DNA of 64,000 bases. Origin: Octopus sinensis. Its lineage: Eukaryota. Each line of letters starts with the position of its first letter. The first letter of the stretch is position 1. A program made the translations under genes and the position numbers. Of the stretch, positions 1-64,000 are shown in pieces. Under the pieces are notes generated by a model. It had not been told where the DNA came from, ran no database searches, and saw only the letters and a program-made list of their open reading frames with translations. The stretch is taken from assembly GCF_006345805.1 (NCBI RefSeq), contig NC_043010.1, forward strand, positions 43,896,001-43,960,000, given 5' to 3'.

Positions 1-1310
1 TTATTCCTTTCGAATAATACCAGTGTTGTCTTCGGAAGTAAAAGAATTTGAATAACACTTGCGTTTAACTCCATTTATTTATTTATATTATACAAAATAT
101 TTCACATCAACCCGGAGTTTCTACCTTTACAAACAGGGTGTTATGTCCTTATTACTTTGTGATGTTTTGCTGCCCTAGTAACTGTTTAATTTTTTCTGTG
201 TTAGTTGTAAATAAGGAGAAAATACACACATCCATTTATATATATATACTAGCAAACACGCCGTTCTTTGGACAGTTTAAGTTGCCTTTGTGGTGTTTTT
301 TTCATCAAATAATTGAACTACCGAGAAGGTTTATATGTAGCATGGCAAGCTATGTTTCCGATTAACCTAGGAGAAGAAACCAAATTGAAGGCTGGTCATT
401 GTGGAGGTCATTGCACTTAAATAATAATAGAACATATAAGTTTGCAAGCAATGCAAAGTAGAGCTACTGAAGTATTTTGGGAGTAGATTATGGATAATGA
501 CTACAAAATATAGTTTGTTTTACCTGAAAGTGAATTTACTTGTCAGAAGCCTTCACATAAATGGTGTAAAGAAATTGAAGATTGATGTTGAAACTTCCCC
601 TCTGCGGGTTTATTTTATTCAACAGCAAAGGGAGCTATTTTTTCAGACAGAAGTATGATTGGTATGTTCAAAAATGGCAATATAATACCTACTTGAAAAA
701 GTAGCATTAAAGGAATGTATTTGCTATGTGCTTAGTGTATGACCATTCTGAAATTTACTTCAAGAAATGAAGACATGAAGAGTTTGACTTCAGATCACGA
801 ATACTGCTTTGAATCCTAGCTGTTTGCAGCGAAAAGATGTTGCATTTGAAATATCATAATGGATGGGTAAATAAGCATCCTTAAAGTGAAACAACACATT
901 GGCAGATAAATAAAGGTATCAACAAATAGAAGAGAGGGAAGGGAACATCACTGTTCAAGTAACTCAGAATAGGTAAAGCTAAGCTTGCCAAAGTTTAATG
1001 GTTTAAATATGGATATTAAGATTGCTTGGTATTGGATATTCACTGTGTACAGTTTTCCTAGTTAGTTTAATCATTGTCGCAGATGGACAGTCAAAATAAA
1101 TAAATAGACAAGACTTTTATAATATTCTCTAACCAAGTAATGAATACACAATTACAACATATAATTAAATAACAGGGGGACAGTCAAAATACATAAATAG
1201 ACAAAATCCTTTCACTTTTATAATATTTTCTAATCAAGTAATAATACACAATTACAACATATAAATAAAGCGAGAAAGTGTGAAAACCACTAAAAGATAT
1301 CTCTAATGCC

Positions 1311-1692
1311 AATCTATCTATCTATCCGCTCAGTCAAAGTCGACTCTCGGTTACTCGTTGGATCAGTGTCCTCCAGTCAGTTCTATCCTGGGCCGCTTCT
1401 TTCAGATTGGCTATGTCCATTCCGGTATCACTCTTGATGGTGTCAAGCCAGCGGGTTCTTGGTCGGCCTCTTCCTCTCTTGCCACTGACCATTCCGAGCA
1501 TGATGTCCTTCTCCAGGGATTTTCTCCGCATAATATGACCGAAATATGCCAATCCATGCTTGGTGATCCTAGCTTCTAGCGACATTTTTGGCCTGATCTG
1601 CTTAAGAACTTCTCCATTGGTGAGCCTCGCTATCCATGAAATCCGTAAAAGTCTTCTCCAACACCAAAGCTCAAATGCATTAATTCTCTTCT
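1311..1692 (-). mobile_element. 5'-truncated RTE/BovB-like LINE 3' end
   Basis: Uninterrupted frame 1690->1334: KRINAFELWCWRRLLRISW...YFGHIMRR..LEKDIMLGMVSGKRGRGRPRTRWLD...; followed by a short (ATAG)n tail. Confidence 0.9.
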
Positions 1693-2711
1693 ATACGACC
1701 ATATAGATTAAAAAGTATGAAAGACCCTACATACAAAAAAACTATATACATACAACGAATTAGAGAAAAACCTTTGTAAATCACCATTTTTCCCAGTTTT
1801 TCCATTTACATGGGAGCTCTGGACAAAATGTTATAGTGCATGACCATCCTTGGGACATAAGTAATTTGCGTGTGTAAAGTTTGGGGAAAATCGGCTGAGA
1901 ATTGTGGAAATGTATGTGTTAGTCAATACACACACACACACACATACTCTGATTTATATATACTAAATATATGTGTATGTGTATATGTGTGTGTTTCATA
2001 CATATGCATGTATATGTATGTATATTCTTTTATAAGTTTCAGCCCTAAGGCTGTGCCCATGTTGGAGCACCACCAGTATAATCACCTTTTCAATGACCAG
2101 TCGTATGTGATTGGTGAAGGAGGGAATTCAACACTGCCACCCTCTTTTGAGTTTCCTATCTTGATATAGGTTCATCAGGAACCTTGGATAGCAGGAAGTC
2201 AAGTTCTTCTTGAAAACAGCTACCCCTACACCATGAAGATCCCTCAGACATTTTGACAAGGTATTAAATAGCTGTGGACCATTGAATCCCAAGCTAGGAA
2301 CAGACATGCAATTCAGGAGCTGGAATATCTTTCAGTGTCAGAGTCTGGTGCCAGGTCCTCCAGGATTTTCCATACATATATATCACTTCATACCTCTCCT
2401 GTTTTCCCTCCAGGGAGTAAAATCATAGCTCTTTAAGTCTCTCCTAGTAGCTCAGTGTTCCAGTGATGCCAATCTTCCTGGCATAGTACTATTGAACTGC
2501 TTCAAGCTCTGCTATTAATTTGACACTGTTGAATAACCACAACTGAGAGCAGTAGTCCTAACAGCTGAGTATGAATCTCCTCTAAAGAACCAGCATAGTT
2601 TCCTTGTCCATTGTTGTGGAGGTTCTCAGAATCCATCTGGCCATATGTGTCTGTATATGTGTATATCTATCTTTATCTGTCTGTCTGTCTGTCTATCTAT
2701 CTATACCACCC

Positions 2712-2762
<51 letters not shown>

Positions 2763-2765
<3 letters not shown>

Positions 2766-5590
2766 TCATCCTTGTTTAACATCCGTTTTCCATGCTGGCA
2801 TGGGTTAGATGGTTTGACTGAGATTTGGAGAGCCAGTGGCTGCACCAAGCTCCAATCTGATCTGGCAGTGTTTCTATAGCTGGATGCCCTTCCTAACACC
2901 AACCACTCTGAGAGTGTAGTGGGTAATTTTTACGTGCCACCAGCACAGGAGTCAGTGGGTACTGGTATCAGCCACATTCAGATAGTGCTTTTTGTGTGCC
3001 CCTGATAGTCCTGGCATCAATCACATTCAGATAGTGCTTTTTACATGCCACCACCATGGGAGCTAGTCAGGAGGTACTGGCATTGGCCACGTTCGGATGG
3101 TGCTTTTTATGTGCCACCAGCACAGGAACTAGTCAGGGGACACTGGTCTTGATCACATTTGGATGATGCATTTTATGTGCTACAGGAACGAGAGCCAGTC
3201 AAGGGGCACTGGCCATAGCTGCAATTTTGGTTTTACTTGACTCAACAGGTCTTCTCAAGCATATCATACTGCCAAATACATCAAGGGTACTCTTAAATGG
3301 GCCAGACATGCAACACTGGCATCGACCATGGTGGCAATCTCACTCTAGTTGCCAGGTCTTCTCAATCACAGCATATCTCCAAAGGTCTTGGTCTCCTGTC
3401 ATTGCCTCTGTGAGGCCCAATGTTCGAAGGTGATGCTTTACCATCTGATCCCATGTCTTCCTGGGTCTACCTCTTCCACAGGTTCCTTCCACAGTTAGGG
3501 AGTGGCACTTCCTCACACAGCTGTCCTCATCCATATGTAACACATGACCATACCAGTGCAGTTGTCTCTCTTGCACACCACATTTGATACTTCTTATGTC
3601 CAACTTTTCTCTCAGGGCACTTATTCTCTGTCATGTATGCACACTGACATTACACATCCAGCAGATCATACTAGCTTCATTTCTTTCAAGCCCTACACAT
3701 GTCCTCAGTAGTCATGGCCCATGTTTCACTGCCGTGTAGCATGTCAGTTTGCACACATGCATCATACAGTCTACCTTTCATCCTGTGCGAGAGGCCCTTA
3801 GTTGTCAGCAGAGTTAGGGGCTCCCTGAACTTTGCCCAAGCTATTCTCAGAGCACCCCCCCCACCTACAGACTTCGTCACCTAGGTAGCGGAAGCTATTA
3901 ACGACTTTTAGTTTTTCCCCCTGGCATGTGATGGAATCTGTTTTCTGCATATCTTCAGTGTTTATTGCCCCTATGCATCTGCCACACACAAAAACTATCT
4001 TCCTAGTTAACCCTCCTTTGATATTGCTGCACCGTTTATGTCTCCATAGCTTACACCGGGCACATCATATGGAGTTTCCACCCACGCCTTTTCTACAGAT
4101 CTGACAGGGCCATCTACCTGAAGGGGTTTGTGATTTGTCAGCCTTCCTACTTACTAAGACTTTGGATTTTTACTAGGTTAACCCTAAGGCCCTTCTAGAA
4201 CTTGCTTCCACACCTTAAACTTCATCTCTAGTTCTGGTAGTGACTTGGCTATTAGAGCAAGGTCATCAGCATAGAGGAACTTCCAGGAGCATCCTGTCTT
4301 GAATTCCTCTGATATTGCCTGGGGGACTATAATGAATAAGAGGGGGACTGATCCTTGGTGAACCCCTACTTCTACCCGGAATTCTTCACTATACTCATTG
4401 CCAACCCTCACCTTACTGATAGTATCCCCGTACAGGGTTTGTATAGCTCTTACCAACCATTCGTCTATCCCCAATTTCCGCATTGACCACCAGATAAGGG
4501 ATCAGGTGACTCTGTCAAAGGCTTTCTCCAAGTCAATAAAAGCCAAGTACAGAAGTTTATCTTTGGCTAGATATTTCTCCTGCAGTTGCCATACCAGAAA
4601 TATAGCATCAGTGGTGCTTCTGCCTAGCACAAAACCAAACTGCAGCTCATTTAAGCTATCTCTCTCCCTAATTAGTTGGGCTATGACCCTCTCCGTAACT
4701 TTCATCACCTGATCCAATAATTTGATACCAATTGTAGTTATTTCTATCTAAAGCATTACTTTACCTTTGTAGCAGTTGACTATGGTGCTGCTACACCAGT
4801 CATTGGGTATGACTCCTTCACGAACTACCTGATTTATGAGGCAGGTGACAAGACCGTAACCCACATCACCTGATATTTTAAGCATCTCAACAGTGATACC
4901 TGATAGGCCAGGTGCTTTCCTTGTCTTCATATCCTTAATTGCTTTATCTACCAGGGTACTGTCGATTCGGGTAGCTGGTCCCTCAATTGAGTCACTGTTT
5001 GGCAGACTCTCCTCCTCCTGTTCATTCTCCACATTCAGCAGTCTTTCTTTGCAGAACCATTAAACGCAAGGGCACCATCATCCATGTAGACACATTTCTT
5101 TCCTATGACATCATGGTTCTCTCTCACACTCTGTCTTGCAATCTGAAATATTTCAGTTCTTTGATCCTCACATCGCTGAACATTGGCAAACTTATTTCCT
5201 GCTACTCCCTTGGCTGTACGCACCTGTCTCCTAGCTTCCCTTTTGGCTATCTGATACAGTCTCCTGCTACACTCACACCTCCAGGCCTGTTTCTTTGTTC
5301 AAATGGCCCTGTATTGTTCCACCACCATATTACCCTAGGTCTGGAAGGGACTTTACACCAACCACAGATTTGGTTTGTGGCACTCAGCAAGCTGTTTCAC
5401 AGGAATTCCCAGCTGCCTTCTATGTCACAGGACGGTAGCTCCTCCTCCCTATCGTCAAATTTCTCGGTAAAGGTATCCCTAAATCTCTGACCATGTTAAG
5501 GGTTCTTAAACTTCCAAGTCCTTCTTTTCCAGATTGGTCTGCTTTTTGGTTTCCTTCTGTCCTTGAGTCTAAAGTCACTAATAACTACTC
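2763..5590 (-). mobile_element. Decayed RTE-clade LINE (RT domain, C-terminus and 3' UTR with ~60-bp tandem repeats at ~2920-3230)
   Basis: ORF fragments 4184-5223 contain FIDLEKAFDRV, GVHQGS and LYADD; C-terminal WYGHV..GRGRPRKTW at 3340-3603; multiple frameshifts. Confidence 0.92.
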
Positions 5591-5714
5591 TTGCTGGGGT
5601 GGTAGGTGGGGTGCACCACAGAACCACACACTCGTGACTGTGCCTGGAACAGCGTTATATTCTTAATCTACAAACAACTATCCCCTTCGGACTAAATACA
5701 ACCCCCTCCTCCTA

Positions 5715-6506
5715 ATGACTGTCTCTACAACATCCTGCAACATAGCAACACATACATGCACAACTACATGCATACATGCATGCACACACATACATACACA
5801 CAGGAATGCACACATACCTAACCCACACAACCCCACGCACACACAGACATGCACACATAAACACACACATGTACACAACCACATATACATACACATACAC
5901 GCAACAAAATGCACACATAACTCAACACATCTCATTCACACAGACATATACACACGCACGCTCATACATACACATACACACACATATATACACGTACACA
6001 CACTCACACATGTATGCACACATACCTCCCACACACTCATACAGACGCACACAATTACACACACATGGGCATAAACACATGCATGTACACACATAAGCAC
6101 GCGCACACATGCACACACAGGAATGCACATATACCCCCACACAACCCCACACACACAAACTCACATATATACACAAACGCACACAATATATACGTACACG
6201 CACACACATGCACACATACATGCGCACACACACACAATTGCACACATACCTATCACTCACAACCCCACGTATACACACCTGCATACGCACACATATATAT
6301 GCACACGCACAGATACATGCACACGCACAGATACATGCACACACAACTACATACATGCATATGCAAATGAACCCACACATACCTCCCATACATACGCAAC
6401 ACATACATACATGGACACACACACGCACATACAAGCACACACACAGTAATGTACATTTACTCCACAAACACAATCCCACACACAGCCTCACGCATACGCA
6501 CATACC

Positions 6507-6538
<32 letters not shown>

Positions 6539-6545
6539 TACCTCC
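5715..6545. repeat. Cryptic (CA/TA)-rich compound microsatellite with internal duplicated blocks
   Basis: Degenerate CACA/CATA runs; the block cacacaggaatgcaca..acccacacaacccca recurs at ~5797 and ~6115. Source of the H/T and V/C-rich pseudo-ORFs. Confidence 0.85.
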
Positions 6546-6880
6546 TTCTCTTGCACTCACCTGCCTTAGAAAGAACTTTTTCCTCACCCATTCCCTTCTG
6601 GTCATTTCAATATGTGACGCGTGTGAATCGTTGGTGATTTTCTTTCTCTGTCTTCCCTTTGAACTTTTTCTATATTTCTGATGAAGAGCTCTGCTCAAAA
6701 CGTGAAATCCTCTTTCTTTTCTTTCCTTTCCTGGGCATCCAATAACACTGTACATGTACCAATCCTCACGTTTTTTCTTGCTTGTTCTTGTTTGGATTGA
6801 CGAATGTTTTGTTGTCCCTTTTTGTATCACCTAGATGTCCGGATGTTTTGCGTTCTTGTTCCATTTTGTATTGATATATA
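6545..6880 (+). mobile_element. Short Penelope-like terminal-repeat-type element with a degenerate minimal hammerhead motif (6674-6708)
   Basis: ATTT-CTGATGA-A-GAGC TCT GCTC-AAAA-CGT-G-AAAT; same family as 39440-39640. Confidence 0.55.
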
Positions 6881-7090
6881 TATATATATTATAAATTTAA
6901 AATGATGGTGAAATTAGATATTAATTTAATTAACATCAACTTCACACCAGTGGTCTAGCATATAAAAAAACTGATGGTTCAGTAAAATTGTATTATATAC
7001 AATATATAATTGTATTAATATATAATTAATATATATTAATAATATATAATACTATATATTAATATATAATATATAATTGTATTATATATA

Positions 7091-7236
7091 TATTAGAGGG
7101 AAACCACTATGTGGACACCTTTATGCTAGAAATAGATCTGCTATGGTCTTACCATTTGAGAACATTTCTTAGTGGTAATACCATAGCGGATCTATTTCTA
7201 GCATAAGGGTGTCCACAAAGTGGTTTCCCTCTAATA
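7091..7236. mobile_element. Fold-back element (64-bp inverted arms, 18-nt spacer), MITE-like, embedded in TA repeats
   Basis: 7091-7154 is the reverse complement of 7173-7236 with 4 differences. Confidence 0.7.
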
Positions 7237-7377
7237 TGTATATATACACACACACACACACACACACATATATGCACACATATTTATATATGTGTGTGTG
7301 TGTATATACATGAATATGTGTATATATCTATATATGTGTGTGTATGTATATATGTATGTGTGTGTATGTATGTATGT

Positions 7378-7420
<43 letters not shown>

Positions 7421-7522
7421 ATGTATGTATGTATATATATATATATATATGAATGTGTGTGTATGTATATGTGTGTGTATGTATATATGTGTGTGTATAG
7501 AGAGAGATAGAGAGGAGCGTGA

Positions 7523-7766
7523 GGAGACACCCCTTCAGTCATGAATGACCATGGGATTGCACCTAGAAAGTTACCCTCTGAGGCACAAGTATGGGCAAGG
7601 TTGTTTGTGGAAGGCTCACAACTCATTTCTACAGCTGAGTTAACTGGAGCAATGTGAAATAAAGTGTCTTGCTCAAGAACACAACATGCAGCCCAATCCG
7701 AGAATAGAACTCATGACCTCACGGTCGTAAGCTCAATGTTCTAACCACTGAGCGATGCACCTTCAC
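7523..7766 (-). mobile_element. tRNA-derived SINE (same family as 31709-32030)
   Basis: Minus strand starts GTGAAGGTGCATCGCTCAGTGGTTAGA (A box) ... GAGTTCTATTC (B box), then TTGAGCAAGACACTTTATTTCACATTGCTCCAG, shared with the 31.7 kb copy. Confidence 0.75.
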
Positions 7767-7775
7767 ATATATACT

Positions 7776-7823
<48 letters not shown>

Positions 7824-8252
7824 TGTGTATGCGTGTATGTATATATATATATATGAATATGTGTGCGTGTATATATATATATGAATATGTGTGCATGTGT
7901 ATATATATGTATGAATATGTGTGCATGTATATATATATGAATATGTGTGTGTGTGTATATATATCTGTTCGTTGCTATTTCTGCTTATCCTTGGATCTAT
8001 GCCTATTCATGTCTATCTGTTTATCTTTCTATAAAACTCTGTTTATTTTAGAATTTTCCTATAACTTTTACTCATTTATACTGTTTTTGTATATTTTTTC
8101 GTTTTTTCATATCTTTCTTTACCTTTCTACTTCTTTTAATTCTAATGATCTTTATGATTACTTCTAATTATCAAAAGTACCCAATGTCTACACTGTTCAC
8201 CTCTTTTAGCCTGTTTTCTTACTTCTTTTCATTGATTTTGTTCTTCTGGCAG

Positions 8253-8327
8253 AACATTCCTAGAGAGATGGTGTCAGACAATGTGGTGCTTTGGACTGAC
8301 GCAAGTCATGTGGAGTATCTTCCTGTG
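8253..8327 (+). CDS. orb2: CPEB exon (75 nt, phase 0-0): NIPREMVSDNVVLWTDASHVEYLPV
   Basis: Long polypyrimidine tract ending ttcttctggcAG (8251-52), strong donor GTAAGT at 8328. In frame with the next exon. DNV..TD....LP spacing resembles the CPEB2/3 segment that precedes the DR exon (EDNVFRTD...LLPLQ|DRS, recalled). Confidence 0.75.
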
Positions 8328-9469
8328 GTAAGTAAATTTAGTGCACAGTGGAAAAAGATAAATATTTATTAGCTAAGAGTATGTAACTTTTACTAAAAAG
8401 TAGCAATTATTAAAGTCTACATCATTTAGAAAATTTTTTAAAATTTCAACTTTAATATATTTTTATCAAAATGTGGTTTACAGGAATTTTTTATTATTGA
8501 AGATTTTAACTGCACAATTCTATCAGAAGACTAATTTTATTTCACCTCATGATTGCATTTTTTAATACACTGTGAGATAGTTTTTCAAACATCTTTCTCC
8601 TGTCTGTCTCTCTCTCTCTCCTTTATCTATTGCTTCTATTCCAATTAGTTTTTCTCTTTCTCTATCCTTATAACATTTTCTCTCTCACTCTTATCTCATT
8701 ACTTTAATTTTTCAACATCCTTTTCTCTTGTTATTTCACTTAATACTCTCTTGTGCCTCTCATTTAATTGTTTTTCATTAACAATTTTTAATTCTTTGAG
8801 ACACTGAAAATATTCATGAGAATTTTTTACAGTATGTCTCTTATATCAAAATTACACAGAAAATTTTCATTCTGTTTCTTTCTGTTATGCACAAATTTAA
8901 CATATTGATGACAATACAGGTAACCAATGTACCACTCTACAAGGTTCAGACTAGAATGATGACAATGGTGGGTAAACAGGGTAATCATAGAACTCAATTC
9001 TCCTTTTCAGTTGAGTTCCATATGTTAGTTGCACTTGAGAGTCTTTCTGGAATAACTGATACTTCTGCCTTGAAGTGTGTGAACTGAAACAAGTGATTAT
9101 CTAGGGCAAGAAACTGATATGTTACATTTACAGTAAAACTGACCACCTCGGAGCTTTCAGCTTCACAGTGGAGCAGAGGAGAGCCATTCTTCACTACTGC
9201 TGTTGAATATCCAACTGCTGCAATCACAACAGCAGTGGCAGTCACGCTTACAGTTACAAAAACAACTTCTACTGCAGATAAACACAATAGAGCTCATAAT
9301 GAAGTCTCCCATTCAGCAAGAAAATGCAGTCATAGCATCAATGGCATTGGTTGCTTGAATGAGAGCGAGAGAGATACCAAAAAAAATGGCAGAGATCAAT
9401 CTACAAAGAAGAGAGGTGAGGCAGGCAGGTGAGAATAAGTAATCTGACTCTACAAACTCAAAGACACCA

Positions 9470-10330
9470 AGCCATCACCAAGACCAATGAATTCCAAAAG
9501 GAGCATGGGCAAATATACAAACTAGCCACAGAAACCATGACAAAAAGAGCCACAACAACAGCAGAAAAGGAACTACACGCACAACAAGAGACGTGACAAG
9601 CAGCAGAATTAAAACTAGCAACTTTGCACTGACAAACTCCTCACTACACCATTCTCTAAAAGGCCTACAAGAAGTTGAAATTTGTATATACAAACAAGGA
9701 CAAAATACTTACTACAGCTGAAGGCATTGATGCATTTCCCACCCTAAATACACAAAAAGTCACTTCTGGTAAGGAGCATATTAGTAGTGTCCCATCCCAT
9801 GGGAAAACTCTTACTAGGTGATATGAGAGCTTCTCAGTATCTTAGTCAAGAGGGTGTGGGGAGGCCCATCTCGAAAAAGAAATTACCTTTAGACCTAAGT
9901 GACTCTTTCAATTTTTTTGGCGGGGTGAGGGTGGGTGTCTTCTCTTAACACTAAAATGGACTGTATAAATTCCTGTGGCTTAGGGTTGGTGTATAAACAG
10001 AAACTCCAGCTCAATAATTTCAGTCATTGTATCTAGATGTGGTAGCCATCAGCAAGACCAGAGTATCTGGTATGCACTTGCTTACCCTGATTGACTTCAG
10101 GTGTACAGCTTATGCCTCTTTCTGTTTAACCCAAGTTAACAGGAGTTGGTTATAGAGATGACAAATTTGTGATATGACTAGTCAACTTAGAGCAAGCCAA
10201 TAAACAGAGAATCAGTTACTGGATGCTGAAAATGTCTTGTTTGTCCTCCACTACCTATCCCTGCAGCTCAAAAAGAACCATGCAGAGTTTAGTGGTATTA
10301 AAAGGAACTAAGTGGAGAAGTGGAAAACTG
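9470..10330 (+). mobile_element. Heavily decayed LINE 5' region/AP-endonuclease remnant
   Basis: LDVVAISKTRVSG at ~10033 resembles the APE 'DVVAIQETR' motif; surrounding frames are broken. Confidence 0.35.
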
Positions 10331-10786
10331 CTACTTAGTCACTGTGTTTATTCTGAAGAAATGACAGGACAAAAAGATGCATCTATCAGCAATGGTGCAA
10401 TAAACCTATGATCAAAGGTGTTCAGTTGCTTTCGTCTTTTTTTTAAAGCATAAAGTACCCAAGACTACATTATGTCTCATTTCTCAATATGGGTTAGTGT
10501 TGTTTGAAGGAAATTTAGCTATTATTTCTAGTAGGTCAAGCTTCTAAGTTGAGGCTGTCTTGCTGGCTCATATTTTACTTTAATGATAGAAATGTTTGAT
10601 AGGTTTGGGCTGTAGATCATCCCAAATGGAAAGATTTGATACTGTCATCATATTGTAGCTTGGTTAAGAAATGATGATCCTTGAAAGTTTGTTTGAATGT
10701 ATTCTGCTATTTAAATGAAGACTATATTTGTGAATCCCAGTACACATGTCACAGAGAAGCTACATTTCAATAAACTTTACTTTCAG

Positions 10787-10886
10787 GACCGAGGAAATAA
10801 TTTTGACAGCATGCGCTTCACAGGTTTAGAGAGCCGGCTGTTGGATTTAATGAGGAGTAACACTGAGTCTCATGAGCACTACAAAG
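10787..10886 (+). CDS. orb2: CPEB exon (100 nt, phase 0-1): DRGNNFDSMRFTGLESRLLDLMRSNTESHEHYK-G
   Basis: tttcAG acceptor, GTGAGT donor at 10887. Homologous to the vertebrate DRSRMYDS...SLENSLIDIMR...KG exon. Confidence 0.93.
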
Positions 10887-11529
10887 GTGAGTCTATTATG
10901 TCTGTCCTGTTTCTCCTTTAAGTATCATTATACACCGTATTACCATTTTTAGAAATTTCTAAGCAGTTTTGCCAAATTTCTCACAGCACAGCATGTTATT
11001 TACTCTAGAATTTAAGAGCTAAAGTGAACAGTAGTATATTATTTATATGGGCGGTAATTGTATTAGTGATGTTGGTGATATTGGTTTGAGGCTATATATT
11101 GTTGTTGTTGTTGTGTACCTTGGTTAGTCCTAATCAAACAGTACTAATAGCATGCAGAAAGTCATCCAAATGACAAGATACATCTCAAACATCTATCTTC
11201 CCAGTTAGATTGTATATCTGTCAGTTGAGGAATGTACTGCACATTGTAACATTCAGTGATGAATTGCATGGGGTGCAGCACGATATCTTGTACTTATTAC
11301 ACTCTTCCCACTATACCCCATGATTCTGCTACTGGCTAAAGTAGAGGCAGGCAAAGTGAAATCAGAGTATGGTAGTTACTGTTCCTCTGCATTTATGGTT
11401 GTTGATGGCATTCCAGAAGTGTTTGGGGCTAGTGAGGCTATTTGTATTGCTCTTATTTCTTTGTGTGTGTGTATTCTTTATGCTTGTCAACACAGAATAG
11501 GAGAGATATGTTTATAAATTATTGTAGTA

Positions 11530-13680
11530 GTACCTTGAAGTAATGTATAATCTGAGTGTTTGAAGTAGAGACTGTAGTAGAGACTTAGAGCTTGCTTCTG
11601 CAACAAACTATACTCTTCTCATGATCTGGTGGTCTTTCGTTTTTAGTGTTTTTGTTTTTGTTTTGTTGTGAATGTGATCAACTTTTTATGATGTGAATTG
11701 CACTGTTTTTTGTTCTTTGTAGAAGTCATTTTGCTTTCTTTACAGTGCCTTCTTTTCGAATTGTAAATATTGTAGACAATCTCTTTATGTTGTCAAGTAT
11801 GATGGTTGATTATATTTGATGTTTTCTCATGTTAATGTGATAGGAGATAGTGGTAGATGCTATATTAAATCTTGTTGTGGAGCCAGGTTTCAAAATGATT
11901 TAAGTAGAGTTGGCACAGTTCTGCAGCAGTGTCTGGAGAATGGTAGGAGAAAGTGAGTTTGGTGTCATCTCTGTAGGCGGATGTCCGTGTGTTTAGTGGA
12001 GATGTAGGGCAGTTGTGTATGTGTAGGTTAAAAATAAGTGGATGTGAGGACAGGTCCCTGTCTTACCCTATTTGGGAAATTGCAAGTTTTGGAAGTATTG
12101 TCCTTGTCCACTGCATAGGTTTGGTGACATGGCAGGTAGTTTGTTAGCCAGCATTTTGTTATTCCTTAAGGTGGTGATAGATCTTTTTATATGAGTGGAT
12201 AACAGAGAATAGAGTTGAAAGCTTTGCTGATGTTAATAGTTGTTAGAATATGTGTAGATAGTATTTTTTATTGTTGAAACCATCAGGTATTTCAATACAA
12301 GGTTTGTGAGTAGTGTAGTGGTTGACTATAGTGATCTAAAGTCGTTAGGTCAGTCTTTCTAGAATCTTTGAGTGTTTGTACAGGAGGATGATGGGCTTGC
12401 ATGATGGTACTTCTCTTGGATGAAGAATTGGGTTTTAGATTTTTTACAATATTGCCCTTCTAGATTCATTTAGTATCAGTTGTAGTTGCTGTTTAACCCC
12501 AGGTCAGCCCTGATTATGCAAATCCATGATCGAAGACATTCAATCTGTGACCATCCCATCTTTTGCCTATGTACAGGGAACAACCTTAGAAATGTGTCCA
12601 TTTCTAAGATGGTGAGGTTTGATTGAGGAAGAAATTAGCTTCTATTTTTAGTATGTTGAGCAATTATGAGGAACTCCTTTGTTAGCTCATGATATGAGTA
12701 GTTGTAAGTGTTGGTAAATGCTGTGATTCTTTCCGGCTCTAGGCACTTGAAGTATAGATTTGTGATTTCATCTAATCCTGAAACTTTTCAGTTTTTAAAT
12801 TTCCCTCCTACTTTTGTGTGTGTAACATGCATATTTTTCATATTGTGATTTAATTTTCTTTTGGTGTCTGTTTTTGGTGGCTAATGTTCAAGAAATGTCT
12901 GAGAATGGTGTTAGTTAAGTGTTTCAGTATGAGTATATTGAGATTATTGTTATGACATGGGGTGTGGTGTGATAATGGTTGTTGTTGATAATTATTCTGT
13001 GTGGTATTTTATTCTTAGTTTTATGGTTTTGTCTTAGATACAAAAATATGCCAGTTTTCTGCCTTTCTACAGATTAATTTTTTATTTCCTTGCTTAGCAC
13101 TGTTTGATGTTGAGTTTATTCAATTGTGTATTGTTTTTATGTAACAGGTTGTCATTTTTGGTGTGTAATTGGCATATTTTTATATGTTGTCTCAGTGGGA
13201 TATGGTTTTTAATTTGTCTTTTATTATTTAGTTAAATACATTGTTATGTCTATGTTGGTAATTTTGGTATTGTTGAAATTTGGAAACCTAGATTTTGTTT
13301 TGTTGAATTCCATGGTACTTTCTTGAAACTAAGTGTTTTTGCTTTCTTCATGGATGTGTGAGTGTATTGTGATAATATTTAATAGGCTGTCTCTAAAAAA
13401 AAACTTGGAAAATTGTTTAAGTGGTTGTGATGGATAGGAGTATGGAGAAGAGTTGTAGTTGAATTGGTTGATGTATGCACATGCATTGGTTGTGCACTTT
13501 TTAGGATATAAAGGAAATTTAATTGTTACTTCTTTTGTTATCTCTACAATTGGAAAACCAGGATGTATTAAGTGCATTGACATCTCCCCTAGTGATAGTA
13601 TTTTTGAGTATATTGAAGTGTTGTAGTTAAGGTCTATCTGAATGACTGTAAGATACGTGTATGTGTGTGTATTCATATTA
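11530..13680 (-). mobile_element. Decayed non-LTR retrotransposon (AP endonuclease + RT remnants)
   Basis: Minus-strand hand translation gives KAFNSI...NRVRQGPVL (RT) near 12050-12230 and ILSLGDVNALNTSWFS (APE) near 13550-13600. Confidence 0.6.
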
Positions 13681-15256
13681 CTAGTTTTAACGTATTCATA
13701 TTGTTAGTTTCGATTTTGAATGCCTGTATTGTATATCACTTCCTATTTATGAATATCATTTGTGATATCTACATATTGAATGCAAGTTTTTGTACAATAA
13801 GGCCACTCTCATTCTATAAGGGTTTGTCTTGTCTGACTTAAATAGAATTTGAAATGGTGAGTATGTTCTCTGGAAGTAAGACTTTTACTTTTACATCCAT
13901 TTTTCCATGCTATCATGGCTTACACAAGATTTAGTGAGGATTTTTCTCCAGTCTTGGATGCTTTTCTTGTGATCAATCTTTACTTCTTTTTCAAATAATG
14001 TAATCTTTCATTGCACTGCTTTTCACACATCAGAATAAAATGAGCTATGGGACTTTTGTTTACTGTAGTATATAAACAATATCAACTGTTTTACTTTCAC
14101 TATCTCAATGAAAACAAGTAGAATCAACATTCACACATGCACACTAATGTATATGTATGTAGTATGTATGGATTGCACATATATATGATGTGCTTCTTCA
14201 CTTTCTGGGTACCAATTTCATTCACAAGGTTATAGTTGAAGAAAGTGTACTTTCCATCAAAAGTGATGCATTTGTGCCATTACGGAAACCATCTTTTGAA
14301 TCCTGTTTTAATAAATTCAGGTGTGCACTATTGTATCCCTTCCTTCACTGTGAATTTCACCTTATCTTTGTTATCAAATTATTCTCCCTGAATATTGTCC
14401 TTCATTGAACTGAGCAAGTGGAAGTGAGAGGACACTAAATCAGAATTGTAGAGTGAATGGGGGAACCACTGACATACCTAATTTACTGATTGCCTGATTT
14501 GTTGCCAAGGATGTATGTGGTTACGCATTATCATGGTGAATGGGAATCATTTTCAAATTCTTATTTAGTTTTCTCTCTAACGGTTACTTCAAACTTTTTT
14601 ACTGTCTCAGTGTACTACTCACTGTTCATGGTATAACTATATTCCAGAAAATCAAGGAGAATGGTGCTTTTGTCATACCAAACTACAATCAACATTAATT
14701 TCTCTGCCCATTTGTGGCTCTAGAACTTATTAAGCCTTGGAGGTGTGATGCCATTCTATGGACAGAGTCTTTGTTTCCAAATCAGAAAGATATACCCACA
14801 TTTCATCTACTGTTACCCAACTGGAAAGAAATGTGTCTTCACACTTCCATCATTCTCCCCTTCAGATCAAGTTTCAATTGCCAAGGTATCCGCTTAGCAT
14901 GCATATACCAGTACCCAAAATCTTCTGCCATCCTCTGTTATGCTTCATCACCAAAGTCCAGTTGAGCAACAAGATAACACATTGTAACTTGTCTGTCACT
15001 GGCAGTTCAAGTCAGATATCACAATTGATGGGCTCCAACTGTATGATTTGTCTTCAATGTTTTTTAATTCTTTCTTCTTTAAACTTTTTCATCCATCTGT
15101 GCCTATTCCTCTTATCAATAATACCATATCCATAAACAAGCAGTATCTTTCTGAGAATCTTAGACAGCTTACTTCTGTTTGGAACAAATTATTTGCTTGC
15201 ATTGAAGAAGCATGGGAAGAGTTACTTTACCAATTGGAAAGAATTATAAATATATA

Positions 15257-15444
15257 TATCTGTAATATAATATGTGACAATTATTCGGTTGTCATTATAA
15301 TACTCCGAGTTTCGGATGTTGGGGCAGAAAACTGTTCCAGCATCTCGTCAGTTATCGAAAATGCCTTTTCTGATTGCCCCAACATCCGAAACTCGGAGTA
15401 TTATAATGGCAACCAAATAATTGTCATATATTATATTACAGATA
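15257..15444. repeat. 70-bp inverted repeat with 48-nt spacer (MITE-like fold-back)
   Basis: 15257-15326 vs reverse complement of 15375-15444: 3 differences only. Confidence 0.85.
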
Positions 15445-16329
15445 AATTCCTCTATTTACATAATATTGAGGTTTCATTCATTCTTTTGTTGTCTTACCAT
15501 TACTATTAATATATATATATATTTATTAACATATCACATTATCATTTTACGACCACTTTCCATACTGGTATGCATTGCATGAATTGTCACACTATTGGTC
15601 ATCTGTTATAGAAGTCCTTCTCCCCTAGTCTGATGCCCATATGTTTCAATTAACTTTGTTTTAGTACAACTTGGATGCCCTTTCTATTATCAACCACTTT
15701 ACTGAGTATAACGGGTGCATTTTCTGATGCCATTAACACTAACGAGATTAAATAATCTTTGAGACCTCATGAAATTAGTTGAAGGAACAAGAGTATAAGT
15801 GAAGAGAGTACTTAAAAACTCAGATAGTCAAAGAGGACATTAGTGGGAAGAGAGAGAGAGAGAGAGAAAGAGCAATGGCATTTGTTGGGCTAGAAAGCAT
15901 AGCTGGGAGGAACAGGAATATGATGTAAGCAGTAGGTTTCTTTGAGGTTTAGTCAAGAAGGGGTGATTGGCAATAACAGAAGTGAACAAAGGTAAGGGTG
16001 GATGGTGCAATAAAGGTAAGAGCAGGTGATGGGTGGCAACAGATTTGCCCTAGAGGAGAGTGACTGCTGACTGATATTATAAAAGGGTGAAATTATAGTG
16101 TATTGAATGGAGGAATCTGGATGGTTGGATGCAGAATCTTTTACATATGTTTGTGAAGAACAAAGGAATCAAACTGATGAGGATGATGAAGTGAAAACAG
16201 GTGGTGGGGAGATGAGAGAATGTGTGTTATGGGTGCCAAGAGTAAGTAGTAGGTAAAAGAGAGGTGGGGGAGAAGTGTAAAGTGAGGGGAAAACAGATTC
16301 TAGTTTTATTAAGATATGCAGCATCTTCA

Positions 16330-17340
16330 GATCAGTTTACACCATGTTGTCCTGAGTCTTTCTTGGTCTCCCTCTTCCACAGATTCAATTTACTTTGAGT
16401 GCTCAGCACTCATACTATACATTCTGAACACCCATCACCTCTAATTCTGTCACTGTAGTAGCAGAAACTATCAACTACTTTAGTGAACCACTGGGCATAT
16501 TAGGATCTAAAATCATTACACTCTTCAAACATATTGCTTCTGTGCATCTATCACATATAAAGCTTCCTTTCATTCTTAGCCTGCCTGATTCCACTACACC
16601 TTTTATGTGTCCCTATCTTATACTGGGTATAGCATATTATGCAAGGCTAGTTGCTTCTTTTTTTTTTTTATATATCAGGATCCTATCTTCTTTCTACTTA
16701 CATCTTAGTCTGCTAAATTTTTCTTGAGTCCCCTCAATTCTAGGTTTTGCTCCCATGTCTAGAATTATTTTTTTCTGATTCTTCTATAGATTCAGCTATG
16801 AGTACCAGAGCATAAGTGTAAAGGAGTTCCCAAAGACATCTGATATTTTGATAAACCCCTACCTTCATGCTAAATTCATTGAATTTAGTGTGAAGGCAGG
16901 GATTCATTGTTGATTCCTGTGATACTAACTGCATATATGTACATAGCTGAGTTTTGTACCCTATCAAAGACTCTCTCCAAGTCTAAATTCTTGGTAAAGT
17001 GGTTTACTCTAAGAAAAGTACTTTTGCTTTTCATCTGAGCTAATTCTATCTTTAATCAACTGTGCAATGTCTCTCTCTTCAAGACCTTCATATGTAGGTC
17101 CAACAACTTCATACCTCTATAATTTCCTCGCTGTAAAACATTTCCTTGTAGCTGTTTATAATGATACAGCGCCATCATTGGGTATGACACCTTACTATAT
17201 TACTTGATTAACTATTTGGATGAGTCTCTTGGATCCTACCTTGCCAGATATTTTGAGCATCTCAGTGATTATTCCTGGTGGGGCAGCATTTTTCCCCATC
17301 TTCATGTCAGCCACTGATATGCTTCAGTCATGTTAGACTT
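16330..17340 (-). mobile_element. Decayed RTE LINE fragments
   Basis: Nucleotide similarity to 4200-4930 (e.g. catcattgggtatgac, gatattttgagcatctc). Confidence 0.7.
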
Positions 17341-18821
17341 TGTTAGTATAACATTGTCTATGCAAACCTGCTTTACTCAGTCTTAGTATTTTTGAAAACA
17401 CCGGTTTTATTGATTATTTATTATCTTAATTATTTTCCCTATTTATCTAGGCATTGATTGCAAAAAGGATTATTTTCTCCTTGGTTTCATCATATTCAGT
17501 TTGAGATAATGATAGTTTTTTTTTTTCCCAATTTGAAACTGTTACCAAAACTTTTTCCAGTTGTACATGTGTATCAATTCTCTAGTTGCTTTATAATACC
17601 ACTAACATCTTCCTTTTTTTTTTTCTTTTTATATAGAATCTGTTATTTAGATATAATTTTTTTTTTATGTATATACTTCAGCATGACTATACAAGTGCAA
17701 AAGATAAGAAAAATTTGGAGAGAATCTTATACTTTCCAATCTTACTACTTCACTTCCTTCCCTTATGTATTTATCCCTTATGTATTTAAGTTTATTCAAG
17801 GAGCAGCTCTTTTTCAAGTCTGTTTCAATTGATGCATACACAGCAGTGTGTGATATGTGTCATTTAAATATTCACAAAACTGAATGGTTTTATTTAGTGA
17901 TTAATGAACAGTGAAAAACATTGCATACATTGGATCACAATTTTTATTCTTTTATTAGTTTTAGGTATTGGACTGGGGTCATGCTTTTCTGCCATGTTCA
18001 AAGGTTTTAGTGTATCATATTGACTTCAGTAACTATTTTAGTCTGATACTTATTTTAGTGATTGTTTTTTTTTTTTATTGAATGGTTGAGGAATGCAACT
18101 CAAGACACCAGTATACACAGACATACACATTCTCACACACAACCAAACTTATATACCTGCAAGAGGTTGCATACAGTTTCTGTTTGCCTAATTCTACTTA
18201 CAAGGTGCCACACCATGGGACCAAATTCAGAACTACATGGCTACGATTCAAACTTCTTTCCCTCATGGCTATGCCATGATGTTGACAGAATTTAAATATC
18301 TTAGAAGTTAGATGACATTAAAAAGTATAGAAGTGATTTTTATAACATTTCTTAACATTCCTTAGTAATTGCAGAAAAATAGTTTCAAATCATACAGCTA
18401 ATTACTTCCTTTTCATTAGTTAGTTTTTAAGTTTATAACGCATGCAGGTTTTGGCTGATCTGCTTTCTTGGCAGCTCTAGAAACTAACTTGAAGATTCTT
18501 GAAGATTGATGTTAACAGGTGGGAATCTTAAGATTTCTTCAATGTATATTAATTTGTCATTTTTCAAGCTTAATGTGCACCATATGCAGAGTATACAGGA
18601 AGATATGCACAACAATTTTTTTTTTTTTGCATTGGGAAAGGAAAGTGGTGACCCTTCCAATTTTTTAATTTCATGTATATAGTCTACAATTTTTACATAT
18701 TCTTTGTTTTTCCACCTGTTAATTACATACACACATGCATATAGTGTGGTTTTTGTGTATGTGTTCATATGTGCGGTGTTAAATCACTAAAGTTTTACAA
18801 TTTCTACTTGGCTTACTGCAG

Positions 18822-18845
18822 CACGTGCTTACGGACGAAGAAGAG
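18822..18845 (+). CDS. orb2: CPEB 24-nt microexon (phase 1-1): (A)RAYGRRR(G), counterpart of the vertebrate CPEB4 neuronal microexon
   Basis: ttactgcAG|CA CGT GCT TAC GGA CGA AGA AGA G|GTATTT. Branch-point-like CACTAA at ~18785. Frame-preserving between exons ending 10886 and starting 31326. Peptide matches recalled ARTYGRRR at 7/8 positions. Confidence 0.9.
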
Positions 18846-20799
18846 GTATTTTCACAATTTTTTCACACATTCCTTTTATATTCTTATTTATATCCCTACC
18901 ATTCTAGAGCCCTGTTTTGGTTATCTGTCCCTTCAGCTCCTTTGCTTTCACACTGGTTGTTTTTCTGTTTTCATTCTAAATATGAATTTAAAAAATGTTG
19001 TAGTATTTTTGTTATCCAATTTCTCTTTCTTTCTCTTTCCTCCTCTCTCTTTCCTCCACTCTATTATTTCTGGATTTTTGTTGGTTCATGTTTGTTGTTA
19101 ATATTTTACGCATGACTTTGGAAGTTTTCTGTTCTTTGCTAGATCTGGCTGGGAAAGAATTATTCGAGCGATAAAGTACTTCAATTCATATCTGGAGAAA
19201 GATCTATTTAATATTTCCCTTGGAAAGGATTGAAAGCATTTAAATCTTAGATACATCAGTTATTGAAATCTTTCACCTGACAGTTTGGCATTGATTTTCC
19301 TATTTGTCTTTTGCTAAGGTTCTATTTAAATTCTCTTGGTCATCATTAAATGAAACTTAGGTAAAATTACCTTAATGTTGATCAGTTTTGTTTCTTACGT
19401 TAAGTTAATGATGATAATATTGACACTAAAGTAATAGTCTCAGAGATAAAGATTGGCTGGTTGTCTTTTGTCATATTTTACAAAATTCTTGAGGTGTTGA
19501 AGTCCTTGTTCATCTCTTTCAAGCAATCTTGTTTCATTTGATCTCCAGTCATATATCAAATACCTGTGAAATAAGGAGGTTTTCCTTCTGCCTTATTTGG
19601 GCCTTTCTTTCTAAAAGGTCAATTATTTTAAGTTTTAGTCAACCTAATAAGTGTTATAAAGAGGTACAATTCACCTCCATGAACAGTTGATGTGTGTTTC
19701 ATTAACTTGTTGTGCAAGCAGAAATCTTCTCAAAGGAAATTGATATTGCTCTTATCTTATTGCTAGAGCTAATCCTATGTTGATGGATACCTATCATCAG
19801 AAAGTGTCAGGTATTATCTCTGTCTCAGTTACATGAGAAGTGATGTATTACTTGGGTAATTCACCATCTTTATATTAACTATATTGTTATTGAGAGAGTG
19901 ACTAGTGACAACAGTGTATGTCGTTTTACACTTACAATTGCTGAACACTGATGTTGAAATCTGTTTTATTTTTCTATTCTGCTTTGACATTGTTTGATTT
20001 TAGTGTTCATATTTAAGAATATGCTAAAACATAGAATGTGAAGTTTAGTTTTCTTCTCTTTTCTTTTTTTAAAGAGATTAGTATTAAAAGGGAACACCTA
20101 GCTGTATATTTCTTGTATTTTCAGCCCAAAGTTAACCAAGTTAAAGTAAAAATAATTCAATTATTTAAAAAAAAAGAAGACTAGAGATTAGCAAATGAAG
20201 GAGAGATGCCACAGATTTTCTTTATATGTATATATAGTTTGAGGTTGCAGTGGCCTTGGAGATGAGATTTTAATGTTTATTTAAATTCTCTTGGTCATCA
20301 TTAAATGAAACTTAGTAGTTCTTGAGTTGCTGAATTTACAGTTGACTTCAGGTCTTTTGCCATATTTTAGACAAGATAGTTAACTCTGTTTTAATTTAGC
20401 TTGTTTGCAAATAGATGTTAGCCACATAAAATGTTAACTGGCTATTACTCGTAACATTCTATCCAGAGATATATTTGTCCCTTGTCTACCTAAATATTTA
20501 GTGTTTTGAGTTATTTGCATAAGTGTTTTTGAGAACCATTGGGTTGATTACACTGTACTGAAACTTGTCTTTAGTGTAAGAGCAAGTCAGCCAAACAGGA
20601 ACCATTCTTCTTTAAGTTTTTTATTGCATGAATCCTAAATGTGTAAGAATGAAGCATACAGTAGGAGGAATAAAATTCATGTTGTCATGTCCCTAACTTT
20701 TTCAAAGTTATTAATCTTACAAATGAAACTGGGTCATGTAATGTGCAAATTGCTTGTATTCTCTCTGTCCCTCTCTCTTTTTCTCTCTCTTTATATATA

Positions 20800-20887
<88 letters not shown>

Positions 20888-22599
20888 CATACACATATAT
20901 GCTGTATTTTTTCTTGTCTTCCAAAGTTAACAATACATATTGATCACTAAGAAATTTAATACACAAACACATGTCCTTTATAGGCTCAACAAACAATTAA
21001 TAGACTGCACAGAATTAAATTCAGTATGATCGATTATAGTTAGTCCTTTGGAACTATTGATAAAATCTTGATAAACTGAGTCTGTAATTTGGTTTTGATT
21101 CTCAACTGAGACTGTTTCAATGACATTCTTAATCTCTTAGGAATTAATGTTACAATTCTATTCCAAGTGATAAGTATCATTGATTAATATTTATGATTTT
21201 GATTGTGTTTATGAACAAAACTTTTTTTTATGGTTACATACACTCTTTTTTGGAACTTAATCAGAAATGTTATATTTGAGTGTTGTCTAACTAATTAAAA
21301 TGTGTTCTTAAAATAGTTTACAGTAAATCTTGCACTACCCATAGTCTAGCAAGCATTATGAGCCTTACTCCACTCCTACAGGCATTAGTTAACCTGTTCT
21401 GTTGCAAAGAAAAAGTGGTCATGGTACATTTGGTGTCTTGTTTGAAATATAATGGATACAAAACTACTACTTTTTAAGAACAAGAATTAAGCTATGGTTA
21501 GCATGTTTAATGCAGGTAACATTAAAAACTAAATAGAAATAATTATGTACTGAAGAATAAACAATATTAATCACTAACTGATATTATTTTAATTATTTCA
21601 CTAAGCACAGGTTTAGACATCTATAATTCAGTTTTATTATGACCTCATCAGCAAAGCATATATTTCAGGCATATGCCATCAGTAATTACTCATAGTAGGC
21701 AGTTGGTGACCTTTATGTAGCAAAACACAAAAAAATAAGCGAAACACAGGCATGCGACTGAGTTGAAAGCAGATCTATTTCTGCCTTTAAATCATGTAAA
21801 GAAAATGGTGTTGTAGAAATGTATGCAGCAGTACTATGCGTAGCTTAAATGCTAAGATTGAAAAGCAGGGGTGAATTATGCCTACCTAATCTACAAAAAA
21901 ATAGAACATTTTGCATTTTATGCATAATAATCAGACTGTCATAATTTTATTGAATTAGGTGCATATTTTGCCACGAGAAGAAAATGTTGCTATCATTCTA
22001 TTTTATTCAAGGTAGGCACTGCTACCTAGATGGCCTGTCCTTGATATATTTTATTGTATTTGCTGACTGATGTACTAAGAATCACTTTGTAAATTGTCAA
22101 CTGTTTGGTTTAGAAAAGTAGAAATCTTTACAGAACAAATTACTCAGAGACACTATGTTTGTATTCTGTGAAAACAAGACCATCAGCTTTAGGTGTTTAA
22201 CTTCTAAAACTCTCAAAAAAACCTGCCACACTGCAGCTATCATTTAGTACCTTCTAGATAATGTACATATATTTGCTTTCCTGATTTCCTGCTCTGTTTG
22301 TGAAAAATATTTTTAGTTTGAAAAATTAGTATTTCATCATTTTGTATATGAATCACCAAAATTTGAACAAAGTAAATTTAGCACAATAATTATGATTTTA
22401 CTCTTTTTAAATTTCATGATGCTCATAAAAATTGTGAAATTAATACTAATTTTTGAAATATAAAAATTTTTTTAAATAAAATTACATAAAACGAATGTCC
22501 ATTTTGTATATTTGCAATAAATATGTCTTTAACAGTGATAATACTTTTTAACTATCAATGAATTACAAACCGAACATCAATAGTCAATTGGAGTTAGGA

Positions 22600-22960
22600 C
22601 AATGGCTTCTGTAAGCTGTTACCACTACTACTGCCACAGATATTACTATTACCTCCTCTGCTATTGGTGCTACCTTATGTTGCTACCACTTCTACTACTG
22701 CTCATAATACTATTGCTGCTCCTCTCACTACTTATAATATCACTATGGTTGCTAATACTTCTGTTGCTACTACTGTTGCTACTACTGTTGCTACAACTGC
22801 CACTGCTTTGACAGCCACAGCTGCTGTTGATACTGTCACTGTTACTATATTCACTAAGACAGTTGTGTTGCAGCTGCTACTACTTCCTTATCTGCCACTG
22901 CCCCTCCTGTTGTTGCTGCTGCTACTATCATTGCTACTATATTGCATCTGTCCTAATCTA
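22600..22960. repeat. Degenerate trinucleotide repeat (ACT/GCT/GTT)
   Basis: Runs such as actactgttgctactactgttgct; yields poly-L/T/C pseudo-ORFs. Confidence 0.8.
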
Positions 22961-23559
22961 CCACCTGACTGTCATCATGCCTGGAGGAGATGCATTCCAT
23001 TTGTCAGCTGGTCTATCAACAGCAAACGTACACTGAGGTTGTGGCATCTGCAGATTCCTGGACACTGATTAGATGTGGATCTTTTTATAAGGCACATCAT
23101 TCTACAATTCATCTCTTTGACAGAACTGCAGTCCTGAACCCATGTTAAGAACTCATTGAGCAATGCAGACATTGGAAACTTCATATCAGTTATATATTAA
23201 GGATAGGTGATAGTGTTCTCCAGGAAGAATGAACTGATTAGTCTGATCCAGAAAAGACTATGGATAACTCCCAGAAATCCTTGTCTTGGTAGTTTTGGAT
23301 AAAGAGACACTACCAGACATGGAAATGTTGTTAGTCAAGCCTGTCTAAGATGCATACAAAGTTAAAAAACTGTTCCTCATGCTCTCTTTCAGTGTCCAGG
23401 TATTATTAACCAGTCAAGATCTTTGGTTGGTTTAATCAACTTACCCTGCCTCCCCAAATTTTGGGCCTTGTGCCTGAATTAAGAAAGACTCCTCTTCCTA
23501 ATCTTTTTTCTCATTTTCCTCTTCCTCCTCCTCTTCATTGTCATCATCATCATTCTAAA

Positions 23560-23990
23560 TACTGGCAAAATCGTTACTGTGCTGGACAAAATGCCTAGCA
23601 GCATTTCTTTCAGTTTAGTGTTCTGAATTCATGTCGACTTTGCTTTTCATCCTTTCAGGGTCAGCGAAATAATTACCAGTTAAGTACTGAAATGAATGTA
23701 ATTAACTAACCCCCCTCATCATCATCATCAAAATTCAGACCCTGTGCCTAGAACAGAAGGATTATTATTAAAAGGGCAGTGGATTGGCAGAATTATTAGA
23801 TTTTTTTAATAAAATGTTTTGCAGTATTTCTTTCAGCTCTTTACATTCTAAATTCAAATCCCACTGAAGTCAACTTTGGCTTTCATCTCTCTAGGTTTGA
23901 TAAATATAGTACCAGTACAGAGCTGGAGTTAATGATATCAATTAACCCCATTTTCTCAAAATTTTTAGCATTGTGCCTAAATTCGAATCA
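23560..23990 (+). mobile_element. Two tandem degraded SINE copies (family of 36240-36470)
   Basis: Both contain variants of ACTTTGCCTTTCATCCTTTC.GGGTC...AGTACCAGT. Confidence 0.6.
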
Positions 23991-25499
23991 ATTACCATTA
24001 TTATTTGTAGCATTTCACAGTGGGCCAGAGAGTGCAAAACTATCAAGAGTTTGTTAGCACCTTCGAATGATCTGTTTGAACAGTTACAAAAAGTACCTTT
24101 TTGAACACTTCACTTTTAATTAAGTCACCTGTCTTTCAACTTCAGTCATTCTTCTATTCAAACATCCAGTCACAAATACCACAATCTTCATATTGTTCTC
24201 TTGTCTTTTTATGTATTTCAAAGGCTAACTATTAATATTTTTTCTTGCTCCCACCTCTCTCTTTCAACCCAAGATAATTTTCTTTAATTTGTAATGTGGA
24301 TTCTTTGACTTTATACCATACTAAATTTTCAGTCAGTACCCCTTACTTTATCTATACTAGTGATCAGATCATCAATGTATTGCTTTATTTTTTAACAATT
24401 GTTCCTTGTAAGTGTTTTACATTCAAATATCAAATATATTATTTCTCTTTTTTCATGTACAATTTTGATATCTCTAGTTCTTCCACTTTTACTTTTCGCA
24501 TTTGTCCCTGCATGTTGATAATTCCTGCATTCACTACCATGAATTTCCTTTTCCTTCTTAGTAAGCCTATATATATGGGGTCCTTAGACTGGTTTACCAA
24601 AGATTTTCTCTGCCATGTCAGATGTTACCCTCATGAGGGATGATGTTACTCTCAGACCAGAGGCCTGACTCAAATGCTTGCAACTATATGGTCTCCACTA
24701 AATGTACTCAGTTGCAAGGTGGCAGGGTTAAGCCAGACAAACAGATTTAGGTCTGCCTTCCAGCACTTGACATCAGCAAAGCTTCTGTCATGTCTTGCAT
24801 GAAAATCTGACTGTTGTCTGACTGTAATCTCCCCTTGTCTCCTTTTCCTCAGCATGTACTGATGATTCTCTCTTTCTCTCTCTCTCTCACACACACACAC
24901 ATCCACACACATCCAACAAATTCCATCTGACCAGTGCAGACACGGAAAAGTGGATGGTAAATGAGAAGAAACGATGCTGGTGTATGTACCATCATCATTT
25001 ATCATCTGTTTTTCTATGCTGGTATGGGTTGGACAGTTTGGCAGAAACAGACAAACTAGAGGGCTGTGCAGCCCTTTATAATGCCAACCACTGACCATAA
25101 TATATTGAGTATTTCTTTCATGGCACCAGTACTGGTGAAGTCACTGAGTAACCCCTCAACTGAGTGGGGTATCATATTGAGGGATATGAAAGTAAGATAG
25201 ATGTACAGGAACCAGTATCTTGCTGAAAAAGTGAGTATATGGCTTGCATGTCTGCAAAGAAAGAGAGAGAGATGTGAGGTCAAAGCACAAAGTGAATATG
25301 GGAAAATAAAATAGAAGAACTGAAAAGATGAGTAGGTAAGTGCTCCAGAGTGAAAATAGTGTAACATAATTAGAGATGGAGATTAAGTTGGATGTAATGA
25401 ATTTTAGTTAATGAGGAGAGGGAAATGAAGAAAGGAAATAGAAGTGGATCAGGATGGAGGAAGTAACAGGAGACAATAATAAGGAAACAATGTTGGGAG

Positions 25500-26250
25500 A
25501 AATCAATGCAGGACCTTATTTTTGCTGAAATGGACAGGTCTTCTCAAGTACAGCATATTGCCATTGATATTGTTTCTCCCATCATCTCTTCTCAAAGGCT
25601 CAACATCTTGAAGCCAATCTTCACCTCATCATCCCACATTTTCTTGGGTCTTCCTAAACCACAGATTTCTTTCTTGTTTCTTTATACAGCTGTCCTCATC
25701 CATGCACATCACATGACCATACCAGCACAATCTTCTCTCCTATGCACTATATCTGATGCCTCTCAAGCCCTATTTTTTTCTTCGCACATTTGTACTTTGT
25801 TATGCACACTCACATTGCACGTCCATTGGAACATACTAACTGCATTTTTTTTTAGGCTTAACATATACTTTGCATTCACAGCCCAAGTTTCACAACCATG
25901 TAGCATTGCTGTTTGTACAATCATAATACAATCTGCCATTCACTGTGAAAGAGAGACCTCTTGTTGCCAACAGAGGTGATAGTTGTCTGAACTTTCTACA
26001 GCCAGTTCTTATTTTAGCAACTATGCTTTCAGAACATCTTCCCCCTTTGCTAATTAGGTCACTTAAGTTACAAAAGTTATGTACAACTTCTTGGAAGCCT
26101 CCTGCGTATTCCAGAAAATCTTTCCCTTGTGATCTTAAGTTAACTTTAAGGCACTTTGGTTCCTGGTTTTGCTTCCACACTTACAATTTCCTTTCTGATT
26201 CCACAATAGTTTCAGCTATAAGGACAAGCTCATCAGCATAGAGAAGTTCC
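25500..26250 (-). mobile_element. RTE LINE C-terminal fragment (plus RTE 3' tail remnant at ~24790-25030)
   Basis: ORF 25890-26180: GGRCSESIVAKIRTGCRKFRQLSPLLATRGLSF; homologous to 3686-3880. Confidence 0.8.
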
Positions 26251-27099
26251 TATGGGCAGCTAGTCTTAAATTTCCTTGTTATGAGAATCCTTTTATCACA
26301 CCTATTCAAAGAATCCACCATTAGCATCAATGGCTACTTCAATACAAGGTCAAAAGCATTGAAATGCCTGAATCAGATGATCTTTATCAATTTAGGATAT
26401 AGTGCTGGTTATGGCAGACTTGAGAGATTGGGTAGTGTTGTGGGAGTGTTGATTGAGATCTTGTGCGCTAGGAGGCTATGTGTCTGGGAGAACATGACCA
26501 TGAAATTGGCTTTTCATAATAGCATTTTCATGCCTCTTTCTTTCTAGAATCATTAAATGCAAGTGTGCCATTATCCTTTTGTACACACTTCTCTTCCACA
26601 TCTTAATTTTTCTCTGATACACAACCTTGCAATCTGAAGTACCTCATGACTTTGGTTCTTATGCCATAGAACAGTAGCAAACCCCTTCTATTCTGCTTCT
26701 CCCTTTGCTAAACAGACCTGTCTCCTTGCTTCTCTTCTAGGTGCTTGATATTTCTTTGACTTTCCCCTCAGCATTTTCAATCATCAAACATAACTAAATA
26801 CGGTTATGTCCATTAGATTTTATTAATAATTGGCTAATATTTCTCTAAGTGGTTATAAGTTTGTTAATTAGTTATATAATTATTTCTGCTGCTATCTTAA
26901 CTTCACCCCAACTAGATTGACTTCAACTTCCATCATCTCTTAATGCTTTACTTAAGTTGTTTTGCTCTACTCTTTTGCACACATGGATGACTTCCAACAT
27001 CATTGCAATGTGTCATTCATGCATATCCAGCAGAGAACTGATCAGCTCTTCTATTAATTCTAATCTTTTTCTTTATTACTTTTATGCTCCTTTGATCAA

Positions 27100-28340
27100 T
27101 CACAAACTCAAACATGACAGGAACATCCTAGACAATTCCAACAATAACAACAGCAGGAACTTGGAGATACTCCAATTCTCCAAGAGGAAGTTGAAGAAGC
27201 AGTGCATATGCTCAAAGTTGGGAAATCCCCAGGAGTGGATAACATCCCTTCAGAGTTCCTAAAACATGAAGGGCCAAAGCTTATCAAGGTACTAACAGAT
27301 ACCTGTTAGAAGATATGGGAGATGAAGGAGTGGACCCAATCATTGATGATACGGATTCCCAAGGAAGACAATTTAAGATTCTGCCTGAATTAGCGAACAA
27401 TCAGCCTCATTAGTCACCCCAGCAAAGTATTGCTAAGCATTCTGCTAAACAGACTTAAGGGAAAGGTAGAAAATATCCTTGAAGATGAACAGGCATGATT
27501 TAGGTCCCAAAGGAGTACTGTGGAGCATATAGTTTACATTAGACTTCTCTGAGAAACATTGACAACACAAGTCTGACGACTTCAAAAAGGCATTTGACAA
27601 TGTTTGGTATGGTGGATTGTGGTAGGTGATGAAGAATCATAACTTTGACAACAACCTCATTGAAGTAATCCAAACACTGTATGAAAAGTAACCCATGCAG
27701 TGCAGTTCTCCTGAACAACAGCATCAGAGAATTCTTCAGGACAACAGTTGGTGTTAAACAAGGATATATCCTCTCTCCAGAGTTTTTCAGCATCTTCCTG
27801 GAGACACTTTAAGTCCTCCACCACTCTATTTCCATTGGAGGATGGCCTATTTCCAACGTGCACTTTGCTGATGATATTGACCTCTTTGGAAGCAGTGAAT
27901 CATAACTGCAAGAGCTTACCACCAAAATGGAAAAAAGCTACTGGAAGGTATGAAAGAGATCAACCCAGAAAAGAGCAAAATCCTGGTTAATAGTAAAAGC
28001 CAAAACACAGCAACCAACATCATGCTAAATGGAGAGAGACTTGATAGAGTGGGTCACCTTCAAGTACCTCGGATCCACTTTGACCAAGGATGACAGATCT
28101 CAAAAGCAGATAACAAAACTCAGTTTAGCTTCTGCTGCCATGATAAAGCTGAACAACATATGGAAAAGCAATTCCATTTGTTTTCCAACAAAACTTAGAG
28201 TGTACAAGACCCTGGTGACTTTGATCCTTCTGTATGAGTGTGAGAACTGAACTCCCTCAGTGAACCTGATATACGTGACAAAGATCAATGGTAATGGCTG
28301 GCTATGAAAATGTCTAGAGTGGTACCCCAACAACTGTCTG
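27100..28340 (+). mobile_element. Decayed RTE-type LINE RT region
   Basis: Hand translation: EEVEEAVHMLKVGKSPGVDNIP...RTISLISHPSKVLL; ORF 28029: FKYLGSTLTKD...LLYECEN. Confidence 0.8.
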
Positions 28341-30469
28341 CATCAGTTAAGGGATCTTGATGATGATACTCCTTCGATATTTAATTCGACCACATATTTC
28401 ACTCTTAAGGGTTGCCTCCTTCATCTGTGCACCTTCCATCCTTCCTTTCTCCTTTTTATTTTTCTTGTTCTACATATATTTCCATTGGCTCCCTCCTTTA
28501 TACCTAAAACTAAATCAATTTTGCACTTTTCTTCTAAGCTCTCTTTTATGTTCTCTATCTATCTAAACAAAACTATCTGACAAACGGGAATGTGAACAGA
28601 GAAATGGACGCTTTTTATCAAAACTTTTACCAAATAATCACTTATATCCTGTAGATTGAGTGTATGTAAAGATTTGTTGGAAAAAAATTTCCAAGGGATT
28701 GGGGAGAGGAGTTTCGGAAAATTCACAGGACCTGACACTTCTCCTTTCATAGCTTTCTAGAAAATAGGAATTTTTAAATAATTTTATACAAATACCTTTC
28801 AAACAGTGTAGATTACAATTACAAAGAAATTTGTAGGCAAAATTTTTGTAAGGGGGCAGAGAAAAGGAGTTTCTGGAAAATGAAGTTTCAAATCAGACAG
28901 CCCACATAAATTGGAATTCCTCCATTTTGATGGGGATTTTTTCCAATGTTTTTCACCAAAGTCTTCAGAATGATGGGAAGTATCTTTTCACAAGTTAAAA
29001 AACAAAAAAGTTTTGAAGATTCTTTTTTTTTTCACTCTTGTCATCCCCTCTCCACCTCAGTTTTTTTTCACTACATGAGAGAAACATTTTCGGTTTTAAA
29101 AAAAATTTCAGAAGAAAATGTGTGATTTAAGGGAGATTTGGTTGTTGCTTCTAGCACATCCCAAAACCTCCCTCCTTGTTTCTTTCTCACACATCTATTG
29201 ATATTTTTCAATATTTTTCTCCCCATAAACAAAGTTTTGGGAATGATGATGTCAAAGTAACACGTGTAGTCCAACTTGAGCAAGGCCATGTTAGGTGTGT
29301 GTAAGAAAAAAAACACCTAAAAAATCTTTAGTATTCATATTAATTTGTCAAATGAAATGCTTATTTGTTCACATTATTTTGAATTATTCAGGTTCAAGAG
29401 GGTTGTCCACAATATTTGCTTGTAACTTTGTAAACTTTTTACATACAGATTTGAAATTTTGTCAGTAGGTGCTTTATATACCACTGGTTTATAGTTATGT
29501 AATTTTAGCTGATATTGCTGAGTAAATTTGACTTTTATGGACAGGTGTAAAAGCAATAACATTATGGGTAAACACTAAAATTGAAATTCTCAATGCATCT
29601 TACCTGTTTGATTTATTACTAAAATTATACCAGATCGCAACTGACAAAAATTTTGCCAGATGAAGTACATTAATTTGAATTAATTAAAATACAATTGGTA
29701 CAAAATTTTATTCTTTCGGTAAATATTTTGTACCTCGGTGTGGAATAATTTTTTTCCACAGTTTTTTTCAGATGCATTCAACGTATCTGACCTCCAAACA
29801 CGCCACAAGCCACATTTTTCCAGAAAAGATAAGTGGGAGGGGTGGTAGGTGCTTCAAAGTTTCTCACTAAGGGAGTTTTGTTTCACAGGTCTTTTTTACT
29901 TTTCCAGGTTATTTTGCATACTTTCAACGAATGTGACATCAAAATCACGTGTAAACAGCTCCTTTTTTCCAGAAAGGGAAAGATTTGGCTGCTATTTCTA
30001 GCATGCCCTGCTACCATGTAACAGTTATTTGAGTTCACACCAAAATATTTGCCAACTTTTTCTTTCTTAATATGGAAGTCTTTATGGAAGTCTTTATGGA
30101 AGTCAGTATTTTCTCTGTTGAAATCCACCTCAGCGAGGTCACAGATCAAGTGGAAACACATCAGTCACTGTTCCCTCTTGGCAGGACAAAGAAATTTCCT
30201 GCTGTCTTTGCAAGCAACAAGTGGGTGGGTTTGGTTTCAAATCCAGGCAGGGCCAAATAAGGTCCTACAAGTTATTATTTATAATAATAATAATAATAAT
30301 AAGTGGTATTATATTGGGGTTGAAAGAATTTGAAAACAATAGAAACTTTTAAATGTTCACTGGTTTTTATGAAATTTTGGGGTTACTAGACTTGAGTTAA
30401 TGGAAGTTAATTAGTCCAATAATGATTTTCAAAGTTAGCTTAAAAGTTAAATTGTTAACGAAAATCACA

Positions 30470-31225
30470 AGTCCCTTCTGGGAGATGACCCTGCTCGATA
30501 TGTAAGAAGGGTGTTGGTAGAAACTCCATGCACTCTACTCAGTGTGAGATTTGGACACATAAGAGGTGCAATGCTATCAAAGAAAGGTTAGCGGAGAATA
30601 TAGTCTTTGTGTATGGCAAATGTGCAGATACAATAAGCACTAAAAAGGCACAGACAATTGGCTCCTTCAAATGCTGGTGGGTAGGGATCATTGTATTAGT
30701 GGATAGCTTCTGTTACCAAGGAAACCAAATTAGCAGTGTTGGAGGAAGTTCTGAAAGAGTAGTTGCTAGGATAAGAACTGGCTGGACAAAGTTCAGAGAG
30801 CTTCTGCTTTTGTCGGTAACTAAGGGCCTCTCCCTCAGAGGGAAAGGCATAATGTATGATGCCTATGTATGTACAGCTATGATACATGGCTGTGAAACAT
30901 GGACTTTGACTACAGAGGACTTGTGAAGGCTTGAAAGAAATGAAGCTAGCATGCTCCACTGGATAGGTAACGTCAGTGTGTATGCATGACCGAGTGTAAA
31001 TGATTTAAGAGGAAAACTGGGTATAAGAGGCATCAGATGTGTACAAGAGAGAAGACTGTACTGGTTTGGTCATGTGATGTGTGTGGATGAGGATAGCTGT
31101 ATAAAGAAGTTCTGAGCTCTAATTGAGGAGGGTACCAGTGGAGGGGCCAGACCCAAGAAGATGTGGGACAAAGTAGTGAGAAAGGATCTTCAGATATTGG
31201 GCCTCACTGAGGAAATGACCAGAAG
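30470..31225 (+). mobile_element. RTE LINE C-terminal fragment immediately upstream of the RRM1 exon
   Basis: ORF 30528-30926: RIRTGWTKFRELL...KGLSLRGKG..YDAYV...HGCETW; then WFGHVM and GARPKKMWD motifs. Confidence 0.85.
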
Positions 31226-31325
31226 GTGTAAATAATGTTATTACAACCTGATATATTAATTGTTGTCACTATTGTATGTCATTTTTTTTGTTTAGTAATT
31301 GAAACAATATTTCTCTTTATTTCAG

Positions 31326-31508
31326 GAAAGTCCCCATTTGGTTTCAATGAAGATAATCATCTGCTTGACGATACAAGTCTGGACCAAACTGTTCCCAGTC
31401 TGAGTTCTCCTGCCCGTGGTTCCCCCAATCCTCCAACTGCTCAGGAGAGGTTGGAGCGTTTTTCACGGAAAGTCTTTGTTGGAGGTTTACCCCCAGATAT
31501 TGATGAAG
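31326..31508 (+). CDS. orb2: CPEB exon (183 nt, phase 1-1): GKSPFGFNEDNHLLDD...QERLERFSRKVFVGGLPPDIDE, start of RRM1
   Basis: tttcAG acceptor; RNP2 motif VFVGGL. Donor GTTCAA at 31509 is weak, but it is required by phase and sits at the conserved DIDE| junction. Confidence 0.95.
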
Positions 31509-31708
31509 GTTCAACATTTATTATAACTGACTATACCAAAGTTTATTTTCACCATTCACTTTAAGAAACCATAAAAAATTTTTGTAAATTCCATACAAAT
31601 CCACCTAATTGAAGTCAAAGTAGTTAGTGACATGCAATTGTATTGTATTAAAAATGATGTTAAAAAAAATTAAGCTTCAGACACATTCTATATATTTTCG
31701 TAAGGCTT

Positions 31709-32030
31709 GAAGTCATGTGGCTTAGTAGTTAGGGTATTCGGCTCACGATCATAAGGTCATGAGTTCAATTCCCAGAAACATGTGTCCTTGAGCAAGACAC
31801 TTTATTTCATATTGCTCCAATCCACTCAGCTGGCAAAAATGAGTAGTACCTGTAATTCAAAGGGCCAGCCTTATCACACTCTGTGTCATGCTTATTTTCC
31901 CTGAGAACTATGTTAAGGGTGTATGTATCTGTAGAGTTCTCAGCCACTTGCACATTAATTTCAAAAGCAGGCTGTTCTGTTGATCAGATCGACTGGAACC
32001 CTTGTTGTCGTAACCAATGGAGTGCCAGTT
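31709..32030 (+). mobile_element. tRNA-derived SINE
   Basis: TGGCTTAGTAG (A box) ... GAGTTCAATTCC (B box), then TGTCCTTGAGCAAGACACTTTATTTCATATTGCTCCA; same family as 7523-7766. Confidence 0.75.
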
Positions 32031-32526
32031 TTTAAAGTAATATGTTGTACTGCTCAGTTTTTTACTAGTATGAATTGGAGCTTTTGATGTTTTACTCCTC
32101 TCTTCCTCACGTCACTTTCTCAAAGACTACACAGAGTACTGGAAAAAGCTTTTCAGTGGAGGCTCACCAACATGTAAGGCTTCAAACCAACCCATGGGTA
32201 ACAAACACTTTAGCTTTCAGTATGTGTATCTTTCCAATATCAGTCAAACACAGTTTGTCAACTTAAATTCTTTATTGCTTCTATTCAGTTCCAAACAATA
32301 CCCTTAAATGAAAACAGGCTATTTAACATGTTACCCAGCATTCTCATGTTAAAACTTCAGAATTAAGAAAATATGATCACAGATTCAGTTACAAATTATA
32401 AACCAATAATCAACGAACAAACACCTTTATCCATTCACTGTCTGTAATTCACCTTACTTTTTAGAGCACCAGCAAACTTGAAGATGAAATTAATTTTGAT
32501 CACCAATTCCTTTTTTTTTTTTTTAG

Positions 32527-32616
32527 AGGAGATTACATCAGCATTCCGACGTTTTGGTCCTTTAGTGGTTGATTGGCCTCACAAAGCTGAGAGCAAGTCT
32601 TATTTTCCACCTAAAG
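32527..32616 (+). CDS. orb2: CPEB exon (90 nt): EEITSAFRRFGPLVVDWPHKAESKSYFPPK-G (RRM1)
   Basis: T-rich acceptor ttttAG, donor GTAAGC at 32617; diagnostic VVDWPHKAESKSYFPPKG motif. Confidence 0.98.
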
Positions 32617-33652
32617 GTAAGCTGTTATTTCTATACAGAATTTTCTCCATAAAACCAAACAAATATTTCTCTGTTGAGATAGTATTACATATTTTTTTAC
32701 TTTATCTAGTATATATTTAACTTTAAACAACTTTGCTACAGTTAAAGATGGAAGATATTTTAATTTTTTAAAGCTCTACAATTATTTGTTGATGGTAACA
32801 AGGAGGTTTAGACCAAAAGATATTGAGATAAAATAATTAGATCAGCTTGTGAATTTGCTTAATCTGTACTGTTTTGATGAGTTTCCTCTCTTGAGAAACA
32901 GATGTTAAATTGTGGTGTTGATGATGTTGATGGTGAAGACTAATGATGCAAAAGTTATTCTATTCAGCTCACAAAGAAATCTTAGCTTCTTTTTTTAACT
33001 TAAAGCAAATTGATAATTGAAAGAATTTCTTTGCTGGAAATGGAAAGGAGTATCTTGGACCATCACACAGACACCTGATGATATATTCAAGTCCTATTGG
33101 TTAGATTAGATTTTGAGAAGAGTTTTGGATCTACTTTTCTTGGGGTATTTGTAACATAGACATCTACAACAAACATAGTCAGTCCTCTACTCAACACCAA
33201 ATGTGACAGCATACTTCATTGTTAGGTCATGAAAAGTGTAATGATGAAATTAGTTAACATCCTGTGATGTGGGAGAAATGGAAAAAGAAAAACATTGTTT
33301 ATAAATTGTCTGTTAGAACAAAACTTGCCCAAAATTGTCAGTATCAAGATTATCATAAGTTGATCATCACTCTCAGCAATATGGCTGTTGTTGTTTTCTT
33401 TATAACCATAATCATCATTATCAACCATCACACATCGTCCTAACAATCATCACCAATCATTTGAAATCCTAACAATCATCACCAATCATTCAGCTGTTGG
33501 CCACAGCTGAAAAAGAATTCATTCAACTTCTCATTTAATCCCTAACATTTAATACCTAACATTACCTATCTTATACCTCAACAATTTCAATAAGTTCATA
33601 TAGTTTACTATTGACTGACTGAAGATTGTTTGATTTTCTCTTTCTTTGTTAG

Positions 33653-33771
33653 GCTATTGCTTTCTGCTGTTTCAAGATGAAATGTCTGTGCAGTCATTGA
33701 TTGAAGCCTGCATCACTGATGATGATAAACTATACTGGTGTGTGTCCAGTCCTACTATGAAAGATAAACCT
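33653..33771 (+). CDS. orb2: CPEB exon (119 nt): GYCFLLFQDEMSVQSLIEACITDDDKLYWCVSSPTMKDKP (RRM1)
   Basis: tttgttAG acceptor, donor GTAAGT at 33772; RNP1-like KGYCFLLF. Confidence 0.98.
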
Positions 33772-34433
33772 GTAAGTACAGCAAAAGTTGATTTCCTAAA
33801 GAGACAACAGGAGATGTGTCCAGGACTAGATTGGAAACTGAATTCTTACAACATACATGACATTGTTATTGTACAACAGGATACATAAATATTTTCTAAG
33901 GCTTAATTTCTATATCACTGTCTACCCTGTTACCACAGTGTATATATTATAATAGTTTTATGGTTTACTGTTTTACCTCTCGTTTCAATTCTTTCAGTTC
34001 TCAATTGAAATTTACTGAATTAAAATCATTCATTAAATTTATTTTTCTCCAATTCTGTATTGTTAAATCATTTTCATTACCTTTCTGTTTCTTAGAAACA
34101 AAAAGGTACTTAAAGGTAACAAACAAGAAAATTAATTAAAAAAAGACAATGACTCAAACTACAAGATTATATTTCTATGAAAATTCCATTGCACATGTAG
34201 ACTTTTCTGACTTATTTTTTATTTTAATAATTTTTTTAATATTTTATTTTGTAAAGTAAATAATTCTTTTAAAAGGCAGCTAATTTCTATAAAATAGTGA
34301 CAGACTAAATATTTATTATCCTTTTATTTCTCAAAGTTCAAAAATAAAATATCAAATTGACATCTTCCTCTCTAAAATAAAAAGAAGTTAATGCTTATTT
34401 TCTAAAAACATTACCTTTTATTTATTTTTTTAG

Positions 34434-34548
34434 GTCCAAATTAGACCATGGAACTTGAGTGATTCAGATTTTGTGATGGATGGTAGCCAACCATTGGATC
34501 CGCGTAAAACAATATTTGTTGGTGGAGTTCCAAGACCACTAAGAGCAT
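34434..34548 (+). CDS. orb2: CPEB exon (115 nt): VQIRPWNLSDSDFVMDGSQPLDPRKTIFVGGVPRPLRA (linker/RRM2)
   Basis: ttttAG acceptor, donor GTAAGT at 34549. Not in the ORF track (too short); read by hand. Confidence 0.98.
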
Positions 34549-35790
34549 GTAAGTATCTTTCTCCTTATCCATTTTTGTTATTTAGTTTAGTCAAGGTTGC
34601 TCATATGTGTTTATGGTTCTGAGCTATTAACCATAAACTCAGAAGCTAGTTTTATCCACAGCCATTGAGTTGTACTTCTTAAACAAAGCTCATTGTTTAG
34701 CTTGCTTGCTTTCTATCCGAGCACAGATTTAATTCAACATATTAAAAGTATATATTTTAAATTTGAAATTGTAGAAGATGAAAAATTTATCCATGTTGAT
34801 TGTATTGAGGTTATGTCTACCAGTTTGTTTATGCAAACTATTATAAGTATTTTAAGTTTTGAAGAAATGTAAGGTGTGATAGTAACTGATGTACTGGTAT
34901 ATGAATCATGATAGTCTTTTCTACTGTGGGAATGAGCTAGTCAATTACATTTACTCCAGTCATCAACTGGTACGTATATTATTGACTCCAAAAGAATGAA
35001 AGGCAAAGTACAGAGTATCAAATTCCTACATATCAAGTAAACCAATATCTTAGCACCGAGACTTCGTGCTTTTGTTAATAATTGAGAATTTGGTCTTCAA
35101 ATTCTTTATCATTTTTCTAAGTTTTGAACTTTTCTTACAGTACTCCGACAGATCTTATTTTGAGAACCAAGTCATTAGCATTGAATATTCTCAAGAAAAA
35201 CTTTTCAATACTTATAACCTCAAGAATTATAATGAATAGAAATAGAATTTAGGGCAGTATATGTACAGTTCACCCTGAATACCTGGTAATTAACATTATT
35301 GAGGGGACCATATAAATTGACTAATTGCAGAAATATGCAGTAATTTTTATTGAAAACACAAAACAAGATAAACAACTGCATTTTTGAAGGCAATTTACTT
35401 TCTTGTCTATCTTTAATTACTTTTCTGTTAAATCCATGAAGGTAATTAAAAGTAATAGACAAGAAAGTTAATTAAAAAAAAAGACAATTGTAGTAAGCTT
35501 AGAGTATTGACACAGTCAAGGGCAGATATTGAAAACACATCAAGAACTTAACAGATAATTGTGATAATGATGATTTCTGACATGGGTGCAAGGCCACAAA
35601 TGGATTAATTTGGGAGAGGGAACAGTTGGATGAGATGTAAAAGCAATTATATAGAGAGTTTGAAATAACTGTAACAAGAGACTTAGACTGATACTCAACT
35701 GATTCTGCCACCTACCATTCTATTACAGTTATGATTTACACTGAATATCTGACTGAGTTCTATGGATAATCTCACTTTGCTCTTTTTCAG

Positions 35791-35972
35791 TGGAGTTAGC
35801 TTTGATCATGGATCGTCTTTATGGAGGTGTTTGTTATGCAGGCATTGACACTGATCCTGAATTAAAATACCCTAAAGGAGCTGGCCGTGTAGCTTTCTCA
35901 AACCAGCAAAGTTACATTGCTGCAATCAGTGCTCGCTTTGTTCAACTGCAACATGCCGATATTGACAAGAGG
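35791..35972 (+). CDS. orb2: CPEB exon (182 nt): LELALIMDRLYGGVCYAGIDTDPELKYPKGAGRVAFSNQQSYIAAISARFVQLQHADIDKR (RRM2)
   Basis: tttttcAG acceptor, donor GTGAGT at 35973; matches ORF 35790..36053. Confidence 0.98.
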
Positions 35973-36239
35973 GTGAGTGTTGATATTGCTTTTTTTGCTC
36001 TATTTGGGTGTGTAAAACCTGAAAGTATAAAAACATGTTTGATATTTATGTAAATATATAAATAAATCTGTATATAATATAAATATTTTTTTTTTATATA
36101 TTAACATGTTCATATTCATTTTCCTCCTTTTCTATTACATGAAAGGGTTATAAAGTAATCAGCAAGTAATACTTAGAGGTCTGCATTACAATTTTCTGTT
36201 TGTACTTTAGCTGTTATTTCTTCTATGAACTGCAATATA

Positions 36240-36470
36240 TATTTCTTTACTACCCACAAGGGGCTAAACACAGAGGGGACAAACAAGGACAGACAAACGG
36301 ATTAAGTCGTTTACATCGACCCCAGTGCGTAACTGGTACTTAATTTATCGGCCCCGAAAGGATGAAAGGCAAAGTCGACCTCGGCGGAATTTGAACTCAA
36401 AACGTAACGGCAGACGAAATACGGCTACGCATTTCGCCCAGCGTGCTAACGTTTCTGCCAGCTCGCCGCC
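36240..36470 (-). mobile_element. Young, apparently full-length tRNA-derived SINE with target-site duplication
   Basis: Minus strand GGCGGCGAGCTGGCAGAAACG...GAGTTCAAATTCC (B box)...CTTTGCCTTTCATCCTTTCGGGG; CpG-rich; TGCAATATA repeated at 36231-39 and 36471-79. Confidence 0.9.
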
Positions 36471-36691
36471 TGCAATATAGTCAGGTCTGATGTAAGTGGG
36501 GAGGAAATAGTTGCATCACATATGATAATGTTGGTTCTTAGTAATATTATATAAGATAATACAATAGAAATATGGGGCTATGAAGGCAAGCTCTAATGTA
36601 AGCTTATATTACTAGTTCTAAATTGGGTCACTCCACTACCAGATTAAAGTTGTACCAAATTTTCAGCTATATGGACTGAAATATGCTTTTC

Positions 36692-36759
36692 CATGGAACA
36701 CTGGTAATTTAAACCTGTCTTTACTATTAAAGACAGGTTTAAATTACCACCTTTCCATG
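36692..36759. repeat. Perfect 22-bp inverted repeat with 4-nt loop plus 7-bp basal extension
   Basis: TGGTAATTTAAACCTGTCTTTA-ctat-TAAAGACAGGTTTAAATTACCA; CATGGAA/TTCCATG beyond a 3x3 internal loop. Confidence 0.9.
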
Positions 36760-36944
36760 TTTTGGTTTATGGGATTTTTGTTAGTTGTAAAAGACTGTTT
36801 ATGTTTGCTGTTCAGGGAATTAACTCCCCTTAGTTGTTCTCTGTCTTTCTCATACCACACGTGCTCATTCAAGCTTTGAATGTTACTAAACCATCTTGTT
36901 GACATTACCAACTTAAAAATGGCAAAATAAATTTAATTTTTAGC

Positions 36945-38740
36945 CTAAAAAGAGGCTAAGTACAGAAGTTTATCTTTGGCTATGTATTTCTCCTGCAGCT
37001 GCCTTACCAGAAATATAGCATCAGTGGTGCTTCTCCCTGGCACAAAACCAGACTGCATCTCATCTAGACTAATTTTGCTCCTAATTAGTTGGACTATGAC
37101 TCTCTTTCATCACCTGGCCCAACAATTTGATACCTTTGTAATTCCATCCAAAACCTCACCTTTACTTTTGTAGCAGTTGACTATAGTGCTGCTACACCAG
37201 TCATTGGGTATGACTCCTTTATGAATCACCTGATTTACAATATGAGTGACTAGACCATACCCTACACTATCAGATATTTTAAGCATCTCAATGGTGATTC
37301 CTGAAGGACCAGGAGCTTTCCCTATCTTCATGTACTTAATTGCTTTATCTACCAAGGTACTGTCGATTCATGTAGCTAGTCCCTCAATTGGATCAACATT
37401 TAGTAGGTTTTCCTCCTCCCACTGATTCTCTACATTCAGCAGTCTTTCATAGTGGCATTTCCAAGCCTCTTTCTTTGCAGAATCACAAAATGCAAGTGCA
37501 CCATCATCCATGTGGACACATTTCTTTCCTATGACATCACTTTTTTCTTTCACACTCTTGCAATCTGGAACACTTCAGTTCTTTGGTCCTCACATTGCTG
37601 AACATAGGCAAACTTCTTCTTTTGTGCTCCTCCTTTGGCTAGATATACCTGTCTCCTAGCTTCCCTTCTGGCTATCTCCTAACCCACTCTTTTAGGCCTG
37701 TTTGCTCTAATAGCCTTGTCTACAGCAACATTCCACCGCCACGTTACCCTAGGTCTGGTTAGGACTTTACACCACCCACAAATTTGATCTGTGGCATTCA
37801 GCAAGCTGTTGTGCAGGAATTCCCAGTTGCCCTCTATGTCACAAGCTCTCATCAATTTTCTCAATTAGGATCACCTTAAATCTCTGACCATATGAAGGAT
37901 TTTAAGCTTCCAAATCCAGATTTATCTGCTTCTTGACATTCTTCTGGCCTGGAGTCTAAAATCACTAATGACTAGTCTAAGCTATGGGATACATTCTTCA
38001 TGGGTGGTGGGGTCTTTGTATTTAAGAGCAACCATGCTGCCTGGTGAGAATGTAATCGATCTGGCTAGCGTAACTACCCGATTGGTAGGTTATCACGTGG
38101 CTGGTCGGCTTCTTGAAGTTGGTGTTGCAGATCAATAGGTTAATTGCATCACAGAACTCCAGTAACCTCGTTCCCTCTTCATTTCAGGAACCAATTTCAT
38201 GGTCCCCATGTACAACATGGAAAATACCGGGCTGCCGTCTGACTTGCCCATTGAAATACCCAGCCATGAAGATGAGATCCTTGTCATTCGTCTTTGAGGT
38301 AGCCTGCAGAAGCATATCATAAAAATGATCCTTCTGTTCAATTGGTAGGCCCACTTGTGGGGCATAGGCAGAGATAATTGATGCTATGCTATTCTGCAAG
38401 ACTAGTCTGAGCTTAAGAACTCTATTGCTCACTCTAACTACCTCTATGACTTTATCCACTGCTTTCTCTGCAAGAAGTATGCCCACAGTACCTACCCTGC
38501 CACTGTTACCTTCCCAGAATATTTTATACCTATGTGTCTTGCCTGTGAGGAACCTGGCTGAAGCTCCTCTCCACCTTACCTCTTGGATACAGCATACATC
38601 AACATGCCTCCATTCAAGCATCTCAGCAATCTCACTAGGCCTACCTTTCAATGTGTCTACATTGACAGTGCCAAGCCTGGGAGCTGGGAAAGGGGTGCAG
38701 GAGGGAACATAGGCAGGAGAGATGGTATTGGGCACCTGAA
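36945..38740 (-). mobile_element. RTE LINE 5' half: AP endonuclease (ORF 38184-38735) and start of RT
   Basis: GTVNV.TL...DVCCIQEVRW...VGILL...IISAYAPQ...GYFNG (APE motifs); 36945-37700 closely parallels 4540-5330. Confidence 0.92.
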
Positions 38741-39166
38741 ATGGTTTCAGTGATCATTTGATAACAGACATGTCACAGTAGTTGGTCTCACTTTAACCTA
38801 CCGTCATTCAAACATATTAAAATTGCTGTCCTTATTACTAGTGAGTCGCATTGTAAATATAAGCATTAGTGCTGCAAATATAACTAGGTCAATGCATAAA
38901 TTAATTATATAAATGATCTGCTATGGGTAAGTCCATTACATATAGAGAGAAAGAAGCAGGTGATTTGTTAATTTACAAAGTAACATATGACTTTTGGTGC
39001 ATGCAGTAGTAGTGTGGGTGATTGTTGGTGCTGCAGAGGCAGAGGCAAAAGTATACAAGTCTTCTGATAGAGAAGCAAGGCAGAGCCCTGTAAGGGTTTC
39101 TGATATTGAGAATAGATTTCCAGTATAAGTGGAGGTGGCCAGGATGGGTAGGTGCATCACGTCAAG

Positions 39167-39419
39167 CAATGGCCAGTTTAAAATGAGTACCTACGAATGG
39201 GAGAAACATGGCAACAGCAAGAGACATAAGTAAAACTATAGTGCTTGCGAATTTTAGAGAACAGTGACGAAAACATTAGGAAACAGGGAGAGAAAACTAA
39301 GGTTTTAGGGAATTACAATTAGAAAGTTATTTGAAGAATTCAAATAATTACAGGTTACGAAAGTACATGTTAGTAATATGGGTTAGATGAATGAAGTGCC
39401 TACATATATACATGCATTC

Positions 39420-39459
<40 letters not shown>

Positions 39460-39906
39460 ACCATTGGCAATTTTTTTTTCCTCCATTTTCCCTTCCTTGG
39501 ATCTTTCCTTTTCCTATGTTTCTGATGAAGAGCTCCGCTCGAAACGTTAAGTCCTCCTTCTTTCCTTCCTTTCCTGAGCTTCCAATAACACTATACTTGT
39601 TCCACATCTTTGCGTTGTTGTGTTTTTATGTTTGTATTAACTATCTATATATATATATATATCATGGACAAACAATGGCCAGTTTAAAACAAGAGTGCCT
39701 ATGAATGGGCGAAACATGGCAACAGTGAGAGACATAAGTAAAACAAGATGCTTACGGATTTTATAGAACAGTAATGAAAACATTATGAAACAGGGACAGA
39801 AAATTAAGGTTTAAGGGAATTACAAATATGAAAGTTATTTGAAGTATTGATTTAAATAATTACAAGTTACAAAAGTACATATTAGTAATACGGGTTAGAT
39901 GAATGA
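39167..39906 (+). repeat. Diverged ~230-bp direct repeats (39167-39395, 39673-39906) flanking a hammerhead-bearing insert
   Basis: Both begin CAATGGCCAGTTTAAAA and end GGGTTAGATGAATGAA, with scattered substitutions and indels. Confidence 0.85.
39518..39552 (+). ncRNA. Minimal hammerhead ribozyme-like motif (Penelope type) in the last CPEB intron
   Basis: GTTT-CTGATGA-A-GAGC TCC GCTC-GAAA-CGT-T-AAGT: intact CUGAUGA/GAAA core, 4-bp stem II, palindromic ACGU stem III, weak stem I (2 WC + 2 GU). Confidence 0.55.
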
Positions 39907-40580
39907 ATGAAACAATTAAAAACGAGAGAAATTCTGAGCTGTGCATATCACAAATGTCAACAATAGTAAAGCGAATGGCATGAATGTGAGAAACCCTACA
40001 ACCAGAAGTGGTCAAATGAAATGGACGATTTTGCCATAGCAAATAGAAATAGCAGCTAGTAACCATAGTGAAGTGGGAGCAATATATATATATACATATG
40101 TAACATACAATGCCTGTATTCATCAAATGATATTTATCTCCCACTGGATTGAGTAATTTTTTTGTAAGTCTTATCAACAAGTAAACAGTACAATTTGTAT
40201 TTGTGTGTGTGTGTATACACATGTCTCCTTGTCTTGACATCTTGTGATAGTTGTAAACAAATGACATCATTATACAAATGGTGTTGTTCATTTGCAATCA
40301 TCTGTGAAATCATGTGCTGTTATTGTCATGTTCAACAGACCAAGGGAAATATTATTTTGCTTGGAAACAGATTGAGGTGGGCAACAAGAAGACCATCCCT
40401 CAAATATAACAGTATCTGTTTCAACACACAATTTCACATAAGGAATCTTGCAAAACAAATACATAACAGATAGAATGTTTAACATTACATTTTTTTCTAA
40501 ATAACCATTCCTTTTATTATATTTCTGCTGCCATGTTACATTTTTCACCAATGTCTATTTTCAATTATATTGTGTTGTAG

Positions 40581-40808
40581 GTCGAGGTGAAGCCTTACGT
40601 CTTAGATGACCAAATGTGTGATGAGTGTCAAGGAGCTCGCTGTGGGGGAAAATTTGCCCCCTTCTTCTGTGCCAATGTGACTTGTCTGCAGTACTATTGT
40701 GAGAATTGTTGGGCCACCATTCACACACGGCCTGGCCGAGAGTTTCACAAGCCACTTGTCAAAGAAGGGGCTGACCGACCACGGGCTGTCCCTTTCCGAT
40801 GGTGCTAG
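40581..40808 (+). CDS. orb2: CPEB last coding exon (228 nt incl. TAG): VEVKPYVLDDQMCDECQGARCGGK...HKPLVKEGADRPRAVPFRWC* (ZZ zinc finger)
   Basis: ttgtAG acceptor at 40579-80; C/H zinc ligands present; stop TAG ends at 40808. Confidence 0.98.
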   Translation, partial: VEVKPYVLDDQMCDECQGARCGGKFAPFFCANVTCLQYYCENCWATIHTRPGREFHKPLVKEGADRPRAVPFRWC

Positions 40809-43800
40809 TTCGGACATGCCAACACATAAAAATACCAGTCCATGTTGGCTGTATTTGAAAGAAGTAGAATTGAGTTCTAGATGGATGAACACAAATGTTT
40901 TAGAAGAAGAAGAAGAAGAAGAAAAAGGAAGCAAAAGAAAAATGAAAAAAGCCTGGAATGATAGCTCGGCGTCTAGATGCATTGCCAGACAGATCAATGT
41001 ATTTGGCTAACTTTCCATTGTTAACCCTATCTGGTTATCATCTGAACACTAGCTATCAGAGAACAAATTAATCTGGCAACATCTTTGCTTGCTTGTTTTC
41101 ATTCATTGCGATCTTATATTACTACTAGGAGGCATTGAATTTGTTTTTCTAATGAGAAACCTTTTTCCTTTTTGTATTCTTTGGAAATTTTTAAATTATA
41201 TTTTAGGTATTATTTTTTTAAAGTGTTTTTACTTTTCATTATAAATATATAGGTATATGTGTGGAGTTTAACACACACACACACATACATAAGCATAAAT
41301 ATATAAATATATATATGTATATATATATTTATGTATGTACATGTATGTATATATATTTGTGTATGTGTGTGTGTGTGTGTATATATATATTATATATGTG
41401 TATATATATATATATATATGTGGTTGTTATTTATTTTTGTTTTATATGTATAAGCAAATTCATTGCAAAAAAAAAACAAAAAACTTGTAACTCATGGAAA
41501 GATACAAGAACTTGAATTCCTCTCTATTTGAAATAGAATGCAAGTATTGCTTGGTTGCTCATAGATCTAGAAACAGCAATCTACAACTCGTATGTCTATT
41601 CCATATTGTTTTATGAAATTAATAATATATTAAATGAGATAAGAGGTTGCTGGCCAACCAACCAAAGCTATGGTAGTTGTTTTGCTTTGCTTATTTGCTG
41701 GCACAGTAAATGTGACTTGGTAAAACAATTCAAGTGTTCTATAACCAATTTTGGCACTTCATTTAGAAGAAAACTATTGCAGCAGTCTTTAAAGTCTGCT
41801 ACATATAAAACAATTCCTCCCAAGGTTTTTTTTCTTTTTTTTTCCCCCATCTTTTGGGTTGGCTTTTTTTTTTTAAATATTTGTGGTCAGGCCAATATTT
41901 TGATAACTCTATATTTGATCAACCTTAAAAATTTGGTCTCTTAATTGTGAAGACAAATGGGTTATATTATAATTGGCCTCTTTTCCTGCTCACTCAGTCA
42001 CACTCATCCTTTCTTCAAAGTTTTTTTAAAAGTATTATATTTTATTTTTTTATGCATTTTTCTTTTTGTAATATTTTTATTTTGCTTAGAGTATATGCAT
42101 AGATGTGTGCACAAGCATATTTGCATTTCTCTAGGTACTTGCCAGTTCCTCTCACATACTGCCATTTGTTGAAACTAATATTACTACTATCAACTATACC
42201 ACCATTAACAATAATAATGATAATAATAATAATAATGATAACGATGATAATTCTGTAAAATGAATTACATTTACCACAATATATTCCAAGTATGTCCAGT
42301 AATGCAACAATTGGCTTAACAAATGAAGTGAACAAAATATAAAATAAACTGAAACCAATAACAAAGATAGAAACTTGCTCTTCTCTCTAAGAACACAAAT
42401 TTGAATGGAAAAGTTAAAATCCCAAACCTAAAACATGTTCAATGTCTAGGATTTGGGAGATGAGGGATGTGTCATTATGAACCAAAGCTATGTTATATAT
42501 TTTAAATGAAAAATATTCAGAAAATGTGTTAAAGACTTCAACTATATTATTACTACTATTACTGCCAACAAAAACAACTATATCAACAGCAACAACTTAA
42601 TTATTGAACCAGTAGATATAATGATATTTTATAGACTGTTGATACATTCTATATTGCCAGAAATGAAATGACTGAGCAGAAAAGGTATTGGACTAACAGA
42701 CTTATTTATTGTGAGTTCCGAACTTGCTGCAATGCCTTGTGCTTTTAGCTATGGAGCTTAACTTGGACTTAGTTCACATAGATAAACAGGTCTGGGGACA
42801 TTGTTTAGTCTTTATATCAACTCAGAGAACTACTTCACTGAATCTTTCCCAAGAAAATGTTGCATTTGAAGCATCTTTATTGGCAGTGTTACCAGTTCTT
42901 TGCAACTCAGTGACCAATACTACCATTCTTTGTGTTTTGATACCTCTAGATTCTGTGAACAGTAGAAGCTGTTGTCTTTGGTAGATTATGCAATGTTGGA
43001 GTAAAGATGTTTTGTAACTGTTTATCAAAGTGAGATGGGGTTTACTAATAATAAGCATATAACATTTTTCTTGACTGACTTTCAACTTATGAACTTCAAA
43101 ATGGAGGTAGCTACAACTTTGATCAGTTTGTTTGGTTTCACCTCTGGATATTGGAAGTATCAGGAGAAGAAATTATACTCCCCTTGATGCAACTAGTTTG
43201 GTTTTAGACTTTAGTTGGCTTGATCTCTAACCCATGGAGACCATTATTTAGGCAGTCTTACTTCTGACTAATCTAATAAATTTTATTGGATTCATGGAGT
43301 AAGGTTTGTTAGAAAAGCTCATTTCTAGTAAATCTACTCTTGAACCACATCATGCCATGCCATTCCTTTCACTTAGATTATATGTGGATGGTGTGCACAC
43401 ACATACAGGTGTACAGGCATTCCTTATGTTACAAAAGCATTGCATTTGTGAAACCTGTTTCCCGTTGACTTCCATGTCACATGGAAGTTGTGGGAAAATA
43501 TGTTTCATGATACAAAATTTCACATTTATGGCAAAATTTGGGGGAATATAATGCTTCCATAACATAAGAAATGCTTATACATACATTTGCATAGTAGCAT
43601 GCAAGATTTGTTGATTGTAATATTTGAATATGTTTATATATTTGTAAGTGTGAAACACACACATGCATGTGTGTGTTTATGTAATGGCATGGTTACATAA
43701 TTCTGGGTGACAGTGACTATTTTGCAACGTTGATGGATGGCTTACTTATATGGCATTACATGTGTCCATAATTTCTGTCTGTTATTCTGCAGGCATTACC

Positions 43801-44400
43801 TATTCATAGCTTTATTGAAACTGCACAAGTTCAACTTCCACTCCCAATAGCAACAAAAAAATATATGTATTATCAAGTTGCCCATGGCTACCAAAATTAA
43901 CTAGCTAGTGTTTTTTTTCTTCTGTTTCTTATTAAAAAAAACACAAGCAGATTTTATATTTCAGTGGAATAGCATACACCATTTGTCAACCTAGGTGTTG
44001 TTGATTGTATCTATGAGCTGTTAAAATGGTATGTATGTGTATAAAGTGTGTCTGTGTTTGTATATGTTCATCTGTAAATGCATCTATGTATATACATGCA
44101 TTTGTGCAACATATTAACACATTCACATTGATAAATTATATGCTTCTATTTCCTCACATACAAACAAGCATATACATACCTTCTTGATTACTGATGTGTG
44201 TATGTCTTGTTAAACAGAAAGTTGAAGACTTTTTTATGTATGTATTATTATTATTGATAATGTTTTTTAAAATTTTTATTTATATTTTTGGCTTGATCTT
44301 GTTATGCTAAATGTTCTATTTTTATTGTATTTTTTATTTGTTTTATTTTTTAAATAAACAAACCGAGAACCATTTTCACTGAAGATTGGAAGATATGTAA
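40809..44400 (+). promoter_or_regulatory. CPEB 3' UTR (minimum estimate; may extend to ~54 kb) with AATAAA at 42343 and 44353 and clustered TTTTAT (CPE-like) motifs
   Basis: Directly follows the stop codon. Five TTTTAT in 44232-44346, just upstream of AATAAA 44353-58. The true end cannot be fixed from DNA alone. Confidence 0.5.
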
Positions 44401-44975
44401 AAAAAAAAAAAAAAACACTAATAATCCTTATAAAGAACAAGACAAGATAGTTTTCATTTTGTTTTGTTTCTTAAAATATTTTTTTGAAGACAGAAGAGAA
44501 AAGAAAAACATTTTGTAATGAAAAAAAGACAAAAAAGTTTTATTTATTTTTTTTAAGGTGAAAAATGTTCTCTTTTTTTCCCCTCTCCAATTTGTAAATC
44601 TTTTACCTGTTTCTTCTCTTCCTATAACCTTTCTTGTCACTTACAGAATTAATACAAAAAAGAATTTAAATCTATTTATTCCACTTTTTTATATTTTATA
44701 TTTCTCTAAGCGTGTTCTCCTTTTGATCTCTCTGCTTCTTCTCCAATTACTCTCCCCAATCTTTATTAGCCAGGTTATTAACATCACTTTGCTTGTCCTT
44801 CAATTGGAACACTTATTTATATTTTTTTTTAATAATTTGAGAATAATTCTTACCTTTATACCTCCATTCCCTTTCTCTCTGCTCTCCACTCAGTTTCTGT
44901 TCTTTTTATGTCAAATATCCTCTGTTAGCAGTGTACATTGAAGTCCTTTAAAGCAGAAAGGACGTTAATGAGACC

Positions 44976-45071
<96 letters not shown>

Positions 45072-45456
45072 CACACATACACACACACACGCACGCACAC
45101 ACACATACACACACACACTACTTCTTTTTCATAGCAGAAGTGATAGAGCACCTGACAAAATGCCTTGAAGTATCCTGTTTATCTTCTTAATTCAAATTTT
45201 TCTGGAGTTGATGAAAATAATTAACATTTAAGTAAATATAAACAACACTCTTGCCCAAAATCTGTGACTTTGTGCTAATGTTAGAGACTTTCATCAAATT
45301 TGTTTCTCTTTTATTATCTAGGAAATTTTTTCATGATGTCACCAGAAGGGAGAAAGCTTTGTTTATCTTCCTCTGTCTTCCATTTATTAATTTTTTTTTT
45401 TTCCCCTTTTTGCTTCAAGGCTAGTTTTCTTATTCACCGTCTCTCTCTCTCTCTCT

Positions 45457-45515
<59 letters not shown>

Positions 45516-45997
45516 GAACTCTCCACTTTTTGTTTCTCATCTTCAATTTGATTGATCTCACTGACTTGTGTTGATAAAATAATTCTATCTGTTGCTGTAT
45601 GTAACAGTAACCAACACTTCAAGCTGGTGAAGCTTGGGGATGTGAAGCATAACTTGACTGGATACGAGGTTTGCAAGAGATATATTTCATGGAGAACACC
45701 AAGAAAGAATTATTAACAAAGGTTTTTTTTTATTAGTGAATGCAAAGTAAATCTTTGAGAGCAACAACAACAACAGCAGAACTAGCAGCTAAATGTCTAT
45801 TGTATAATGTTTAGGCTATTTGGAAAATATTTTTTTCCTAAAGACTTTTTTTAATATGGATTTATATAGATATTCAAATTTTTTAACTTCACATGCACAT
45901 AAAAACCCCTTTCTCAAATATAAATGCACAATATTCATCAGCGCTTATTGCAAAAATTCTCCTTCATATATCTACATTGTCATACATATACCTGCGT

Positions 45998-46047
<50 letters not shown>

Positions 46048-49000
46048 ACACAAAAACAAGTGTGTATGTAATGTTTATTATATACATGTTTATGTTTCTA
46101 TTATACATGCATATATATCTGTATGTGTGTATATATATATGCCTACGTATGTATATGATTTTATATTTGTGTTTGTGTGTATATACATATGCATATAGGT
46201 ATATATATGTATGTGTGTGTGTGTGTGTATACACACACCCACCCTTGAATGTGTATATGCATATGTATGTGTGTATATATATTCATATACTTACACACAT
46301 ATATGCATATATTTGTACATACATGCACAAATACACTCACACACATGCATACACAAACAGGGTGATTTAGAACTTCCTTTAGCATCTAAGTGATATCTAA
46401 AAATTTTATTTTTTATTTTGTTACAATTTTGTTTTGTATATATTTTTAATACACTCTTTCCTATTTTTGTTGTGAATATCTTTTGATAAATATATATATT
46501 GTTTTGTATATTTTAGTAGAATATCATTATATAACAATAAGAGAATATTCCTTGTCTTGAAACTGTCACAATAATGGTAATCCTGTTCATTTGTCTGGGC
46601 ATACCTAGTACATTTGCCCGGGGTGCTCCAGGCAGCTAGCAGTATGAATGGCAGGGCAGTAGACAAGCTATCCTGGAATCCCTGAGCTGTGACAGTCAAA
46701 GTAGGACTGGGATCTGGAGGCATTTAATGAATGTAATGGGAAAGTTGGTGAAGGCTGTGGTGAAGAGATCGGAGTTGCGAGGGAGTAATACTGAATGAGA
46801 GATATAATGTCTTAGAAGCGCAAATGACCTCAGTTGTTAGCCAGTTTATATTAATGCTAAAGAGTTATTAATCACCATGTGTATGTATTTGTGCTTGTAT
46901 ATTTGCATGTGTAGGCATGTATGTGTGTGTATATATATGCTTATATGTGTGTGTGTGTGTGTATGATTGTGTATACACACACACACAAACATATATATAT
47001 ATATATATACATACATATATATATAATATTTGTGTGTGTTGTGTATGCACATATCTCTACCTAACCTAATCTGTGTTTGGCACATAGCCTTAATATTACT
47101 GTTTTGCTGGTTGTATGTTTGTTGCTTGTCTGTCTGGGGGTGGGATGTCATTTTGTTTGATTAAAAAATTTTTGTGTATTTTTTTTAATATCTTATTATT
47201 TTGCCTTGGAAATTTTATTTATTTTTGTAATCTCCATAACAATAATGAAGGAGTGGACCTTCAAAGAATGGGTTGAGATGATCTAATTAAGTGTGCAATA
47301 TGTATTAAAACATTTGCACCAGATATGTAATTGAAGAGGGCAGGTTAAGCAAAGGTTGATATCCAATACTCTGAAACTACTTAAACCATTAATGTTTATC
47401 TGCCCTCTTCTTTCTCCTTCTTAAATAATTTGCTACATTGCTTATAATCTAGTCAAAAAAAAAAGGAAAGCATGTGTGTGTGTGTGTGTGTATTTATATA
47501 TATATATATACACACACACACATACACGCACAAACACACATGCATACACATACACACAAACACATAGTTTGGTTTTGTAATTGATTTTTTTATTGAGTTG
47601 TTTTAGTGATTGTGAGGAGGAACTGCTGTAATATTTCTGAAAAAAAAAAAAAAATCAGGTGTTGGTATATTGGAAAAGAAAAAGCAAGAAATTGTTGTTT
47701 TTATCAAGATTATGTATCACTAATTTCTTGACAGTGAGGCTACTTTCTTTTTTAATTAGTGTTAATCAACCACTCACCTTTTAAATTTTTCCTTTTTATT
47801 TTCTTACCTAATCCTACTTTTTTGCTAATTACCATGATGTTATTTATGAAAGGCTGTGGACCTAATACACAGCCAGATAATCATACTAAAAGTTTAAACT
47901 TAGATTTTTTTTTCTATAAAGCAACTTATATATTGTGTGTGCATGTGTGAGTGCATTTGTGTATATGTATGTTTATATGTGTCTGTATCCAAGTACACCT
48001 GTTTATATGAAAATATATAACATTTTCTTTGTACTCTCAGGTGACGTAGTTCGATACAGGCATTAAAATATTTAACAAACTCTGGATACATTTCCTCTGG
48101 GGTACCACTCTTTCTTCTTTTTAAATGTTTATAGATAGTGGATTTCAGTAAATGAAAAGGTAAAGTTTTGTTTATTAGTAACTGATGTATTGATACTTCA
48201 TAATGTTCTTGAATATTTTATTAATTTGTGGTTTCTGCAATTGTCTTGTTCTAAGTGGCTATTTATTCATTTTTTTTTTTCTTCTGTGGACTGCAGCTAG
48301 AATTATCAGAAGTAGTGTATGCAATGATAAGTAGTAACATTTTAGTCTCGCACAATATCCTGGCTAACCTAATTCTTAATTTTTTTTTTTTAAGTATCAG
48401 CTTAAGCTGACATGCTTCAAAGTTCTAAAATCCTTAATATCAAATTGGCACTGTCACTAGTACTTTGTACGAGTTGCCAGAACAGATAAATACATTGTTG
48501 ATATCTTAAATAGACTCAGCAACAAAATCAATGTTGTTGTGATATTAGACTATGCTGGGTTATTCTTTGTCAAGCTTTTTGTCATCAATTATTAATTACA
48601 TAGCTTTTTTACCTGTCTGTTAGGTTCATTCTACAAATTATAGATTTAAGAATAGCTTATTGTTTTCATATTCTTTCCTCTACTGCTGGAAGTTGTGGAC
48701 AAGCCCCTTCTGTCGCATAAGTATATTGGTGGTGGTGTTGTTGTTGCTGTTGTTGTTTTGTTGTTGTTGATAACCTTATAGATAATCTATTTTTTTATGG
48801 AATAATTTGATTTTTGTTATTTATATGACACACTTTCCTTTCCTTATTTAAACCTCCAAATGGTCCTGAGAGGATTATAGTTTTTTTGCTGGGGAATTTT
48901 TATTTTAAATTTTAACTTTCTGCAATTTCTTGCTTTCCCTAATTTAAGTTTCATCCTGTGATGTGACACAGGCCAGGCATGTACCATACATTTTTGGTAT

Positions 49001-49413
49001 ACAAGCAGACACTTAACATTTTGTATATCTTGAGAAAAAAGCAATTTATATTTCATAGTCCACAAAGCTGAGAATGGAAATTTTTGCCAGGTTTTTATAT
49101 CTTATATTTTCTTTGCTTTGAAATATTAATTGATGTTAACTGATAAAGCAAAATTTAATCCCAATTCTCTGTGAAACTTAAGCTCTGTGTATGGTCATTA
49201 GTTTTATTTAGATAAATGCAAAATAATAATTATTTTGATAAACATAAAATAATAAAAGTTGATTAATATCCTACATTTCATTGTTGCCGGACAAAACATG
49301 TTTAATTTTAAATTAATTTGACTTACAGGAAAATAGATATTATCAGGCCCTCTGGAAAAATTACCTCTGATGGACTAGCACTCTATCCTGATAAAACATT
49401 TTTCTTACCTACT

Positions 49414-49467
49414 TCATAGCTAATACAAATTTTATAGCTAATACAAATTTCATAGCTAATACAAATT
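49414..49467. repeat. 18-bp tandem repeat x3 (yATAGCTAATACAAATTt)
   Basis: ATAGCTAATACAAATT at 49416, 49434 and 49452. Confidence 0.9.
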
Positions 49468-52400
49468 CTTATTTAAGAATTGCTGTTATATCTCCTTCCT
49501 GTCTCTCTTTACCAACTTATGAGAGTGAGAAAGAACATTCATTATTCTTAATGGAAATACAAAAACTAAAATTTCCACAAAAATCTTAAAGCATTGTTTA
49601 CAAAAAAAAAAAAATCTCCTACTAGACACCTGTTACATTATTTTAGTGTGTGTGTGTGTGTGTGTGTGTCTAACACTGCAAAGCATCTGTCTTTTTGAAG
49701 TCTCTAAGCTGTTCAAGACTATTATATTTTTAGACCAATCACCTGCCCAACTTTTATCTGTTACACCTACTCTTAAGTTTCTTAATTTTATTATATTCCC
49801 AAAATTTCTTAATAATTATCAGAAACTCTGAGAGTTGAATGAATAGTGAGTTTAATTTTCATCCCTTAACAGTATTTTCAATCATAACAGCTTATTCAAA
49901 TTTATCGGTATCTCTTGAGTATCATTTGGTTAAGCACATTTTAGACGTTAGAACAAGGAAGGATTTGACTGAAACAAAAACTTATTTTGCTGCTTTGGTT
50001 GCAGAATTGTGTGTTATGACATGTGTTTAAAATTTTACATTTGAAAATATTAAATAGTTTAATACATGCTGTGGGCCATATTGTAGGATACAAGTGTTTA
50101 ATCGATGGCTGGCTAGAACATCAAATTTTCCCTAGTTTACATTTGAACACCATTTCATTTTGTCATTTAATTAGTATTGTTTGTAAAGATTTCTTACCGT
50201 TTTAATCTATTTGTATAGAAAATTTATCTTAATGACTTTTATTGAATTTTCTGCTTCACTTACATTGCTAATATTCTTAGGATATATATATCTTTAAGAC
50301 CTCAGGCAGGCCAAATATATTATATTACAAAAATATTAATGTTTGACTACATGAAAGCTTGTATGCTATAATGTATTTCTGGTACTATACTTCTTTTAAT
50401 GGTGAAAGACAAAATCATCCCTAGAGGGATTAGAACACAGAGCAATGAGAAACTAACCTTTGCATACTGTAAAACTTCAAAAATGTTTTCCTAATAATTA
50501 TAATTTCTAATGCAGAAGGCCAGAAACTAGAGGGAACAATATCAGAGCTTGACTTATTAATTTCATCAAGCCTGGATGAGTGAAAAAAAAAGAAGTTGAC
50601 TTCGGCAGTTTGAACCAGATCATAAAAGGACCCAACTAAATTGCACAAGATATTTTGTCCATTACACTACCAATTCTGTTAATCCAGTTATAAATGATAA
50701 TTACCATGAGTAATATTTGATTAAATTACCAGAGAAAGGTCTTGCCTAATTGAGTTTGCTTTCAGTTGAAACAACATTAAGAACTTTGCAAATGACCTTA
50801 AAGCCATTATGTATTCCCCTCCTTTGTAAATGTAAGGCTTCAGGCTTATATAAGAAATCATTATTATGAGAAAGTCTAATAGATGGCAAAACTAGTAGAA
50901 CATTGGTCAGATCTAGAGTCAACTTTACCTTTCATCCTTCTAGGGACAACAAAACAAGCAACATTCAAATACTGGTTGATTACATCACCTCACCTTGAAA
51001 TTGTGGCCTTGTTCCAAAGTAACAAAATGCTGTTATGTCTGTGAAGCTGCAGAAGTTGTAACAGACTGAACAAAAAGCTTTGCAGTATTTACTTGGAACT
51101 TTCTGAGTTGAAATTCTGTCATGGTTGACTTCTGCTTTTCATTTACCTGGAGCCAATAGAAGTACCAGTAATATATAAAGATAGAAATTATATTTATTAT
51201 ATCTATTTTATTTGGCATATGTCAATGAGTTTTTTGCATTTGAAATAGGCACTTTAGCTTCAATGTTCAGTTGGAGCAACCTCATTTAATGTCGTAATGT
51301 TCTTTGGCAAGACATGAATACTACACCTCCAACTGTTCATAACCCAATGCTTCAATAAAGAAACCATCATCCTAACACCTACTCTAGTCAGGGCATGCTT
51401 ACTTAGTATATATTTTGAATTGTATAATTCATAGGATATGTAGTGATAGTGATTTTGTTTCGTTGTTTCTAAACATTTGCGAGTTTTGATGTGTATTTTT
51501 TGCTGCAAAGTATTGATTACTTCTAAGCTGTTATTCTAGGACATTAGGACTGTTGTTAATCAGGAATATTTCTTGTCTTTGGAACACTATTTTGGCTATT
51601 TTTCAAGTCAGGTGACAATTTGGCAAGTCTTTAGATGCTTTATTGATTTCACCCCTTTTGGTTGATAACAACTATGGAAAACATTTCAATATTTCATTCC
51701 CTCTTTCTCTCCATTGATAACTGATCATTTTTATTGTTATACATGAGGTATGACTGGATAACTTTTTTTCTGGCTTCTGTGATTGTGTGTAGCTATATCT
51801 ATATGTATGCATTGCTATCACTATATGTGTGCATACATACAGGAATGTATAACAGATGTCTGTCATTTTGACTTTCCTTCAGTCTATGATCATTTTTTCT
51901 TTTTAAAGTGAGAGAGTAGTGTTAAAACTGTAACTTGACAGAATCATAGAACCCAATACCCTGATTTCTTTGATAGTTGGAAATCATACTCCATTTCTGT
52001 TTTCGGTACAGCTGTCGTTCTTGGCTAAACATGGCAGCTTGTATTCCACATTAGTCAGTTAATTTCATTCTGCTTGTCAGCCATTCCTCATTGCTTAGTA
52101 GAAATGAAAACGCCAGGATGATATGTTTAAACCTACTCTGTTTTGTTGGGCAAATAAAAATATCTACCCAATTTACTTAATTTCATATTGTCTGCCTACA
52201 ATAGACTTAAGGACAGATTTTTTTTTTCTATCAGACATTTCTCCGTTATGAAATCAGAGCTATTCACAATCATTTAAAAAAAGCACTTAGAAATATTTAC
52301 TACTTCTCTGAATGCTTTATTTGCACTTAGAGGGACATTAGCTGGAAAGGCTCAGTATCTTTAAGTAAAATAGCAAATTAAGCAGTAGCAGTGATATAAA

Positions 52401-54814
52401 AATGCTCAACTAATTTGATCAAGATGCTTACACTGTTTCTGCTTAACCCTTCTATATTGTACATGCACAATTATATACATACAAGCGTTTTCTGCAACTT
52501 GATAATGCATAACTTTGCTGTATCATTTATTTATGCCACCTTCTTCCTCACTAAACAGTTACCAGAGAGTTAACATTTCTCTTTCCCTTCTCATCCATTT
52601 AATTGTCCTGCATATACAATTGTCATTTTACATTTCCTTCTTCAACTCTTTTGGTTTGATTCTGTAGAAACTACCTCCAGATTTTGTATTGTTTGGTGGC
52701 ATGTCTTTTGACTTCACTCCTTCCCTTTAATATAGGTTCTTAAAATAAACATTATTTTTGATCTCTATATTAAAGAAAATCTTTTAATTCTTAGTCCTTT
52801 GAAAATCTCTGTTTTTTTCTTTCTTTTTTTTTTTTTTTGTCCTTCAATTCTGTCCATTCAGTTCACAGTAATAGCTTGTTTTCAATTGGTGTGTAAGTTT
52901 ATTCTAATTCGTTTCAAATCCATTTTCATTAATGTTTTTGAATATAGTAGTTATCAATATAAAGGAACCATAAGATTCTTTTTTGCTTTATACTTTATCA
53001 TTATTTTTATTATAATGATAAACAAGACTCTGTGGTTTCTTTGTCAAATTTGTATATTTCAAATACTTATATAATTTAATTTTGTAACTGGCAGGAACTT
53101 AACTCATAAAGCAGTGAAAGGTGAATGCCAGAAGAATATGGGCAATATACAGCTATTGTTATACTCTAGTCATCTCCCTTTGGAATTAATCACCACTATA
53201 CAAATGACTTACGCTTCTTTTATTGATCACTGGTCATTCTACATGCTAGGCTATAATTTCAATAGGAAAACAAAAAAGTGAAATGAAAAATGTTCAGATA
53301 GGCTTGTATTTCTATTTTTATATATATATATATGTGCGTGTTTATATTAAAATATTTATTTATTATAACTTAATATAGTCCATCTTTCCAAAGGATACCA
53401 AGTTGACAGAAATAGAGCGCTGGACTAAATTATATTGTTTTGTTCCTTTATATTCCAGGTTCAATTCCCATCTTCTTGACTACTTTCATCTTTCTGAGGT
53501 TGATAAAATAAATACCAGTAAAATACTGTTTTCTATTTACTTTTCATTACAAAATTTGACTTCTTGCCTAATCAAAAGATATGACAGTTTTTTAATCAGT
53601 CCATTTGTGTTTTATTTCCTGAACCTCACACACCTCCTTGTTCTTTTCGTTTTTAATGAATTTCGTTTTGTGATTTAAAAAAAAAAAAAATTCTGTGTAA
53701 ACCAGCATTCGGACAATTCATATTTTTACTTGAGCTTCTGTGACGTTTTTTTTTTTCTTCTTTTTATAACTAAATGGGATTTGAATACCAACACCTTTAA
53801 AAAAAAAATATTTAAAACTACATTTTAGTTTTTTTTTTCTTTGAAATATTTCTGTATTTCTCAGATTTCTAGTTATTCTCTGTCATTATGAAACTAGTTG
53901 TTCATGTATAATTTTTTTAATGTTATTTTATTGTGTGAGATATTTACTAGACCCTGCACCTCCCCTAGAAGAACCAACCCTCTCAATGTTTTTGACAGTC
54001 ATATTGCATTTTATAGTTTTTGTTTATATTTTTTGTTTGTTTTTGATTTTTTTTTTTCAATTTTATTTTGCCAAATAGCTATTTTATATGAAGATAAAAC
54101 ATAACATTGACAAAGGATAACACATAAGAGAAATGCACATGCATGCATACACACATACAAACAAATACAATTATTTTTCCTTTCATTTTTCTCGTATATA
54201 TTATTTTTTTGCAATGTTTTTTGCTAATTTATTCATTCAGTTCTAATTTATACTTGGAAAGAGACCATAAAAATATAATTTGGAATAATAAATATTTAAT
54301 TTATAAAAAAAATTTTTAACTTTTAAACTATAATTTTTCTAAAAACTTGTGAAAAAAAGTTTATAAATTAAAAAAATTGCATCAGTTGATACCCTTGAAA
54401 ATACCCCCAAATTCTATTTTCTTTCCCTTTATCTTTAGTTTATTTTTTTATTCATCTTTTTAATTAACTTATTTATTCAAGTACTGATTTGTCCCTTTTT
54501 TTTATTATTACAATTTTGTTGTTAAATTAAAGGCAAAAACTGTACAAACAATATATTGTTCAACTGGCTTGTCTGTCTTTCGCTAGTTCATGCTAATGAT
54601 GATAATTACAATGATGCTGGTGATGGTTGTGGTGTTGATGCTGATGTCATGCTTATTGATAATGATTGGTCCATTCACATACTGATTTTCAGAGTTACAA
54701 CCCCCCCCCAAAAAAAATTACCCTTCAAAGCAACAAACAATAATAGTCCCCTAGACTGCCTCCTTATACAATTACACAATTGTAATATATATATACTATA
54801 TGTATATGTGTGTG

Positions 54815-54916
<102 letters not shown>

Positions 54917-54926
54917 ATATATATAT

Positions 54927-55217
54927 CAGTGGTGGACTAGCCACATTGCCAGCTTACCTGATGGCTTGTGGGCCACTGGGTTATGGAATCCATATATGGG
55001 GCCCGTTATTATCAAAGGCGCCCATCCCCTCAAGTTTGAGAGATTTTTTTTTTATTCACTACTGCAAGAATACATTAATTATTTCAGCTTGGTTGTGTGT
55101 GTAGACAGTTGAAAAGAATACTTTTAACAAAATAAAAATTAAATCATAGAATTATAGTTCAGGGTGGGCCACCATACTATCTTAGCAACCAATGATTTTA
55201 CACACACTCCACCACTG
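54927..55217. mobile_element. Putative MITE with 10-bp terminal inverted repeats CAGTGGTGGA
   Basis: CAGTGGTGGA at 54927-36; TCCACCACTG at 55208-17; inserted in TA repeats. Confidence 0.5.
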
Positions 55218-55723
55218 TGTATTATATCTATATATATATACTGTACATGTATATATATAAATATACACTGTATATGTATATATATATATATATATATAAA
55301 TATACACTGTATATGTATATAAATATTATACATATATACATATATATACTCTATAAATACTATGTATATATAAATATATATACTCTATAAATACTATGTA
55401 TATATATATATATGCTATATATATAAATATATATACTCTATAAATACTATGTATATATATATATTATATATATGTGTATATATATACTATATGTGTATAT
55501 ATATATATGCTATATATACATATACTATGTGTATCTAATATATATATACTATATATGTAATATATACTATATATATATGTAATATATACTATATATATAT
55601 GCCTATATATACTATATATATATGCTATATATGTAATATATACTATATATATATGCTATATATGTAATATATACTATATATATGCTATATATGTAATATA
55701 TACTATATATGTATAACATATAT

Positions 55724-56070
55724 GGGTGCAGGAGTGGCTGTGTGGTAAGTAACTTGCTTACCAACCACATTATTCTGGGGTCAGTCCCACTGTATAGCGT
55801 CTTGGGCAAGTATTTTCTAGTATAGCCTCGGACCAACCAAAGCCCTGTGAGTAGATTTGATAGAAAGAAGCCCATCGTATATATGTGTGTGTGTTTGTTT
55901 ACCCACCACCACCATCACTTGACAACTGATGCTGGTGTGTTTGTCCCTGTAACTTAGCGGTTCGGCAAAAAGTCCGATAGGATAAGTCCTGGGGTCGATT
56001 TGCTCGACTAAAGGCGGTGCTCTAGCATGGCCTCAGTCAAATGAGTGAAACAAATAAAAGAATAAAAGAA
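55724..56070 (+). mobile_element. tRNA-derived SINE with internal microsatellite and LINE-like tail
   Basis: GGAGTGGCTGTGTGGTAAG head, GGGTCAGTCCC B-box-like motif, tail GCGGTGCTCTAGCATGGCC..TGAAACAAATAAAAGAATAAAAGA. Confidence 0.75.
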
Positions 56071-56153
56071 AAAGGAATCCTTTATATATATATATATATA
56101 TATGTATGCACTACATATATACATTAACATTATATATATGTATGTATGTGTAT

Positions 56154-56189
<36 letters not shown>

Positions 56190-56219
56190 CACACTACATA
56201 TATATACACTATATATATG

Positions 56220-56279
<60 letters not shown>

Positions 56280-56500
56280 CATACACGTATATACACTGTT
56301 TTATTCTTTTACTTGTTGAGCAAATTGACACGGACTCTGCTTCTTTGTAAGCTTAGTAATTAGTCTATCGGTTCTCTTTGCTGAACCGCTAAGTTTCAGG
56401 GTACATATATATATGTATGTGTGTGTATTTTTATGTATGTGTATGTATGTATGTGTGTGTGTATATATATATATAAATGTATATACCATGTGTGTGTGTG

Positions 56501-56554
<54 letters not shown>

Positions 56555-56589
56555 TATACTATGTATACTATATATATATATTGAGATAT

Positions 56590-57570
56590 GCTTGTGTAGT
56601 CACCCTTGCTAGCTACACTGATGATATGACAGTTCTGCAGATAATACAGACCCCTGCAGCAGGAGTTGGAATCTGCTTACAGATGGGCTGAGGACAATAA
56701 TATTTAGTTTAATGCTGGAAAGTTGGAAGTCCTATGTGCAAAACTGAATATAAAGTTTACAGGGTGCCCTGACACATAGTGCATTAGAATCCTGGAATCT
56801 AAATCTGTGCAGGACCTGGGTATCAGCATGTGATGATACTTCTTTACAAGTGCACATGGCTGAGATGGGTACATAGTGCAGACAGTGAGCTTGATGTATC
56901 CTGAGAACCCTCAGAACCATAGAGAAGGAAGCCATGATGGTCCTTTGGAGGACATTCATCCTCAGCTACAAGGACTACTGCTCCAAGCTATGGTCACCCA
57001 ACAGTGTAAAACTGTGAAATTAACAACAGACCTTAAAGCAATCCATTAATGCTTCGCAAAGACGATTGTTTCATTGCAACAGCTCAGCTACTGGGAGAGG
57101 CTGAAACAGCTAAGTCCCTACGTATTGGAGCAAAGGCGAGAGAGATGATATGCAGTAATGTATGTCTGGAAGTTCCTAGAAGAGATTGTGCCAAATTTTG
57201 GCATTAAAAGGTACACAAATGCCAGAATGGGTCACCACTGCACAGTGCTAAAGATCCCAGCAATGCCATCACACTTCAGGACCAGTTACAGCAAATTCCT
57301 GGGTTTCAAGGGCCCACAGCTTTTTAATATTCTCCCAAAGAGCCTCAGAGACCTACACAAATTGGATGTAGATGTTTCCAAATCAAAACAGGATCTCTTC
57401 CTGTCGAGAGTGCCAGATGAACCTACCTCATGGGATGAGATTCAAATGAGGGTAGCGAATTTGAACTCCCTTCTTCACCAAATGCCACATATCAGAGGAG
57501 GCTCTCAATGTAGCAAAACAGCGGTGTGCCAGCATGGCCACAGTTTTGAGCTGAAACTGCTAAAAGATAT
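56590..57570 (+). mobile_element. CR1/L2-like LINE 3' fragment
   Basis: YTDDMTVL (YADD-like) at ~56615; ORF 57158-57760 has ..GPQLFNILPKSLRDL...FLSRVPDEP, typical of CR1-group C-termini. Confidence 0.8.
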
Positions 57571-57690
57571 ATGTTCATTGTATATATATGTATATATACC
57601 TACATATACATATAAGGTATATATAAAAAATTTTTTCCATAATAAGATAAAACAAGGGTGTATAGATTTTAGAACATTTATAGACAGAAG

Positions 57691-57737
57691 GTCTTACAGC
57701 TGTTTCCATGATATTTATTATATCCCTTCATTGAGAC
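57691..57737 (-). ncRNA. Degenerate minimal hammerhead motif (Penelope type)
   Basis: Minus strand GTCT-CAATGA-A-GGGATAT AATAA ATATCAT-G-GAAA-CAGCTGT-A-AGAC: perfect stem I, palindromic stem III, damaged CUGAUGA core. Confidence 0.5.
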
Positions 57738-58234
57738 GGTGTGAGAGGATGGTTAAATAATGGTTAATTTAGATAAGATACAAAATAGAGAGTGAGGTGG
57801 AGGAAAGAAAATAGATGTGAGAGCCTATATGGTATATATATATATATACACTTACCACACAGCCACTCCTGTGCCTGTCACTAGTATAGTATATGTATAT
57901 ATATATATGTAACATACATATATATATATAACATATACATACATATATATATATATAACATATACATACATATATATATAACATATACATACATATATAT
58001 ATAACATATACATATATATATGTATATATAACATATATATATATATCATATACATAAGTATATATATATATATATATAATATATATATATAATGTATATA
58101 TATATTTAGCATATATATGTATTATATATAATGTGTATTTAATATATATATATTATATACTAAATGTTTATATGATATATATATTGTAAATATATACATA
58201 TACCACATATATTACATGTACATATATATTTAGT

Positions 58235-58264
<30 letters not shown>

Positions 58265-58265
<1 letters not shown>

Positions 58266-58405
58266 TAGGTTGTCCCAAAAGTTCGTAAACACTTGCGAAA
58301 ATTGAATTTTTAGTCGCCAAGTACTAACAAAAACAACAAAAATTATTCCTCAAAATAAAGACCATTATTTTGCAAGACTTTCTACGAACTTTTGGGACAA
58401 CTTTA
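58265..58405. mobile_element. Mariner-type MITE (~140 bp)
   Basis: 19-bp perfect TIR core GTTGTCCCAAAAGTTCGTA (58269-87 / 58383-401); terminus TTAGGTTG resembles mariner ends; flanked by TA. Confidence 0.75.
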
Positions 58406-58429
58406 TATATGGCAAATATTTTTTTTTTA

Positions 58430-58640
58430 ATTGTTTCACTCATTTAACTGCAGCCATGCTAGAGCGCCTTCAGTCAAACAAATCAACCCTAGGGCTTATT
58501 CCTTGAAAGCATTGTACTTATTCTATCAGTCTCTTTTGCCAAATTGCTAAATTACAGGGACGTAAACACGCCAGCATCGGTTGTCCAGTATTATTAGGGG
58601 GTGCGGGGTAAACAGAGACACAAATACACACACACACACA

Positions 58641-58702
<62 letters not shown>

Positions 58703-58860
58703 ACAGGCTTCTTTAAGTTTCTGCCTACCAAATCCACTCATAAGGCTTTGGTCAGCCCCAGGCTCTAGTAGACAACACTTGACCAAGATGTCACAGTGGG
58801 ACTGAACCTGGGACCATGCAGTCGGTAAGCAAGCCACTTTCCACATGCCCACTCCTGTAC
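58430..58860 (-). mobile_element. SINE, same family as 55724-56070, opposite orientation
   Basis: Reverse complement shares the head (..CAGGAGTGG), GCTGGCGTGTTTACGTCCCTGTAATTTAGC and the CTCTAGCATGGC tail. Confidence 0.75.
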
Positions 58861-59092
58861 CTATATATATAATATATATTGTATATATATAATGTATATA
58901 GAAAATATTTTATATATATATATAATATATTGTATATATATATACATATATATATATAATATATTGTGTGTATATACATATGTAATATATTGCATATATA
59001 TATATAATATATTATGTATATATGTATATATATATATTTATATATAATATATTATGTATATATGTATATATATATATTTATATATAATATAT

Positions 59093-59128
<36 letters not shown>

Positions 59129-59568
59129 TATAATATATTGTATATATTTATATTTATATATAATATATATATATATGTGATATATGTATTGTTAAAATAT
59201 TCACTTTGCAACTACATGCTTTTAGGTTCAGTTACTGTATTGCACATGTATTTGGCAAATTCTTTTATAACAGCCCTAGGGCAACCAATGTTGCATTAGA
59301 ATATAATTCACATATATAATAATGTGTATATATATTGTTTATAAATATATACATTTGTTTGAGATTAACCGGAGCCGTCATTAGAAGAAATAAAAATTAA
59401 GCAATTATTTTTACAAGAAACATATCAAAATATACTAGATCCAATTCAGTTCATTCTTACGTTGTCACCATCAGCAGGTTTGCATCATTAGTTATATCTC
59501 AACAACAAAGTTATTCACTTTCTAAAATTTCCGAAAATTTTCTCAAGTATGTAGTTTACTGACTCACA

Positions 59569-59614
<46 letters not shown>

Positions 59615-60582
59615 TCACACACACAGACACACACTCTGGGCTTAATATCCAAATGAGATTATTATATATGTGTGTATGTGTGCTTGTACATACATATTTA
59701 TATATATATTTATCAAAATGTTTGAGTCAGTTTGATCTACTACTGATTGTCTCCCTATGACGAACGAACATTACCAACTGTGACAAAAAAAGCCTTACCC
59801 ATACTTTACAACATAGACAATGTGGAGAGGGAAAACTTGAATAGTCAACTATTGGTCTTACATGCAATTTTAGCACACTTATGTGAACACTTTAGTACTT
59901 CCTCACTGTGCTCTACCTATATAGTCAGACAGAAAGCATTTTATGATCTTACAAAACATTCTGATACCCTGGATTAACAAGAAATACTTGTGTATAAGGG
60001 TGATGTATGCATGAGTGTTTGGTTGTTTCCTCTTGGTTTCACAGGGGCACCTCAGAACCTGCACAGACAACAATCGTGTATAAGGGGGTGGGCAGAAAAT
60101 TAGCCAAAAAAATAATCCACTGGCTTTGTATCTTCTAAGACATGTGGAATAAGAGATTCCCTACTTGAAAAACAAGTGTTAGCAACAGGTAGAGCATCTT
60201 GCTGTAAAAGAATGTCTCAAAAATAAATTTGTCTAACCTATCTTAGACTGGAAAAACAGAACTAAGAACAAAAAATATAACAGTTTGTGTGTGTATCTAT
60301 CTATATATATATATATATATATACATACACACACATTCTGTATTTATTTTTTCATTTTACAATTGTTTTCATTGCTAGCATGGGTTAGACAGATATATTA
60401 TTAAGACATTCTTTTACAACCAGAATATCCTTCCTTTTGCTAACCCTTACATGTTTTTCAAGTAAGAAATCTTTTATTTCATGCACCTTTGAAGTGAGAG
60501 GAAGATTCATTTTTGACAGGAGAAATCACATCACCATTTGTAGGGAATGACTTTCATCGAAAGCAAATATAAATAAACACAG

Positions 60583-60618
<36 letters not shown>

Positions 60619-61517
60619 GCAGGGTTATTTTAGTTTCCATCTACCAAATTTACTCACAAAGCTTTTGTTGATATAGGACTATAGTAAGAGACACTTGCAC
60701 AGTAGGACTGAATATTAAAATATTTAATGGGAAAGCAAACTTTGTCACACACCCATGCTTGCACCTATTTCTATATGCAGATAGATAGATACAAACTATA
60801 CTTATGTAAAATAATGTGCATACATAATATATATTATAGTAGTCTATGTAAAAGATGTTTGGGTAATTTCTACTGCCACACTTGACATTGTATAGATAGA
60901 GGGGTAGAAAGTAAAGGACAGATACAGATAGAGCATAATACCAGCAGTATGAGTCCACATACTAGGCTTGGTGGCAGGCAAAGTGTAAAAAAAAGTGCAG
61001 CACATACATATACATAATGAGAGAGAAAGAATCACAGGCCACAGAATAGGGGTTATATAAATGAGAAATTTAATTTCATGTTAAGGTAATAAATATTTTT
61101 AAAAATTTATATTAACACCAAGTAATTTGATAAATGTTAAATTACATTCATTGTATGTATGCTATATTTCTTGATATTACCCTTGGTGGTAGAAGTATAA
61201 TTCCAAAGTTACCTGTCATATGATGGCTGTATAGGTAAATCTTGATTAGGCATTCCATAATTAGCCAAAATACATAACTAATGTGTGTAAAATATACATA
61301 CTTTAAATGCCACATTACTTGAAAAGATTATTGCTATGATAAATATATATATAACTCCATGGAGGTGAATCAGGTAATACTATATATATACACATATGTA
61401 TATGCATGTGTATAGGTATACATGTGTGTATGTATATATAGATATATGCATAGACACACATACATTTACCCATGGACACATGTAAACATACACCCATACA
61501 TATATGCATATATAGCT

Positions 61518-61555
<38 letters not shown>

Positions 61556-62078
61556 GCATTTCTAATATATCTATATATGTCATCATCATTTTTTTCTCGT
61601 TCACTTTTCCAAGCTTGTGTGGGTCAGACAGATTTCATTGAGGTAGATTTTCTACAGCCGGACTCCCGTCCTGTCATCAATTTTCACCTGTTTCCATGCA
61701 AAGTATTTTCTCATAGCTGGATATATTTCCATTAGAAGATTGGAAATGAACAACACTCATATGATGGTGACCGTGTTTACAGCTATCACATGTTGTCAAA
61801 GAAAGAAGACACAAACTCCCACACACAGATGCACACACACACACACACACATAGATACATACATATATGCATATACAATTTTCATCTACTGTTGATATAT
61901 TTCTGTTTTTAACATTATACATCTATAAAAGATGCTTTCTTGAGATGAACACCACAGTTTAGCAGGTTTTCAATGATATATCTGCTTTAAGTCTGATATA
62001 CAGATTTCTATATACATACATATGTGCATGTGTGTGTGTGTACGTACATGTGCATATATATATGTGTGTATACATCTA

Positions 62079-62116
<38 letters not shown>

Positions 62117-64000
62117 GCATACATTTATATGTGTATATATATATATATATATATAATGCATACATTTATATGTGCATGTATATATAAATAGATAGATGAA
62201 TGTATTTTTCCTTGCAGTAACAACAGTCAGACTATATGTTTTCTTGGCTCAGTCATTTTCATTAACCCATTAATTCTCTTCATTGTCTCTCACATGATCC
62301 CTCATATCACCACACTTACAACCCCATTTCATAATCAGCCTCAGCATCAATATCTCACTGCAATCTTTTAATTGCTTTGAACCTTCATAACTTTCCTTTG
62401 TCACTAGTCTCAGTATATTTTGTGAAACCCTTAAAAAGAAAAAGAATCCTTGTTTAATAAATTATTTTAAATCTGTTTAATATTTATGTATGTATGTATG
62501 TCCATCTACTAATGCTGTTACCACTAATAATCTAACCCCTCCACTTCCATTTGACCTGCGTTAGCCATGAACTAGTTTCATTTTGGATATGACCAGGTGA
62601 ATGTATCATAGAAGTAAACTATGAGCAGCTAAGTGTGTATAGCCTGGCCTTAATTTTCTGGATGATGCATAGGTACTTTACTTGGGAAAGGCTTGAATGT
62701 TAATTTTCATTTAATTTTTATCATCCTCTCCATATGCTGAAGTTCAACTTACCTTTTTTTTTCTCCTTATTTAACTTATTTTTATTCCTTTTCTCTGTTG
62801 ATAAAAAAATATTTTGGTTTAGTAAAACTAATAGTAATTCTAATTGATTTGTCTTTAATTTCTTTACATAGAGATTTGTTTATTATCATTAACATTGGTA
62901 ATGTGGCAATCACAAACTGGTACAGCACCAGATGATATGCTATGCTAGTTTTTAGTTTCATGACATTCTGAATTTAAATCCTGCCAACTTTGCCATTTGT
63001 ATTACTATAGTCAATAAAACAAATACCAATTATATCCAGGTTGGATATTGACATTTTGACATTTCCCTTCCCCAAAGCTTCATGCCAAAATTAGAAATAA
63101 TTGTATTGGTATTATTACGAAAAAGCCAGTGAACAATAAAAACAGTAGCGACAAATTAAATGCCTGACAGAATCTAATTACATCTCTTTGTGTTTTGTGT
63201 TCAAATCCCATCAAACCTTGCCTGCCATTCTTTCAAGGCCAATAAATAAGTACCAGCTCAATAATGATCTCGATTTAATTGAGTATACTTTTTCACCATA
63301 ATTTATTAATGTTGTTTCACCATAGCTTGAGCTCTGTTAGAAATTTTATTATTAATACATTACTAAATAACTCTTTTAAAAGAATGAAATAAGTTTTGCT
63401 AATAAACATATAGCCTTTTCTATGTGAATCTAAATTGCTTTACAGATGAAACTGTTAATATAAAAAAAAAGAATAAAACCATATATACATAATATATGTG
63501 TATGTATGTATAGTTCTACATACATGTGTGCGCACAAACACACACAGAGAAAAGTGTAACAGAATATTTTCAAAGACTAAATATTATTAATGCTTCCACC
63601 TCCAATGTTCTGAGATTCCAAACAATTGTATCTTGTGTGATAGATTTATCGTTTCTCTCTATATTTTAATTGGTGGGTTTAAAAGCCTCGACCTTTCTTT
63701 TCTTGCTTATAACTGTTTTATAGGATATTAAATCTTGTCAACCAAATCAAGTGGATGACATGATCTCAGTGAAATTTCTTTTCCCTCCTTTACTCCTAAC
63801 TTTTTGTGTCTTTCGTGTCAACTTCTACTGCTATTTTAATGCCATTTTCAGTCCTTCTTTTACACTAATCATCTGCCTGTATCCTCCTGTCCTTAACTCT
63901 CTGCTTGACCTTCCAATCTCCATCATTATAACTAGTGCATATTTTTGCCATTCTGTGCAGACTAAGCTAACCAATACCATCGCTACCATTTACTAACTTT

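What the first reader, a model, noticed from the sequence alone, without database searches (positions are those of the whole stretch)
18822..18845. Hidden 24-nt microexon ARAYGRRR: apparent invertebrate counterpart of the autism-linked CPEB4 neuronal microexon
Seen: inside a 20.4-kb intron, cAG|CACGTGCTTACGGACGAAGAAGAG|GTattt is exactly 24 nt and phase 1-1. Splicing gives ...EHYK-ARAYGRRR-GKSPF... with no frameshift. Established: vertebrate CPEB4 has a 24-nt neuron-specific microexon encoding ARTYGRRR, between the same two homologous segments (..DIMR..K and GQSSLF..LDD..ERYSRK), and CPEB2/3 have similar exons. Its reduced inclusion is linked to idiopathic autism and it modulates CPEB4 condensate behaviour. 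The same length, phase, position and 7/8 residues make chance very unlikely. Inference: the switch predates the protostome-deuterostome split and may tune condensation or aggregation of this Orb2-like memory-associated protein in cephalopod neurons. I know of no report of it in a mollusc but cannot search; automated annotation would probably miss it.
Basis: partly seen in the sequence, partly recalled or inferred. Interest (0 to 1): 0.92.

Follow-up and report, generated by a model that had tools for sequence, protein, structure and literature searches.

The report
Octopus CPEB microexon, real but annotated
The 24-base exon is real and matches the autism-linked CPEB4 microexon of vertebrates, but it is already in the public gene models of three octopus species, so the only possibly new point is how ancient it is.

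Summary
At 18822-18845, cAG|CACGTGCTTACGGACGAAGAAGAG|GTATTT is a 24-nt, phase 1-1 cassette. It inserts ARAYGRRR between ...EHYK and GKSPF... of a CPEB2-4/Orb2-type gene. Chance is excluded: 0 of 2000 shuffles come close.

The window is Octopus sinensis chromosome CM016872.1. The exon is not hidden. RefSeq isoform X1 (XP_029645168.1, 991 aa) contains it, and X2 (983 aa) is X1 minus exactly these 8 residues. The same X1/X2 pair exists for O. bimaculoides. Both O. vulgaris models seen include the exon.

Homology to vertebrate CPEB4 microexon 4 (ARTYGRRR), the "B-region" of CPEB2/3, is solid. The octapeptide sits at the same position in annotated proteins of a brachiopod, spiders, a horseshoe crab, mites, a hemichordate and amphioxus. 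In Lingula it is again a separate 24-nt, phase 1-1 exon. The orthologous introns of a limpet and a clam lack it. Between two octopus species the exon lies in a 214-nt block of perfect identity.

A pre-bilaterian-split origin is therefore well supported. Neural specificity and function in octopus remain untested. The likely role is a splice-gated arginine block that completes an RRRGxS kinase site and adds condensate-stabilising arginines. I found no paper stating the deep conservation.

The parts
8253..8327 (+). 75-nt coding exon (NIPREMVSDNVVLWTDASHVEYLPV), phase 0-0, flanked by ag and gtaagt. It was seen only in cephalopod proteins.
   Evidence: Searches give the coordinates and splice sites. 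The peptide is present in P0121/P0127 and in the second cephalopod transcript P0122, and absent from the other taxa aligned.
10787..10886 (+). Upstream constitutive exon (DRGNNFDSMRFTGLESRLLDLMRSNTESHEHYK + G). It ends in phase 1 with donor GTGAGT.
   Evidence: It aligns to the ...SLIDIMRAE..K segment of vertebrate CPEB2.
18793..18821 (+). 3' splice region of the microexon. It contains a candidate branch point uuuuAc (A at 18797), a short mixed pyrimidine tract, UGC at 18817-18819 and the acceptor AG at 18820-18821. The nearest upstream AG is at 18791-18792.
   Evidence: Read; motif positions are. No UCUCUC element lies upstream, so the bipartite SRRM4-type enhancer described in PMC12628316 is not evident.
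18822..18845 (+). 24-nt cassette microexon, phase 1-1, encoding ARAYGRRR.
   Evidence: It is present in XP_029645168.1 (P0127) and absent from XP_029645170.1 (P0128), which is otherwise identical. It is identical in O. bimaculoides at L002:46806.
18846..18851 (+). 5' splice site GTATTT, a weak donor with no G at +5.
   Evidence: The other donors of the gene are gtgagt, gtaagc, gtaagt, gtaagt and gtgagt, plus one atypical gttcaa at 31509.
18776..18990 (.). 214-nt block of perfect identity between O. sinensis and O. bimaculoides. It covers the microexon plus 46 nt upstream and 145 nt downstream, and is presumed to hold intronic splicing-control sequence.
   Evidence: It is the third-longest perfect run in 28 kb aligned at 90.7% identity. 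The seven longest runs all contain exons. It does not form a stable RNA structure (z = +1.74) and gives no Rfam match.
31326..31508 (+). Downstream constitutive exon (GKSPFGFNEDNHLLDD...RFSRKVFVGGLPPDIDE), running into RRM1. The Ser codon at 31331-31333 is the predicted acceptor of the junction-spanning RRRGKS motif.
   Evidence: The motif logic comes from PMC4767366.
32527..32616 (+). Coding exon within RRM1.
   Evidence: The spliced product is the exact C-terminal suffix of P0127. Pfam RRM_7 scores 131.5 bits.
33653..33771 (+). Coding exon within RRM1.
34434..34548 (+). Coding exon at the start of RRM2.
35791..35972 (+). Coding exon within RRM2.
40581..40808 (+). Last coding exon (CEBP_ZZ zinc-binding domain), including the stop codon.
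   Evidence: Pfam CEBP_ZZ scores 77.4 bits.

Best explanation
Window 18822-18845 is a genuine, alternatively used 24-nt cassette exon of the single Octopus sinensis CPEB2-4/Orb2-type gene, which RefSeq names 'CPEB3'. Isoform X1 includes it and isoform X2 skips it. It is the ortholog of vertebrate CPEB4 microexon 4, also called the 'B-region' of CPEB2 and CPEB3, and was inherited from the bilaterian ancestor.

Including it inserts ARAYGRRR into the disordered linker about 50 residues before RRM1. Two consequences are expected, both inferred from vertebrate work rather than shown here.

1. The three arginines complete a basophilic kinase motif, R-R-R-G-K-S, whose serine lies in the next exon. 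Only the exon-containing isoform would then be phosphorylatable there. In mouse CPEB3 the kinases are PKA and CaMKII.
2. The exon supplies 4 of the 21 arginines of the N-terminal disordered region. In mouse CPEB4 these arginines contact a histidine cluster and keep condensates reversible instead of aggregating.

Shown here: the exon, its frame, both annotated isoforms, its conservation with its flanking intron, and its phylogenetic spread. Inferred: neural regulation, the regulators, and both biochemical effects.
For: Sequence and frame.

Not chance: 0 of 2000 shuffles reach 6/8 identity against an observed 7/8.

Locus identity: 33,001 bases are 100% identical to GCA_006345805.1 CM016872.1. 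The spliced product is the exact C-terminal suffix of XP_029645168.1. Pfam finds RRM_7 and CEBP_ZZ.

Both isoforms are annotated: X1 minus ARAYGRRR equals X2 exactly in O. sinensis and in O. bimaculoides, and the O. vulgaris models include the exon.

Selective constraint: the exon sits in a 214-nt perfect-identity block between two octopus species whose introns are otherwise 90.7% identical. This block is longer than those around several constitutive exons.

Orthology:
- The same position and a near-identical peptide occur in Lingula (ARPYGRRR), spiders (ARSYGRRR, ARNYGRRR), Tachypleus (ARGFGRRR), mites (ARNLGRRR), Ptychodera (TRTYGRRR), Branchiostoma (ARTYGRRR), fish CPEB4 (ARNYGRRR) and vertebrate CPEB2 (ARSYGRRR).
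- In Lingula it is a separate exon, cag|CTCGTCCTTATGGAAGACGCAGAG|gtacac, with 24 nt and the same phase. Five of its 6 nucleotide differences from octopus are synonymous.

Vertebrate function:
- The arginines of the CPEB4 microexon interact with the histidine cluster and prevent aggregation (PMC11711090).
- B-region-dependent PKA/CaMKII phosphorylation occurs at GRRRGRsS (PMC4767366).
- Octopus keeps GRRRGKS. Its N-terminal region has 21 Arg and 22 His.
Against: - No RNA reads were examined. The X1/X2 isoforms are computational gene models, so alternative use rests on annotation.
- Transcripts of a second cephalopod from Logan assemblies (P0122, P0135-P0137) show only the skipped form.
- Neural specificity is untested.
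- The upstream intron has a UGC next to the AG but no UCUCUC element, and Lingula lacks the UGC. An eMIC/SRRM4-type enhancer is therefore not evident.
- The octopus histidine patch is weak, with 5 His in 25 residues.
- Amphioxus lacks the downstream Ser (RRR-DNYDG), so the kinase site is not universal.
- A limpet and a clam have no such exon in the orthologous intron. The exon is therefore dispensable in some molluscs.
Confidence: 0.85

Rival explanations
1. It is a chance pseudo-exon: an AG...GT pair in a 20-kb intron that happens to be open and to resemble the vertebrate peptide.
For: The intron contains 29 open AG-N24-GT candidates, so short open windows are common.
Against: - Identity is 7/8, while the next best candidate scores 2/8 and 0 of 2000 shuffles reach 6/8.
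- The exon is included in gene models of three octopus species.
- It sits in a 214-nt perfect-identity block.
- The same exon is present in Lingula.
Confidence: 0.01
2. It arose by convergence. Octopus and vertebrates would have independently gained an arginine-rich microexon at a hotspot in the same intron, as proposed for most fly/mammal microexon coincidences.
For: - Torres-Mendez 2022 found only four fly/mammal eMIC exons in equivalent positions and favoured convergence for most of them (PMC8797185).
- The exon is absent from the orthologous introns of Patella and Mactra and from the annotated insect, gastropod and bivalve proteins seen.
Against: - The length (24 nt), phase (1-1) and position are the same, and 6-7 of 8 residues are shared.
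- This holds across octopus, brachiopod, five chelicerate lineages, hemichordate, amphioxus and all three vertebrate paralogs.
- Nucleotide changes between octopus and Lingula are mostly synonymous.
- Repeated loss is far more parsimonious than six or more identical gains.
Confidence: 0.04
3. It is a real, ancestral exon but not a neuron-specific switch in octopus. It would be included constitutively, or variably without tissue logic, so the analogy with the autism-linked neuronal switch fails at the regulatory level.
For: - Both O. vulgaris models seen contain the exon.
- In the mite Brevipalpus the peptide is fused into a large constitutive exon.
- No UCUCUC...UGC bipartite enhancer is evident.
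- The 2026 20-species study that included O. bimaculoides called only two bilaterian-ancestral neural exons and does not mention CPEB (10.64898/2026.09.05.749416).
Against: - X1 and X2 are both modelled in two species.
- A second cephalopod's transcripts show skipping.
- The donor is weak.
- The 190 nt of perfectly conserved flanking intron are typical of regulated cassettes.
Confidence: 0.2
4. The function is purely the one the first reader proposed: tuning condensation or aggregation of a prion-like Orb2-type protein through arginine-histidine contacts, with no role for phosphorylation.
For: - The CPEB4 microexon mechanism (PMC11711090).
- The GRRR core is the only part invariant in every lineage, including amphioxus, which lacks the downstream Ser.
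- The exon gives 4 of 21 arginines in the N-terminal region, similar to 4 of 18 in mouse.
Against: - The octopus N-terminal region has only a weak histidine patch and is dominated by Ser, Gln and Gly.
- The G-x-S that follows the exon is conserved in octopus, Lingula, chelicerates, hemichordate and vertebrates.
- In CPEB3 that site is phosphorylated only when the exon is present.
- The two roles are not exclusive.
Confidence: 0.25

Closest known systems
Vertebrate CPEB4 microexon 4 (24 nt, ARTYGRRR), neuron-specific and under-included in idiopathic autism (Parras 2018; PMC11711090)
   Same: - 24 nt, phase 1-1.
- Same position between the ...DIMR..K exon and the G-x-S..F...LDD exon.
- 7/8 residues identical.
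- Host gene of the same subfamily (RRM_7 + CEBP_ZZ).
- Contributes about one fifth of the arginines of the N-terminal region.
   Different: - Octopus has one CPEB2-4-type gene in the data seen, rather than three paralogs.
- Residue 3 is Ala, not Thr.
- One Ser follows (GKS), not two (GQSS).
- The histidine cluster partner is weak.
- Tissue specificity and regulators are unknown.
- No 17-aa alternative exon was found upstream of it.
'B-region' of mouse CPEB3 (exon 7) and CPEB2 (ARSYGRRR), which supplies the PKA/CaMKII consensus (PMC4767366)
   Same: It is the same exon under another name. The junction motif GRRRG-x-S is retained as GRRRGKS.
   Different: Phosphorylation of the octopus serine has not been tested. 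The residue at -1 is Lys rather than Arg or Gln.
[quoted passage not shown]
   Same: The feature is identical. The window's spliced product is the exact C-terminus of X1, and X2 is X1 without the 8 residues.
   Different: Nothing differs; this is the existing annotation of the finding.
Bilaterian-ancestral neural microexons in APBB1/2/3 and MADD (10.64898/2026.09.05.749416) and the four fly/mammal shared eMIC exons (PMC8797185)
   Same: A very short, in-frame cassette retained at the same gene position in protostomes and deuterostomes.
   Different: The CPEB exon is not on either list. It was not seen in the annotated insect proteins retrieved (insect introns were not scanned), and its neural specificity outside vertebrates has not been shown.
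Drosophila Orb2A/Orb2B isoforms
   Same: It is the same gene subfamily, with a prion-like N-terminal region and isoform-dependent assembly.
   Different: Per the review read (PMC8011179), the Orb2 isoforms differ at the N-terminus rather than by this linker microexon. None of the insect proteins retrieved carries the octapeptide. The Drosophila Orb2 protein itself was not retrieved.

Membership tests
CPEB2-4 B-region / microexon 4 | The host gene belongs to the CPEB2-4/Orb2 subfamily (two RRMs of the RRM_7 type plus a CEBP_ZZ domain). | tested here: met
   Pfam RRM_7 at 131.5 bits and CEBP_ZZ at 77.4 bits on the window's spliced product. The best relatives are all CPEB2/3/4 or orb2.
CPEB2-4 B-region / microexon 4 | Exon length 24 nt with canonical AG/GT borders. 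| tested here: met
CPEB2-4 B-region / microexon 4 | Phase 1-1, so that inclusion and skipping are both in frame. | tested here: met
   X1 minus the 8 residues equals X2.
CPEB2-4 B-region / microexon 4 | Position between the ...(L)(I/L)D(I/L)MR...K exon and the G-x-S..F...LDD...ERFSRK exon, just upstream of RRM1. | tested here: met
   BLASTP alignments to vertebrate CPEB2 and the CPEB4 construct sequence in bioRxiv 10.1101/2023.03.19.532587.
CPEB2-4 B-region / microexon 4 | Peptide consensus x-R-x-(Y/F/L)-G-R-R-R. | tested here: met
   ARAYGRRR is 7/8 identical to ARSYGRRR (CPEB2) and to ARTYGRRR (CPEB4).
CPEB2-4 B-region / microexon 4 | Cassette behaviour: transcripts both with and without the exon exist. 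| tested here: inconclusive
   Both forms are in RefSeq models of two octopus species. These are predictions, and no reads were available here. A junction search of JGI contigs found nothing.
CPEB2-4 B-region / microexon 4 | Neuron-specific inclusion. | not testable with these tools
   No tissue RNA-seq could be accessed.
CPEB2-4 B-region / microexon 4 | A junction-spanning basophilic kinase motif (RRRG-x-S) that exists only when the exon is included. | tested here: met
   Sequence only: GRRRGKS with the exon against HYKGKS without it. Phosphorylation itself was not tested.
CPEB2-4 B-region / microexon 4 | A histidine-cluster partner in the N-terminal region (the CPEB4 condensate mechanism). 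| tested here: inconclusive
   The 732-residue N-terminal region has 22 His. The densest patch has 5 His in 25 residues (544-568), which is much weaker than a cluster.
eMIC/SRRM4-dependent neural microexon programme | An upstream bipartite enhancer (UCUCUC followed 1-50 nt later by UGC) close to the 3' splice site, a long AG-exclusion zone, and dependence on Srrm234-eMIC. | tested here: inconclusive
   UGC lies at -5 to -3 (18817-18819), but there is no UCUC element within 150 nt upstream, and the AG-exclusion zone is only 27 nt. Lingula has no UGC at its acceptor. Dependence on the factor is not testable here.

The most novel reading that the evidence does not exclude
The CPEB2-4 B-region microexon is a bilaterian-ancestral, neuron-regulated cassette. 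That would make it one of only a handful of alternative exons kept for more than 550 million years at the same position, length, phase and near-identical sequence. It would still work in octopus neurons as the same activity-linked switch as in mammals, through kinase gating, condensate stabilisation or both, and it would have been lost independently in gastropods, bivalves and insects.

I found no such statement in the searchable literature. The most recent 20-species survey names only two ancestral neural exons, neither of them in CPEB.
Probability: 0.4. Interest if true: 0.6.

Novelty: already known. Interest (0 to 1): 0.35.

Why it matters
As a sequence feature it adds nothing, because the exon and both isoforms are already in RefSeq for this very assembly.

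The wider picture from this check is more useful. The autism-linked CPEB4 microexon is present as the same 24-nt, phase 1-1 exon in a brachiopod and an octopus. Its octapeptide is also in annotated proteins of chelicerates, a hemichordate and amphioxus. Comparative studies report only two to four alternative microexons shared between protostomes and deuterostomes, so this would be a rare deeply conserved one.

If inclusion proves neural in octopus, it would give an invertebrate system with a single CPEB2-4 gene in which to separate the two proposed roles of the exon: phospho-site gating and condensate stabilisation.

Tried and rejected
- The first protein search could not see full-length cephalopod proteins because of the tool's length filter. 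I prefixed the window's product with the N-terminus of a clam homolog purely to pass that filter, and scored only window residues. This is what revealed the RefSeq isoforms.
- Look-ups of genomic loci for Mercenaria, Strongylocentrotus and Actinia returned 'not on record'. The spider gene was too long to fetch. Echinoderm, cnidarian and spider exon structures therefore remain unchecked.
- A scan of JGI contigs for octopus cDNA spanning the junction, allowing a gap of 0-24 nt, found nothing.
- I tested whether the conserved 214-nt block is an RNA structure, such as an editing duplex. It is less structured than shuffled sequence (z = +1.74), and Rfam gives only sub-threshold noise. Rejected.
- I looked in the octopus intron for a second alternative exon like the vertebrate 17-aa exon or the 20-40-aa inserts of chelicerates, hemichordate and P0001. 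There was no credible tblastn match.
- RBFOX (GCAUG), Nova (YCAY) and UCUC motif counts around the exon are no higher than expected by eye. They were not used as evidence.
- Torres-Mendez et al. 2019 (Nat Ecol Evol) is not held, so I could not check whether its supplementary lists include this exon.
- The 2008 paper on CPEB in octopus retina concerns immunoblots only and says nothing about this exon.

Full report
**The observation.** The sequence at 18820-18847 is ag|CACGTGCTTACGGACGAAGAAGAG|gt. The upstream exon 10787-10886 ends in phase 1 (...GAG CAC TAC AAA G|gtgagt). The next exon starts at 31326 (ag|GA AAG TCC CCA TTT). Splicing the 24-mer in gives ...SHEHYK-ARAYGRRR-GKSPFGF...; skipping it gives ...EHYK-GKSPFGF...; both stay in frame. 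The intervening intron is 20,439 nt. It contains 73 AG-N24-GT sites, 29 of them open in phase 1-1. Only the one at 18822 resembles the vertebrate octapeptides, at 7/8 identity against 2/8 for the next best. None of 2000 dinucleotide-preserving shuffles reached 6/8. The 24-mer is unique in the window.

**What the locus is.** Downstream open stretches give five further exons (32527-32616, 33653-33771, 34434-34548, 35791-35972, 40581-40808), all with canonical splice sites. The 346-residue product carries Pfam RRM_7 and CEBP_ZZ, which is the CPEB2-4/Orb2 architecture. A further 75-nt exon lies at 8253-8327. The large N-terminal exon is upstream of the window. The window is 100% identical over 33,001 bases to Octopus sinensis assembly GCA_006345805.1, chromosome CM016872.1.

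**The exon is not hidden.**
[quoted passage not shown] It is 991 aa and 100% identical across the region, including ARAYGRRR.
- Its 90% cluster holds O. sinensis X1 (XP_029645168.1/69.1, 991 aa) and X2 (XP_029645170.1, 983 aa), and O. bimaculoides X1 and X2. An older accession, XP_014781584.1, is listed with the O. bimaculoides X1 entry.
- It also holds two O. vulgaris models that include the exon.
- X1 with ARAYGRRR removed equals X2 exactly in both species. The window's spliced product is the exact C-terminal suffix of O. sinensis X1.

**Constraint within octopuses.** The O. bimaculoides ortholog (L002) carries the identical exon and splice sites. Over 28 kb of aligned gene the two species are 90.7% identical. 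The seven longest runs of perfect identity all contain exons. The run around the microexon (214 nt, 18776-18990) ranks third, ahead of several constitutive exons. It comprises 46 nt of upstream and 145 nt of downstream intron. This block is not a stable RNA structure (z = +1.74) and matches no Rfam family. That fits single-stranded splicing-control sequence, as is typical of regulated cassettes.

**Distribution across animals.** The vertebrate side was verified with tools.
- CPEB2 proteins read ...LN-ARSYGRRR-GRSSLF....
- The CPEB4 constructs in bioRxiv 10.1101/2023.03.19.532587 read ...DIMRAENDTIK-ARTYGRRR-GQSSLFPMEDGFLDDG.... That paper also states that CPEB2 and CPEB3 contain the same microexon.

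At the same alignment position, annotated invertebrate proteins carry:
- ARPYGRRR in Lingula anatina X1;
- ARSYGRRR or ARNYGRRR in five spiders;
- ARGFGRRR in Tachypleus;
- ARNLGRRR or PRNLGRRR in the mites Tetranychus and Brevipalpus;
- TRTYGRRR in Ptychodera flava;
- ARTYGRRR in Branchiostoma lanceolatum;
- a divergent RGYGKRQ in two nemerteans.

An intron-less JGI transcript of an unidentified animal, whose closest relatives among the fetched proteins are molluscs, also has ARPYGRRR.

In the Lingula genome the peptide is encoded by cag|CTCGTCCTTATGGAAGACGCAGAG|gtacac. This is a separate 24-nt exon in the same phase, and 5 of its 6 nucleotide differences from octopus are synonymous. In Brevipalpus the peptide is fused into a single large exon.

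The orthologous phase-1 introns of the limpet Patella caerulea and the clam Mactra antiquata contain no such exon. The gastropod, bivalve, chiton and insect proteins seen lack the peptide. The simplest reading is one origin before the protostome-deuterostome split, followed by several losses.

**How it most likely works.** Two effects of this exon are documented in mammals.
- In CPEB3, the B-region supplies the recognition residues for PKA and CaMKII (GRRRGRsS). Peptides and protein lacking it are not phosphorylated at these serines (PMC4767366).
- In CPEB4, the four arginines contact a histidine cluster and keep condensates reversible. Without them the protein aggregates (PMC11711090).

Octopus retains GRRRGKS. 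Without the exon the same serine is preceded by HYKGK. The G-x-S is conserved in Lingula, chelicerates, hemichordate and vertebrates, but not in amphioxus. The exon gives 4 of the 21 arginines of the 732-residue N-terminal region. That region has 22 histidines but only a weak histidine patch. I therefore expect a splice-gated arginine block that both creates a basophilic phospho-site and adds arginine contacts. Both effects are inferred; neither was tested here.

**Regulation.** The acceptor has a plausible branch point (uuuuAc, A at 18797), a modest pyrimidine tract and a UGC directly before the AG. The donor GTATTT is weak. No UCUCUC element accompanies the UGC, the AG-exclusion zone is only 27 nt, and Lingula lacks the UGC. 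The sequence is therefore compatible with an eMIC/SRRM4-type microexon but does not demonstrate one. In humans, SRRM4 dependence of the CPEB4 exon is itself only partial (PMC12628316). Neural specificity in octopus could not be tested with these tools.

**Comparison with the literature.** I found no paper that reports this exon outside vertebrates.
- Torres-Mendez et al. 2022 list four fly/mammal exons in equivalent positions, none in CPEB or orb2.
- A 2026 preprint covering 20 bilaterians, including O. bimaculoides, names only APBB1/2/3 and MADD as bilaterian-ancestral neural exons.
- The 2019 eMIC paper is not held.

The explicit evolutionary statement may therefore be unpublished, although anyone aligning RefSeq isoforms would see it.

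**Verdict.** As a feature it is already known, because it is annotated in the source assembly. Interest is modest. It rests on the exon being a rare, deeply conserved alternative microexon tied to a disease-relevant mechanism.

Noticed in passing
window 8253-8327 (+): A 75-nt, phase 0-0 exon encoding NIPREMVSDNVVLWTDASHVEYLPV lies just before the DRGNNF exon. It is present in octopus proteins and in a second cephalopod's transcripts (P0122), but absent from every other mollusc, brachiopod, arthropod or vertebrate protein aligned. It looks like a cephalopod-specific insertion.
   Followed up: partly
window 34548/35791 exon junction: The split codon T|TG gives Leu in ...RPLRA-L-ELALIMD.... The other taxa seen have Val here (RPLRAVELA). 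The second cephalopod shares the Leu, so this is a cephalopod substitution in an otherwise highly conserved RRM2 segment.
   Followed up: partly
window 27035-27155, 35150-35256, 28276-28375, 24505-24603, 19004-19103: These are intronic runs of 99-121 nt that are perfectly identical between O. sinensis and O. bimaculoides and contain no annotated exon. The background identity is 90.7%. Their function is unknown. The 19004-19103 run abuts the microexon block and is CU-rich.
   Followed up: no
window 40809-41000 (3' UTR start): Perfect identity between the two octopus species continues past the stop codon (runs 40536-40828 and 40904-41000). Frith 2023 (PMC10735318) reports a 3'-UTR segment of Cpeb2/3/4 conserved across bilaterians. 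Whether it lies here was not checked.
   Followed up: no
window 27715-28247, 30489-30923, 57149-57757 (+): Long open stretches in the introns and flank may be transposon-derived. They were not searched against any library and were not examined.
   Followed up: no
relatives: P0001, P0029/P0047, P0292, P0294, P0301, P0382: Chelicerates, the hemichordate, amphioxus and the unidentified JGI transcript carry an extra 20-40-residue insert immediately upstream of the octapeptide. This recalls the 17-aa alternative exon of vertebrate CPEB2 (GRLSYPHPGTDNLLMLN). Scorpion and Parasteatoda X2 models keep this insert but lack the octapeptide. Octopus shows no such exon.
   Followed up: partly
relatives: P0280 (Lineus), P0282 (Tubulanus): The nemertean proteins have a divergent version (..GRGYGKRQ-GKSPFGF) at the microexon position. 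The Tyr-Gly and the GKS are kept, but the arginine triplet is degraded.
   Followed up: no
window 19185-19299 (+): A sub-threshold Rfam hit to U6atac (16.3 bits against a gathering score of 33, E = 0.39). It is most likely chance.
   Followed up: no
window-wide, e.g. 5667-6678, 7207-8164, 45900-46400, 56066-56700: Dense CA/TA-type microsatellites produce long spurious open frames (HTHTH..., YIYIY...). These account for many entries in any ORF list of this window.
   Followed up: no
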